Shown here one piece after another: positions 1 through 64,000 of a stretch of DNA of 64,000 nucleotides (within the stretch, counting starts at the first letter, position 1; each line of letters starts with the position of its first letter). The DNA lies in the NCBI GenBank assembly GCA_038208735.1, contig JBBQYL010000001.1, forward strand, positions 489 through 64,488, read 5' to 3'. The notes under the pieces were generated by a model, which ran no database searches, was not told the DNA's origin, and was given only the letters and a program-made list of their open reading frames with translations. Both the position numbers and the translations under genes were made by a program. Source of the stretch: Burkholderiales bacterium. Lineage in GTDB: Bacteria; Pseudomonadota; Gammaproteobacteria; Burkholderiales; Burkholderiaceae_C.

Positions 1-906
1 GCGGCCGTCCCGGTCGGTGCCGATGCGGATGCGCTGGATGGTGGCGGGGCGGTGCGTGCCGTTGTTCGGGATGAGCGGCCTCGCCAACGCGACCTTCACG
101 GGCCGGCCGACGGCGCGCGCGCCGAGTGCGGCCATGATGGCGTCGGAGCGCACGAACAGCTTGCCGCCGAAGCCCCCGCCGATGAACGGCGACACGAGGC
201 GCACCTTCGCCTTGGGAAGGCCCAGTGTCTTGGCCACGTCGCCCACGCCCCACGCGATCATCTGGTTGGACGTCCACAGCGTGAGGTGGTCGCCGTTCCA
301 CGCGGCGATGGACGCATGCGGCTCCATCATCGAGTGCGAATGGTCGGGCGTGGTGTAGGTGGCGTCGAGCTGCACGGGCGCGGCGGCGAACGCGGCGTCG
401 AAGTCGCCCACCTTGCTTTGCGGCGGGCCGGTCTGGTCGGTCTGCTTCGTGAGCTGCGCGCCGTCTTTCCCGGCGGCCAGGTCGAAGTGGCCCGGCGCCT
501 TCTCGTAGTCGATGCGCAGCAGCATCGCGGCATCGCGCGCCTGCTCGAACGTGGTGGCCACCACGATGGCCACCGCCTGGTGGTAGTGCTCGATCTCGGG
601 TCCGCCGAGCAGCTTGGCGGTGTTCTTCTCGCCCTTGCCCAGCTTGCCCGCGTTGCGTTGCGTGACGATGGCCAGCACGCCCGGCGCGGCCTTGGCGGCG
701 CGCTGGTCCATCGACACGATGCGGCCCTTGGCGATGGCGCTGCCCACGACCACGCCGTAGACCGGATCCTTGACGGCGTCGTGCCGCTCGTACGCGTAGG
801 GCGCGGTGCCGGTGGTCTTCAGGCCGCCGTCGATGCGGCGCGTCGGCTTGCCGACGATCTTGAGCTGGTCGATCGGATTGGTGGTGGCGGGGGTGTCGAA
901 CTTCAT
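1..906 (-). CDS. paoC: Xanthine dehydrogenase family molybdopterin-binding subunit (PaoC/YagR-like); 3' end lies beyond the window edge
   Basis: Translated by hand from ATG at 906: MKFDTPATTNPIDQLKIVGKPTRRIDGGLKTTGTAPYAYE...HSMMEPHASIA...SPFIGGGFGGKL. Follows paoB. Absent from the ORF track because it runs off the edge. Confidence 0.9.
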   Translation of the reverse strand, partial: MKFDTPATTNPIDQLKIVGKPTRRIDGGLKTTGTAPYAYERHDAVKDPVYGVVVGSAIAKGRIVSMDQRAAKAAPGVLAIVTQRNAGKLGKGEKNTAKLLGGPEIEHYHQAVAIVVATTFEQARDAAMLLRIDYEKAPGHFDLAAGKDGAQLTKQTDQTGPPQSKVGDFDAAFAAAPVQLDATYTTPDHSHSMMEPHASIAAWNGDHLTLWTSNQMIAWGVGDVAKTLGLPKAKVRLVSPFIGGGFGGKLFVRSDAIMAALGARAVGRPVKVALARPLIPNNGTHRPATIQRIRIGTDRDGR

Positions 907-909
907 GGC

Positions 910-1860
910 TCAGGCTCTCGCCTGGACGACGACCGCGGCCAGCGTGCGCTGGGCCAGCGTCAGCTTGAACGCGTTCTCCGCGGTGGGATGGGCATCGGCG
1001 AACAGCCGGTCGGTGACGGCCTTCGCGCCGCGCGGCAGCTCGGCCTCGCTTGCCGTGTCGCGCCACGGCTTGGGTGCGACGCCGCCCAGCGCGATGCGTC
1101 CGCTGCCGTCCTTCTGCACGACGGCGGCCACCGACACCAGCGCGAACGCGTACGACGCCCGGTCGCGCACCTTGCGGTAGATGTGCACGCCGCCAAGAGG
1201 CTCCGGCAACGTGACCGCGGTGATCAGCTCGCCCGGCTCGAGGGCGTTCTCCACCTGGGGCGTGCCCTCGGGCAACCTGTGAAAGTCCGCGATGGGGATG
1301 ACGCGCGTGGTGCCACCGGGCTTCACCGTCTCGATGGACGCATCGAGAAGGCGCATGGCCACGGCCATGTCGCCGGGATGCGTGGCGATGCAGGCCGGGC
1401 TGGCGCCGACCACGGCCAGCTGGCGGCTGTAGCCGCCGATGGCGCTGCAACTGCTTCCCGGCTGGCGCTTGTTGCAGGCCTGGTTGGTGTCGTAGAAATA
1501 CGGACAACGCGTGCGTTGCAGCAGGTTGCCCGCCGTCGTGGCCTTGTTGCGAAGCTGGCCCGAGGCGCCCGACAGCAGCGCCCGAGACAACACGGCGTAG
1601 TCGCGCCGCACGCGGTCGTCTGCGGCCAGGTCGGTGTTGCGCACCAGCGCGCCGATGCGCAGCCCGCCGTCCGCGGTCGGCGCGATCTGGTCCAGGCCCA
1701 GTGCGTTGACGTCGACCAGGTGCGGAGGCGTTTCGATCTGCAGCTTCATCAGGTCGAGCAGGTTGGTGCCGCCGGCGATGAAGCCCGCGCCGGGCTGCCT
1801 CGCAACCGCCGCGGCGGCCTCGGCGGGGCTGTTGGCGCGTTCGAAGGTGAATGGCTTCAT
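910..1860 (-). CDS. paoB: FAD-binding subunit of aldehyde oxidoreductase (PaoB/YagS-like)
   Basis: MKPFTFERA...[14 protein letters not shown]...[26 protein letters not shown]...[15 protein letters not shown]...[19 protein letters not shown]. Start overlaps the paoA stop. Confidence 0.92.
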
Positions 1861-2509
1861 GCGCACGCTCCGTTGACTTCGGTGATCGCATCGACGATGT
1901 TGGAATGCGCGCCACAGCGGCAGATGTTGCCGCTCATTCGTTCGCGCAACTCGTCGACGGACAGCAGCGGGCGGACGCTCAGGTCGGCGGTGACGTGGCT
2001 GGGAACCCCGCGCTTGACTTCGTCGAGCACGCCCACGGCCGAGCAGATTTCCCCTGGGGTGCATACCCGCACGGGTAGCTCTCGTGCTTGATGAAGGCCT
2101 CCTGCAGCGGATGCAGGTGCTCGGGCGTGCCCAGGCCCTCGATGGTGGTGACCTGCGCGTCGGGATGCATCACCGCCAGCGTGAGGCACGAGTTGATGCG
2201 GCGTCCGTCCACGATCACCGTGCACGCGCCGCACTGGCCGTGGTCGCAGCCCTTCTTGGTGCCCGTCAGGTGCAGGTGCTCGCGCAACGCGTCGAGCAAC
2301 GTCGTGCGGGTGTCGAGGTCGAGCGTGGTCGACTTGCCGTTGATCGACAGCGTCACCTGCGCGGTCGGCACGCTGGCGAGCGGCGCGGTGGCCGCCGGCG
2401 CTGCCGCCTCTGCCGACCCGCTGGCCACCAGTGCGGCCGATGACGCGCCGGTCAACAACAGCTCGCGCCGGGTCAGGGGGAGATGGCTCCCCGCTTGTCG
2501 TTCCATCAT
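1857..2509 (-). pseudogene. paoA: 2Fe-2S subunit PaoA/YagT with Tat signal, interrupted by a 1-nt frameshift near 2063 (real or sequencing error)
   Basis: One frame gives TRRELLL (Tat), GTKKGCDHGQCGACT and INSCL up to HESYPCGY. Another frame continues [10 protein letters not shown]...[13 protein letters not shown]. Length 653 nt is one short of a multiple of 3. AGGAG RBS upstream. Confidence 0.85.
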
Positions 2510-2615
2510 TTTTCGCTCCTCGCTCCTCGCTCCTCGCCGCTGGACGCTATCCAACGCGAGTTCGAGGCAAACGCGGTACCCCGCCGAGTGCGGCGCGGCA
2601 AACTCGTGCCGACGC

Positions 2616-3132
2616 CTACTTCACGCGTTTTCCATTGATGGACGAGGCTTCCACTGCCCACCCGTTGCCCGTCGCCAGGAAGTGCGCGTCGCCGTCCGCC
2701 GCCACGCGGTCGCCCAAGGACAGCTTGAGCTTGGTGAAGCCGTCGGGCTTCACATGGATGAAGTCGCCGCTGTCGAGCACGTAGCCGCTCGGCGCGCCAT
2801 GCTTGGCGTAGTTGAGCTGGACGATCGTGCCTGAATAGCCTGCGCCCTTCGCGGCGGCCTTTGAAGGCAGGCGCCGTCCACGGACACGAGTTTCTGGAAC
2901 GCGTGCACGGGATGCTCACCGTCTCCCTTGCTGGAAGGCGGCATGTCCTCCGTCGAGACGATGATCGCCTGGCCGGCGACGAGTCCTGCCACGAGGTGCG
3001 CCGTCTTCTCGTCGTGCTTGTCGACGACCACCTGGATTGGCTGGCCCGAGACGCGCAGCAGGGAGCCCTCCACGTCGCCCTTGGGGCTGTAGACGACTGG
3101 AGGAAGGTGCCGTTGAGTTTCGTGGTGGTCAT
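2616..3132 (-). pseudogene. Hypothetical protein (~172 aa if repaired) with two apparent -1 frameshifts, near 3096 and near 2870
   Basis: MTTTKLNGTFLQ / VYSPKGDVEGSLLRVSGQPIQ...KLVSVDG / KAAAKGAGYSGTIVQLNYAKHGAPSGYVLDSGDFIHVKPDG...NGKRVK* join across three frames. 517 nt + 2 = 173 codons. Confidence 0.6.
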
Positions 3133-3343
3133 GGGCGGATCAGCAGATGAAGTCTCCGCCGAACGGCATTCGATGTGCCGTCAGGAAGTCGTCGATCGTC
3201 ACGAGACTCGCGACAGCGCCGACAAGTTCGAGATCAAGGGCGCGATCCGGGACACCGCCGACGTGATCGGCGCGCCGTCGTTTGCTCAGCGGGCGCCTGA
3301 ATTGCTGCAATTGCCGCGTCAATCAAAAGAACGGAGGGATCGT

Positions 3344-3571
3344 ATGGCAACGTATGGCGAGAAGTCTGGCGAGAAGGTGCAACGCGCGATGGACGAGATG
3401 AAGCAAGGCACGCTCAAGAGCGGCGGCTCGGGCAAGAAGGTGACCGACCCGAAGCAGGCGATCGCCATCGGCTTGTGGGAGGCTCGCGCCGAAGGTGCGA
3501 AGGTGCCCGCGAAGAAGGCCCCCGCCAGGAAGGCCGCCCCGCGCAAGACTGCAGCTCGCAAGTCCACCTGA
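3344..3571 (+). CDS. Small basic DUF6496-like protein with Lys/Ala-rich tail
   Basis: KVQRAMDEMKQGTLKSGGSGKKVTDPKQAIAIGL-EAR matches my recollection of this family. GGAGG RBS upstream. Confidence 0.75.
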   Translation: MATYGEKSGEKVQRAMDEMKQGTLKSGGSGKKVTDPKQAIAIGLWEARAEGAKVPAKKAPARKAAPRKTAARKST

Positions 3572-3579
3572 GCAAGCCC

Positions 3580-3612
3580 CCGCACGCGAGACGCGAAGCG
3601 TCCCGCGTGCGG
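3580..3612. terminator. Hairpin between convergent genes, probable terminator
   Basis: ccgcacgcgagacgc-gaa-gcgtcccgcgtgcgg; 14 of 15 pairs. Confidence 0.55.
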
Positions 3613-3619
3613 CCTCGTT

Positions 3620-4474
3620 TCACGTTCCCGCCAGCCGCTCCACCGCCAGGTCGACCAGCGCGCGCAGCCGCCGCAGCCGACGCAGGTCGCGGTGGAAGCC
3701 CACCCATACGTCGCGGCCGGGCGGCGGCGTGTCCACCTTGAGCCGCCGCAGGCCCGGCATGGCGTCGGCCAGCGGACGCGGCAGCACGGCCAGGCCCACG
3801 CCCTCGACGCACATGCGCGCCTGGGCCTCGCGGCTGTTGCTGGTGAACGCGACGTGCGCGCGGGGCAGCGTCTGCTTGAGCCAGCGCGCATCGGGGAAGT
3901 CGCGGTAGGCGGCGTCCAGCGTGATCAGCGCGCAGCCTTCGCCGTCCTTGGCCAGCGGCCGGCCGCGTCCCTTGGCCGTGTACAGCCCGTAGGGGATGGT
4001 CGTGAGCCGGCGCTGCACGATGTCGGGCTCGGCGAAGGGCTGGATGCGGAACGCCAGGTCGGCCTCGCGCCGCGCCAGGTTGAGCAGCCGCGCGTCGGTC
4101 ACCAGCTCGATGGTGACGCGCGGGTGGGCCTTCACGAACTCGGCGAACACCGGCGTGAGCATGTGCACGCCGAACCAGTCGGACGAGGACACGCGCAACT
4201 GGCCATCGAGCGCCTGTCCCTGGCTGGCCAGCTCGCGCTCGAAGGCGATGGACTCCTCCTCCATGCGCTCGGCATGCGCCAGCAGCGCGGCGCCCTCGTC
4301 GGTGAGCGTGAAGCCCTCGGCGCCGCGCTGGAACAGCGCATGGCCCACGTCGCCCTCCAGCGCCTTCAGCCGCCGTCCCATGGTGGGTTGGCTCTGGCCG
4401 GTGAGCCGCGCCGCGCCGTTGAGCGAGTGCGCGCGGGCGATGGCGAGAAAGATGCGGACGTCGCTCCACTCCAT
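3620..4474 (-). CDS. LysR-family transcriptional regulator
   Basis: MEWSDVRIFLAIARAHSLNGAARLTGQSQPTMGRRLKALE HTH plus substrate-binding domain. Divergent from the oxidoreductase. Confidence 0.95.
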   Translation of the reverse strand: MEWSDVRIFLAIARAHSLNGAARLTGQSQPTMGRRLKALEGDVGHALFQRGAEGFTLTDEGAALLAHAERMEEESIAFERELASQGQALDGQLRVSSSDWFGVHMLTPVFAEFVKAHPRVTIELVTDARLLNLARREADLAFRIQPFAEPDIVQRRLTTIPYGLYTAKGRGRPLAKDGEGCALITLDAAYRDFPDARWLKQTLPRAHVAFTSNSREAQARMCVEGVGLAVLPRPLADAMPGLRRLKVDTPPPGRDVWVGFHRDLRRLRRLRALVDLAVERLAGT

Positions 4475-4578
4475 GGCGGCCTCTACAAAAGTGAATGGCG
4501 ATCATGCATGGCTGTCAATTTACATGCAAGGGTGAATAGAAAAGAATGACATCGCTAACTCGGACAAAGGAACCCGCC

Positions 4579-5481
4579 ATGACCGCCTCTTCTTCCACCA
4601 CGATGCGCGCTCTCGTCGTCGACGCCGCCAACGCCCCGTTTGCCCCGCGCCAGGTGGCGCGCCCCGTGGCCGGCCCTGGCCAAGTGCTGGTGCAGGTCGC
4701 GGCCAGCGGCGTCAATCCGCTGGATACCAAGATCCGCGCCGGCGCCGCGGCGCATGCGAAGCATCCGTTCCCGGCCATCCTCGGCATGGACCTGGCCGGC
4801 GTGGTGCGCGCGGTGGGCAGCGGCGTGGAGCGCTTGCGCGTCGGCGACGAGGTGGTCGGCCTCACCGGCGGCGTGGGCGGCCTGCAGGGCTCTCTGGCCG
4901 AGTACGCGGCCGTCGACCCCGACCTGCTGGGGCACAAGCCGGCCAACCTGTCGATGCGCGAGGCCGCGGCCCTGCCGCTGATCGCCATCACCGCTTGGGA
5001 AGGCCTGGTCGACCGCGCCCACACGCACGCCGGACAGAAGGTACTGGTGCACGGCGGCGCCGGCGGCGTGGGCCACGTGGCCGTGCAGATCGCCAAGGCG
5101 CTCGGGTCCGAGGTGTTCGCCACGGCCTCCGCCGGCCAGGCCGACCTGGTGCGCCGCCTCGGCGCGACGCCCATCGACTACGCCACCGCCAACGTCGACG
5201 ACTACGTGGCGCAGTACACCGCCGGAGAAGGTTTCGACGTGGTCTACGACACCGTGGGCGGCGCCGTGCTCGATGCGTCGTTCCTTGCCGCCAGGGCGTA
5301 CCACGGCCACGTGGTGAGCTGCCTGGGCTGGGGCACGCACGCGCTGGCCCCGCTGTCGTTCCGCGCGGCCACCTACTCGGGCGTGTTCACGCTGCTGCCG
5401 ATGCTCACGGGCCGGGGCCGCGCCAACCACGGCCACATCCTGGAGGAAGTGCGAAAGCTGGTGGTGGACGTGCGGGCCTGA
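4579..5481 (+). CDS. MDR-family (zinc-type ADH-like / quinone oxidoreductase) NAD(P)H oxidoreductase; C-terminus looks shortened
   Basis: VQVAASGVNPLDTKIRAG, LGMDLAGVV, VLVHGGAGGVGHVAVQIAK. AAGGA RBS before ATG 4579. Confidence 0.88.
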   Translation: MTASSSTTMRALVVDAANAPFAPRQVARPVAGPGQVLVQVAASGVNPLDTKIRAGAAAHAKHPFPAILGMDLAGVVRAVGSGVERLRVGDEVVGLTGGVGGLQGSLAEYAAVDPDLLGHKPANLSMREAAALPLIAITAWEGLVDRAHTHAGQKVLVHGGAGGVGHVAVQIAKALGSEVFATASAGQADLVRRLGATPIDYATANVDDYVAQYTAGEGFDVVYDTVGGAVLDASFLAARAYHGHVVSCLGWGTHALAPLSFRAATYSGVFTLLPMLTGRGRANHGHILEEVRKLVVDVRA

Positions 5482-5659
5482 GCGTCCGGCCCGTTTCTGT
5501 GCGGCATGCTACGGCTGCACCGGGGCAGCCTGCGCGAGTTGATGGTCGATCTGGCCGAAGAACTCACCGGCGTGCGACGCTGAGGCGGCGCGGGATTTCC
5601 ACGGCTGGCACGCCCTCGATCCGGCGAGACAATGGTCGAGTCGTCAACGCTCACCAAGG

Positions 5660-6085
5660 ATGCCCGTGGAGCCCATTGCTGCCTTCGCCCCGCCCAAGAG
5701 TTCCGTCCAGGACGTCGTCGAACCGGCGCGCATACCCATGCTGTTCAAGGTCATGCTCGTGGCCTTCTTCATCCTCGAAGGGCTGGGTATTCTCATTGGC
5801 AGGTCCATGGGAGGCATCGTCTGGATCGGTGTGATGGCCATTGCCGCCTGGGCCACCCTCGATGGCAATCGAGCCGCATCGCGCGTGCTGGGCTGTTTCC
5901 TGGCCTTCAATGTCGTTCTTGCGCTCGTGGCTGCTGCGGCAGCGTTCCGCCACAGTGCGCTTGCGGGCAGCATCTGTGTCGGCCTGGCCGTCTACGTGGG
6001 CGTCCTTGCCGGCTACATTTTCTTCAATCCGCGCATGCAGGCGGTCTTCGGAAAAGCCGAGGCGAAGAAGTGGAGCGGCGGCTGA
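5660..6085 (+). CDS. Hypothetical inner-membrane protein (about 4 TM helices)
   Basis: 141-aa ORF with four hydrophobic stretches; codon usage less GC-rich than its neighbours. Confidence 0.6.
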   Translation: MPVEPIAAFAPPKSSVQDVVEPARIPMLFKVMLVAFFILEGLGILIGRSMGGIVWIGVMAIAAWATLDGNRAASRVLGCFLAFNVVLALVAAAAAFRHSALAGSICVGLAVYVGVLAGYIFFNPRMQAVFGKAEAKKWSGG

Positions 6086-6181
6086 GTCCGCCTCGAGCGG
6101 CATTGTTGCGGCGAGTGCACATCCACCCCGGGCAACACCCCGGCAATCAACGGCGCAGCGTCACTGGCCTAACATGGTCGC

Positions 6182-8164
6182 GTGACCCCGACCGCCTACG
6201 AACGCCACCTCGAACGCGCCGTTGCGCTGCTGTCGCGCCGCGTGCGCAGCGGCGCCGCAGGCCTCAGCGGCGAGATCGCCGCCGCCCCCGTGACCAACGC
6301 CGCGTTGCGCGCGCTGCGCGGCGAGGTCGCCTCGACGCTTGCGCGCCGCCACGCCCAGTTCGCGGCCGCGTTTGCCGACGCGTTGAAGCAGTCGGCCATC
6401 GAGTTCACGCATCCGCCCGCGGCGAAGCCGCCCGGCCAGTGGCTGGACCTGGGCGCATTCGAGATCATGGACGAGTCGCGCATCCAGGAGGAGATCGAGG
6501 TGGCCCAGGTCGTGCGGATCCTCGACGAGGACTGCACGGTGGAACTGCGCCGGCTGATCAAGTTCGAGGGCGCGTTGCGCCGCTCCGAGGGCGTGCGCGT
6601 GGCCGCGTCGCCCATCGGTCCGCCGTGCCTGGCGCGCGCGCTGTGGGCCGGTTCGGACGGCCTGGGCCTGGCGCCGCCGGAGCGCGCCGAGCTCGTGCGC
6701 TGCGTCGCGCGCTGGCTGGCCCCGCGTTTGGGCGAGCTCCTTGCCGCCGTGCGCCAGGCCGGCTTCGCGGACGCCTCGCACCTGGAGGCTACCGACCGCG
6801 GTGGCGAAGGCGTCGAAGAACGGTCCACGGTCCACCCACCCACCGGCTTCGACGTCACGCGACCCGGCGCGCTGTTCGAGCTGATGGACCTGGACGAGCA
6901 GCGCCCCGTGTTCGCGGCCTCCACGGCGCACACGCCCCTCGACCGCATTCCCGACACCCTGCCGATGCCGCTCGACGGCGACGACGCGCGCATTCCGGGG
7001 CTGATCCACAGCCATCGCGAGGAACTCACCGCGCTGCGCGACGCCAGCAGTTCCCGGCTGGCGGCGGCGCTCATCGGCCACCTGTTCGTACAGATCGTGG
7101 CCGACGCCGCGCTGTCGGACGCGGCGCGCGTCTGGCTCGCCCGCGTGCAGCCGCTGGTGGTGCAGCTGGCCACGCACGACGCCACGCTGCTGCAGTCGCA
7201 CCGACATCCGGTGTGGACGCTGGTCAACCGCGTGGCCACCACGATGAAGGCCGACAAGGGGCCGCCGGCGCCGGAGTTCGAGCAGTGGCTGTCCGACACG
7301 CTCGCGCAGGTGACGGCCGACCCGTCGACCGCGTCGTTCGAGGCGGCGGGCGAACGGCTGGGGCAGTGGCAGCGCCAGCAGGCGCAGCGCCGGCTGACGT
7401 CGGTGGAGGGTGCGCTCGACCTGCTGCGCCGCAACGCCTCGCTGGAGGAATTGGTGGAGCAGGCCAAGGCGCGGCTGCAGCGCAAGCTCGACTCGGCCAG
7501 GCCGCCGTCGCAGACGCGACGCTTCATCCTGACGCTGTGGGCGCTGGTGGTCGCGCAGGAGTGGACGACCCTGGGGCCCGAGCTGCGTCGCAACTCGCCG
7601 GCCATGGACACCGCCGTCGACATGATCTGGTCCACCGACAAGTCGCGCTCGCGCGCCGACGCGTCCACGTTGGTGGCGATGATTCCTGAACTGGTGGAGC
7701 GCGTGACGGCCGGCATGACCACCGTCAAGCTGTCCGACGCGATGCGCAAGGCCTGGCTCGACCAGATCGCCGCCATCCACCTGCACGCCATGCGCCGCCC
7801 TGCCGCCGAAGAGCCCGCCGCGGGGCCGGTCACCGTCGACCTGGAACTGGACGACGAACTCCCGCCGCCGCCGCCGCCACCGCCTCCGGCGCCGGTCCGC
7901 GCGTCGGACGCGTCGTCCCCGGTCGCGTCGCTGCAGATCGGCGACACCGTCTCGATGCAATTGCACGGCGACTGGCAGGACGTGCAACTGCTGTGGATGA
8001 GCGACAACGGCTACTTCCTGCTGTTCGCCGGCAACGGCGACGGCTCGCACAGCTTCACGCGCAAGGCGCTCGAGAAGATGGCCGCCCAGGGTCTGCTGCG
8101 CACCGCCGATTCCGGCTCGGCGCTGCAGCGCGCCAGCGACGAGCTCATTCGCCGCCGGCACTAG
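6182..8164 (+). CDS. DUF1631-like helical protein with poly-Pro linker and small C-terminal beta domain
   Basis: 660 aa; RVQPLVVQLATHDATLLQSHRHPVWTLVNRVA and LQIGDTVSMQLHGDWQDVQLLWMSDNGYFLLF resemble DUF1631 members. Confidence 0.65.
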   Translation: MTPTAYERHLERAVALLSRRVRSGAAGLSGEIAAAPVTNAALRALRGEVASTLARRHAQFAAAFADALKQSAIEFTHPPAAKPPGQWLDLGAFEIMDESRIQEEIEVAQVVRILDEDCTVELRRLIKFEGALRRSEGVRVAASPIGPPCLARALWAGSDGLGLAPPERAELVRCVARWLAPRLGELLAAVRQAGFADASHLEATDRGGEGVEERSTVHPPTGFDVTRPGALFELMDLDEQRPVFAASTAHTPLDRIPDTLPMPLDGDDARIPGLIHSHREELTALRDASSSRLAAALIGHLFVQIVADAALSDAARVWLARVQPLVVQLATHDATLLQSHRHPVWTLVNRVATTMKADKGPPAPEFEQWLSDTLAQVTADPSTASFEAAGERLGQWQRQQAQRRLTSVEGALDLLRRNASLEELVEQAKARLQRKLDSARPPSQTRRFILTLWALVVAQEWTTLGPELRRNSPAMDTAVDMIWSTDKSRSRADASTLVAMIPELVERVTAGMTTVKLSDAMRKAWLDQIAAIHLHAMRRPAAEEPAAGPVTVDLELDDELPPPPPPPPPAPVRASDASSPVASLQIGDTVSMQLHGDWQDVQLLWMSDNGYFLLFAGNGDGSHSFTRKALEKMAAQGLLRTADSGSALQRASDELIRRRH

Positions 8165-8171
8165 GATCTGT

Positions 8172-8906
8172 TCAGGCCTCGGGCGCCTGCAGCACAGGCC
8201 CCGGCCCGGCCGGCCGGCGCAGCAGCGCCAGGTGCAGCGTCTGCGTCAGCAGTTCGAGCGGATACACGGCATCCATCAGGTCGAACACCATGCGCCACTC
8301 CGCGAGCGTGCCGCGCCACCAGCCGATCTTCTCGGTCTTGCGCGACTGGGTGACGTCGCGCCAGTTCGCCACGGCTACCGGCAGGCGGGCGGCGATGATG
8401 CGCTTGTTCATGAACACCTCGATGCCGAAGCGGGGCAGGGCGTGGATCTCGTGCAGCACGTCGGCCAGCAGGCGCCGGTCCACCACGCGCTCGCCCGACA
8501 CGAAGTCGATGCCGGCCCAGCGGAAGATGGCCAGGCTGTTGCGGCGCAGGCTCATGCTGACGGCGGCGCGGCCAGACAGCACCGGCAGCGCCAGGGCGTC
8601 GAGATCCTGGGCGCGCAGGCCCTTCAGGTCGGCGTCCAGCAGCATCAGCAGGTCGTGGCGCGCGGCGGCGACGCCGGTGGCGATGGCCTGGCTCTTGCCG
8701 CGGTTGCGCGCATGCGTGAGAAGGCGCACGCGCGGGTGACGCGACACCACTGCGGCCGTGTCGTCGGTCGACCCGTCGTCGACGACGATCACCTCGGCCA
8801 CCAGCGGGTGCGCTGCGGCCACCTCCAGCACCGCGCCGATGCGCGGGCCCTCGTTGAAGGCGCAGACGATGCAGGTGATGCGGGGCGTTGAGGCGAAGTG
8901 ATCCAT
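8172..8906 (-). CDS. Glycosyltransferase family 2 (polyprenol-phosphate/GpgS-like)
   Basis: IVCAFNEGPRI, VIVVDDGSTDDT, NRGKSQA, LLMLLDADL. Confidence 0.9.
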   Translation of the reverse strand: MDHFASTPRITCIVCAFNEGPRIGAVLEVAAAHPLVAEVIVVDDGSTDDTAAVVSRHPRVRLLTHARNRGKSQAIATGVAAARHDLLMLLDADLKGLRAQDLDALALPVLSGRAAVSMSLRRNSLAIFRWAGIDFVSGERVVDRRLLADVLHEIHALPRFGIEVFMNKRIIAARLPVAVANWRDVTQSRKTEKIGWWRGTLAEWRMVFDLMDAVYPLELLTQTLHLALLRRPAGPGPVLQAPEA

Positions 8907-9015
8907 GCGCGGCCATCGAGTGGGGACTTGCTCACTATCGACGCGCTTCGTGACAGCGTCACGGCATCGGCATCGGCATCGGCGATCGCCTGTCGGAGGC
9001 GTGTCCGTGTCGCGC

Positions 9016-9055
9016 CTGTCGTCGCGGCGTCATCGAGATGTCATGACCCCTTCAC
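9016..9055 (+). promoter_or_regulatory. PHO-box-like array (four half-sites at 11-bp spacing) upstream of lplT
   Basis: CTGTCGT(9016), GCGTCAT(9027), ATGTCAT(9038), CCTTCAC(9049), compared with the PhoB consensus CTGTCAT-N4-CTGTCAC. Confidence 0.55.
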
Positions 9056-9100
9056 GCGCAGGCCCGAGGCTCGCAAGCTGTCTCCATCCTGTCTGCCGCG

Positions 9101-10354
9101 ATGCCCGCCTCCTTCCTGCTGCTGCTCGCGGCCCAGTTCATGTCGGCGCTGGCGGACAACGCGCTGCTCATCGTCACCATCGACCTGCTGCAACAGCGGG
9201 CGATGCCCGCGTGGCTCGCGCCGATGCTCAAGGGGGCCTTCATCGCGGCCTATGTGGTGCTCGCGCCGTTCGTCGGGCCGCTGGCCGATTCGCTTCCCAA
9301 GGCGCGGCTGATGGCGTGGATGAACGCGGTCAAGATCGGCGGCGTCGCGGCACTGATCTTCGGCGTGCATCCGGTGGCGGCCTTCCTGGTGGTGGGACTC
9401 GGCGCCGCGGCCTATGCGCCGGCCAAGTACGGCCTGGCCACCGAGCTCGTGCGGCCCGACCAGCTGGTGGCGGCCAACGCCTGGATCGAGACGACAGCGG
9501 TGTGCGCGGTGCTGCTGGGCACCGGCCTGGGCGGATTCCTGGTCAGTCCGTGGCTGCTGGCGCACGCCGGCCACGGCGTGGCCGATGCGTTCACTCCCGT
9601 GCTGCCGTCGCTGGCGATCCTGCTGGGCGTCTACCTGCTCGCCGGCATCCTCAACCTGGGCGTGCCTGACAGCGGCGTGCGCCACGCCATCGCGTCCCTG
9701 CATCCCCGCGCGATGGTGCGCGACTTCGTGCAGTCCAACCGCAGGCTGTGGCGCGATCCCGAGGGCGGGCTGTCGCTGGCCGTCACCACCATCTTCTGGG
9801 GCGTGGGCGCCACGCTGCAGTTCGCCGTGCTGCGCTGGGCGCGCGAGAGCCTGCACCTGAGCCTGGACCGGGCCGCGTTCGTGCAGGCCGCGGTGGCGGT
9901 GGGCGTGATCGGCGGCGCCGTGGCGGCGGGTCGGTGGGTGCCGCTGGCGCACGCCAGGCGCATGCTGCATGCGGGCGTGCTGTTCGGCGTGCTGATGATC
10001 GCGGTGCCCTTCATCACCGACCTGGCCCTGGCCGTGGCGGTACTGATCGGGGTGGGCGCCGTGGGCGGGCTGATGGTGGTGCCGCTGAACGCGCTGCTGC
10101 AGGATCGCGGCAACGCGCTGCTGAGCGCGGGCCGGTCGATCGCGGTGCAGGGTGGCAACGAGAACGCCAGCGTGCTGGCATGCCTGGGCGTGTACTCCAC
10201 GCTCGTGGCGTTCGACGTGCCGCTGGCCGCGCTGATGGCCGGCCTGGGCGTGTGCGTGGCGGCCGCGTTGACCGCGATCATCCTGCGCCAACGCGCGCGT
10301 GAGCGCCGCGCGCTCCTTCAGACCGACGAGTGGCGTGCGGGCGTGAACGCGTAG
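9101..10354 (+). CDS. lplT: Lysophospholipid transporter LplT (MFS)
   Basis: AQFMSALADNALL, AYAPAKYGL-TEL, VVPLNALLQDRG, GRSIAVQGGNEN. Confidence 0.8.
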   Translation: MPASFLLLLAAQFMSALADNALLIVTIDLLQQRAMPAWLAPMLKGAFIAAYVVLAPFVGPLADSLPKARLMAWMNAVKIGGVAALIFGVHPVAAFLVVGLGAAAYAPAKYGLATELVRPDQLVAANAWIETTAVCAVLLGTGLGGFLVSPWLLAHAGHGVADAFTPVLPSLAILLGVYLLAGILNLGVPDSGVRHAIASLHPRAMVRDFVQSNRRLWRDPEGGLSLAVTTIFWGVGATLQFAVLRWARESLHLSLDRAAFVQAAVAVGVIGGAVAAGRWVPLAHARRMLHAGVLFGVLMIAVPFITDLALAVAVLIGVGAVGGLMVVPLNALLQDRGNALLSAGRSIAVQGGNENASVLACLGVYSTLVAFDVPLAALMAGLGVCVAAALTAIILRQRARERRALLQTDEWRAGVNA

Positions 10355-11529
10355 CCGGCCACGGGCTCGACGCGGCGCATCACGCCGGCCATCACGCCTT
10401 CCACCTGCGCGGCGATGCTGTCCCAATCGAGCGGCAGCACGCTGGTGCGGGCGCGGGCGCCCAGCACGCGGCAGTTGCCGAGGTCGCTGGCGGTGCGTGC
10501 CGCCGTCGTCACGAACGCGGCGTCGTCTTCGTAGGGCACGAGGGCGCCGTTCTCGCCGTGGCGGATCAGGCGTCCCGCGGCGGCGTAGTCGAACGCGACC
10601 ACGGCCAGGCCGCTGGCCATGGCCTCGGTGGTGACGTTGCCGAAGGTCTCGGTGACGCTCGGAAACAGGAACAGGTCGGCCGACGCGTAGTGCGCCGCGA
10701 GGTCGTCGCCGCCGCGCTGGCCGGCGAAGATCGCGTCGGGGCAGTGCGCCTGCAGCTCTCTGCGCATCGGGCCGTCGCCCACCAGCACGAGGCGGGCGCG
10801 CGGCTGCTGGCGGCGGATCGCGTCGAACGCCGTCACCAGCGTCCTCAGGTTCTTCTCGGGCGCCAGCCGGCCTACGCAGGTGACCACCAGGTCGTTCGGC
10901 GCCGCGCCCCAGCGCGCGCGCAGCGCCTCGCTGCGGTGGGCGACGTCGAAGCGGCGCACGTCCACGCCGCGCGCCACCTGCGTCAGGTCGCGGAAGCCGG
11001 CGGCCTGCAGGTCGTCGTGCAGCGCCTGCGACGGCACCATCGTGCACTGTGTCGCGTTGTGGAAGCGGCGCAGGTAGGCCATGATCGGCCGGCGCAGGAA
11101 GCCGAAGCCGTAGTGCTTGCTGTAGGCGTGGAAGTTGGTGCGGAAGTCGGAGCATACCGGCAGGCCCAGCGCCCGGGCGGCCAGCAGCGCCGAGCGGCCC
11201 AGCGGGCCTTCGGTGGCGATGTGCACCACGTCGGGCCGCTGCTCGCGCCACAGCTTCACCAGCGCGCCCTTGCACGGCAGGCCCATGCGCAGGCCGGCGT
11301 AGTTGGGAATCGGCACGCCGCGCACCAGCACGTCGCCGCGGGCGTCGCCGGAGGCCGTGGGGGCCGAGTCGGCGGGCTGGCGCGGTCGCACCACCTGCAC
11401 CGTGTGGTCGCGCTCGCGCAGGGCCTGCACGAGGCGCGCGATGGTCATCGACACGCCGTTGACCTCGGGCGGATAGGTCTCCGTCACGCAGGCGATTCGC
11501 AGGGGTCTGTGGCCGATGTCTGTTCTCAC
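10318..11529 (-). CDS. GT4 (GT-B) glycosyltransferase, Agt/MgtA-like glycolipid synthase candidate
   Basis: RIACVTETYPPEVNGV, VVHIATEGPLG, FLFPSVTETFGNVTTEAMASGLAVV. GTG at 11529 has a GGAGG RBS, so it is preferred over the ORF-track TTG at 11583. Confidence 0.9.
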   Translation of the reverse strand: MRTDIGHRPLRIACVTETYPPEVNGVSMTIARLVQALRERDHTVQVVRPRQPADSAPTASGDARGDVLVRGVPIPNYAGLRMGLPCKGALVKLWREQRPDVVHIATEGPLGRSALLAARALGLPVCSDFRTNFHAYSKHYGFGFLRRPIMAYLRRFHNATQCTMVPSQALHDDLQAAGFRDLTQVARGVDVRRFDVAHRSEALRARWGAAPNDLVVTCVGRLAPEKNLRTLVTAFDAIRRQQPRARLVLVGDGPMRRELQAHCPDAIFAGQRGGDDLAAHYASADLFLFPSVTETFGNVTTEAMASGLAVVAFDYAAAGRLIRHGENGALVPYEDDAAFVTTAARTASDLGNCRVLGARARTSVLPLDWDSIAAQVEGVMAGVMRRVEPVAGYAFTPARHSSV

Positions 11530-11579
11530 GGAAGGCGCCTCCGAATCGTTGCGGTCGCGGTCGATGATGACCCGTGCTC

Positions 11580-11597
11580 GCAACAGATCGATGACAG
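11580..11597 (-). promoter_or_regulatory. Weak PHO-box-like site upstream of the GT4 gene
   Basis: Minus strand reads CTGTCAT-CGAT-CTGTTGC. Confidence 0.35.
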
Positions 11598-11645
11598 TTC
11601 CGAGTCAATTCATGCCGTCGGCGGACACGGCGCTTTCATATTTGG

Positions 11646-11663
11646 CGGTCACCATCCTGTCAC
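11646..11663 (+). promoter_or_regulatory. PHO-box-like site upstream of the Mpo1-like/aminotransferase/psd operon
   Basis: CGGTCAC-CATC-CTGTCAC, 11-bp spacing, 45 nt before the start codon. Confidence 0.5.
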
Positions 11664-11707
11664 GCCGCGCCGGTCGTCGCCGCCGGCGAACTCCCCAGAG
11701 GAACCCC

Positions 11708-12322
11708 GTGAACAACTTCATGCAAACCCTGCGCACGCTGCGGTGGGACGATCACCGCTTCTATCACCACAGCACCATCAACCAGAGCCTGCACTTCATC
11801 AGCGCGATCACGTTCTGCATCGCCTATGCGCTGCTGTTCGTCGACCCGGCCATCGCCGCCATCCTGGCGTGGACCGTATCGATGACCACGCGCCAGGCCG
11901 GCCACTTCTTCTTCGAGCCGCGCGGCTACGACGAGGTGAACCAGGTCTCCGACGCGTACAAGGAAGCGGTCAAGGCCGGCTACAACATCCGACGCAAGAT
12001 CGTGTTGATGGCGATCTGGGTGGCGATTCCCGCCACGCTGTGGTTCGCCCCGTCGCTGGGTGGCCTGATCCAGCCGCACACCGACCTGCGCGGCTTCGTG
12101 CACGACGTGGGCATCGCCTGGCTGTCGCTGGGCGCCGCGGGCCTGGCGGTGCGCGTGCTCCAGCTGTGCATCACACGCAACGCGACCGAAGGCCTGGCCT
12201 GGGGCTTCAAGATCATCACGGATCCGTTCATGGACATCGCGCTGTACCACAAGGCCCCGCTGAAGCTGGTGCGCGGCCAGATGATCTCGTCGGTGTCGTC
12301 GCCGAGCGCGACCGCGCACTGA
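11708..12322 (+). CDS. Mpo1/DUF962-like integral membrane protein
   Basis: HRFYHHSTINQSLH and QAGHFFFEP His motifs plus TM helices. GAGGA RBS before GTG 11708. Confidence 0.7.
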   Translation: MNNFMQTLRTLRWDDHRFYHHSTINQSLHFISAITFCIAYALLFVDPAIAAILAWTVSMTTRQAGHFFFEPRGYDEVNQVSDAYKEAVKAGYNIRRKIVLMAIWVAIPATLWFAPSLGGLIQPHTDLRGFVHDVGIAWLSLGAAGLAVRVLQLCITRNATEGLAWGFKIITDPFMDIALYHKAPLKLVRGQMISSVSSPSATAH

Positions 12323-12350
12323 GAAATCGACAACAGCCCGTCGCGCCCCC

Positions 12351-14009
12351 ATGGAACCCACCACCTTCGCCCTCTCCGCGTTGATGCTCGCCGCGTTGGC
12401 CGTCATGGCCCCGCGCGCCAAGCGTCGTCTCGAACTCTCGCGAGCCAAGCACGCCTCGCTGACCGGCCATTCGAAGATGGCCAAGCGAATCGCGGGCCTG
12501 CTGCCCGGCTACGCCTACGACGAGGTGCGCTTCTTCGGCTCGGACGGCGCCCCGGCGGAGTTCCAGCAGCGGCGCCGCGCCGGCTTCGAGAAGCTGGCCA
12601 CGCTGTATCGCGAACGCTTTCCGAAGAGCGCCGCGCTGACGGCCCAGGCCAGCACCGGCATCTCCGACCTGCAGTTCACCGGCAGCTACCGTGTTCCGTA
12701 CCAGTACAGCCCGTATCTGCGCCAGCACCTGAAGACGGGCAGCTTCCTGCAGTCGTCCAGCGGCGTCACCGTCCAGGACCTGGACGGCAACCGCTTCCAC
12801 GACCTCACCGGCTCGTACGGCGTCAACCTGTTCGGCTATGACTTCTACAAGGAGTGCATCGCCGAGGGCGCGCGTCGCGTCGCCGAACTGGGTCCCGTGC
12901 TGGGCGCGTATCACCCGGTGCTGGTGGACAACGTGCGGCGCCTCCAGCGCATCTCCGGGCTGGACGAGGTGTCGTTCCACATGTCCGGCACCGAGGCCGT
13001 GATGCAGGCCGTGCGCCTGGCGCGCTATCACACGAGGAAGAAGTACCTGGTGCGCTTCTGCGGCGCCTATCACGGCTGGTGGGAGGACGTGCAGCCCGGA
13101 CCCGGCAATCCGCTGCCCCCGCGCGAGACGTACACGCTGGAGGAGATGAAGGCCGGGACGCTGAAGGTGTTGCGCACTCGCCAGGACATCGCCTGCGTGC
13201 TGGTCAACCCGCTGCAGGCGCTGCATCCCAACGCCGCGGCGCCGGGTGACTCGTCGCTGGTAGATAGCGCGCGCCGCGCGAAGTTCGACCGTGCCGCGTA
13301 CACCGAGTGGCTGAAGCAATTGCGACAGGTCTGCACCGAACGCGGCATCGTGCTGATCTTCGACGAGATATTCGTCGGCTTCCGGCTGGCGCCCGGCGGC
13401 GCGCAGGAGTACTTCGGCGTCCAGGCCGACATGGTCACCTACGGCAAGTCGCTGGGTGGCGGGTTGCCGGTGGGCGTGGTGTGCGGCAGGCGCGAGCTGA
13501 TGAAGCGCTTCCGCGAGGATCGCCCTGCCGACATCTGCTTCGCCCGCGGCACCTTCAACTCGCACCCGTACGTGATGGGCGCGATGAACGTGTTCCTCGA
13601 GCGCCTCGAGGGGGACGACGTCAAGGCCATGTACGACGGCGTCGACCAGCGCTGGAACGATCGAACGGCGCGCTTCAACGAGCGCCTGGAGGCGGCCGGC
13701 GTGCCGGTGCGCGCGGCCAACATCCAGTCGATCTGGATGGTGATGTACGAGCAGCCGTCGCGCTACAACTGGATGCTGCAGTTCTACCTTCGCGCCCACG
13801 GGCTGGCGCTCAGCTGGGTGGGGACAGGCCGGCTGATCTTCAGCCTGAACTACAGCGATGCCGACTTCGACGCGGTGATCGACCGCTTCGTCGCCGCGGC
13901 CGCCGAGATGCAAGGCGACGGCTGGTGGTGGAACGATCCCGCGCAGAGCAACCGCACCATCCGGCGCAGCCTGCTGCGCGAAATGCTGCATGAGCGGTTC
14001 AGCAGCTGA
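12351..14009 (+). CDS. Class-III PLP aminotransferase (GSA aminomutase-like) with N-terminal membrane anchor
   Basis: SGTEAVMQAVRLAR, FCGAYHGWWE, LIFDEIFVGFRL, TYGKSLGGGLPVG (PLP lysine). Hydrophobic N-terminus FALSALMLAALAVM. Confidence 0.9.
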   Translation: MEPTTFALSALMLAALAVMAPRAKRRLELSRAKHASLTGHSKMAKRIAGLLPGYAYDEVRFFGSDGAPAEFQQRRRAGFEKLATLYRERFPKSAALTAQASTGISDLQFTGSYRVPYQYSPYLRQHLKTGSFLQSSSGVTVQDLDGNRFHDLTGSYGVNLFGYDFYKECIAEGARRVAELGPVLGAYHPVLVDNVRRLQRISGLDEVSFHMSGTEAVMQAVRLARYHTRKKYLVRFCGAYHGWWEDVQPGPGNPLPPRETYTLEEMKAGTLKVLRTRQDIACVLVNPLQALHPNAAAPGDSSLVDSARRAKFDRAAYTEWLKQLRQVCTERGIVLIFDEIFVGFRLAPGGAQEYFGVQADMVTYGKSLGGGLPVGVVCGRRELMKRFREDRPADICFARGTFNSHPYVMGAMNVFLERLEGDDVKAMYDGVDQRWNDRTARFNERLEAAGVPVRAANIQSIWMVMYEQPSRYNWMLQFYLRAHGLALSWVGTGRLIFSLNYSDADFDAVIDRFVAAAAEMQGDGWWWNDPAQSNRTIRRSLLREMLHERFSS

Positions 14010-14027
14010 GGACCGCATCGAAAGCTC

Positions 14028-14939
14028 ATGAAAAAACATTTCCGCCGCCTGCTTGCACAGGAAGACCTGAACTTCCTGCTCACCAATCGCGTGCCCCGCA
14101 TCGCATTGACGCACTTCATGGGCAGGTTCAGCAAGATCCGCAACCCGCTCGTCAGCAAGGCGTCGATCGGCCTGTGGAAGCTGTTCACCGACCTCGACCT
14201 GAGCGACGCCCGCCACCGCGAGTTTCGCAGCATGCACGACTGCTTCACGCGCGAGCTGATGCCGGGCGCCCGCGCGATCGATCCCGATCCCGGCGTGCTG
14301 ACGTCGCCCTGCGACGCCATCGTCGGCGCCTGCGGGCCGGTGGCGGGAAGCACCGTGTTCCAGGCCAAGGGCTTTCCGTATCGGTTGGAGGAGCTGTTCG
14401 GGCCGGGCACCGACACCACGCCGTTCCGCGACGGCCGCTTCATCACGCTGCGGCTCACGTCGGCGATGTATCACCGCTTCCACGCGCCGCACGACTGCGA
14501 CGTGAGCCACGTCAGCTACCTCAGCGGCGACACCTGGAACGTGAACCCGATCGCGCTGAAGCGGGTGGAGAAGCTGTTCTGCCGCAACGAGCGCGCCGTG
14601 CTGAGCGCGCGCCTGCGCCGAGGCAACTTTCCCATTGCCATCGTGCCGGTGGCCGCCATCCTCGTGGCCAGCATCCGGCTGCGCTTCACCGACGTGCTGC
14701 TGCACCTGAAGTACCGCGGCCCCAACGAGATCCCGGTGCAGGCCCGCTTCTGCAAGGGCGAGGAGATGGGCGGCTTCCAGCACGGCTCCACCATCCTCCT
14801 GTTCGTGCCGCCGGGCTTCGAGTTCGTCGACGGCATCGACACCGGCGCGCGCATCCGCATGGGCCAGGCGCTGATGCACCTGCCCCCATTGCCGATCGCG
14901 GCCGATTCGTCGCGCGCGCTGGAACAGGTTCCCGCGTGA
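14028..14939 (+). CDS. psd: Phosphatidylserine decarboxylase family proenzyme (pyruvoyl-dependent)
   Basis: FRSMHDCFTREL, LTSPCDA, MYHRFHAP, ERAV, GEEMGGFQHGSTI (GST self-cleavage motif). Confidence 0.88.
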   Translation: MKKHFRRLLAQEDLNFLLTNRVPRIALTHFMGRFSKIRNPLVSKASIGLWKLFTDLDLSDARHREFRSMHDCFTRELMPGARAIDPDPGVLTSPCDAIVGACGPVAGSTVFQAKGFPYRLEELFGPGTDTTPFRDGRFITLRLTSAMYHRFHAPHDCDVSHVSYLSGDTWNVNPIALKRVEKLFCRNERAVLSARLRRGNFPIAIVPVAAILVASIRLRFTDVLLHLKYRGPNEIPVQARFCKGEEMGGFQHGSTILLFVPPGFEFVDGIDTGARIRMGQALMHLPPLPIAADSSRALEQVPA

Positions 14940-15883
14940 CGCGTGCGGGAGCGGCCGCGCTCGCGCGCCGCGCGGGCGTGGCGCTCGCGTGCGTCGGGGT
15001 CGCCGTCGCGCTCGACTTCGTGCTGCGCGACCTCCGCCTGGCCGAGCTGCGCGCGGCGCTGGTGGATCAGCCGCCGATGCGCATCGTGGCGTGCCTCGCG
15101 CTCACCGCGGCGAGCTTCTGCTGCCTGGCGCTGTACGACCTGGTGGGCGTGCGCGTGGCGGCGCCCGGCCGGGTGCGTGCGCGCCTGGCCTTGCTGGCGG
15201 GCGCTTCGAGCGCTGCCATCGCCAACACGGTGGGCTTCCACGCGGTGTCGGGTTCGGCGGTGCGCGCGCACTTGTACCTGCCCGCCGGGCTGGGCGGTGG
15301 CGAGGTGGCGCGCGTCGTGTCGACGTCGTGGCTGTCGCTCGTGGCCGGCAACATGACGATGCTGGCGGGCGCCGAGCTGTTCCAGGCCGCCACCGGCGCC
15401 GATCCGGCCTGGCATGCGGCGCTGGGTGTCGCGCTGGAAGGGCTCCTGGTGACGTGGTTGTGGTGGCTGTCGCGCGGCCGGCGCGAGATCACGATGGGGC
15501 GGTGGCACCTGCCGATGCCATCGGCGTCGCTCGCGCTGCTGTTGATGGCGCTCGGCGCGGTCGAGAGCGGCACCGCCGTGGGCGCGCTGTACGTGCTGCT
15601 GCCGCCCGACCTGGCGCCGCCGTTCGACGTGTTCGCCGTGGGGTGCATCGCGGCCGTGATCCTGGGCGTGGTGTCGCACGCGCCGGGCGGGCTGGGCGTG
15701 TTCGAGGCGGGCATGACGGCGATCCTCTCCGGCCGCGGGCGGCCCGACCTGCTGGCCGCGCTGCTGCTGTATCGCCTGCTCTACAACCTGCTGCCGTTCG
15801 CGTGCGCCGTACTGGCGCTGGGCCTGCGTTCGGGCTGGCGGGCTTTGGTTGGCGTCACAAGGGCAGCGGCGCGTAACGCGTGA
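14936..15883 (+). CDS. Lysylphosphatidylglycerol-synthase TM-domain (MprF/UPF0104-like) membrane protein
   Basis: GTG overlaps the psd stop. ALYDLVG, ANTVGFHAVSGSAVRAHLY, SHAPGGLGVFEAG, LLLYRLLYNLLPF. No acyltransferase domain follows. Confidence 0.75.
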   Translation: MTRAGAAALARRAGVALACVGVAVALDFVLRDLRLAELRAALVDQPPMRIVACLALTAASFCCLALYDLVGVRVAAPGRVRARLALLAGASSAAIANTVGFHAVSGSAVRAHLYLPAGLGGGEVARVVSTSWLSLVAGNMTMLAGAELFQAATGADPAWHAALGVALEGLLVTWLWWLSRGRREITMGRWHLPMPSASLALLLMALGAVESGTAVGALYVLLPPDLAPPFDVFAVGCIAAVILGVVSHAPGGLGVFEAGMTAILSGRGRPDLLAALLLYRLLYNLLPFACAVLALGLRSGWRALVGVTRAAARNA

Positions 15884-15930
15884 GGCTGGGAGCCTGCCGG
15901 CGGGCGTGCCGGGGCGGCCCTCGCGCCGCC

Positions 15931-15958
15931 AAAAAAAACGGCCCCGCGAACGGGGCCG
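15931..15958 (-). terminator. Rho-independent terminator of the small-protein gene
   Basis: Minus strand: cggccccg-ttcg-cggggccg followed by T8. Confidence 0.8.
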
Positions 15959-15992
15959 AAACAGGACTTACAGAAATTCGGTCTGCGGTGGT

Positions 15993-16184
15993 TCAGGCAC
16001 CCGTGATGCGATGGCCCACGATGGTCACGACCCGCATTTCGGTCGCGGCCGGTTGCGTGACCTGCCCCGCGGCGGCGACGCGGTACTGGTGGGCGGCCAG
16101 GGCGTTGGTGGCCAGGAACATCGAGCCCGTCAGCAGGGCGGCGAGGGCGGCGGGGGCGATGCGGGCGGCGAAGGTGTTGGTCAT
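15993..16184 (-). CDS. Small exported hypothetical protein (63 aa)
   Basis: GGAG RBS, signal-like N-terminus ending NALA, own terminator. Confidence 0.6.
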   Translation of the reverse strand: MTNTFAARIAPAALAALLTGSMFLATNALAAHQYRVAAAGQVTQPAATEMRVVTIVGHRITGA

Positions 16185-16431
16185 GGTGAGCTCCTGGAGG
16201 GTTGCGCTGCGTTGTTCGATGGATGGACTTTAGGCAGCGCCGCTCCAGGCTGCGAGCGGCGTGCGACGACGCGCGTCGAGCGGCGGACGAACTGCAAGCC
16301 AGCGCGACGAACCGAATCCCAAGCCGCGCCGAACGGCCGATTTCGAGGCGAAATGACCCCGCGGCGCCGCCTGCGCATTGACACCGGTCCGCGCGCCCGA
16401 GCCACCGGCCGGCCGGCTGCAGAATGGCTGC

Positions 16432-17076
16432 ATGACCGAATCCACCTCCCTCCCCGCCGGCCTGTTCTCCCACGTCGACGACGGCGCGCTGCGCTGCCAG
16501 TGGTGCCGCGCCACCCCCGAGTACCGGCGCTACCACGACGAGGAATGGGGCTTCCCCGTCACCGACGAGCGCCGCCTGTTCGAGAAGATCTGCCTGGAGG
16601 GCTTCCAGGCCGGCCTGAGCTGGCTCACCATCCTCAACAAGCGCGAGGCGTTCCGCAAGGGCTTCGCCAACTTCGAGGCCGAGAAGGTGGTGCGCTTCGG
16701 CCAGGCCGACGTCGAGCGGCTGGTGGCCGACGCGGGCATCGTGCGCCACCGCGGCAAGATCGAGTCCACCATCAACTACGCCAAGCGGGTGCTGGAGCTG
16801 CGCGAGGAGTTCGGCTCGCTGGCCGCCTACGCCTGGCGCTACGAGCCGGCGGTCGACACCCGGCCGCACAAGCCCGAGACCGGCGTGGTGCTGGGGCCGT
16901 CGGCCGAGGCCGTGGCGATGTCCAAGGACCTGAAGAAGCGGGGCTGGAGCTTCGTGGGGCCCACCACCGTCTATGCGTTCATGCAGGCGATGGGGCTCGT
17001 CAACGATCACTACGAAGGATGCCATGCGCGCGAGGCGGCGTTCAAGGCGCGCAAGAAGCTCAAGAAGCCGGTTTGA
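16432..17076 (+). CDS. tag: DNA-3-methyladenine glycosylase I
   Basis: RCQWC, YHDEEWG, FEKICLEGFQAGLSWLTILNKRE, IVRHRGKI, FVGPTTVYAFMQAMGLVNDH..C. Confidence 0.95.
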   Translation: MTESTSLPAGLFSHVDDGALRCQWCRATPEYRRYHDEEWGFPVTDERRLFEKICLEGFQAGLSWLTILNKREAFRKGFANFEAEKVVRFGQADVERLVADAGIVRHRGKIESTINYAKRVLELREEFGSLAAYAWRYEPAVDTRPHKPETGVVLGPSAEAVAMSKDLKKRGWSFVGPTTVYAFMQAMGLVNDHYEGCHAREAAFKARKKLKKPV

Positions 17077-17162
17077 ACGACGCTTGCCCGTCCGTTCGAG
17101 AAATGACCGAAGGCCTTCGCCTGGCGATCTTGAAGCAACTCAACCTGGAGCGAAAGGGCTGA
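17073..17162 (+). pseudogene. hicA: C-terminal remnant of a HicA-family toxin
   Basis: REMTEGLRLAILKQLNL resembles the HicA C-terminal helix and lies directly before hicB. The N-terminal GSH region is absent. Confidence 0.62.
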
Positions 17163-17166
17163 TCGA

Positions 17167-17583
17167 ATGTTGAACTACCCTGCTCGGCTGGCGCGGGACG
17201 GAGATGGTTTCATGGTGTCGTTTCCCGACATTCCCGAGGCGTTGAGCTTCGGAAGTTCTCGGGAGGAGGCGACGGCCATGGCCACGGACGCCCTGACGAC
17301 GGCCATGGATTTCTATTTCGAGGATGGGCGCGCTGTGCCCGAGCCCTCGGATGCCAGGCGCGGGCAAGTGCTGGTCGCGCTGCCTGCAAGCGTCAGCGCG
17401 AAGGTGCTGCTGCTCAACGAAATGATGCGCCAGGATGTGCGGCCAGCCGAGCTTGCACGTCGCCTGAACGTGCGCCCACAAGAGGTGACGCGCATCACGA
17501 CGCTGTCGCACCCGACCAAGATCGATACGATCTCGGATGCGCTTTCCGCGATGGGCAGGCGCCTCGAGCTGAGGCTCGCTTAG
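17167..17583 (+). CDS. hicB: HicB-family antitoxin with C-terminal HTH
   Basis: YPARLARDGDGFMVSFPDIPEALSFGSSREEA..MATDAL, KVLLLNEM, AELARRLNVRPQEVTRI...TKIDTI. Confidence 0.9.
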   Translation: MLNYPARLARDGDGFMVSFPDIPEALSFGSSREEATAMATDALTTAMDFYFEDGRAVPEPSDARRGQVLVALPASVSAKVLLLNEMMRQDVRPAELARRLNVRPQEVTRITTLSHPTKIDTISDALSAMGRRLELRLA

Positions 17584-17632
17584 CGGTCTTGGAGCGAGAG
17601 ACCTCTGCCAGTTGCCGGCAATCTGGCGTGCA

Positions 17633-18760
17633 TCAGTCCTTTCCACTCGCCCCCGCCCTCAACCGCTCCCGCGTCCGCGCCGGTGTATTCCCGAACCAGT
17701 CCCGACACGCCCGGTTGAACGAGCTCTGCTCCCGATACCCCAGCATGAAGGCCACGTCGGTGAGGTTCAGCCGCGAGTCGCGCAGCAGCTCCTCGGCCAG
17801 CGCCTGGCGCGCGGCCTCGTGCACCGCCTGGAAGTTGGTGCCCGCCTCGGCCAGCTTGCGCTGCAGCGTGCGTGTGCTCACGGCGAGCGCGGCTGCCACG
17901 TCGTCCACGCGGGCGCGGTCGTTGGCCAGCTGGGCCGCCACCTCGCGGCGCACGTCGGTGACGATGCGCGGCTCGGCGGTCTCGCGCAGGCGCGAGGCCA
18001 GCAGCGCGTCGGCGTGGCGTTGCAGCACCTTCAGCATGCTGCCGTCGGCATTGGGCACCGGGCGGTCCAGCAGCGCGGCGTCGAACCGGCCGTAGGCGGC
18101 GGGCACGCCGTAGATCACGTTCGGGCCGAACACCTGCGCATGCGCCGCGCGGATGGCCGCGTCCGGTTCGGGGTAGGGCAATCCGATCTCGTGCACCGGC
18201 AGCCGCTCGTGGGCCAGCCAGCTCACGAACGTCAGGATGCCGGCCAGCACGCTGTCGCCCAGGTGGCGCGCCTGTGCCGGCGTGCAGGCGTCGAGCCAGG
18301 GCGTGTCCCAGTAGTAGGTGGCGACGCCGTGGCGCTCGTCCAGGCGCGAGCGGCCCAGGTCGTGGGCCAGGCCCTCGTAGCGGCGTGTCTGCTCGAAGGC
18401 GCCGCGCAGCGTGGTGCAGGCACACACCACCAGGCCGTAGAACGGGTAGGTGGACAGCCGGGCGTGCAGTCCAACGTGGAGTCCGAACACGAGGTCGGTG
18501 GCGAGGCGGTGGCCGGCCCCCAGCAGCGCGAGGTACTCGGCCACGCTCAGGCTGTCGCGCGCGGGGTCGAGCGTGTCGGCGGGCCAGCCCAGCTCGGCGC
18601 ACAGCGCGTCGGGCGCCACGCCCTGCGCCTGCGCGGTGGCCACGGCGGTCTGTGCGTAGGCCATCGCCACGCGAGCGTCGGCCGCCGGCGGGATGGGGCA
18701 GGGCGCGTCCGGCGATGCGGCGGCCGCGAGGGTGGGAGAGGGCGCCGGCGGGACTGGCAT
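17633..18760 (-). CDS. AraC-family transcriptional regulator
   Basis: C-terminal double HTH (VSTRTLQRKLAEAG...VAFMLGYREQSSFNRACRDWFGNTP). Divergent from the AGPS-like operon. Confidence 0.92.
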   Translation of the reverse strand: MPVPPAPSPTLAAAASPDAPCPIPPAADARVAMAYAQTAVATAQAQGVAPDALCAELGWPADTLDPARDSLSVAEYLALLGAGHRLATDLVFGLHVGLHARLSTYPFYGLVVCACTTLRGAFEQTRRYEGLAHDLGRSRLDERHGVATYYWDTPWLDACTPAQARHLGDSVLAGILTFVSWLAHERLPVHEIGLPYPEPDAAIRAAHAQVFGPNVIYGVPAAYGRFDAALLDRPVPNADGSMLKVLQRHADALLASRLRETAEPRIVTDVRREVAAQLANDRARVDDVAAALAVSTRTLQRKLAEAGTNFQAVHEAARQALAEELLRDSRLNLTDVAFMLGYREQSSFNRACRDWFGNTPARTRERLRAGASGKD

Positions 18761-18896
18761 GTTGTGGCAACTCGCCTGTCGGCGAAAGACAAGCCGCCGC
18801 GGCACGCGGGGCGCACCATCGCGGCGTCGCGTCGCGGGCGTCCGAGAACTGATCGCCCGCCGACGCCTGTCGACCTGAAAAACGAGTATAGCCACG

Positions 18897-20513
18897 ATGA
18901 CCGCTGAACGACGCTGGAACGGCTGGGGCGACGCCCGGGTGCAGGAAGCGCTCAAGCCCGAGGCGCTGGCCTTCCTGGCGCAGGCCATCGGCGCCGGAGC
19001 GCCCCGCCCCGACGCCGCGTTCGCGGCCGTGCTGGCCCAGGTGGAGGCGCAACCCTCGCGCCTGCCGCCGCATCCGCTGGTGGACGCCGGCGCCGAGACG
19101 CGCCTGCGCGCCAGCTTCGGCCAGTCCATGCACGACTGGCTGCGCCTGCGCTTCGGCGTGCACGGCCGCGTCACCGACGGCGTGGCGTTTCCCGCCAGCG
19201 CGGCCGAGGTGCGCACGCTGCTCACGTGGGCCCGCGAACACGGCGTGCAGGTGCTGCCTTCCGGCGGGGCCACCAGCGTCGCCGGCCACCTCACGCCGGT
19301 GGGCGCGGCGCCGGTGCTCACGCTCAGCATGGGTCGCATGATGCGGCTGCTGGATCTCGACACGGCGTCGCAGCTCGCCCGCTTCGAAGCCGGCGTGGCC
19401 GGGCCCGACCTCGAGGCTCAGCTGCGCGCCCACGGTTTCACGCTGGGACACTTTCCGCAGAGCTTCGAGCTGTCGACGCTGGGCGGCTGGATCGTCACGC
19501 GGTCGTCGGGCCAGCAGTCGGCGCGCTATGGCCGCATCGAGCAGCTGTTCGCCGGCGGCACGCTGCAGACGCCCGAGGGCGAATGGACGCTGCCCACCTT
19601 CCCGGCGTCGGCCGCCGGGCCCGACCTGCGCGAATGGGTGCTGGGCTCCGAAGGCCGGCTGGGCGTGTTGACCGAGGCCAGCGTGCGCGTCACGCGCGCG
19701 CCGGTCGCGGAGCGCTTCGTGGGGATCTTCTTCCCCGACTGGGCCAGCGGCCTGGCGGCGGTGCGTCGCATGGCCCAGGCCAGGCTGGGGCTGTCGATGC
19801 TGCGCCTGGCCAATCCTGCCGAGACCTTCACCACGCTCAGCATGGCCGGCCACGCCGGCACCATGGCGTGGCTGGAACGCTACCTGTCCCTGCGCGGCGC
19901 GGGCGAGGGCAAGTGCCTTCTGTTTGCCGGGTTCACCGGCGACAGCGCCTCGGCCGTGCGCGCGTTGCAGCGCGCCGCGGCGGCGATCTGGCGCGAGCAC
20001 GGCGGCGTGAGCACCGGCACGCTGCTGGGCCGCAAGTGGGCCGAGCGCCGCTTCGCCGGCGTCTACCTGCGCAACGCGCTGTGGGACGCCGGCTACGCGG
20101 TCGACACGATGGAGACGGCGTGCGACTGGCCGCGCGTCGATGCGATGGTGCGGGCGCTCGAGGCCGCCGGCCGAAGCGCGCTCGCGCAACACGGCGAGCG
20201 CACGCACTGCTACACGCACCTGTCGCACGTGTACGCGCAGGGTTCCAGCGTGTACAGCACCTTCGTCTACCGCATCGGCGCCGGCTACGACGAGGCGCTG
20301 GCGCGCTGGCGCTCGCTCAAGACCGCCGTCGGCGACGCCATCGTCGCGCAGGGCGGCACCATCACCCACCAGCACGGCGTGGGCAAGGACCACGCGCGTT
20401 GGCTGGTGGCCGAGAAGGGCGCGACGGGCATGTCGGCCATCGCCGCGATGGTGCGCGAGTTCGACCCGCATGGCGTGATGGCACGCGGCAACCTGCTGGG
20501 GGACGAGCAATGA
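18897..20513 (+). CDS. FAD-binding oxidoreductase, alkyl-DHAP synthase (AGPS)-like
   Basis: MTAERRWNGWG, PSGGATSVAGHL, GHFPQSFELSTLGGWIVTRSSGQQSARYG, HLSHVY, TITHQHGVG. Confidence 0.9.
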   Translation: MTAERRWNGWGDARVQEALKPEALAFLAQAIGAGAPRPDAAFAAVLAQVEAQPSRLPPHPLVDAGAETRLRASFGQSMHDWLRLRFGVHGRVTDGVAFPASAAEVRTLLTWAREHGVQVLPSGGATSVAGHLTPVGAAPVLTLSMGRMMRLLDLDTASQLARFEAGVAGPDLEAQLRAHGFTLGHFPQSFELSTLGGWIVTRSSGQQSARYGRIEQLFAGGTLQTPEGEWTLPTFPASAAGPDLREWVLGSEGRLGVLTEASVRVTRAPVAERFVGIFFPDWASGLAAVRRMAQARLGLSMLRLANPAETFTTLSMAGHAGTMAWLERYLSLRGAGEGKCLLFAGFTGDSASAVRALQRAAAAIWREHGGVSTGTLLGRKWAERRFAGVYLRNALWDAGYAVDTMETACDWPRVDAMVRALEAAGRSALAQHGERTHCYTHLSHVYAQGSSVYSTFVYRIGAGYDEALARWRSLKTAVGDAIVAQGGTITHQHGVGKDHARWLVAEKGATGMSAIAAMVREFDPHGVMARGNLLGDEQ

Positions 20514-20599
20514 GCGGCGGACGCGACTCACGTTCGGTGACGGTGACGGTGACGGTGCCCGTGTCCGTGTCCGTGTCCGTGCCCGTGCCACGCCGATGA
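20510..20599 (+). other. 29-codon mini-ORF coupled by ATGA overlaps to both neighbours (or a frameshifted glpD N-terminus)
   Basis: MSGGRDSRSVTVTVTVPVSVSVSVPVPRR*. Its start overlaps the AGPS-like stop and its stop overlaps the glpD start. Confidence 0.3.
20537..20590 (+). repeat. Nine GTG-initiated hexamers
   Basis: (GTGACG)3 GTGCCC (GTGTCC)3 GTGCCC GTGCCA, read directly. Confidence 0.85.
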
Positions 20600-22272
20600 C
20601 CCCCGACGTCGACCTGCTCGTGATCGGCGGCGGCATCGCCGGCGCCGGCGTGGCGCTGGAGGCGGCGCGGCGCGGCGTCTCCGTGATGCTGGTGGAGGCG
20701 CGCGACTTCGCGTGGGGCAGCTCGTCGCGCTCGTCCAAGCTCGTGCACGGCGGCCTGCGCTACCTGCGCGAGGGCGCGTTCGGCCTCACGCGCGAGTCGG
20801 TGCGCGAGCGCGGCCGCCTGCTGCACGACGCGCCCGGCCTGGTCGAGCCGCAACGCTTTCTGATCGGCCATTACCAGGGACGTTCGCCCAGCCGCCGCGA
20901 GATGGCCGTGGGCCTGGCCATCTACGACGCGATGGCGGGCGAGCGCACGCGTGCGTACCACCCGCCCGCGCAGGTGCGCGAGCTCGCGCCGCACGTGGCC
21001 ACCGACGGGCTGCTGGGCGCAGCGGCCTACCTCGACGCGAAGACCGACGACGCGCGCCTGGTGATGCGCGTGCTGCAGGAGGCGCAGCAGCACGGCGCGC
21101 GCGTGGTCAACCGCGCCGCGGTGAAGTCGCTGCTGCGCGCCGGCGACGCCGACACGCCGCTGTCGCCGCTGTCGGTGCTGCCGCCGGGCGGCGGCCCTGG
21201 CGTGAAGCCGGGCACGGTGGTGGGCGCGCGCATCGAGGGCGCCGGATTCACCGGTCATGTGCGGGCGCGCTGCGTGATCAACGCCACGGGCTTCTGGGCC
21301 GACGGCCTGCGCCGCGGCCTGGGTGACGCCATGCTGCGTCCGCTGCGCGGCAGCCACCTGGTGTTTCCGCTGTGGAAGCTGCCGGTGGGCCAGTCGGTGA
21401 GCCTGATGCACCCGCGCGACGGCCGGCCGGTGTTCGCCACGCCGTGGGAGGGCATGGCGCTGGTGGGCACCACCGACCTCGACCACCACGACGACCCCGA
21501 CGTCGAGCCGAGCATCTCGCGCGAGGAGACGGCCTACCTCGTCGAGGCGCTGCGCCACGCGTTCCCGCGCCTGGACCTGCGCGCGTCCGACGCGGTGTGC
21601 AGCTTCTCCGGCGTGCGCCCGGTGGTCGACGACCGCGGCGGCGGGCGCGACCCGTCGAAGGCGCCACGCGAACACGTGGTGCGCGACGAGCACGGCCTGA
21701 TCACCGTCACCGGCGGCAAGCTCACCACCTTCCGCGTGAACGCGCTCGACGCGCTGCGCCACGCCGCGCCGTACCTCTCCGGCCTCAGTGCCAGCACCAG
21801 CACCAGCACCAGCACCAGCACCAGCACCAGCACCAGCACCAGCGCCACGCTGAGCGCGTCCGACTTCGATTACCGCATGGCCGATCCCATCTTCGCCCCG
21901 CAGCCGGTGCCGACCGCCGCCTTCGCACTGCCGCACGGCCTGCGCCACCGCCTGCTGGGACGATACGGCGCACAGGCCGGCGAGCTGCTGCGCGAGTCGG
22001 CGCCCGCCGACCTGCAGGCCGTCGCCGGCACCACCACGCCCTGGGCCGAGCTGCACTGGGCGCTGCGCCACGAGCAGGTGCGCTTCCTCGACGACCTGCT
22101 GCTGCGCCGCACGCGCCTGGGCCTGCTGCTGCCGGACGGCGCCGCGGCGCTGCTGCCGCGGCTGGAGCCGGTGGCGCGCGAGGCGCTCGGCTGGTCCGCC
22201 GGAGAATGGCGCGATCAATGCGACCGCTACGTTCGAATCGTCGCCCAGTGCTACACGGTGCCCACCCCATGA
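20596..22272 (+). CDS. glpD: Glycerol-3-phosphate dehydrogenase/oxidase family flavoprotein
   Basis: LLVIGGGIAGAG, DFAWGSSSRSSKLVHGGLRYL, TDDARLV, VINATG, RGSHLV, FSGVRP, TGGKLTTFR, LDDLLLRRTRLG. Confidence 0.9.
   Translation: MTPDVDLLVIGGGIAGAGVALEAARRGVSVMLVEARDFAWGSSSRSSKLVHGGLRYLREGAFGLTRESVRERGRLLHDAPGLVEPQRFLIGHYQGRSPSRREMAVGLAIYDAMAGERTRAYHPPAQVRELAPHVATDGLLGAAAYLDAKTDDARLVMRVLQEAQQHGARVVNRAAVKSLLRAGDADTPLSPLSVLPPGGGPGVKPGTVVGARIEGAGFTGHVRARCVINATGFWADGLRRGLGDAMLRPLRGSHLVFPLWKLPVGQSVSLMHPRDGRPVFATPWEGMALVGTTDLDHHDDPDVEPSISREETAYLVEALRHAFPRLDLRASDAVCSFSGVRPVVDDRGGGRDPSKAPREHVVRDEHGLITVTGGKLTTFRVNALDALRHAAPYLSGLSASTSTSTSTSTSTSTSTSATLSASDFDYRMADPIFAPQPVPTAAFALPHGLRHRLLGRYGAQAGELLRESAPADLQAVAGTTTPWAELHWALRHEQVRFLDDLLLRRTRLGLLLPDGAAALLPRLEPVAREALGWSAGEWRDQCDRYVRIVAQCYTVPTP
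21791..21843 (+). repeat. In-frame (CCAGCA)n microsatellite, about 8.8 units, encoding a (Ser-Thr)n tract
   Basis: Perfect hexamer repeat inside glpD. Confidence 0.95.
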
Positions 22273-23834
22273 CGACTGCCCGGCCCGACGACCTGTTGCT
22301 GTCCATCGATTGCGGCACCCAGAGCGCCCGCGCGCTGCTGTTCGATCCGCGCGGCGAACTGGTGGCCAGGTCGCAGGTGGCGCTCGAAGACTACGTCGTG
22401 GAGCAGCCCGGCTGGATGGCGCACGAGGTCGACGGTTTCTGGGCCGCGTGCGCCCGCGCCTGTCGGCAGCTGTGGCTGGATCGGCCCGAGCTGGCCGCGG
22501 CCGTGCGCGGCGTGACGGTGACCACGCAGCGGGGCACCATCATGCCCATCGACGCGCAGGGTCGCGCCGCGTTGCCGGCGCTCATCTGGCTCGACCAGCG
22601 CAAGGCCACGCAGGTGCCCCGGATCAGCGCCGCATGGCGCGCCGCGTTCCGCCTGGCCGGCGTGGGCGACACGGTGCGCTACTTCCAGCGCGAGGCCGAG
22701 GTGAATTGGTGGGCGCAGAACGAGCCCGCGGCCTGGGCCCGCACACACAAGGTGCTGTTGCTGTCGGGCTTGTTGAACTGGAAGCTCACCGGCGAGTTCG
22801 TCGATTCCATCGGCTCGCAGGTGGGCTACGTGCCGTTCGACTTCAAGGCGCACGCGTGGGCGAAGCCGTCCGACTGGAAGTGGCAGGCGCTGGCGGTGCG
22901 CCGCGAGCAGTTGCCCGAGCTGCGGCCGGTGGGCTCGATGCTGGGCCGCGTCAGCGCGGCGGCCAGTACGGCCACGGGTATCCCGGCGGGCACGCCGGTG
23001 ATCGCGGCCGCAGCGGACAAGGCCTGCGAGGTGCTGGGCTCGGGCTGCCTCGAGCCGAACGTGGGCGGTGTGTCGTACGGCACCACCGCCACCATCAACG
23101 TGTGCACCGCGAAGTACGCCGAGGCGCTGTCGTTCGTGCCGCCGTATCCGGCCGCGCTGCCCGGACACTACGACAGCGAGGTGCAGATCTTCCGCGGCTA
23201 CTGGATGGTGCGCTGGTTCAAGGAGCAGTTCGGCGACCGCGAACGCAACGAGGCGCAGGCGCGCGGCGTGGCGCCGGAGTCGCTGCTCGACGAGCTGGTG
23301 GGCGCGGTGCCACCGGGATCGCTGGGCCTGGTGCTGCAGCCGTACTGGACGCCCGGCATCCGCCATCCCGGCCCCGACGCCAAGGGCGCCATCATCGGCT
23401 TCGGCGACGCCCACACGCGGGCGCACGTGTACCGCGCCATCCTCGAGGGCCTGGGCTACGCGCTGCGCGACGGCCGCGAGCGCATCGAGAAGAAGACGGG
23501 CGTGGCGCTGACCGAGCTGCGCGTGTCGGGCGGCGGGTCGCAGTCCGACGCGGCGTTGCAGATCACCGCCGACATCTTCCGCCTGCCGGCCAGTCGGCCT
23601 CACGTGCACGAGACCAGCGGGCTGGGCGCGGCGATCGACTGTGCGGTGGGGCTGGGGCTGCATCCGGACTTTCCCGCCGCCGTGCGCGCCATGACGCGCG
23701 TGTCGCGCACCTTCGAGCCCGACGTTCGCAACGCGGCGCTCTACGACGAGCTGTATGGGCAGGTGTACCAGAAGATGTACGCGCGGCTGGCGCCGTTGTA
23801 TGCGCGCATCCGGGCCATCACCGGGTATCCGTAG
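22269..23834 (+). CDS. FGGY-family carbohydrate (glycerol-type) kinase
   Basis: LSIDCGTQSARA, TTQRGT, LIWLDQR, AAADKACEVLGSG, SYGTTA, RAILEGLGY, RVSGGGSQSD. ATGA overlap with glpD. Confidence 0.92.
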   Translation: MTTARPDDLLLSIDCGTQSARALLFDPRGELVARSQVALEDYVVEQPGWMAHEVDGFWAACARACRQLWLDRPELAAAVRGVTVTTQRGTIMPIDAQGRAALPALIWLDQRKATQVPRISAAWRAAFRLAGVGDTVRYFQREAEVNWWAQNEPAAWARTHKVLLLSGLLNWKLTGEFVDSIGSQVGYVPFDFKAHAWAKPSDWKWQALAVRREQLPELRPVGSMLGRVSAAASTATGIPAGTPVIAAAADKACEVLGSGCLEPNVGGVSYGTTATINVCTAKYAEALSFVPPYPAALPGHYDSEVQIFRGYWMVRWFKEQFGDRERNEAQARGVAPESLLDELVGAVPPGSLGLVLQPYWTPGIRHPGPDAKGAIIGFGDAHTRAHVYRAILEGLGYALRDGRERIEKKTGVALTELRVSGGGSQSDAALQITADIFRLPASRPHVHETSGLGAAIDCAVGLGLHPDFPAAVRAMTRVSRTFEPDVRNAALYDELYGQVYQKMYARLAPLYARIRAITGYP

Positions 23835-23837
23835 GGG

Positions 23838-25235
23838 TCAGAAAGCGATGCCCAGCCCCAGGTCCAGGCGCGTCAGGTCGGTGTTGGTGCTGAAGCGCTG
23901 GTAGTCGGCCTTGAGCACCACGTTCGGGTTCAGGTAGAAGTTGGCGCCGGCCGTCCACACGCGGTCGTGCGGCTGCGGCCAGGCCTTGCCGTCGGACGCC
24001 AGGCCGGTGGGCACCGGGGTGAAGCCGGGAGCGATGCCGGCGTAGCTGGCACCCATGTCGTAGTGCTCCCAGCGCACGAACGGGCTCAGCTTGTAGCTGC
24101 CGCTTTCCCACACCTTGTACGCGCCTTGCACGTAGTAGCCGAGGAACGACGACGGCAGAGGATTGGACGCGCCGGCGTTGTCGAGGTTGTACGTGGCGGT
24201 GTTGGAGAACGTGCCGTGCGCGTACACCGCCGAGATGTCGGCGTTGCCCGGCGTCCAGCGGCCGTGCACTTCCCACAGCGTGGCGCGGGTCTGCGGCAGG
24301 TTGGCCGGCACCACGGGCAAGGCCATCTTGCCGGTGGACACGAAGCCGCCCAGCAGCAGGCCGGGGATGCCGGTGTAGTTCAGCGCGGCGTATTCCTGCA
24401 GGTGCTGCACGTTGGCGTTCTGCAGCTCCTGGTGCGTGGCCTGCATCGGCGCCGAGCCGCTGTTGATCAGGTCCAGCGCGGTGCGGTATTGCGGATCCTC
24501 GATCATCGGGTTCCAGCCGGACAGGTTCAGGCCGGTGGTGACTCCGGCGTCCCAGGTGAGGCCGATGTCGCTCGTGCCATGCAGGCCCAGGCCGCCTTCG
24601 CGCCAGGTGCTGGGGATGATCAGCGTCTCGACGAAGTTGCGCTGCACGCCGTAGAAGGCGGTGGGTTCGTGGTGCTCGTTGATGAGGCCCACGGGCATCA
24701 GGTACAGGCCGATCCTGGCGTTGATCGAGTCGGTGAGCTGGCGGTCGATGTAGAACTGCTCCACCTCGAACTCGCCCGAGTCGCTCGCCGAGGCCACCGC
24801 GTGTTCCACCTCGAACTCGGAGTTGAAGCTGGTGCGCTCGTCGAACTTGTAGCCGATACCGAACACGGCGCGCGCCAGGTCGGCCGTGGCCAGGCTGTGG
24901 TCGTGCGCCGGGTTGGTGTAGTAGATCTCGCCGTAGCCCCACAGGCCGAGATTGGGCGAGATGCCGCTGGCCGCTGCAGGTGCAGGTGCGGGCGCCGCGG
25001 CGACGACGGGCGCGGGCACGGCGGCGGCCCTGGCCTGCGCGGCGGCGAGCGCGTCGTTCTGCGCCTTCACGCGCGCGAGCTCCTGCTTCATCGAATCCAG
25101 CTGCTGCTGCATCTGTCCGATCTGCTGCACGAGCTTGTCGGCGAGAGCTGGCGAGACGTCGGCGGCGCGGGCCGATCCGAGCAGGCACAGGGACAGGACG
25201 GCGACGGCGACAGGCGTATTTTTCATGCTGTTCAT
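23838..25235 (-). CDS. Outer-membrane porin (OprO/P-like beta-barrel) with N-terminal coiled coil
   Basis: Signal peptide, coiled coil, GYGEIYY, EFEVEHA, INEHHEPTAFYGVQR, C-terminal LGLGIAF. Start overlaps the upstream stop (TGATG). Confidence 0.8.
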   Translation of the reverse strand: MNSMKNTPVAVAVLSLCLLGSARAADVSPALADKLVQQIGQMQQQLDSMKQELARVKAQNDALAAAQARAAAVPAPVVAAAPAPAPAAASGISPNLGLWGYGEIYYTNPAHDHSLATADLARAVFGIGYKFDERTSFNSEFEVEHAVASASDSGEFEVEQFYIDRQLTDSINARIGLYLMPVGLINEHHEPTAFYGVQRNFVETLIIPSTWREGGLGLHGTSDIGLTWDAGVTTGLNLSGWNPMIEDPQYRTALDLINSGSAPMQATHQELQNANVQHLQEYAALNYTGIPGLLLGGFVSTGKMALPVVPANLPQTRATLWEVHGRWTPGNADISAVYAHGTFSNTATYNLDNAGASNPLPSSFLGYYVQGAYKVWESGSYKLSPFVRWEHYDMGASYAGIAPGFTPVPTGLASDGKAWPQPHDRVWTAGANFYLNPNVVLKADYQRFSTNTDLTRLDLGLGIAF

Positions 25236-26656
25236 CAATGGCTCTTGGAGTTTTTCGGGGCGGCCGCGACTTGCGCGGCGGCCTGGCATTGCGCGGGCAG
25301 CACCTGCGCCGTGGGATGGGCCGGATCGAAGCCGTCGGTCAACGTGCACAGGAAGGTGATCACGTCGTCGATCCCGGCGGCGTCGAGCGCCGGCGTGTCG
25401 CCGATCAGGCGGTTGTAGGGAATCTCGCTGGTGTTCACGTTGCCGAGATAGCCCGCGTCGCTGCCCACCACGCCGGCCTGGACCACGAACTGGCCGCCGT
25501 AGAACGCGGGCAGGTCGTCGAACTTGGTCACGCTGCCGTCGGAGGCGGTGGGGTACCACTCCTCGGGATTGGTGTCGCGCCGCACGTAGAAGCCGACGGC
25601 GTCCTTGAGCGTGGTGAAGCGGCCGTTGTGGAAGTACGGCGCGGTCACGGCGACGTTGCGCAGCGTGGGCACCTTGAACTGGCCGCAACTGGCGGCCAGG
25701 TAGACGGTCTGCTCGCGGAACGGGCCGCACACGCCCAGGTCGTAGTAGGTCTGCACGCCGTCGGTGCTGTTGACCGGCACGTCGCTGGCTGCGCCGGCAT
25801 CGTTGGCCGCGATCAACGGGTTGCGCGGCACGCCCAGGTTGTCGTAGCTGTAGTCGGTGAACATCGGCGGCGTGGCGCCATCGGCCGATGTGCCGGGATG
25901 GCACGCGCTGCAGTTGCCCTTGGTGGCGTTGTTGAACAGCGCCATGCCGTTCAGCTCCTGCGCCGTGAGCGTGGCCTGGCCGTGCTGGTAAGCGTCGAAC
26001 TTGCTGGAGAACGGATTGAACGTCGGCTCCTCCGTCTCGAACGCTGCCAGGGCGGAGCCCATGCGCGCCAGCGCGGTGTCGGGATCGTTCAGCACCGCGT
26101 TGCCGTACAGCGCCACGAAGTCGGCCAGCCAGGGGCGCGTCTTCAGCTTGGCGACGACCGCGGCGGCGTCGGCGTTGGCCATCTCGAACGACGTCGTGAA
26201 CGGCAACCGGGCCTGGTCGGCCAGCGTCTCGGCACGGCCGTCGCGGAAGAACCCCCCGTTGGGGCTGCCGTCCGAGGCGAAGTAGAAGTTGGGCGTCAGC
26301 GATGTGTACATCAACGACGGTGTGTTGCGGAAGCCGCCCTGGTCCATGCCGGAGCCGCCCAGCGGCACGGGCGAGCCGTGGTCGACGCCCTCGACCGACG
26401 CGTCCTCGGCAAAGGCCGAGGCGGACACGTGGCAGCTTGCGCAGGATTGGGTGCCGGAGGCCGACAGGGCGGTGTCCGCGAAGATCTTCTGGCCCAGCAG
26501 GGCCGCGGCCGACCGCGTGGTGGATCCGCCGCTCGAGGGCGGGGCGCTGTCGCCACCACTGCCGCCGCAGGCCGCCAGCAACAGGGGCAGGTTGGCCAGC
26601 GCGGCCAGCGTCCACGCCCGGGCGCCGGCGCCTGAACTGAAGCCAGGGAAGTTCAT
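25235..26656 (-). CDS. Di-heme bCcP/MauG-superfamily lipoprotein
   Basis: Lipobox LAAC, CASCH, RNTPSL, CSACH, FTDYSYDNLGVP, FKVPTLRNVAVTAPYFHNG...AVGFY. Confidence 0.9.
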   Translation of the reverse strand: MNFPGFSSGAGARAWTLAALANLPLLLAACGGSGGDSAPPSSGGSTTRSAAALLGQKIFADTALSASGTQSCASCHVSASAFAEDASVEGVDHGSPVPLGGSGMDQGGFRNTPSLMYTSLTPNFYFASDGSPNGGFFRDGRAETLADQARLPFTTSFEMANADAAAVVAKLKTRPWLADFVALYGNAVLNDPDTALARMGSALAAFETEEPTFNPFSSKFDAYQHGQATLTAQELNGMALFNNATKGNCSACHPGTSADGATPPMFTDYSYDNLGVPRNPLIAANDAGAASDVPVNSTDGVQTYYDLGVCGPFREQTVYLAASCGQFKVPTLRNVAVTAPYFHNGRFTTLKDAVGFYVRRDTNPEEWYPTASDGSVTKFDDLPAFYGGQFVVQAGVVGSDAGYLGNVNTSEIPYNRLIGDTPALDAAGIDDVITFLCTLTDGFDPAHPTAQVLPAQCQAAAQVAAAPKNSKSH

Positions 26657-26707
26657 CGTCTTTTCTTTGCTCGCCTGGCGAGACGCTAGTGATCTGGATT
26701 GATAGAG

Positions 26708-26730
26708 CAAGTGCGAGTGATTCGCACTTG
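26708..26730. promoter_or_regulatory. Perfect 9-5-9 inverted repeat resembling a Fur box
   Basis: caagtgcga-gtgat-tcgcacttg; the core TGCGAGT-G-ATTCGCA fits a 7-1-7 Fur-type site. It lies just downstream of a putative -10. Confidence 0.55.
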
Positions 26731-26738
26731 CGGTTCGG

Positions 26739-26767
26739 ACTCTAACGATGCGAGGGCTTGCCAACAA
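26739..26767 (-). promoter_or_regulatory. Putative sigma70 promoter of the di-heme/porin operon
   Basis: TTGTTG-N17-TAGAGT on the minus strand. Confidence 0.4.
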
Positions 26768-26881
26768 GGTGAAGCTGAAAATAATTCGGCTTCAGCACAG
26801 GTTTCGTTGCGGCCACGCGGCAATCCGGGCGTGCGTTGGCGTGCCTCGGCAACGCCATCCAGGGGCAGTCTGCTTTGGCGC

Positions 26882-46373: not shown

Positions 46374-46904
46374 TCAGTCGCCCGCGGGGCCCGACGCGCC
46401 GTGGTGGCCGTGCTCGCCGCCGGGGCCGCCAGGGCCGAAGCCGTCCGGGCCGAAGAAGCCGTGGTGCTTCGCGGCGAACTCGCGCACCTGTGCCTGCTGC
46501 GCGGCGTTGAGGCTGTCGAAGAAATCGCCGCCGGCGGTGATCAGCGCGGGGCTGTCGGCCTGGATCTTGGCCACGTGCTTGTTCACCAGCGCCTGGGCGC
46601 CGGCGCGGTCGAACGTGTTGCCGGCGATCAGCGTGGCCATCGCGGCGTGCGGATCGGCACCGGCCTGGGGCGCGTGGTCGGCCAGCATCAGGTCGCCCAG
46701 GACCTTGAGCTTGGCGGCCTGGTTGGCGTCGAGGTTCAGGCGCTTGCCGATGTGTTCCAGCATCCTGGCCTCGTGCTGGGCCATCTGCTCGGCCGACGGC
46801 GGGCCGTGGTGGAAGCCGACGCCTTGCGAGTAGGCGGCGAGGCTGCCGAACAGGGCGGAGGAGACTGCCACACCGACCAGGGTGCGCTTCAGCCAGTTCT
46901 TCAT
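46374..46904 (-). CDS. Spy/CpxP-family periplasmic chaperone
   Basis: Signal peptide, His/Gly-rich ends, LNLDANQ and LNAAQQ LTxxQ-like motifs; first gene of the RR-HK unit. Confidence 0.85.
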   Translation of the reverse strand: MKNWLKRTLVGVAVSSALFGSLAAYSQGVGFHHGPPSAEQMAQHEARMLEHIGKRLNLDANQAAKLKVLGDLMLADHAPQAGADPHAAMATLIAGNTFDRAGAQALVNKHVAKIQADSPALITAGGDFFDSLNAAQQAQVREFAAKHHGFFGPDGFGPGGPGGEHGHHGASGPAGD

Positions 46905-47001
46905 GATCTTCTCTTTTCCTAGGGGTTGGGTGACGTGGCAAGAGTCGTTTTCGCCACGTCCTCATTACGCGTCAATCCGGCCGGCGCTTGCTTTCAGCGC
47001 G

Positions 47002-47026
47002 GTATCGCCGTGTTTCGTTTTGTCTC
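47002..47026 (-). promoter_or_regulatory. Three GAnAC direct repeats at 10-bp spacing, probable OmpR-family binding site
   Basis: Plus strand gtatc(47002), gtttc(47012), gtctc(47022), upstream of the spy-like gene. Confidence 0.45.
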
Positions 47027-47196
47027 GTGCGTCGGGCGGACACCGAAGATGGAATGCTGCCGCGATACTCGGCATCGGGGCAGAGCAAATCCCATGGACC
47101 GGCCCAGCTTGGCCAAACCGAAACATCAGACTGGCGCAAAGCAACCGATTCGCGCCTCATCGACACATTCCAGGCGCACCAGAGAGGCCTCAAGCA

Positions 47197-48237
47197 GTGA
47201 CCAAGAGAGCGGGCGCACCGCCCACCATCATCGACGTGGCCCGCAAGGCCGGCGTGTCGATCAAGACCGTCTCGCGCGTGATGAACAAGGAGCCCACGGT
47301 GCACGCCGACACGCGGGCCCGCGTGCTGGAGGCCGTCGCCGGGATGAACTACCGGCCGCAGCTGTCCGCGCGCAGCCTGGCCGGCGCCAGGTCGTTCCTC
47401 ATCGGCCTGCTGTACTACGACCCGAGCGCCGCCTTCGTGGCCAGCGTGCAGCAGGGTGCCACGCGCGGCTGCCGCGACGCCGGCCGCCACCTGGTGGTGG
47501 AATCGTTGCAGACCAACGGCGTCGACGTGCAGGCGCAGATCGAAGCCATGCTGTCCGCGTTGCGTCCCGACGGCATGATCCTCATTCCCCCGCTGTGCGA
47601 CAACCCGGCGATCCTCGAGGTGCTGCGCGCCAACCGCACGCCCTGCGTGCTGATCGCGCCGGCCGGGGACGGCCACGGCATGGCGCGCGTGCACATGGAC
47701 GACGCGCTGGCCGCCGAGGAGCTCACCAACCTGCTGATCAGCCTGGGGCACACGGCCATCGCGTTCATCGAGGGAGACCAGTGGGCCAGCGAACGGCGCC
47801 GCCACGGCTACGAACGCGCGCTGAAGGCGCACGGCATCGCCGTCGATCCGGCGCTGGTGGTGCCGGGCACGTTCCAGTTCGAGTCGGGCGTGGCCGGGGC
47901 GCGCACGCTGTTCGCGCTGCCGCATCCGCCCACGGCCATCTTCGCGGCCAACGACGACATGGCGCTGGGCGCGCTCACCGAGGCGCAGCGCCTGGGCCTG
48001 TCGGTGCCGCACGACGTGGCCATCGTGGGCTTCGACGATTCGCGCGCCGCCACGCTGGTGTGGCCCGAGCTCACCACCGTGCGCCAGCCGCTGGCCGAGA
48101 TGGCCATGGCCGCGGTCGGCATGCTGCTGTCCGGCGAGGCCCAGGCCGACGAGCGCCACGCCGCGCCGGTGCGCGTGCTGCCGCACGAGGTGGTGGTACG
48201 CGGGTCGTCGTCGGCGCCGCCGCGGGGGCGCGCTTGA
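47197..48237 (+). CDS. LacI-family transcriptional regulator (copy 1)
   Basis: TIIDVARKAGVSIKTVSRVMN, YRPQLSARSLAG, AIFAANDDMALG, AIVGFDD. Confidence 0.95.
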   Translation: MTKRAGAPPTIIDVARKAGVSIKTVSRVMNKEPTVHADTRARVLEAVAGMNYRPQLSARSLAGARSFLIGLLYYDPSAAFVASVQQGATRGCRDAGRHLVVESLQTNGVDVQAQIEAMLSALRPDGMILIPPLCDNPAILEVLRANRTPCVLIAPAGDGHGMARVHMDDALAAEELTNLLISLGHTAIAFIEGDQWASERRRHGYERALKAHGIAVDPALVVPGTFQFESGVAGARTLFALPHPPTAIFAANDDMALGALTEAQRLGLSVPHDVAIVGFDDSRAATLVWPELTTVRQPLAEMAMAAVGMLLSGEAQADERHAAPVRVLPHEVVVRGSSSAPPRGRA

Positions 48238-48668
48238 GCGAGCTGGCGTTCAGGCGCGCCGCCGAGACCGACATCCCCGCGATGTCGCTCATCCGCCTCG
48301 CCGTGCGCGAGAACGCGCTGTCCAACCCGGCGCGCATTACCGAGGCGATGTACCGGGACTACCTTGACGCCCTGGGTCGCGGCTGGGTGGCCGAGCTCGA
48401 CGGTGAGATCATCGGCTTCTCGTACGCCGACCGCACCGACGCGTCGATCTGGGCGTTGTTCGTCGACCCGGCGCGCGAGGGCCTGGGCGCCGGCAGCCGG
48501 TTGCTTCGTCTGGCGGTGGACTGGCTGTTCGAGATCGGCAACGACGAGGTGCGGCTGGGCACGCAGGCGGACACCCGGGCCGATCGCTTCTACGCCGCGC
48601 AGGGGTGGACGTGCGAGGGCATGCGTGACGCCATCGAGGTGGGGTACCGGCTGCGCCGGACCCCTTGA
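48234..48668 (+). CDS. GNAT acetyltransferase
   Basis: TTG overlaps the lacI stop; IRLAVRENALS, IWALFVDP..EGLGAGSRLL, ADRFY. Confidence 0.85.
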   Translation: MSELAFRRAAETDIPAMSLIRLAVRENALSNPARITEAMYRDYLDALGRGWVAELDGEIIGFSYADRTDASIWALFVDPAREGLGAGSRLLRLAVDWLFEIGNDEVRLGTQADTRADRFYAAQGWTCEGMRDAIEVGYRLRRTP

Positions 48669-48692
48669 AGACAACCAAAGAGGAGAGAGAAC

Positions 48693-49544
48693 ATGGCAGG
48701 ACGTTTTTCCCGCAGCTGGAGCCTGGCCAACGCCAGCTGGCAGGTACTGAAGCAGGACACGCAGTTGCTGGTGTTCCCGCTCGTCTCGACGATCGCCGCG
48801 GTGGTGGTGGCCGGCGCCTTCGCGCTGGGCGGGCTCGGGATGTGGTCGTACGACGGCCTGTCGAGGCTGTCGGGCGAGCGGCTGCCCATGGAGTTCTACG
48901 TGCTGGGCTTCGCGTTCTACGTGTGCCTGTACTTCGTGATTTTCTTCTGCAATGCCGCGCTCGTGGGCGCGGCGATGCTGCGCTTCGACGGCGGCGTGCC
49001 CAGCGTGGGCGACGGCTTTCGAATCGCCGCGGCGCGGTCGGGTCGCATCCTGGGATATGCGCTGATCGCCGCCACCGTGGGCATGGTGCTGCGCGCCATC
49101 CAGGAGCGCGTCGGCTTCCTGGGCCGCTTCGTGGTGGGCCTGCTGGGCGTGGGCTGGACGGTCGCCACGTTCATGGTGGTGCCGGTGCTGGTGAGCCGTG
49201 ACGTCGGCCCGATCGACGCGGTCAAGGAAAGTGCCGGGCTGCTGAAGAAGACCTGGGGCGAGAACGTGATCGGCAAGGCCGGACTGGGCCTGGCCTTCCT
49301 GGTCGTCTACCTGGGCCTGGCCGTGGCCGTCGTCGCGTTGCTGGGTGGCGCCGTGGCGCTGGGCAACACGCCACTGGTGGTGACGGTCGCCGGGTTGGCG
49401 GTGGTGGCGCTGATGCTGGTCGCGCTCGCGCATGCGGCGCTCACGGGCATCTACTCGGCCGCGTTGTACCGCTACGCCACCACCGGATCGGGCGGGGCGG
49501 GGTTCGATTCGAGCGTGCTGCAGGCGGCGTTCGCGCGCAAGTAA
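48693..49544 (+). CDS. DUF6159-like membrane protein
   Basis: MAGRFSRSWSLANASWQVLKQD, FFCNAALV, VVPVLV, KESAGLLKKTWGE. Confidence 0.75.
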   Translation: MAGRFSRSWSLANASWQVLKQDTQLLVFPLVSTIAAVVVAGAFALGGLGMWSYDGLSRLSGERLPMEFYVLGFAFYVCLYFVIFFCNAALVGAAMLRFDGGVPSVGDGFRIAAARSGRILGYALIAATVGMVLRAIQERVGFLGRFVVGLLGVGWTVATFMVVPVLVSRDVGPIDAVKESAGLLKKTWGENVIGKAGLGLAFLVVYLGLAVAVVALLGGAVALGNTPLVVTVAGLAVVALMLVALAHAALTGIYSAALYRYATTGSGGAGFDSSVLQAAFARK

Positions 49545-49554
49545 CGCATCGTCT

Positions 49555-49953
49555 TCAATAGGCCGGCCCGCCGATCGGCCGCGTCCGGTCTTCCTCGAAC
49601 TGCTCAGCCCCTTCCACCGCCCGCAGCCACGGCTCGCGCCGCTTGATCCACAGCTCGTAGCCGGGCACGAACGGCGCGGGCGCCTGCGACAGCGCGCCCA
49701 GCTTGATCTCCGCCTCGCGCTCGTCCAGGGAGAACAGGCGCGAGCCGCAGCGGGTGCAGAACTGCCGGCCTTCGAACTCGGCGGTCTCGCCCGTGCGTTC
49801 GAACTGCGCGGCCGGCCAAATCCCATAGAAGGTGAACGCGGAGCCGCTCTCCTGGCGGCAGTCGGTGCAATGGCAGATGCCCACGCGGTCGGGCTCGCCG
49901 CGAAGCGAGAAGCGCACCTGTGCGCAGCGGCACTGGCCTGTGTAGATGTGCAT
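49555..49953 (-). CDS. GFA/CENP-V family Zn-binding protein
   Basis: GQCRCAQVRF, CHCTDCRQESGS, FCTRCGS. Confidence 0.9.
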   Translation of the reverse strand: MHIYTGQCRCAQVRFSLRGEPDRVGICHCTDCRQESGSAFTFYGIWPAAQFERTGETAEFEGRQFCTRCGSRLFSLDEREAEIKLGALSQAPAPFVPGYELWIKRREPWLRAVEGAEQFEEDRTRPIGGPAY

Positions 49954-49970
49954 GGCGGGTCTCCTGGCGG

Positions 49971-51065
49971 TCACGAGCGCGGCATGCGGCGTGCCGCCCG
50001 CGCCGGGGCGCTGGTGGAGTCTCGCACGATCAGCTCGTGCGGCAGCACGCGCTGCACCGCCGCGATGGTGCGCGTGCCCGGCGTGCCCTGCACGGTGGGC
50101 GTGCCGATCAGCAGGTCGACGGCCGCGCGTGCCATCGCCACCGTGGGCTGGCGCATCGTGGTGAGTGGCGGCCACACCAGGCCGCTGGCGGGCGAATCGT
50201 CGAAGCCGGCGATGGCCAGGTCGTCGGGGATCGCCAGCCCCTGGCGCTGGGCGGCGGCCAGCACGCCCAGCGCCATGTCGTCGTTGCTGGCGAACACGGC
50301 GGTGGGATGGTGGCGCAGCTTGAGCAACTGGTGGGTGGCGGCCACGCCCGATGCGAACTGGAAATCGCCGTCGATCACCAGTTCGGGCGCGATGTCCACG
50401 CGCGCCGCCTTCATCGCCTTGACGAAGCCCTGCTCGCGCAGCGCCGACGCGGCCTGGTCGGCGGCACCGCGGATGAACGCGATGCGGCGATGGCCCAGGC
50501 TCAGCAGCAGGTTGGTGATCTCCTCGGCCGCGTGCACGTCGTCCATGCGCACGCTGGGCATGTCCTTGCGCTGGCGCGCGGGCGATACGAGCACCGTGGG
50601 CGTGCCGCTGTCGTGCAGCGTCTTGAGCACGTGTGGGTTGTCGCACAGCGGCGGCGTCAGGATCATGCCGTCGGGCCGCAGCGTGGACACCATCCGGTGC
50701 ACCTGCTCGCCCAGGTCGTGCGCATCGTTGTCCATCGACTCCACCACCAGGTGGTAGCCCGCCTCGCGGCAGCGCATCGTGGCGCCCTGCTGCACGCCCG
50801 AGACGAAGGCCGCGCTGGGGTCGAAGTACAGCAGGCCGATGAGGAACGAGCGCGCGCCTGCCAGGCTGCGCGCCGACTGGCTGGGCCGGTAGCGCAGGTC
50901 GGTCATCACCTGCAGCACCTTGGCGCGGGTGTCGGGCCGCACGCCGGCCTCGTTGTTCATCACGCGCGAGACGGTCTTGATCGACACGCCGGCCACCTCG
51001 GCCACGTCGCTGATGGTGGTGGAGGCGGCCGGCGGCGTGGCCGATGGCGTGCGGGGGGTCGCCAT
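49971..51065 (-). CDS. LacI-family transcriptional regulator (copy 2)
   Basis: TISDVAEVAGVSIKTVSRVMN, YRPSQSARSLAG, AVFASNDDMALG. Start overlaps the halogenase stop (TGATG). Confidence 0.95.
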   Translation of the reverse strand: MATPRTPSATPPAASTTISDVAEVAGVSIKTVSRVMNNEAGVRPDTRAKVLQVMTDLRYRPSQSARSLAGARSFLIGLLYFDPSAAFVSGVQQGATMRCREAGYHLVVESMDNDAHDLGEQVHRMVSTLRPDGMILTPPLCDNPHVLKTLHDSGTPTVLVSPARQRKDMPSVRMDDVHAAEEITNLLLSLGHRRIAFIRGAADQAASALREQGFVKAMKAARVDIAPELVIDGDFQFASGVAATHQLLKLRHHPTAVFASNDDMALGVLAAAQRQGLAIPDDLAIAGFDDSPASGLVWPPLTTMRQPTVAMARAAVDLLIGTPTVQGTPGTRTIAAVQRVLPHELIVRDSTSAPARAARRMPRS

Positions 51066-52639
51066 CAGGCGGCGCTCCGTTCGGGCGTACCGGTCGGCAC
51101 GGCGCCGCGCACGCACATCGCCTCCACCAGCGCGCGGTGGTCGGGCAGGTCGGCCGCCGCGCGGCGCGCCACCTGGGCGATCATCGCGAACTCCAGGCGC
51201 GCCTCGGCCGCCCGCGGCCATGCGGGACGCGCGCGCGCCAGGTCGGTCGGATACCCCATGCCGTACAGAACGTACTGCCAGCTGGAGGGCGGGTACATCT
51301 CCAGGTCGGCGATGAAGTCGAGCCGGTGCGGCGGGCGGCAGCGCCAGCGCGCCAGCAGGTCGCGCAGCGTGGGCGTCCACGAGGCCGGGTCGGCGTTGTC
51401 GCGCCAGAACGCGGTGTCGTCGCGCCGCGTGAGCGCATAGTGCAGCTTGAGGAAGTCGACGATGCGCTCGAAGCGCGCGCGCATCTGCTCGTTGAACGCG
51501 TGGGCGACCGGCGCGAGGTTGCCGTCGGCGGGCAGCAGGAAGCCGATCAGGTAGGCGGCCGCCTCGATCAGGCCGATGCCCGAGCTCTCCAGCGGTTCCA
51601 GGAAGCCGGCCGACAGGCCCACGGCCACGCAGTTGCCGATCCACTGGGTCTCGCGGTAGCCCACGTCCAGCTTCAGCGCGCGCGGTGTCAACCCGTTGGC
51701 GGCCGGGCCGATGTAGCGGCGCAGCGTGCGCTCGGCGGCGGCGTCGTCGGCGTGGCGGCTCGAATAGACGTAGCCGATGCCGCGTCGACGCTGCAGGCCG
51801 ATGTCCCAGGTCCAGCCGGCCTCGTGGGCGGTCGAGATCGTGTACGACGGGATCGGCGTGTCGGACGCGGCGTAGGGAACCTGCATCGCCAGCGCGCGAT
51901 CGACGAACAGCACGTCGTTCAACGGCTTGCGCTTCGCGCCCAGCGCATCGCCGATCAACGCGGCGCGGAAGCCGGTGCAGTCCACGTACAGGTCGGCGCT
52001 GATGGCCCCGCGTTCGAGCGTGACGACGGCGGCGATGTGGCCGTCGTCCTCGCGCAGCTCGACGCGTTCCACCGTGGCGATCACGCGCTCCACGCCCAGC
52101 GACTGCGCGTGCGTGGCCAGCAGCGTGGCGAACTTGCCGGCGTCGAAGTGGTAGGCGTAGTTCATGGGCCCGAGCCAGTCGCCATCGCTGGCGCGCTTGG
52201 GCGCGCGAGCGGCGTCGGCCACGTGCTGCTGCATCGACACCGCGTTGGCGAACGCCCGCGGCGCGCCGTCGGCCGCACCCGCCTCGCCCAGCAGCCAGTA
52301 AGGCATCAGCTCGGGCGCGCCGGGGCGCTGGCTGGGCGGGTTGAACGGATGGAAATAGCGCTCTCCGGCGCGCGTCCAGTCGACGAAATTCACGCCCTGC
52401 TTGAACGTGGCGTCGCACTCGCGCACGAAGCGCGCCTCGTCCAGGCCGATGGCGTTGAGCGTGCCGCGGATCGAGGGGAAGGTGCCTTCGCCCACGCCGA
52501 TGATGCCGATGTCGCTGGACTCCACCAGCGTCACGCGGATGCCGCCCGCGGCCGTGCCCAGCGTGCGCGCAAGAAAAGCCGCGGTGAGCCAGCCGGCGGC
52601 GCCGCCGCCGACGACGAGGATGTGCTCGATGGGTTTCAT
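51065..52639 (-). CDS. Flavin-dependent tryptophan-halogenase-family protein
   Basis: GGGAAG, IGVGEGT, ATFKQG (catalytic Lys), YAYHFDA, GWTWDIG (WxWxI), GFLEPLESSG (catalytic Glu). Confidence 0.92.
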   Translation of the reverse strand: MKPIEHILVVGGGAAGWLTAAFLARTLGTAAGGIRVTLVESSDIGIIGVGEGTFPSIRGTLNAIGLDEARFVRECDATFKQGVNFVDWTRAGERYFHPFNPPSQRPGAPELMPYWLLGEAGAADGAPRAFANAVSMQQHVADAARAPKRASDGDWLGPMNYAYHFDAGKFATLLATHAQSLGVERVIATVERVELREDDGHIAAVVTLERGAISADLYVDCTGFRAALIGDALGAKRKPLNDVLFVDRALAMQVPYAASDTPIPSYTISTAHEAGWTWDIGLQRRRGIGYVYSSRHADDAAAERTLRRYIGPAANGLTPRALKLDVGYRETQWIGNCVAVGLSAGFLEPLESSGIGLIEAAAYLIGFLLPADGNLAPVAHAFNEQMRARFERIVDFLKLHYALTRRDDTAFWRDNADPASWTPTLRDLLARWRCRPPHRLDFIADLEMYPPSSWQYVLYGMGYPTDLARARPAWPRAAEARLEFAMIAQVARRAAADLPDHRALVEAMCVRGAVPTGTPERSAA

Positions 52640-52745
52640 GAGGCTCGTCTCCAGCGCGGTGGCGGCGTGTGCGCCCCGTCGTTTGTCGGTGCGCGGCGAC
52701 GTCTCGGCATTTACCCGTAGACGCTCGCAGCGCTTCTTATAGCGA

Positions 52746-52811
52746 ATCATAACGGCAAGAAGACAACGCTGTCATTTGATCGTTGACAGCGTTGTCATCG
52801 CTGGGCATCAT
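52746..52811. promoter_or_regulatory. Divergent promoters with two inverted LacI-type operators
   Basis: AGACAACGCTGTCA (52761-52774) and TGACAGCGTTGTCA (52784-52797). Plus promoter TTGACA-N17-CATCAT; minus promoter ATGACA-N18-TATGAT. Each -35 lies inside an operator. Confidence 0.75.
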
Positions 52812-52891
52812 GCGATCCATTCCAGGGCCGAAGATGACTGGAAACGCCGCACAGACGGCTGTAGCTGACCCACCAAAAAACTGGAGACAAC

Positions 52892-55330
52892 GTGACTACT
52901 CGCGCTCAGACATCGCGGGGCTCGCTCGCGACCCCGATCCAACTGGCCATCCTGGCCATGCTCGCAGCGACGGCCTCGGCCCAGGCACAGACGGCCACGC
53001 CGTCGGCCGCCGCTGCCAGCGCCGCCGCCGCCGCGGACACCAACGTGTTGCAGGAGGTCACCGTGACGGCGACCAAGCGCACCACCACGTTGCAGACCAC
53101 GCCGCTGGCCGTCACCGCGATCAACGCCGCGGAGCTCGACAAGGCCCACGTGCAGACGATCGCCGACATCGTCCACCTGGCGCCCAGCTTCCAGGCCACC
53201 ACCGAAGGCGACCACGGCGTCATCACGATGACCCTGCGCGGCATCGGCAATGACAGCGCCAAGACCGAATACGCCGACCCGGAAGTGGCGCTATTCGTGG
53301 ACGGCATCTACGCGCCGCGCGCCGAAGGCGCCGCCGCGCTGCTGTTCGACATGGAAGGCATCGAGGTGCTGCGCGGCCCACAGGGCACGCTGTACGGCCG
53401 CAACTCGACGGTGGGCGCCGTCAACATGAAGACGGCCAAGCCGGAGCTCTCCGGCAACTTCGGCAACCTCGAGGTGGGACTCGGCAGCTACGATCGCCTC
53501 GGCAGCCGCGCGGCTTTCAACTTCGTGCTGAGCGACACCTTCGCGCTGCGCGCGGCCTTCGTGCACGAACAGCACGATGGGTACGTCGATTACCAGGCCG
53601 CGCCGAAAATCTCGCTGGCCGACCAGCACGCCGCCGCCGACCCGTACATCGCCTCGTTCAACACGGTGCATCCGGAACACCCTATCGCCTTCCAGCCGAT
53701 CGATCCAAATTCGTTCGTCACCACCGGCCCGAAGTACAACTCGCAGGACCAGAGCGCGGCCCGCCTGAGCTTCCTGTGGAAGCCTACGCACGACATCACC
53801 TGGAACGCGTCGTACGAAAAGTTCATCGATCGCGGCACGCCCGACATGAACCTGATGCAGACACCGCGTCCCGGCGAGAAGTTCTGGTCGGCGCTGATCA
53901 ACGTGGCACCCCAGCTGCATCGCGACGTCAACACCTTCCGCAGCCATGTCGACTGGAACCTCAGCGACTACCTGGCGCTGAACTACACCGCCGGGTATTC
54001 CGACTTCAAGGGCTCGAGCGACTTCGACCAGTCCGGCGGCGCCACGGTGCCCACCAGCTTCACCACCGGCGCCAAGGTGCAGGAAGACCGCACCAACTGG
54101 TCGCACTACAAGAACTACAGCCACGAACTGCAACTTCAGTCGGTGGGCAAGCACGATCTCGACTGGATCCTGGGCGTCTACTACGCGGCCGAGGACAACG
54201 GCATCCGCTTCGACATCCCCATCACCAACGGCACGCCGCAGGGCACCATCAACTGGCAAGGCTCGTTCGTGCAGCCCAAGGAGACGGTGCAGTCGGAGGC
54301 CGTGTTCGCGCAGGGCACGTGGAACGTGGGCGACAGCCTGCACCTGACGGCCGGCGCGCGCTTCACGTCGGACGACCGCAAGAATGAAGGCGGCATCGGC
54401 TGGGGCTGGGGCGGCACCACGATCGACGACGGCGTCCCGCAGCTGCGCATCGATCCGGGCAGCGACGCCGCCGCGCCGGGCTCGGGCTTCAACCCTGGGC
54501 ACAATGACGGCCACTACACGGGCACGAAGGCCACGTGGCTGGGCCGCGCGAACTATGACATCAGCAAGACTGCCATGGTCTACGCCAGCGTGTCCACCGG
54601 CTACAAGTCGGGCGGCCTGCAGGACGGCGGTCGCCACTACGGGCAGGAGACGCTGACCAACTACGAGGTCGGCTCGAAGAACACGCTGCTCGGCGGCACG
54701 GTCAACTGGAACAACTCGCTGTACTACGAGGACTTCAAGGACTTCCAGTTCAGCGCCCCGGTGACCAACCCGGACGGTTCGCACACGCTGGCCACCGGCA
54801 ACGTGCAGGGCGCCAAGGTGTACGGCGCGGAGACCGAACTCGCGGTCAACATCACGAAGGACGACCGCGTGCAGTTCTCGGCGGCCTACGAGCACACGCG
54901 CCTGGGCTACCTGCTGGCGGGCAGCAACGACTACTCGCTGCCCACCTGCCCCGATCCCACCATCTCGAGCTGCCTCGACGTGACCGGGCACGCGCTGCCG
55001 CACGCGCCCAAGGGTTCGTTGCAGGCGCAGTACGAGCACACGTTCCGATTCGCCAGCGGAGCCAAGGTGCAGCCGCGCGTCAACTTCCACTACGAGACGG
55101 GCAGCTGGCTGAGCGTGTTCAACATGGGTGACGGCGACCGCCAGAAGGCCTACACCCGCACCGACCTGGGCCTGCGCTACTCGGCGGCCAAGGACTGGTA
55201 CGTTGACGCGTTCGTGCAGAACGTGGAGGACGGCCGCATCAAGACCAACGCGCAGAACTCGTTCGGCGTCTGGCAGTCGCAGTACATGCCGCCGCGCACG
55301 TTCGGCATCAACGCGGGCTACGAGTTCTGA
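52892..55330 (+). CDS. TonB-dependent receptor
   Basis: Signal peptide, TonB box (EVTVTA), plug (IEVLRGPQGTLYGRNSTVGAVN), C-terminal PRTFGINAGYEF. Confidence 0.95.
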   Translation: MTTRAQTSRGSLATPIQLAILAMLAATASAQAQTATPSAAAASAAAAADTNVLQEVTVTATKRTTTLQTTPLAVTAINAAELDKAHVQTIADIVHLAPSFQATTEGDHGVITMTLRGIGNDSAKTEYADPEVALFVDGIYAPRAEGAAALLFDMEGIEVLRGPQGTLYGRNSTVGAVNMKTAKPELSGNFGNLEVGLGSYDRLGSRAAFNFVLSDTFALRAAFVHEQHDGYVDYQAAPKISLADQHAAADPYIASFNTVHPEHPIAFQPIDPNSFVTTGPKYNSQDQSAARLSFLWKPTHDITWNASYEKFIDRGTPDMNLMQTPRPGEKFWSALINVAPQLHRDVNTFRSHVDWNLSDYLALNYTAGYSDFKGSSDFDQSGGATVPTSFTTGAKVQEDRTNWSHYKNYSHELQLQSVGKHDLDWILGVYYAAEDNGIRFDIPITNGTPQGTINWQGSFVQPKETVQSEAVFAQGTWNVGDSLHLTAGARFTSDDRKNEGGIGWGWGGTTIDDGVPQLRIDPGSDAAAPGSGFNPGHNDGHYTGTKATWLGRANYDISKTAMVYASVSTGYKSGGLQDGGRHYGQETLTNYEVGSKNTLLGGTVNWNNSLYYEDFKDFQFSAPVTNPDGSHTLATGNVQGAKVYGAETELAVNITKDDRVQFSAAYEHTRLGYLLAGSNDYSLPTCPDPTISSCLDVTGHALPHAPKGSLQAQYEHTFRFASGAKVQPRVNFHYETGSWLSVFNMGDGDRQKAYTRTDLGLRYSAAKDWYVDAFVQNVEDGRIKTNAQNSFGVWQSQYMPPRTFGINAGYEF

Positions 55331-55336
55331 TGCTCC

Positions 55337-55440
55337 GCGGCGCTCTCCGCACGGCGAGCGCCGCCTCTTCTCCGAAACCGGCCGCGTCGTGGGCGGCCGG
55401 TTCTTACAGGCTGCGACCGCCGCGTCGCAGCCCCTTTTCC
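55337..55440 (+). other. Three consecutive GC-rich hairpins between the receptor and the sugar-binding protein genes
   Basis: 9-bp (55337-55364), 10-bp (55376-55402) and 9-bp (55409-55432) stems; the last is followed by ccttttcc. Confidence 0.55.
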
Positions 55441-55446
55441 AACACC

Positions 55447-56694
55447 ATGACCTCCATCCTCCGGGCGTTCCTGCTCGCGGCCGCTGCATTGTCCGGAACG
55501 GGCGCCAGCGTCGCCGCGACGACGATCACGCTGGCCACCTTTCCCGATCTCGACCGCGCCGCCAGGGCCGCGCTGCCCCGCTGGCATGCGGCGCATCCCG
55601 ACATCGACGTGAAGATCGTCTCGCGGCAATACGCCGACCATCATGACGCGATGACGACCGCGCTGGCCACCGGCTCGGGCCTGCCCGACGTGATGGCCAT
55701 CGATTTCAAGTACATCGGCAAGTTCAGCGGCTCGGGCGGGTTCGAGAACCTATACGTTGCCCCGTATGGCGCGGACGCGTTGCGGGCGGCGTTTCCCGCC
55801 TACACGCTCGCCCAGGCCAGCAACGCGCGGGGCGAGCTGGGCGCGCTGCCGGCCGACATCGGTCCCGGCACGCTGCTGTACCGCGCCGACCTCGTGGCCA
55901 AGGCCGGGCTCACCGAGGCCGACCTCACGAAGGACTGGCCCACGTTCATCGCCGCGGGCGTCAAGCTCAAGGCCGCCACCGGCGCCTGCCTGCTGGCCAG
56001 CAGCAGCGACATCGTCGACATCGTGCTGCGCTCCAACCTGCCGCCCGGCGAGGGCATCTATTTCGACCACGCGGGCAAGGTGCTGGTGGACGACGCCCGC
56101 TTCGTGCGCGCGTTCGAGCTGGGCCGCGCCGCGCACCTGGCCGGCATCGACGCGGGCACCACGATGTGGACCAACGAGTGGGTGGCGGGCTTTCGCTCCG
56201 GCCGCATCGCCGGCCAGATGATGGGCTCGTGGCTCGCCGGCCACCTGAAGAACTGGCTCGCGCCCGACACCGCCGGCAAATGGCGTTCGGCGCCGCTGCC
56301 CGGCGGCGTGTACGCGTCGTACGGCGGCTCGTTCTACGCGATTCCCAAGCGGGCTCAGCACAAGGCCGAGGCCTGGGCGTTCATCCGCTTCCTCACCACC
56401 GACCGCGAGACGCAGCTCGACTCGCTGCGCGAGTTCGGCAACTTCCCGTCGCTGCTCGCGGCACAGCAGGATCCGGTGGTGGCCGCGCCCATCGCCTTCC
56501 TGGGCGGCCAGCCGGCCGGCGTGCTTTGGCGCGAGACCGCCTTGAAGGTGCCTGCCATCCCCGTGGACAAGTACGACTCGATGGCCACCGATGCCGTCCG
56601 GTCCGAGTACCAGAACGTGATCGCCGACGGCAAGGACATCCACGCCGCCCTCGCCGATGCCAAGGACCTGATCGAACACCGTGCGCGTCGCTGA
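55447..56694 (+). CDS. Carbohydrate ABC transporter (CUT1) substrate-binding protein
   Basis: Signal peptide, ALATGSGLPDV, LPADIGPGTLLYRADL, WRSAPLPG..GGSFYAIP. Confidence 0.92.
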   Translation: MTSILRAFLLAAAALSGTGASVAATTITLATFPDLDRAARAALPRWHAAHPDIDVKIVSRQYADHHDAMTTALATGSGLPDVMAIDFKYIGKFSGSGGFENLYVAPYGADALRAAFPAYTLAQASNARGELGALPADIGPGTLLYRADLVAKAGLTEADLTKDWPTFIAAGVKLKAATGACLLASSSDIVDIVLRSNLPPGEGIYFDHAGKVLVDDARFVRAFELGRAAHLAGIDAGTTMWTNEWVAGFRSGRIAGQMMGSWLAGHLKNWLAPDTAGKWRSAPLPGGVYASYGGSFYAIPKRAQHKAEAWAFIRFLTTDRETQLDSLREFGNFPSLLAAQQDPVVAAPIAFLGGQPAGVLWRETALKVPAIPVDKYDSMATDAVRSEYQNVIADGKDIHAALADAKDLIEHRARR

Positions 56695-56704
56695 AGCCCT
56701 CTCC

Positions 56705-57598
56705 ATGAACCCGAAGCTGCTTCGCAAGCTCGCCCCCTACGCCTTCATCGCGCCGTTCTTCGTGCTGTTCGGCGTGTTCGGGCTGTTCCCGCTGCTGTTC
56801 TCCATCTGGCTGTCGCTGCACCAGTGGGACGCCGCGTCGGGGCTGGCGGCGATGCACTGGGTGGGCCTGGAAAACTACCGCTACGCGATCACCGACCCGT
56901 GGTTCGTGAAGTCGCTGGGCAACACGCTGTGGTTCGCGGTGGCCTCGGGCGTGCCGCAGCACCTGGTGGCGCTGCCGCTGGCGTTCCTGATCCACACGAC
57001 GCTCAAGCGCAGCCGCAACTTCGTGGTCGGCGCCTACTTCGTCCCCTATGTGACGTCGAGCGTGGCGATCGCGCTGATCTTCACCACGCTGTTCTCGAAG
57101 GACTTCGGCGTCATCAACGCGATGCTGCCCGGCCCGCCCATCGACTGGCTGGGCGACAAGTTCTGGGCCCGCATCACCATCGCCTTCGTCGTGTTCTGGC
57201 GCTACCTGGGCTGGAACGTGGTGCTGTACCTGTCGGCGCTGCAGGTGATCTCGGGCGACCTGTACGAGGCCGCCACGCTGGACGGCGCCTCGCGCTGGCA
57301 GCAGTTCCGCTACGTGGCCCTGCCGCTGCTCAAGCCGATGATGTTCTTCGCGATCACGCTCACGCTGATCGGCAACCTGCAGCTGTTCGAGGAGCCGTTC
57401 ATCCTGATCCCGCCCGACTCGGGCGTGGCCACCAGCGTGATGACCACCGCCACGTTCATGTACCGCATGGCGTTCTCGGACGGCGACTTCGGCACCGCGT
57501 CAGCCGTCTCTTGGCTGCTGTTCTTCATCATCGCGGCGCTCACCTGGGGCAACGCGCGCCTGTTCGGCAAGGAAGGAGCGAGCGATGTCGCGCGCTGA
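56705..57598 (+). CDS. Carbohydrate ABC permease 1
   Basis: PYAFIAPF, GLENY, LYEAATLDGASRWQQFRYVALP (EAA loop). Confidence 0.95.
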   Translation: MNPKLLRKLAPYAFIAPFFVLFGVFGLFPLLFSIWLSLHQWDAASGLAAMHWVGLENYRYAITDPWFVKSLGNTLWFAVASGVPQHLVALPLAFLIHTTLKRSRNFVVGAYFVPYVTSSVAIALIFTTLFSKDFGVINAMLPGPPIDWLGDKFWARITIAFVVFWRYLGWNVVLYLSALQVISGDLYEAATLDGASRWQQFRYVALPLLKPMMFFAITLTLIGNLQLFEEPFILIPPDSGVATSVMTTATFMYRMAFSDGDFGTASAVSWLLFFIIAALTWGNARLFGKEGASDVAR

Positions 57599-58418
57599 AG
57601 CCCTGACGCCATCACGCGTGATCACGCTCCTGCTCGTTGCGGCCGGCGTCGTCCTGCTGGCCGCGCCGTTCTGGTTCACCTTCGTGTTCGCCACGCAGTC
57701 GCGCGCCGACATCTTCGCCACGCCGCCGCCGTTCTGGTTCGGCACGCACTTCCTGGACAACCTGCGGCTGCTGCTGGAGCGCCTGCCGTTCTGGCGCAAC
57801 CTGGGCCTGAGCCTGTACGTGGCCACCATGACCACCGCGCTCAACCTGCTGCTGTGCGCGCTGGCCGGCTATGCGTTCGCGGTGCACGAGTTCGCCGGCA
57901 AGAAGGTGCTGTTCGCGCTGGTGGTGGGCTCCATGATGCTGCCGAGCTTCCTCAACATGATCCCCACCTTCATGGTGATGGACCAGCTCGGGTGGATCGA
58001 CCAGCCGCGCGCGCTGTACGTGCCCGGCGCGGCCGGCGCGCTGGGCATCTTCCTGATGCGCCAGTACATCGGCTCGGCCATCCCACGCGACCTGATCGAC
58101 GCCGCCCGCATGGACGGCAGCGGCGAGCTGCGCACGTTCTGGAGCGTGGTGATGCCGCTGTGCGGCCCCGCGCTCGGCACGCTGGGCCTGATCACCTTCA
58201 TCAACGCCTGGAACAACTTCGTCGGGCCGCTGGTGGTGATGCGCAGCGTCGAGAACTACACCGTGCCGCTGGCGCTGCGCAGCATGCAGAGCCCCAACAA
58301 CACCGAGTGGGGCGCGTTGATGGCCGGCAGCGCCATCGCGATGCTGCCGCTGCTCGTCGCCTTCGTCTTTTCCGCACGTCGCCTGGTCGCCGGCCTCACC
58401 GCCGGCGCCGTCAAGTGA
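57585..58418 (+). CDS. Carbohydrate ABC permease 2
   Basis: LAGYAFA, SMMLP, DAARMDGSGELRTFWSVVMP, WNNFVGPL. Confidence 0.95.
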   Translation: MSRAEALTPSRVITLLLVAAGVVLLAAPFWFTFVFATQSRADIFATPPPFWFGTHFLDNLRLLLERLPFWRNLGLSLYVATMTTALNLLLCALAGYAFAVHEFAGKKVLFALVVGSMMLPSFLNMIPTFMVMDQLGWIDQPRALYVPGAAGALGIFLMRQYIGSAIPRDLIDAARMDGSGELRTFWSVVMPLCGPALGTLGLITFINAWNNFVGPLVVMRSVENYTVPLALRSMQSPNNTEWGALMAGSAIAMLPLLVAFVFSARRLVAGLTAGAVK

Positions 58419-58426
58419 ATCCCCCC

Positions 58427-59794
58427 ATGAGCTCCTCACAGTTTCCCTTTCCCACCCTGCCGGCCCACTTCACGCTGGGCGTGGCCACCAGCGCCGCGCA
58501 GATCGAAGGCAGCGCGCCCGGCGACGGCAAGGGCCCGTCGATCTGGGACGCGTTCTGCGCGACGCCCGGCAAGATCAAGGACGGCTCCAACATCGACGTG
58601 GCCTGCGACCACCTGCACCGCATGCCCGAGGACGTCGAGCGCATGACGTGGCTGGGCCTGGATGCCTACCGTTTCTCGTTCGCCTGGCCGCGCGTGCAGC
58701 CGCTGGGGCAGGGCGCCTGGAACGAGACCGGCTTCGCGTTCTACGACCGGCTGATCGACACCCTGCTGGCCGCGGGCATCGCGCCGCACGCCACGCTGCA
58801 CCACTGGGACCTGCCGCAGGCGCTGCAGGAATCCGTCGGTGGCTGGCAGTCGCGCGCGACCGCTGAACATTTCGCCGTCTACGCCGCCGAGATCGCGCGC
58901 CGCTTCGGCGATCGGCTGGCCTCCATCTCCACGCTCAACGAACCCTGGTGCGTGGCCACCCTCGGCTACGAGCGCGGCCAGTTCGCGCCGGGCCTCACCA
59001 GCCGCAAGGCCGCGATGCAGGTGTCGCACCACCTGCTGCTGGGCCACGCCCTGGCCATGCAGGCGATGCGCGAGGTGGCCGCGGCCGACCCGGCCGGCCG
59101 CCATCCGCAGCTGGGCATCGTGCTGAACCACACGCCGGCGTTCGCCGCGGAGAAGACGCCGTCCGACCTGCAGGCAGCGCGCATCGCCGACGGCCTCGAC
59201 GTGCGCTGGTACATGGATCCGCTGTTCCGCGGCGCCTATCCGGCCGACGCGATCGACGACCTCGGCGACGACGCGCCGGTCGTCGAGCCCGGGGACTTCG
59301 CCGTCATCCGCCAGCCAATGGACTTCCTGGGCATCAACCTCTACACCCGCCTGTGGGTGAGCACGCGCGAGCCGAAGATTCCGGCGCCGGAGCCGCATGG
59401 CGTCAACGACATGGGCTGGGAGATCGTGCCCGAGGTGCTGACGCAGCACCTGGTGCGCCTGACGCGCGACTACATGCCGCCGCCCATCCTCATCACCGAG
59501 AACGGCATGGCCAACGCCGACATCGTGACGGCCGACGGCGCGGTGGACGACACGCCGCGGGTGGCCTACGTGCAGGCGCACCTGGCCGCGGTGCAGAAGG
59601 CCATCGAGCTCGGCGCCGACGTGCGCGGCTATTTCTACTGGAGCCTGCTCGACAACTTCGAGTGGGACTCGGGCTACGCGAAGCGCTTCGGCCTGTTTCG
59701 CGTGGACTACGACACGCAGGCGCGCACGCCCAAGGCGAGCGCGCACTGGTACCGCGACTTCATCGCGAACCAGAAGCTTTCACGTACGGAGTAG
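58427..59794 (+). CDS. GH1 beta-glucosidase
   Basis: GVATSAAQIEG, YRFSFAWPRV, HWDLPQ, TLNEPW (acid/base), ITENG (nucleophile), WSLLDNFEW. Confidence 0.96.
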   Translation: MSSSQFPFPTLPAHFTLGVATSAAQIEGSAPGDGKGPSIWDAFCATPGKIKDGSNIDVACDHLHRMPEDVERMTWLGLDAYRFSFAWPRVQPLGQGAWNETGFAFYDRLIDTLLAAGIAPHATLHHWDLPQALQESVGGWQSRATAEHFAVYAAEIARRFGDRLASISTLNEPWCVATLGYERGQFAPGLTSRKAAMQVSHHLLLGHALAMQAMREVAAADPAGRHPQLGIVLNHTPAFAAEKTPSDLQAARIADGLDVRWYMDPLFRGAYPADAIDDLGDDAPVVEPGDFAVIRQPMDFLGINLYTRLWVSTREPKIPAPEPHGVNDMGWEIVPEVLTQHLVRLTRDYMPPPILITENGMANADIVTADGAVDDTPRVAYVQAHLAAVQKAIELGADVRGYFYWSLLDNFEWDSGYAKRFGLFRVDYDTQARTPKASAHWYRDFIANQKLSRTE

Positions 59795-59797
59795 GCG

Positions 59798-60910
<1,113 letters not shown>

Positions 60911-60915
60911 AAGGC

Positions 60916-60953
60916 GTCTGGCATTGCCTGCGAGTACGCAGGAGATGCCAGAC
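60916..60953. terminator. Hairpin between convergent genes
   Basis: gtctggcat-tg-cctgcg-agta-cgcagg-ag-atgccagac. Confidence 0.65.
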
Positions 60954-60963
60954 CCCTTCGCGC

Positions 60964-62397
60964 TTACTTCTTCTTCAGCGAATTGAGCGCGCTGAACGCC
61001 AGCGCCATCGCCGTGGGCGTGGCGGGCGACGACACGACGTTCGGGCGCGAGGAACGCGAATCGTCCGGACGCGGCGGGCGGCGATCGTCGTCGCGGCGGG
61101 GACCGCGCGGCGCGTCGGAACGCGGCCCGTTGTTCGGGCCACGCGGGCCGTCGGCGCGCGGGCCGCGGCTGTCGGGACGCGGACCGTTGCGCGGGCCGTC
61201 GGGACGCGGACCGCGCGGGGCGTCCAGCGGGCCTCGCGGGCGATCGGCCTGCGGCGCGTCGCTGCGCGGACCTGGCGGGCGATCGCCGCGCGGACCTTGC
61301 GGACGATCGGTGCGCGGTGCGTCGGTACGCGGGCCCTGCGGGCGATCAGCACGCGGCGCGTCGGTGCGCGGGCCCTGTGGGCGAGCGGCACGCGGTGCGT
61401 CGGTGCTCGGACCCTGCAGGCGATCCGTGCGCGGCCCGTCGGTGCGCGCACCCTGCGGTCGATCGTTGCGAGGCGGGCGGGGCGGACGCGGCGCAGCGCC
61501 CGGCGCATCACCCTGCGGCGCGGCGCCATCGACCGGCGCGGCGCCATCGACCGGCGCAGCGGCTTGCGCATCGCGCGGCGGGCGCGCGTTGCGCTGGCCT
61601 TCCGGACGCGGACCACGATTCGCGTTCGGGTTCGGCCCGCGGCGGTCGCGGTTGAACGCGGGCGCCGGCGGCGGCTCCAGCGCTTCCTTGCGGGCGCGCG
61701 CCAGCAGCGGATCGAGCTCGCCTTCGGGCACGTTGCGGCTGGTGGCGAACTCGGCCGCCGGCAGCGTGTTGGCCTCGAACTCGCGCAGCAGCGTGGCGCG
61801 GTTGGCGCGTTGCTCGTTCTCGAGCGCGATACGCGCCTGGGTATTGGCGCGGCGGCGCGCCAGCTCCTCGGTGGCGGCCACGCGGTGTTCGTCGCTCAGC
61901 TCGTCGCCGGGGGCACCGTCGAGGTCATAGCGGTGCGTGGCCTTGACCAGCGCATTGAGATACGCGTGGCTGCCCGTGTAGCGGCGCAGGAACGCCGACA
62001 GCTGCGGCTTGGTGAACAGGCCCGGCGAGCGTGCCTGGATGTCGGCCTGGATACGCAGCTTGATCGGCTTGGGCGGATTGGAGAACAGCGCCGGATACAA
62101 CTTGCGGAGTTGCGGTCCGCAGTCTTCCTGCGCGGGACGAGCGGCGGCGCCCGCCGGCTCCGCGGTTTCGCCGGCGTCGCCGGCGTCGCCAGTTTCGGCC
62201 GGTTCGGCCGCATCGATGGGATCGACCGGATCGGCGGAATCGGCCGACGGTCGGGCGGCTGCGGCGTCGGTGGACGCCTCCTCGGCGGGGGCAGCGGCGG
62301 GCGCCGACTCGGGCACGCCATCGGTCGCCAGGGGCAGCGACTGGGGTGCGGAATCGTCGCCTTCAGGCGGCATCGAGGACGGGGGAAGCGAAGACAT
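60964..62397 (-). CDS. ProQ/FinO-domain RNA-binding protein with acidic N-terminal and long Pro/Arg/Gly/Asp C-terminal disordered regions (start uncertain)
   Basis: LYPALF..PPKPIKLRIQADI, FLRRYTGSHAYLNAL, RYDLDGAP FinO-domain signature. Confidence 0.85.
   Translation of the reverse strand: MSSLPPSSMPPEGDDSAPQSLPLATDGVPESAPAAAPAEEASTDAAAARPSADSADPVDPIDAAEPAETGDAGDAGETAEPAGAAARPAQEDCGPQLRKLYPALFSNPPKPIKLRIQADIQARSPGLFTKPQLSAFLRRYTGSHAYLNALVKATHRYDLDGAPGDELSDEHRVAATEELARRRANTQARIALENEQRANRATLLREFEANTLPAAEFATSRNVPEGELDPLLARARKEALEPPPAPAFNRDRRGPNPNANRGPRPEGQRNARPPRDAQAAAPVDGAAPVDGAAPQGDAPGAAPRPPRPPRNDRPQGARTDGPRTDRLQGPSTDAPRAARPQGPRTDAPRADRPQGPRTDAPRTDRPQGPRGDRPPGPRSDAPQADRPRGPLDAPRGPRPDGPRNGPRPDSRGPRADGPRGPNNGPRSDAPRGPRRDDDRRPPRPDDSRSSRPNVVSSPATPTAMALAFSALNSLKKK
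61299..61454 (-). repeat. Four degenerate 39-bp tandem units encoding RPQGPRTDAPRAD-like repeats
   Basis: Units start at 61299, 61338, 61377 and 61416 on the plus strand, each ending ccct. Confidence 0.85.
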
Positions 62398-62493
62398 TCG
62401 GCAGCGGAGACAAAGCGGTGAAGGGGCGTATTGTCGCAATGATTGGGGTCGCGTGCTGCAACACCTCCCCAGGCCGTGCGAAAAGAGTGCCTC

Positions 62494-63213
62494 TCAGGGC
62501 TTTGGCGCCTCGTCTCCGGCCTCGGCCTTCGAGGCCAGCTGGCGGGCCACTTCCTGCACAGACGCCTCCGAACGCTCGATGAAATGCGCGTGCATGTCCT
62601 CGCGGATCTGCTCGGCCGTCGCGTTCATCTTGGCGCCCAATGGGGATTGCCAGAAGGCCAAAATCTCGGCGCGCTCCTGCTCGTCGAAGTGGCGGTCCAG
62701 CGGATCTCCCTTCACGGGCTGGCGGCTTTCGGCGACGAGCGTGGGGCCCAGCGCGCTCAGCTTGCGGCCGGTGGGCGAGCCGAAGAACGCGGTGATCTGG
62801 CGGATCTCGGCAGTCTCGAAATACTTCGAATAGATCTCGTAGGCGGTGTACGCGGCCAGTTCGTCGGCGTCGAAGCGCTGCAGCGCGGACTGCAGGTCGC
62901 GCCGGCCCTGCGCCAGCAGCGCGGGAACGCGCGCGTGCGCGGCCTCGGCCAGCGCCGGCTTGGCGAACTTGTCATGGTCAAGGTCGGCGTGCGTGGCGTC
63001 CTCCAGCCGCGGCAGCGAATCGCGCGCGATCTTGGGCGCCATCTGCGGCCAGACTTCGGCCAGGCGGTACGCGCCGATGAACTCGGCCAGGGCCTGCCGC
63101 TTGTCGTCGGTCGGCGCGCTGGCGGCAGGCGCGTTGGCGGGCTGCGCGTGCGTCGTCGTGGCGGCCAGCGCGAGCAGCAGGGCGGGGAGCGCGAAACGGG
63201 CGATGGGCGTCAT
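62494..63213 (-). CDS. Exported DUF2059-like protein
   Basis: Signal peptide; two copies of E..I.AF..SP.G.K. Confidence 0.75.
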   Translation of the reverse strand: MTPIARFALPALLLALAATTTHAQPANAPAASAPTDDKRQALAEFIGAYRLAEVWPQMAPKIARDSLPRLEDATHADLDHDKFAKPALAEAAHARVPALLAQGRRDLQSALQRFDADELAAYTAYEIYSKYFETAEIRQITAFFGSPTGRKLSALGPTLVAESRQPVKGDPLDRHFDEQERAEILAFWQSPLGAKMNATAEQIREDMHAHFIERSEASVQEVARQLASKAEAGDEAPKP

Positions 63214-63283
63214 CGCCTCATTCTCGCGCCTTCGCGCGGCGCAGGTCGCCCGGCGGCGAATCGCCTGCGCCACAATGCGTCGC

Positions 63284-64000
63284 ATGGAGACCCCTCGCCT
63301 CGCCATGCGCCTGCCCGCGCACGTGCTCAACGGCCTGGCCGTGGCGCTGGGCATCTCCCTGATCCAGATCACGCTCGCGCTCACCGCGGGCAAGCTGGCG
63401 GCGCTCGCCGCGGCCACCGGCGCCATCTGCGCCAGCCTGGCCGACCTGCCCATCGCGCCGGATCGCACGTGGCGCCGCGTGGGCATGGGCGCGCTGGTGG
63501 GCTGGGCCAGCGGCGTGCTCATCGGCCTGCTGAGCGAGTCGGGCGCGGCGATGGGCTTCATCATCATCTTCCTGTCGTTCAGCGCCACCATGGCGCTGGC
63601 TTGGGGGCTGCGCGCCGGGCCGCTGTCGTTCATCCCCATCCTGGCGCTCATCTTCACCCTGGCCGCGCCGCCGCACGGCACGCACGCGCTGCTGGTGCAC
63701 GCGGGCTGGTCGGCGGTGGGCGGGCTGGCCTACTTCTCGTGGGCGGTGTTCAGCTCGCGCGTGCTGCAACCGCGCTATCGCACGCTGGCGCTGGCCGCCG
63801 CGCTGCAGGCGCTGGCCGCGCTGCTGCGTTCACGCGCCGCTCTGCTGTCGCGCAGCGAGGGCGGCGCGCCGCCGCTGCAGGACTGGATCCGCAGTCAGGT
63901 GGCGCTCGACGAGCGCCTGCAGGCGGCGCGCGACCTGCTGTTTCCCGCGGCCGGCAAGCGCCACGCCGGCCCCGCGATCGCGGTGCTGCTGCAGGCGGTG
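63284..64000 (+). CDS. FUSC/YccS-family inner-membrane protein (5' part; runs past the window end)
   Basis: LNGLAVALGISLI, ATGAICASLADLP, PLSFIPILALIFT, then a soluble helical region. No stop codon before the edge. Confidence 0.8.
   Translation, partial: METPRLAMRLPAHVLNGLAVALGISLIQITLALTAGKLAALAAATGAICASLADLPIAPDRTWRRVGMGALVGWASGVLIGLLSESGAAMGFIIIFLSFSATMALAWGLRAGPLSFIPILALIFTLAAPPHGTHALLVHAGWSAVGGLAYFSWAVFSSRVLQPRYRTLALAAALQALAALLRSRAALLSRSEGGAPPLQDWIRSQVALDERLQAARDLLFPAAGKRHAGPAIAVLLQAV

Follow-up and report, generated by a model that had tools for sequence, protein, structure and literature searches.

What do seven neighboring genes of membrane-lipid type, found in a glacier bacterium of the Burkholderiales, make together, and is their product part of a response to scarce phosphate? 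The replacement of phospholipids is a major adaptation to phosphate scarcity in soil, freshwater, ice, and marine bacteria, and the surrogate lipids known at low phosphate are glycolipids, ornithine lipids, and betaine lipids. The genes lie between positions 8172 and 15883 of the stretch of DNA that was analyzed (64 kb, here called the window). All seven are real genes (GC3 of 0.88–0.94), and their family assignments stand (Table 1), bearing out the membrane-lipid identities that an earlier note had given them. A tblastn search with PlcP-like proteins from related loci detected no PlcP in the 64-kb window, as the same note had stated, and Ugd and a lipid methyltransferase, both searched for across the window, are not present either. 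No pssA gene is near the window’s PSD-type decarboxylase (PSD), Aas is neither fused nor adjacent to the window’s LplT, and no deacetylase is found among the genes of 8172–15883.

Table 1. Genes and PHO-like boxes of the locus, with their positions in the window
Feature	Position	Strand	Evidence	Remark
GT2 glycosyltransferase, small	8172-8906	-	PF00535, E 7e-22	lineage-specific accessory
Two overlapping PHO-like boxes	9016-9044	+	three direct repeats 11 bp apart: CTGTCGT / GCGTCAT / ATGTCAT	
LplT lysophospholipid transporter (MFS)	9101-10354	+	NF008397, 469 bits vs equivalog cutoff 297 (passed)	
GT4 lipid-type glycosyltransferase	10318-11529	-	GT4 Pfam domains, E 1e-27 to 1e-34	core
PHO-like box upstream of GT4	11580-11597	-		51-68 bp upstream of GTG at 11529
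PHO-like box upstream of Mpo1-like operon	11646-11663	+		45-62 bp upstream of GTG at 11708
Mpo1-like (DUF962) membrane protein	11708-12322	+	PF06127, 20.9 bits	putative iron oxygenase, core
Class-III aminotransferase, membrane-anchored (HemL / MycA-AMT-like)	12351-14009	+	PF00202, E 3.5e-32	core
PSD-type pyruvoyl decarboxylase proenzyme	14028-14939	+	TIGR00163, 149 bits vs cutoff 112	core in Proteobacteria
MprF-type flippase domain protein without synthase domain	14936-15883	+	NF033480, 162 bits	lineage-specific accessory

The conserved core and its neighbors

The neighborhood survey covered 160 related loci, and detailed counts were taken from the 58 genome loci with enough flanking sequence. 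The conserved core consists of the GT4 glycosyltransferase, the Mpo1-like protein, the membrane-anchored class-III aminotransferase (AT), and the PSD-type decarboxylase. All four genes are present in 56 of the 58 loci (PSD and the Mpo1-like gene in 58 each, GT4 in 56), mostly ordered differently from the window, the commonest order being PSD(-) AT(+) Mpo1(-) GT4(+) LplT(-); LplT adjoins GT4 in 27/58. The core set was found again in 80 metagenome loci (35–71% GC), and the contigs carrying it span 33–72% GC, the one of 33% GC holding a Mpo1-AT-PSD-GT4 operon. Hundreds of other bacteria have the gene group in one place, and between Alpha- and Betaproteobacteria the aminotransferase remains about 70% identical (in Bradyrhizobium). 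Fusions of the aminotransferase with the Mpo1-like protein occur in four cluster representatives (P0127, P0179, P0196, and P0192), and one such fusion cluster of 78 members belongs to the Methylomirabilota, where GT4 (orthologue match at E 6e-116) and the fused gene overlap in an operon between pstSCAB-type genes and phnCDE/GHIJKLM. In Euglena, the aminotransferase is fused to a GT2. GT4 is assigned to the core because of its presence in 56/58 loci, the overlapping operon of the Methylomirabilota, and this glycosyltransferase–aminotransferase fusion.

Several alphaproteobacterial loci carry PSD, the aminotransferase, the Mpo1-like gene, and a methyltransferase, with no GT4 inside the available flank; a PmtA-like N-methyltransferase accompanies the module in this class. 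At locus L087 the set is extended by GpsA, a HAD phosphatase, and two FAD oxidases, and in both L087 and L089 the PSD gene lies inside a tailoring operon that has no PlcP. Four aminotransferase homologues (~35–40% identity) on single-gene contigs of ~2 kb, probably eukaryotic transcripts, gave no context.

The earlier note had left the co-conservation of the aminotransferase and Mpo1-like genes to a neighborhood survey, and the 58 genome loci confirm it. From the run that it had proposed (Mpo1-like, aminotransferase, PSD, and flippase), the first three emerge as a co-conserved unit; the MprF-like flippase gene, seen in 5/58 loci, does not belong to it. GT4 and GT2 had also been viewed as a parallel glycolipid branch, which no longer holds as GT4 is part of the core and GT2 is near the module in 3/58 loci and missing from the close relative L004. 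GT2 and DUF1631 were both rejected as parts of the unit because they are not co-conserved. Of 81 related loci, 26 have a PlcP-like phospholipase gene; Ugd is found in 13 loci and an OlsB-like gene in 5. Since plcP often neighbors the module elsewhere, the module falls inside the known PlcP/Agt remodeling system, from which the note had set it apart.

Predicted phosphate control

PHO-like boxes were defined by the pattern CTGTCATN4CTGTCAT with at most three mismatches. The 64 kb contain six matches (shuffle mean 2.24), four of which (at 9016, 9027, 11580 on the minus strand, and 11646) fall within two divergent intergenic regions of ~320 bp in total. Every one of the four transcription units has a box 45–140 bp upstream; the earlier note’s count of three promoters out of four was one too low. 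The boxes in the intergenic region shared by GT2 and LplT are located 57–85 bp upstream of the LplT ATG and 110–138 bp upstream of the GT2 ATG, and locus L002 has the same arrangement, while the motif of the GT4 box (CTGTCATCGAnCTGTTGy) was found again in orthologous loci. In orthologous loci, the density of PHO-like boxes reaches 2.84/kb in the regions between Mpo1 and GT4 (34/53 loci) and 1.38/kb in those between PSD and the aminotransferase, against a background of 0.126/kb overall and 0.2/kb upstream of other ORFs, so that orthologous promoters are enriched ~20-fold; boxes are also present in Bradyrhizobium and Sphingomonas. A promoter scan found no sigma-70 consensus promoter in the region, which says little for activator-dependent promoters. 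These predicted PhoB sites would tie the locus to phosphate starvation. The phosphate link that had been suggested earlier is supported at the level of sequence by the conserved boxes, the PlcP, Ugd, and OlsB neighbors, and the pst/phn context in Methylomirabilota.

Candidate enzymes and the proposed pathway

The GT4 reading frame is open as far as a TTG at 11583, but a start at the GTG of 11529, preceded by GGAGG, yields 403 aa and matches the Scleromatobacter orthologue in length. Its best NCBIfam matches are the GlcNAc-PG synthase (124 bits) and MGlcDAG synthase (98 bits) families, both below cutoff (for the GpgS-type family NF053787, 124 bits vs 480), and its closest solved structure is PimA. 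The Mpo1-like protein scores just under the PF06127 cutoff of 24 bits, a family matched by 32/34 orthologues at E<=0.01 and by the fused relative P0196 with 38.6 bits; no relative was found among solved structures of the PDB. Its invariant residues (D15, H16, H20, H29, H66, E70, D75, E86, D172, and D176) include His, Asp, and Glu of the metal-ligand type, and it looks like an active enzyme. Yeast Mpo1, a 2-hydroxy fatty acid dioxygenase, is a distant relative acting on lipid-like 2-hydroxy acids, although the similarity of the window’s protein to the Pfam family is weak (about 21 bits).

The aminotransferase has a single N-terminal hydrophobic segment (residues 3–23), and D338 and K366 are invariant across 17 diverse members. 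The conserved YGK motif points to K366 as the PLP lysine; the fold match, the PLP lysine, and the PLP-N1 aspartate place the protein in class III, and with K366 and D338 kept it looks active. Among solved structures it comes closest to a beta-ketoacyl aminotransferase domain and to GSAM, the nearest being the AMT domain of mycosubtilin synthase (6kfm, E 4e-45). That distant relative acts on beta-keto acyl chains as a PKS/NRPS domain, whereas the window’s enzyme is free-standing and membrane-anchored. An identity as HemL was rejected on the basis of the score (TIGR00713, 169 bits vs 527), the extra N-terminal TM segment and linker of ~90 aa, and the different context.

PSD scores above its curated cutoff, contains the GST self-cleavage motif and the Asp-His-Ser triad, aligns to E. 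coli PSD (6l06, E 3e-25), and keeps D96, H149, H152, and G253-S254-T255 invariant in 68 sequences; with the cleavage motif and the D/H triad retained it looks active. The position of the E. coli phosphate ligand Y137 is occupied by an invariant Arg (R142) in the module PSDs, as it also is in a minority of true PSDs, and E. coli S166 is replaced by Asn in the window’s enzyme. Both residues are compatible with phosphatidylserine or another anionic group as the substrate, and the protein may simply decarboxylate PS in the ordinary way and so provide PE for PlcP. The flippase GTG overlaps the PSD TGA; its 315-aa product covers residues 10–301 of the 841-residue MprF model and matches the MprF TM domains 9goe and 6lvf (E 1e-22), and the C-terminal aminoacyl-PG synthase domain of MprF is absent.

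Gene families, catalytic motifs, co-conservation, fusions, and PHO-like boxes were observed directly, and we infer from them the substrates, products, order of steps, and PhoB dependence. We give an even chance to the locus being a PhoB-controlled membrane-lipid renovation system with a previously undescribed four-gene module as its core. The best reading of this module is a PhoB-induced oxidation and amination of a lipid head group, probably that of a glucuronosyl glycolipid. GT4 would glycosylate a membrane lipid, most likely diacylglycerol with UDP-glucuronic acid or UDP-glucose, like Agt. The Mpo1-like membrane protein, as a putative iron enzyme, would then convert a head-group hydroxyl to a carbonyl, and the membrane-anchored aminotransferase would turn the carbonyl into an amine, yielding a phosphorus-free nitrogen-containing lipid as a substitute for phosphatidylethanolamine. 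The PSD-type pyruvoyl enzyme would either decarboxylate an alpha-amino-acid intermediate or feed PE to PlcP for the formation of diacylglycerol. In the window’s lineage the MprF-type flippase would move the amine lipid to the outer leaflet, with LplT returning lyso-forms, and in Alphaproteobacteria the PmtA-like enzyme would N-methylate the amine.

As chemistry, oxidation followed by transamination, decarboxylation, and flipping would form a coherent series. The PmtA-like methyltransferase and the MprF-type flippase fit an amine-lipid product (the latter as in GpgSDF; PMC12713373), and a keto-glucuronosyl diacylglycerol has been reported from Pi-starved B. cenocepacia (bioRxiv 10.1101/2023.05.30.542800), which counts in favor of the scheme. 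The alphaproteobacterial loci that lack GT4, the Mpo1-like score below the Pfam cutoff, and the Arg that fits phosphatidylserine count against it. Pyruvoyl decarboxylases require a free alpha-amino acid, and a direct action of PSD on an aminated glucuronosyl head group would be without chemical precedent because C5 of a glucuronopyranoside cannot bear an amine; decarboxylation at C6 was therefore set aside as unlikely, the alpha carbon being the ring-oxygen carbon C5. Contigs from an ice metatranscriptome cover the cluster with a depth that falls from 82 to 7.5 along Mpo1-AT-PSD-flippase, a poor measure of expression. As judged from the genes, the most likely product of the module is a membrane lipid that contains nitrogen, has not been described before, and takes the place of phospholipids under phosphate scarcity. 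We propose tentatively, and with more doubt than confidence, that this is a new class of phosphorus-free amino lipid formed by on-lipid oxidation, transamination, and decarboxylation, a candidate being an amino- or aminodeoxy-uronosyl or -pentosyl diacylglycerol (N-methylated in Alphaproteobacteria).

Known systems and alternative explanations

PlcP-Agt remodeling (SAR11, Agrobacterium, Methylosinus, and B. cenocepacia; PMC4796936, PMC9239053, and bioRxiv 10.1101/2023.05.30.542800) has in common with the module the Pho-box promoters, a lipid glycosyltransferase of the GT4 family, genes for UDP-glucose dehydrogenase (Ugd) and a PlcP-like protein (in the orthologous loci), and the theme of phospholipid replacement at low Pi. 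The plcP neighborhood types described, however, contain no aminotransferase, Mpo1-like, or PSD gene, and the window has predicted upstream Pho boxes without a co-encoded PlcP-type phospholipase C; its lipid-glycosyltransferase-like GT4 is the candidate counterpart of Agt. GpgSDF (P. aeruginosa, GlcN-PG; PMC12713373) and HexSDF (C. difficile aminohexosyl glycolipid; PMC10128005) likewise combine a GT4 acting on a lipid head group, amine-exposing tailoring, and a UPF0104/MprF-like flippase. There the amine is obtained by GlcNAc deacetylation, whereas the window encodes an oxidase-like protein and an aminotransferase (plus the decarboxylase) and no deacetylase; it does have a flippase in the operon, but one confined to its own lineage, and its GT4 is not of the GpgS type. 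The aminoarabinose pathway (Ugd/ArnA/ArnB/ArnC) follows the same logic, in which glucuronic acid, oxidation, CO2 loss, transamination, and flipping lead to a cationic amino sugar on a lipid, yet it uses UDP-sugars, SDR and DegT-type enzymes, and lipid A as the target, while the module’s proteins are membrane-bound and of unrelated families (Mpo1-like, class III, and pyruvoyl). PssA-Psd synthesis of PE (E. coli 6l06/7cnw; PMC7952604) shares the PSD fold, D-H-S triad, GST motif, and carboxylate-contacting His; in contrast, the module PSD is associated with Pho boxes, is divergently paired with the aminotransferase, and has no pssA nearby.

Four other explanations were considered. It is unlikely, though worth serious consideration, that no new lipid is made and that the module is a supply line, in which an induced ordinary PSD drives the conversion of PS to PE, PlcP releases diacylglycerol, and GT4 (with Ugd) forms MGDG or GADG from it. 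The Mpo1-like protein and the enzyme of aminotransferase fold would then deal with the amino or phospho head group set free (e.g., ethanolamine or phosphoethanolamine), so that its phosphate and nitrogen are regained. PSD is indeed adjacent to and co-oriented with PlcP in 5 loci and with Ugd in 8, it has all canonical motifs with Arg at the phosphate-ligand position, and some class-III-fold enzymes are phospho-lyases for phosphoethanolamine. The aminotransferase, however, is coupled by operon overlap and fusion to glycosyltransferases rather than to PlcP and is closest to the beta-ketoacyl aminotransferase domain and GSAM, disposal leaves the PmtA-like methyltransferase and the flippase without a role, and the tailoring operons of L087 and L089 hold PSD in the absence of PlcP. 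A conversion among phospholipids receives little credence from us: a glycerol- or glycerate-type head group (e.g., of phosphatidylglycerol) would pass via a 2-oxo acid to phosphatidylserine and PE, and by the PmtA-like enzyme to N-methylated PE or PC in Alphaproteobacteria, rebalancing anionic and zwitterionic phospholipids under phosphate stress. The sequence from 2-hydroxy acid to 2-oxo acid, 2-amino acid, and amine does match the known chemistries of Mpo1, aminotransferases, and PSD, the decarboxylase resembles a true PS enzyme, phospholipid PmtA is the best match of the alphaproteobacterial methyltransferase, and the additional enzymes of L087 would suit such a route. But it would save no phosphorus in a module tied to the Pho regulon, leaves the near-universal GT4 and the Ugd neighbors unexplained, and needs an enzyme from primary alcohol to acid that is absent from the proteobacterial loci.

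We consider it just as improbable that the product lies outside the bilayer, the module modifying LPS, a polyprenyl-linked sugar, or an exopolysaccharide primer, or making a soluble amino compound at the membrane, with an Ugd/Arn-like logic. Ugd, the aminotransferase, the ArnC-like GT2 (E 5e-6), and the flippase recall the Arn pathway, and the non-lipid acceptors of GT4 enzymes are many; the neighbors, though, are lipid-renovation genes (PlcP, OlsB-like, LplT, and PmtA-like) and not LPS or EPS genes, the best matches of GT4 are lipid glycosyltransferases, and GT2 is not conserved with the module. Chance adjacency, or synteny of close relatives combined with random boxes, is hardly credible and already contradicted: single boxes carry two to three mismatches and spurious patterns are plentiful in high-GC genomes, but the genes stay adjacent in varied order and orientation in Beta- and Alphaproteobacteria, Methylomirabilota, and low-GC contigs, some of them fused, and the boxes are enriched in the orthologous intergenic regions.

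A full-text search of the published literature found no description of the four-gene module, and a 2026 review on ornithine lipids does not mention Mpo1-like, aminotransferase, or PSD enzymes. The gene set is strongly conserved and equipped with PHO-like boxes, yet without a product assigned in the literature found. Cultured carriers of the module exist, which makes the question directly testable. Bacterial polar-lipid profiles often list unidentified aminolipids, and identification of the product could explain these and extend the surrogate lipids by a new class. It would also show what DUF962 proteins and a second type of PSD do, and provide a new metagenome marker of phosphate stress. If the amino-lipid reading is true, the module would reveal the first bacterial function of DUF962/Mpo1-like proteins, a PSD paralogue with a non-phospholipid substrate, and a pathway shared by hundreds of bacterial species, to which protists have related versions.

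Source and gene content of the cluster

The window has a GC content of ~70%, and among named organisms it is closest to Burkholderiales from the Rubrivivax/Scleromatobacter group. Near-identical sequence stems mainly from glacier, ice, and sediment metagenomes, as well as from one ice metatranscriptome. From 8172 to 15883, codon-position GC resolves a single clear gene in each stretch, and scans against Pfam and NCBIfam bore out all seven gene assignments that an earlier note had made from the sequence alone. Two starts were corrected: that of GT4 most likely lies at a GTG with GGAGG ahead of it, which makes the product as long as the Scleromatobacter orthologue (403 aa), and that of the flippase gene lies at a GTG within the overlap with PSD. 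The genes for the Mpo1-like protein, the aminotransferase, the phosphatidylserine decarboxylase-type protein (PSD), and the flippase are spaced by 18-28 bp or overlap, and therefore resemble one operon.

Features of the seven-gene cluster (8172-15883) and of its surroundings, in window coordinates
Feature	Position	Description
DUF1631 protein	6182-8164	Directly upstream of GT2
GT2	within 8172-15883	Small glycosyltransferase (Pfam/NCBIfam)
Tandem hexamer	8963-8983	GGCATC, ~3.5 copies; GT2/LplT intergenic region, just upstream of PHO-like boxes
LplT		Score above equivalog cutoff (NCBIfam)
GT4	start at 11529	GTG start most likely; best curated matches are lipid glycosyltransferases (Pfam/NCBIfam)
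DUF962/Mpo1-like		Membrane protein (PF06127, 20.9 bits, just below the cutoff of 24)
Class-III aminotransferase		Single N-terminal hydrophobic segment
PSD		Score above TIGR00163 cutoff
Flippase	start at 14936	GTG start overlapping the PSD stop codon; matches the flippase half of MprF only
Hairpin	15958-15939	Strong, terminator-like; after the small ORF, directly behind the flippase gene
Small ORF (region 15939-16184)	15990-16184 (-)	~64 aa, signal-peptide-like N-terminus
AraC-family regulator region	17633-22272	~2 kb downstream of the cluster; minus-strand regulator divergent from GlcD-like FAD-linked oxidase (FAD_binding_4 + FAD-oxidase_C) and GlpD-like glycerol-3-phosphate dehydrogenase
Halogenase/receptor pair	51065-55330	Tryptophan-halogenase-family gene divergent from TonB-dependent receptor
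PHO-like matches	53250, 54555	Inside the TonB-dependent receptor coding sequence

The DUF1631 gene is syntenic in the closest relatives (loci L001, L002, and L004) and not elsewhere; in L004 it adjoins LplT directly, with no GT2 in between. Downstream, the arrangement of AraC-family regulator, GlcD-like, and GlpD-like genes is absent from the Scleromatobacter locus. FAD_binding_4 oxidases and GpsA are also carried by the distant module in L087, a locus on a 38% GC contig.

Conservation of the core genes

Diverse homologues of the aminotransferase were aligned, and a scan of a genome collection with this alignment yielded at least 600 matching stretches, the best 80 of which belong to Burkholderiales and Alphaproteobacteria (aminotransferase 67-91% identical). 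Carriers in culture include Scleromatobacter humisilvae, Variovorax sp. OV329, Curvibacter lanceolatus ATCC 14669, Piscinibacter defluvii SH-1, Bradyrhizobium ivorense CI-1B, and Sphingomonas parapaucimobilis YK209. In these best 80, tblastn with the window proteins placed PSD, aminotransferase, Mpo1-like, and GT4 genes next to each other almost everywhere, usually in the order PSD(-) AT(+) Mpo1(-) GT4(+) LplT(-), from which the window's order differs. Among 58 genome loci with enough flank, PSD and the Mpo1-like gene are present in all 58, LplT in 27, a flippase-like gene in five, and GT2 in three. The link to a glycosyltransferase is the most widely conserved, seen as operon overlap, as fusion, and as GT4 in 56 of the 58 loci. 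The neighbourhood survey of the aminotransferase and Mpo1-like genes proposed in the earlier note found PSD and GT4 kept beside them across loci.

A second scan, of metagenome contigs, recovered the same gene set in 80 further loci ranging from 35 to 71% GC. One 33% GC contig carries an operon of Mpo1-like, aminotransferase, PSD, and GT4 genes. On the 38% GC contig, genes for an Aas-like acyltransferase, a HAD phosphatase, and GpsA precede an aminotransferase::Mpo1-like fusion, behind which come PSD and then GT4, each directly preceded by an FAD oxidase gene. Fusions of the aminotransferase to an Mpo1-like domain occur in four cluster representatives, including one that stands for a 78-member Methylomirabilota cluster; in Euglena mutabilis the aminotransferase is joined to a GT2-like domain. 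From co-conservation and fusions, the core therefore consists of GT4, Mpo1-like protein, aminotransferase, and PSD. Of the seven-gene unit originally proposed, these four stood as co-conserved, while GT2 and the flippase belong to the window's lineage only.

The membrane-anchored aminotransferase family also has eukaryotic-looking homologues of roughly 35-45% identity (representative P0131 and loci L088 and L090-L093). P0131, the E. mutabilis transcript, shares 43% identity and encodes a 1189-aa protein in which the aminotransferase is combined with the GT2-like domain and TM segments. Several homologues lie on roughly 2 kb single-gene contigs resembling transcripts, and one adjoins an RPAP2/Rtr1-domain gene.

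PHO-like boxes, neighbours, and transcription

The pattern CTGTCATN4CTGTCAT (up to three mismatches) has six matches in the 64 kb, four of which fall in the cluster's two divergent intergenic regions; the two in the receptor gene are probably due to chance. Given the corrected GT4 start, a PHO-like box lies 45-140 bp upstream of each of the four transcription units, one more than the three reported earlier. A promoter scan of the box-bearing region found no sigma-70 consensus promoter. Across loci, box density reaches 2.84/kb in Mpo1-like/GT4 intergenic regions (34/53 loci) and 1.38/kb in PSD/aminotransferase regions (27/71 loci), over a background of 0.126/kb in all 1.39 Mb and 0.2/kb upstream of 665 other ORFs. 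Two-mismatch boxes also occur in Bradyrhizobium and Sphingomonas loci.

Clustering of the ORFs from 81 loci identified a PlcP-like (LpxH-like) metallophosphoesterase in 26 and UDP-glucose 6-dehydrogenase (Ugd) in 13 as recurrent neighbours, together with a PmtA-like N-methyltransferase in alphaproteobacterial loci and OlsB-like and diglucosyl-DAG-synthase-like genes in a few. Directly after PSD stands Ugd in eight loci and the PlcP-like gene in five. In Methylomirabilota, GT4 overlaps the fused aminotransferase gene, and this pair is flanked by pstSCAB-type and phnCDE/GHIJKLM C-P lyase genes. These observations firmly support a conserved functional module inside the PlcP/Agt lipid-renovation system, with PHO-like boxes ahead. 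One ice metatranscriptome contains 78% of the operon's sampled words, and its contig depth over GT4 and the operon exceeds that of flanking genes and declines along the operon; this shows that the operon is transcribed in situ and is silent on regulation.

Candidate chemistry of the module

In the Mpo1-like protein, Asp, His, and Glu residues of the kind found at metal sites are invariant, and PF06127 is matched by 32 of 34 orthologues, which hit no further family. The aminotransferase keeps K366 and D338, the former being read as the putative PLP lysine from a conserved YGK motif. Its closest solved relative is the β-ketoacyl aminotransferase domain of mycosubtilin synthase, followed by glutamate-1-semialdehyde aminomutases and sugar C-6' aminotransferases.

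The glycosyltransferase link, Ugd, the PmtA-like methyltransferase, and the MprF-type flippase, which resembles those of the amino-glycolipid operons GpgSDF and HexSDF (PMC12713373, PMC10128005), point to a module that aminates a glycolipid head group. Keto-glucuronosyl diacylglycerol has been reported in Pi-starved B. cenocepacia (bioRxiv 10.1101/2023.05.30.542800), and oxidised glucuronosyl diacylglycerol therefore occurs in nature. An amine-lipid pathway is our top-ranked reading, to which we give about an even chance. PSD is the weak point of glycolipid amination, because pyruvoyl enzymes require an α-amino acid and an aminated glucuronopyranoside offers none. In one remaining reading, the true intermediate would be a 2-hydroxy-acid head group that is turned via the 2-oxo acid and the 2-amino acid into the amine; this follows the scheme of oxidation, transamination, and decarboxylation put forward in the earlier note and fits the reactions known for each of the three families.

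In PSD itself, which aligns with the E. coli enzyme, the Asp-His-Ser triad is intact, as is the GST cleavage site. The E. coli structure (PMC7952604) shows which residues contact the phosphate when PE is bound; mapped onto the alignment, Y137 corresponds to an invariant Arg and S166 to an invariant Asn. Arg at the former position occurs in about 15% of PSDs (PMC7952604), so that the site remains suited to phosphate or another anionic group. PSD might be an ordinary PS decarboxylase feeding PE to PlcP for diacylglycerol, which we consider unlikely; phospholipid conversion and a non-lipid product rank below it, both being improbable. A reading in which the whole gene set recycles phospholipid head groups also remains.

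The gene set was not found described in the literature searched, and neither a PlcP neighbourhood classification nor a 2026 review of amino lipids (ornithine lipids) mentions it. The module is best classed as phosphate-starvation lipid remodelling combined with amino-glycolipid synthesis, built from enzyme families previously unconnected with either.

Follow-up and report, generated by a model that had tools for sequence, protein, structure and literature searches.

The open reading frame at 12351-14009 on the forward strand of the 64-kb stretch of Burkholderiales DNA analysed here (the window) encodes a class-III PLP aminotransferase (P0001) with a predicted membrane anchor which, judged by its sequence, is HemL-like yet is not HemL. 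The most likely reading, and one that we hold with rather more confidence than doubt, is a single scheme in which this protein is a stand-alone, membrane-tethered transaminase from the GSA-aminomutase/AMT-like branch of the class-III PLP enzymes, is encoded in a four-gene operon that is probably under PhoB control and aminates a membrane-lipid intermediate, although no substrate, product or activity is known.

The frame translates into 552 aa with zero internal stops and has a GC3 of 0.92, which is of the coding type. Membership of class III is supported by a Pfam PF00202 score of 112 bits against a gathering threshold of 30.5, and the fold is evident from an AF2 model (pLDDT 88.4, pTM 0.88) with at least 500 matches in the PDB, all of them, among the matches listed, class-III enzymes. 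The PLP Schiff-base lysine is K366 within YGKSLGGG (codon checked at 13446-13448, + strand), which aligns with the lysine of HemL and of AMT domains, and the PLP-ring aspartate is D338 (13362-13364, + strand); both are invariant in alignments A1 and A2, with no variation across 40 family sequences. Homologues down to 32-54% identity share the length, the hydrophobic start and an N-terminal extension, from which it follows that the start codon is essentially correct and that chance does not account for the feature.

At the start of the protein the initial annotation had already described a hydrophobic helix, the basic stretch APRAKRR directly after it and an extension of about 100 residues, all of which are borne out. 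Residues 4-20 (TTFALSALMLAALAVMA; 12360-12410, + strand) have a Kyte-Doolittle 17-residue mean of 2.04, with a net charge of -1 ahead of them and of +5 over the next 15 residues (PRAKRRLELSRAKHA), and the AF2 model places a helix at residues 3-32. Across the family the hydrophobic character of this segment and the positive cluster behind it are kept, while the sequence of the segment itself is not. From this we infer a single N-terminal helix that anchors the enzyme in the inner membrane with its N-terminus out and its catalytic domain in the cytoplasm, a topology that is predicted only. A cleavable Sec signal peptide in place of the anchor is judged less likely, as there is no positive n-region and the +5 cluster follows the helix, but it is not excluded.

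Behind the helix lies a family-specific helical extension, codons 26-130 (12426-12740, + strand), which is outside the hemL model; the figure of roughly 100 extra residues follows from TIGR00713 aligning only residues 130-469 (to model positions 31-360). Alignments A1, A2 and A4 reveal invariant elements in the extension, RLxLSxAKHxSLxGH, D65, R75 and SD(L/M)xFTxxYRVP(F/Y), and the AF2 pLDDT is 89-98 across residues 51-100. When the N-terminal 130 residues alone were searched against the ESM Atlas all matches were below 0.9 and no relatives were found.

The best NCBIfam matches of the protein are hemL-type models, and the prediction that it would be mis-annotated as hemL has come true in many near-identical database entries, which JGI has labelled glutamate-1-semialdehyde 2,1-aminomutase. 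Such a ranking would be expected of a genuine HemL isoenzyme, tethered to the membrane, that supplies 5-aminolevulinate in place of a missing canonical hemL, and it would seem to suit the draft assembly, in which a glutamyl-tRNA reductase is present (372 bits) and no canonical hemL could be detected (best match 197 bits by profile, at most 33% identity by tblastn). We find this possibility scarcely tenable. The TIGR00713 score, 168.6 bits, is far below the curated equivalog cut-off of 527.3, and the protein ranks only third among the hemL-like matches in its own genome. In the phylogeny against HemL that the initial annotation had proposed, the 34 rows of the family fall in a single clade (SH-aLRT 100) and the eight HemLs in a separate one (99), with a PKS AMT domain as sister to the family; the tree comes from a quick search in which long branches were flagged.

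The active site argues in the same direction. The motif GGVNSPVRAF, found in 8/8 canonical HemLs, is not found in the aminotransferase, where SDLQFTxxYRVP(F/Y)Q(F/Y) is in its place; in the Synechococcus GSAM structure the Ser and Arg of the HemL motif reportedly bind the substrate carboxylate. Across the HemL gating segment GSGLxTFGxPxSAGVP the family is 13 residues shorter, and the Glu of the C-terminal HemL motif (F/Y)EAGF, which was reportedly found by Hennig et al. in 1997 to exclude alpha-carboxylate co-substrates, is replaced by Arg, the aligned segment being GTGR with R494 (13830-13832, + strand).

The distribution of the gene is also not that of an essential haem gene, with orthologues in only 34/301 genomes of the order, and no hem genes were found among the neighbours scanned, which extend over about 3.6 to 22.3 kb of the window and for which the absence claimed in the initial annotation therefore holds. 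A full-length canonical hemL (561-573 bits) occurs alongside the aminotransferase gene in 10/12 congeners. A search for a separate hemL had been suggested as a check, and here a caveat is needed, since the draft assembly has none; in a congener, however, hemL is 2.4 kb past the point that matches the end of contig C224 in a syntenic 19-kb stretch (short flanks were uninformative), and with its expected place beyond the contig end the absence is attributed to an assembly gap.

If the protein is not an aminomutase, R494 suggests what it may be instead. In a MAFFT alignment with HemLs, GabT and ArgD-like enzymes this residue shares a column with the Arg of GabT (IRVLVPL) and of an ArgD-like enzyme (VRLVPPL), both from the same genome, and it is nearly invariant in alignment A2, with Lys at this position in one distant family member. 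By alignment it is thus the counterpart of the Arg with which ordinary class-III transaminases bind a carboxylate, and it may serve an amino- or keto-acid co-substrate, which points to an ordinary two-substrate transaminase.

The GSA-aminomutase-like core proposed initially needs some refinement. HemL (PDB 2GSA, 5I92) is indeed close, sharing both the fold and the PLP site (the lysine of xGKxxGGG and the aspartate of DE(V/I)) at 23-26% identity and a TMt of about 0.8, but it is without a membrane anchor and its hem gene context is lacking here. Slightly ahead of HemL, and so the closest solved relative, is the AMT domain of MycA (PDB 6KFM, 6KFU), which is the best sequence match at 157.8 bits and the best fold match (for 6KFM, Foldseek E 3e-29, TMt 0.83, 27% identity). 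The MycA domain passes the amine of Gln to an ACP-bound beta-ketothioester (PMC3870968), and the aminotransferase would share with it the placement of an amine on a lipophilic carbonyl held by a carrier or membrane.

This kinship raises the possibility that the enzyme works as do its nearest characterised relatives, the MycA, MxcL and zeamine AMT domains, and places its amine on a fatty-acyl chain, at a beta-keto or aldehyde carbon of either acyl-ACP or a free acyl intermediate, giving a beta-amino or amino-alkyl chain rather than an amino head group. The sister position of the PKS AMT domain and the fact that both it and the family lack a 12-residue insert of HemL are in keeping with this, as is the observation that yeast Mpo1, a homologue of which may be encoded next door, works on 2-hydroxy fatty acids (PMC10398889). 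We nevertheless consider it unlikely. The identity to the MycA domain is low and the stem branch long; the MycA domain is embedded in a megasynthase whereas the aminotransferase is free-standing, with no PKS, NRPS or ACP genes in its window neighbourhood and no ACP, PKS, NRPS or acyl-ligase genes among the recurrent neighbours of 80 related loci. AMT domains are without the membrane anchor, the 100-aa helical N-domain and a 22-residue insert of the aminotransferase, and have no Arg at the position of R494. The constant partners of the gene are instead a homologue of a head-group decarboxylase, a flippase domain and a lipid-type glycosyltransferase.

These partners are what lends weight to amination of a membrane lipid. 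The operon runs in the order Mpo1-like gene, aminotransferase, phosphatidylserine-decarboxylase (PSD) paralogue and MprF flippase domain, and the intergenic distances are 28, 18 and -4 bp. The upstream gene (11720-12322, + strand) encodes a polytopic Mpo1/DUF962-like membrane protein of 200 aa, an assignment made from adjacency, gene fusions, alignment A3, in which H12, H16, H25, H62 and E66 are invariant, and a weak PF06127 match (20.2 bits, under the 24-bit cut-off). Downstream, the PSD paralogue (14028-14939, + strand; 303 aa) scores 177 bits with PF02666 and 148.7 with TIGR00163 against a cut-off of 111.75, and carries an HGST self-cleavage motif, with F(E/Q)HGST in 58/64 of its orthologues; the same genome has its housekeeping psd, which carries LGST, on contig C52. 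The last gene (14936-15883, + strand), the start of which overlaps the PSD stop (GTGA), encodes a membrane protein with only the flippase domain of MprF (NF033480, 161.5 bits, model positions 10-301 of 841). Divergent from the operon is a GT4 glycosyltransferase (10318-11583, - strand), which from Pfam and NCBIfam matches is a lipid-type enzyme resembling GlcNAc-PG synthase and MGlcDAG synthase, and beyond it is a gene for the lysophospholipid transporter LplT (9101-10354, + strand; NF008397, 469 bits against a cut-off of 297).

The association is conserved well beyond the source genus. Across 80 loci from Beta-, Alpha- and Gammaproteobacteria, Polyangia and Vicinamibacteria (Acidobacteriota) the aminotransferase gene is adjoined by the PSD gene in 79, by the Mpo1-like gene in 75, by GT4 in 64 and by LplT in 15, and other recurrent neighbours include a SAM methyltransferase (20 loci), a PlcP-like metallophosphoesterase (18), Ugd (7), an OlsB-like gene (6) and an MprF-TM-like gene (5). 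The aminotransferase and the Mpo1-like protein are fused in four representatives of 50%-identity clusters (P0129, P0181, P0198 and P0194), and genomes as small as 1.6-2.1 Mb still retain the module. The arrangement as one operon is special to the source genus, since almost every other genus has the aminotransferase gene on the opposite strand from both partners, as do all 80 loci. Mis-orientation of these loci as an artefact can be ruled out; the ORF is continuous into both flanks, the record coordinates agree and another genus has the same layout.

Contigs from an ice metatranscriptome span all three operon junctions, and the stretch just 3' of the operon has almost no cover in the ice RNA library and is covered by DNA runs. 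A single transcript remains unproven by these contigs, DNA carry-over is not excluded and the phosphate status of the glacier ice is not known. A Pho-box-like site (CGGTCACCATCCTGTCAC; 11646-11663, + strand) with one mismatch to the consensus is found about 45 bp upstream of the operon, and a second (11580-11597, - strand), also a consensus match, faces the GT4 gene. Two of the three Pho-box matches in the window are thus within one 136-bp spacer, where 1.02 would be expected per 64 kb, and in other genomes such sites occur in 22/37 spacers between the Mpo1-like and GT4 genes and in 16/78 spacers between the PSD and aminotransferase genes, against a background of 0.072 per kb. Pho-box-like sites are therefore enriched in the promoters of the module, as consensus matches for which there are no binding data. 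The operon is probably under PhoB control and apparently switched on by phosphate starvation, but with consensus sites alone to go on, induction is an inference.

Phosphate-starved bacteria swap their phospholipids for phosphorus-free lipids, those known being glycolipids, ornithine lipids and betaine lipids. One close comparison for the module is the PlcP-Agt remodelling that occurs under phosphate starvation in SAR11 and roseobacters (PMC4796936), Methylosinus (PMC9239053) and Pseudomonas aeruginosa (PMC8528852). Shared with it are the Pho-box-like promoters, the lipid-type GT4 beside the module and, in some genomes, adjacent PlcP-like and Ugd genes; in the genome studied here a PlcP-like gene, at 74% identity, is found elsewhere. 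The known products of PlcP-Agt, MGDG and GADG, are however nitrogen-free, and neither the Methylosinus paper (PMC9239053) nor the text of a Burkholderia proteomics study mentions an aminotransferase, decarboxylase or aminomutase. Other likenesses are to MprF, in the flippase-domain homologue that ends the operon, and to the PssA-Psd-PmtA and BtaA-BtaB routes, in the PSD homologue and in the methyltransferases of the PmtA/BtaB size class at 20 loci. Together the MprF-like protein, PSD and methyltransferases suggest that the product is an amine lipid, zwitterionic or cationic, which is flipped to the outside. The cluster differs from all three in being without an aminoacyl-transfer domain, a PS synthase or BtaA, and none of these routes uses transamination as the source of its amine.

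A phosphate-regulated context would also suit a catabolic role, in which the enzyme de-aminates PE-type head groups from the PSD paralogue and so helps to dismantle phospholipids under phosphate starvation, either by reverse transamination or by an elimination of the phospho-lyase type, as in the class-III ethanolamine-phosphate phospho-lyase. Transaminases are reversible, and the class-III fold includes lyases that act on phosphoethanolamine. PlcP-like phospholipase genes adjoin at 18 loci, and AGXT2L1 is named as a modulator of phospholipid metabolism (PMC7377163). We give this role little weight, as an MprF-type flippase domain and SAM methyltransferases are better suited to the export and tailoring of a product, PlcP already takes off whole head groups, and no specific phospho-lyase similarity is seen among the best 25 NCBIfam matches listed.

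The scheme that we prefer, amination of a lipid intermediate in a biosynthetic direction, can be set out step by step, with the proviso that it is inferred which way and in what order the steps run, that the substrate is a lipid, and which lipid it is. The Mpo1-like protein, as a putative metal-binding enzyme, would oxidise a group carried by a lipid in the membrane, most likely the head group of a lipid made by the neighbouring GT4 or of another phosphorus-sparing lipid. By ping-pong PLP/PMP chemistry the transaminase would then pass the amino group of a soluble donor, the amino acid Glu, Gln or Ala, to the resulting carbonyl, the PSD paralogue, acting as a pyruvoyl decarboxylase of the PSD type, may strip a carboxyl group, and the MprF-type flippase domain could move the amine-bearing product to the outer leaflet. 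A pyruvoyl decarboxylase requires a free alpha-amino acid; the nearest characterised relatives of the transaminase, the MycA AMT domain and beta-transaminases, yield beta-amino compounds, and for these reasons the order of steps is chemically unsettled.

More specifically, but only tentatively and at less than even confidence, we propose that oxidation, transamination and decarboxylation by the triad of Mpo1-like protein, transaminase and decarboxylase give a phosphorus-free lipid an amino head group, assembled directly on it, the product being a zwitterionic substitute for PE or PC that the MprF-like protein flips outward. Within this proposal there are two candidate routes, the first a conversion of the glycerate-to-serine-to-ethanolamine type that mirrors soluble serine biosynthesis and the second starting from a glucuronosyl-diacylglycerol supplied by the neighbouring GT4 and Ugd, the 4-keto-uronic (beta-keto acid) head group of which would be aminated. 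The lipid-linked substrate inferred in the initial annotation thus has strong contextual support, from the PSD paralogue, the flippase domain, the Mpo1-like protein, GT4 and LplT as well as from the conserved triad and its fusions, but it has no proof; the searched literature holds no report of a lipid with the predicted head group from any carrier, and nothing was found there that describes the module or assigns a function to this combination of genes.

There are practical consequences to the naming of this gene, as the hemL label can distort metabolic reconstruction; a draft genome in which the real hemL is unassembled may, for instance, seem to have a complete C5 pathway. The gene set is concrete and testable, consisting of four genes, a promoter and culturable carriers, among them Hydrogenophaga flava NBRC 102514, Rubrivivax rivuli KYPY4, Ideonella lacteola, Bradyrhizobium sp., Methylobacterium sp. 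and Sphingomonas sp., and the aminotransferase offers a handle on the pathway, since nitrogen would enter the lipid at its step. The conservation of the module, its retention in small genomes and its cover in ice RNA suggest that part of the membrane biology of nutrient-poor waters, soils and ice is still to be accounted for. If the proposed function is true, many freshwater, soil and glacier bacteria would possess an undescribed class of lipid and an equally undescribed means of making amine head groups.

The aminotransferase gene (AT) at window:12351-14009(+) translates without a stop into 552 residues, its third-position GC (GC3 0.92, genome GC 70%) has the bias typical of real genes, and Pfam recognises in it a single Aminotran_3 domain (112 bits). 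Residues 4-20 are hydrophobic (Kyte-Doolittle 17-residue mean 2.04), with a net charge of -1 ahead of them and +5 over the following 15 residues (PRAKRRLELSRAKHA), and as positions 31-360 of the hemL model cover AT residues 130-469 only, some 100 N-terminal residues are extra. The initial annotation had described just this length, hydrophobic start and extension, and was correct, as is borne out by the open frame, the GC3, a length unchanged in homologues at 78-95% identity and the retention of both start and extension in representatives at 32-54% identity. A start-codon artefact is excluded as the source of the extension, length and start being conserved among homologues.

Across the AT family the sequence of the first 20 residues is variable with hydrophobicity kept, and family alignments then give an invariant RLxLSxAKHxSLxGH, followed by D65, R75 and SD(L/M)xFTxxYRVP; the extension searched alone has no detectable relatives. 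From the positive-inside rule it is inferred that the anchor lies N-out, C-in, with the catalytic domain in the cytoplasm. Some distant family members have additional N-terminal hydrophobic segments, and three distant members, P0133 (1189 aa, with a weak GT2 match), P0137 (872 aa) and P0134 (726 aa), carry 200-640 additional N-terminal residues that may be further fusions and a possible hint to the pathway.

It had also been claimed that AT resembles HemL, the glutamate-1-semialdehyde 2,1-aminomutase (GSAM), without being one, and this holds. AT scores 168.6 bits on TIGR00713 (hemL) against a cut-off of 527.3. A tree was built from 34 AT family members, eight canonical HemLs, the genome's other class-III enzymes and one PKS aminotransferase (AMT) domain; this was a quick search in which long branches were flagged, and in it the AT family forms one clade on a long stem (support 100), outside the clade of the eight HemLs (support 99) and with the PKS AMT domain as its sister (support 99). 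In alignment AT has the PLP lysine K366 and the aspartate D338, GTGR stands at the HemL (F/Y)EAG position, and R494 is aligned with the carboxylate-binding Arg of the genome's GabT and ArgD-like enzymes. The GGVNSPVRAF motif of HemL is absent from the aligned AT family, whose gating-loop region is 13 residues shorter than in HemL; a 12-residue HemL insert is lost, as it is from the AMT domain, and an insert of ~22 residues is specific to the family. What the Ser/Arg motif and the Glu do in HemL is presumed here from the structure of the Synechococcus GSAM.

That AT is nevertheless the true HemL of this organism would be in keeping with the lack of a canonical hemL in the 437-contig, 99%-complete draft, where the best model match is 197 bits and tblastn with a congener HemL finds ≤33% identity; a glutamyl-tRNA reductase gene is present. 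However, two other proteins of the genome, a PRK07046-type transaminase and GabT, outscore AT on the hemL model, and 10 of 12 congeners have a full-length canonical hemL (561-573 bits) plus an AT orthologue. In the congener G002 (locus L109, contig C21) hemL lies 2.4 kb past the point at which, by synteny, source contig C224 ends at its position 1, and ~12 kb of that region, hemL included, has no counterpart in the source assembly. Most probably, then, hemL is missing through an assembly gap, and AT as the true HemL is very improbable. The separate canonical hemL, whose existence the initial annotation had left to be checked, is thus found in the congeners and not in this draft, its expected place being beyond a contig end.

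The AlphaFold model of AT is confident (pLDDT 88.4, pTM 0.88; pLDDT 89-98 for residues 51-100) and shows a helix at 3-32, a helical N-domain to about residue 126, a class-III core, which together with the Pfam domain shows the enzyme class, and a C-terminal helix at 534-551. Among solved structures, AT comes closest in sequence (157.8 bits) and in fold (Foldseek E 3e-29, TMt 0.83, 27% identity) to the AMT domain of the mycosubtilin synthase MycA, and next to HemLs and beta-transaminases. The MycA domain transfers the amine of glutamine to an ACP-bound beta-ketothioester (PMC3870968). Amination of an acyl chain in the manner of such domains could be what AT does, and would fit this kinship, but seems unlikely. 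Given its transaminase-type Arg and its kinship with AMT domains, AT is predicted to be a transaminase that uses two substrates and acts on a lipophilic carbonyl, rather than an intramolecular aminomutase.

AT is the second gene of a four-gene operon with gaps of 28, 18 and -4 bp. The gene upstream (11720-12322) encodes a polytopic protein of 200 aa whose Mpo1/DUF962 match is below threshold and in which alignment shows invariant His and Glu residues; in yeast, Mpo1 acts as an Fe2+-dependent dioxygenase of 2-hydroxy fatty acids (PMC10398889). Downstream are a PSD paralogue identified by profile matches (14028-14939) and an MprF homologue (14936-15883; 161.5 bits, MprF model) that consists of the flippase domain alone, without the aminoacyl-transfer domain, and whose GTG start overlaps the PSD stop (GTGA), so that the two are translationally coupled. 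Instead of the canonical LGST, found in the housekeeping psd on a different contig, the PSD paralogue carries HGST, a motif shared by 58 of 64 orthologues. A third PSD-family gene (G000, the source genome, C77:11750-12412; L098) has FGGS in place of LGST, within a 774-aa open frame. Divergent from and upstream of the Mpo1-like gene is a lipid-type GT4, then LplT and GT2. The GT2-lplT spacer contains a short GCATCG tandem repeat (8962-8985) with a 12-base deletion in one DNA metagenome run, and its length is therefore polymorphic in natural populations. Just downstream of tag (3-methyladenine glycosylase), a HicB-like antitoxin homologue (17167-17583) and an AraC-family regulator (17633-19363) are unrelated to the lipid module.

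Species-representative genomes were scanned and yielded at least 597 related stretches; of these, the 80 best (59-77% identity; Beta-, Alpha- and Gammaproteobacteria, Polyangia and Vicinamibacteria) were analysed and show the gene linkage: adjoining AT are the PSD paralogue in 79, the Mpo1-like gene in 75, GT4 in 64 and LplT in 15. Other recurring neighbours in these 80 are a SAM methyltransferase (20), a PlcP-like metallophosphoesterase (18), with a homologue elsewhere in the source genome (74% identity), an OmpR-type regulator (11), Ugd (7), an OlsB-like gene (6) and an MprF-TM-like gene (5). Fusion of AT to a C-terminal Mpo1-like domain is shown by four representatives of 50%-identity clusters. 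Within the order AT is patchy (34/301 genomes, 22/145 genera); every carrier has a single match, and genomes as small as 1.6-2.1 Mb are among them.

In all of the best 80 loci (L013-L093), and in another genus's raw sequence, AT is encoded on the other strand from its partners PSD and the Mpo1-like gene, divergent from the former and convergent with the latter; in the source genus it is collinear with both (window 11720-15883). This is a single-gene inversion that places four genes behind one Pho-box promoter and removes the PSD/AT spacer, elsewhere a carrier of Pho boxes. Of the three Pho-box-like matches in the window (1.02 expected per 64 kb), two fall within the 136-bp GT4/Mpo1-like spacer, and in other genomes, where the background is 0.072 per kb, enrichment is shown by sites in 22/37 Mpo1L/GT4 spacers and 16/78 PSD/AT spacers. 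Several TGTC-containing half-sites occur upstream of lplT (8990-9050), none within the two-mismatch threshold of the scan.

A near-identical stretch occurs in glacier, ice and sediment metagenomes (~ten studies) and one ice metatranscriptome, and window 8000-17200 in the public runs X1-X16 comes from the same organism or from a population >99% identical over the compared pieces. Coverage in the ice RNA library is shown by contigs spanning Mpo1-like/AT (12190-12633), AT/PSD (13938-14501) and PSD/flippase (14472-15092), with 1-5 differences each; 15982-17200, just downstream, has almost no RNA coverage and is covered in two DNA runs. This is supportive only, since the contigs neither prove a single transcript nor exclude DNA carry-over. 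The GT2 and GT4 neighbours are likewise covered in the ice RNA library.

We found no description of the module in the literature searched. Its substrate and order of steps are inferred, and a chemical tension remains: a pyruvoyl decarboxylase requires an alpha-amino acid, whereas AT's nearest characterised relatives yield beta-amino products. The module might instead be catabolic, removing PE-type amines, a direction that we consider doubtful for a set of genes that includes a flippase domain. Most likely AT inserts the nitrogen in a Pho-regulated pathway that runs on the cytoplasmic side of the inner membrane, in which the Mpo1-like protein would generate a carbonyl on a lipid, AT would aminate it and the PSD paralogue decarboxylate the aminated lipid, whilst the flippase domain would export the product and, in some lineages, the methyltransferase may tailor the amine.
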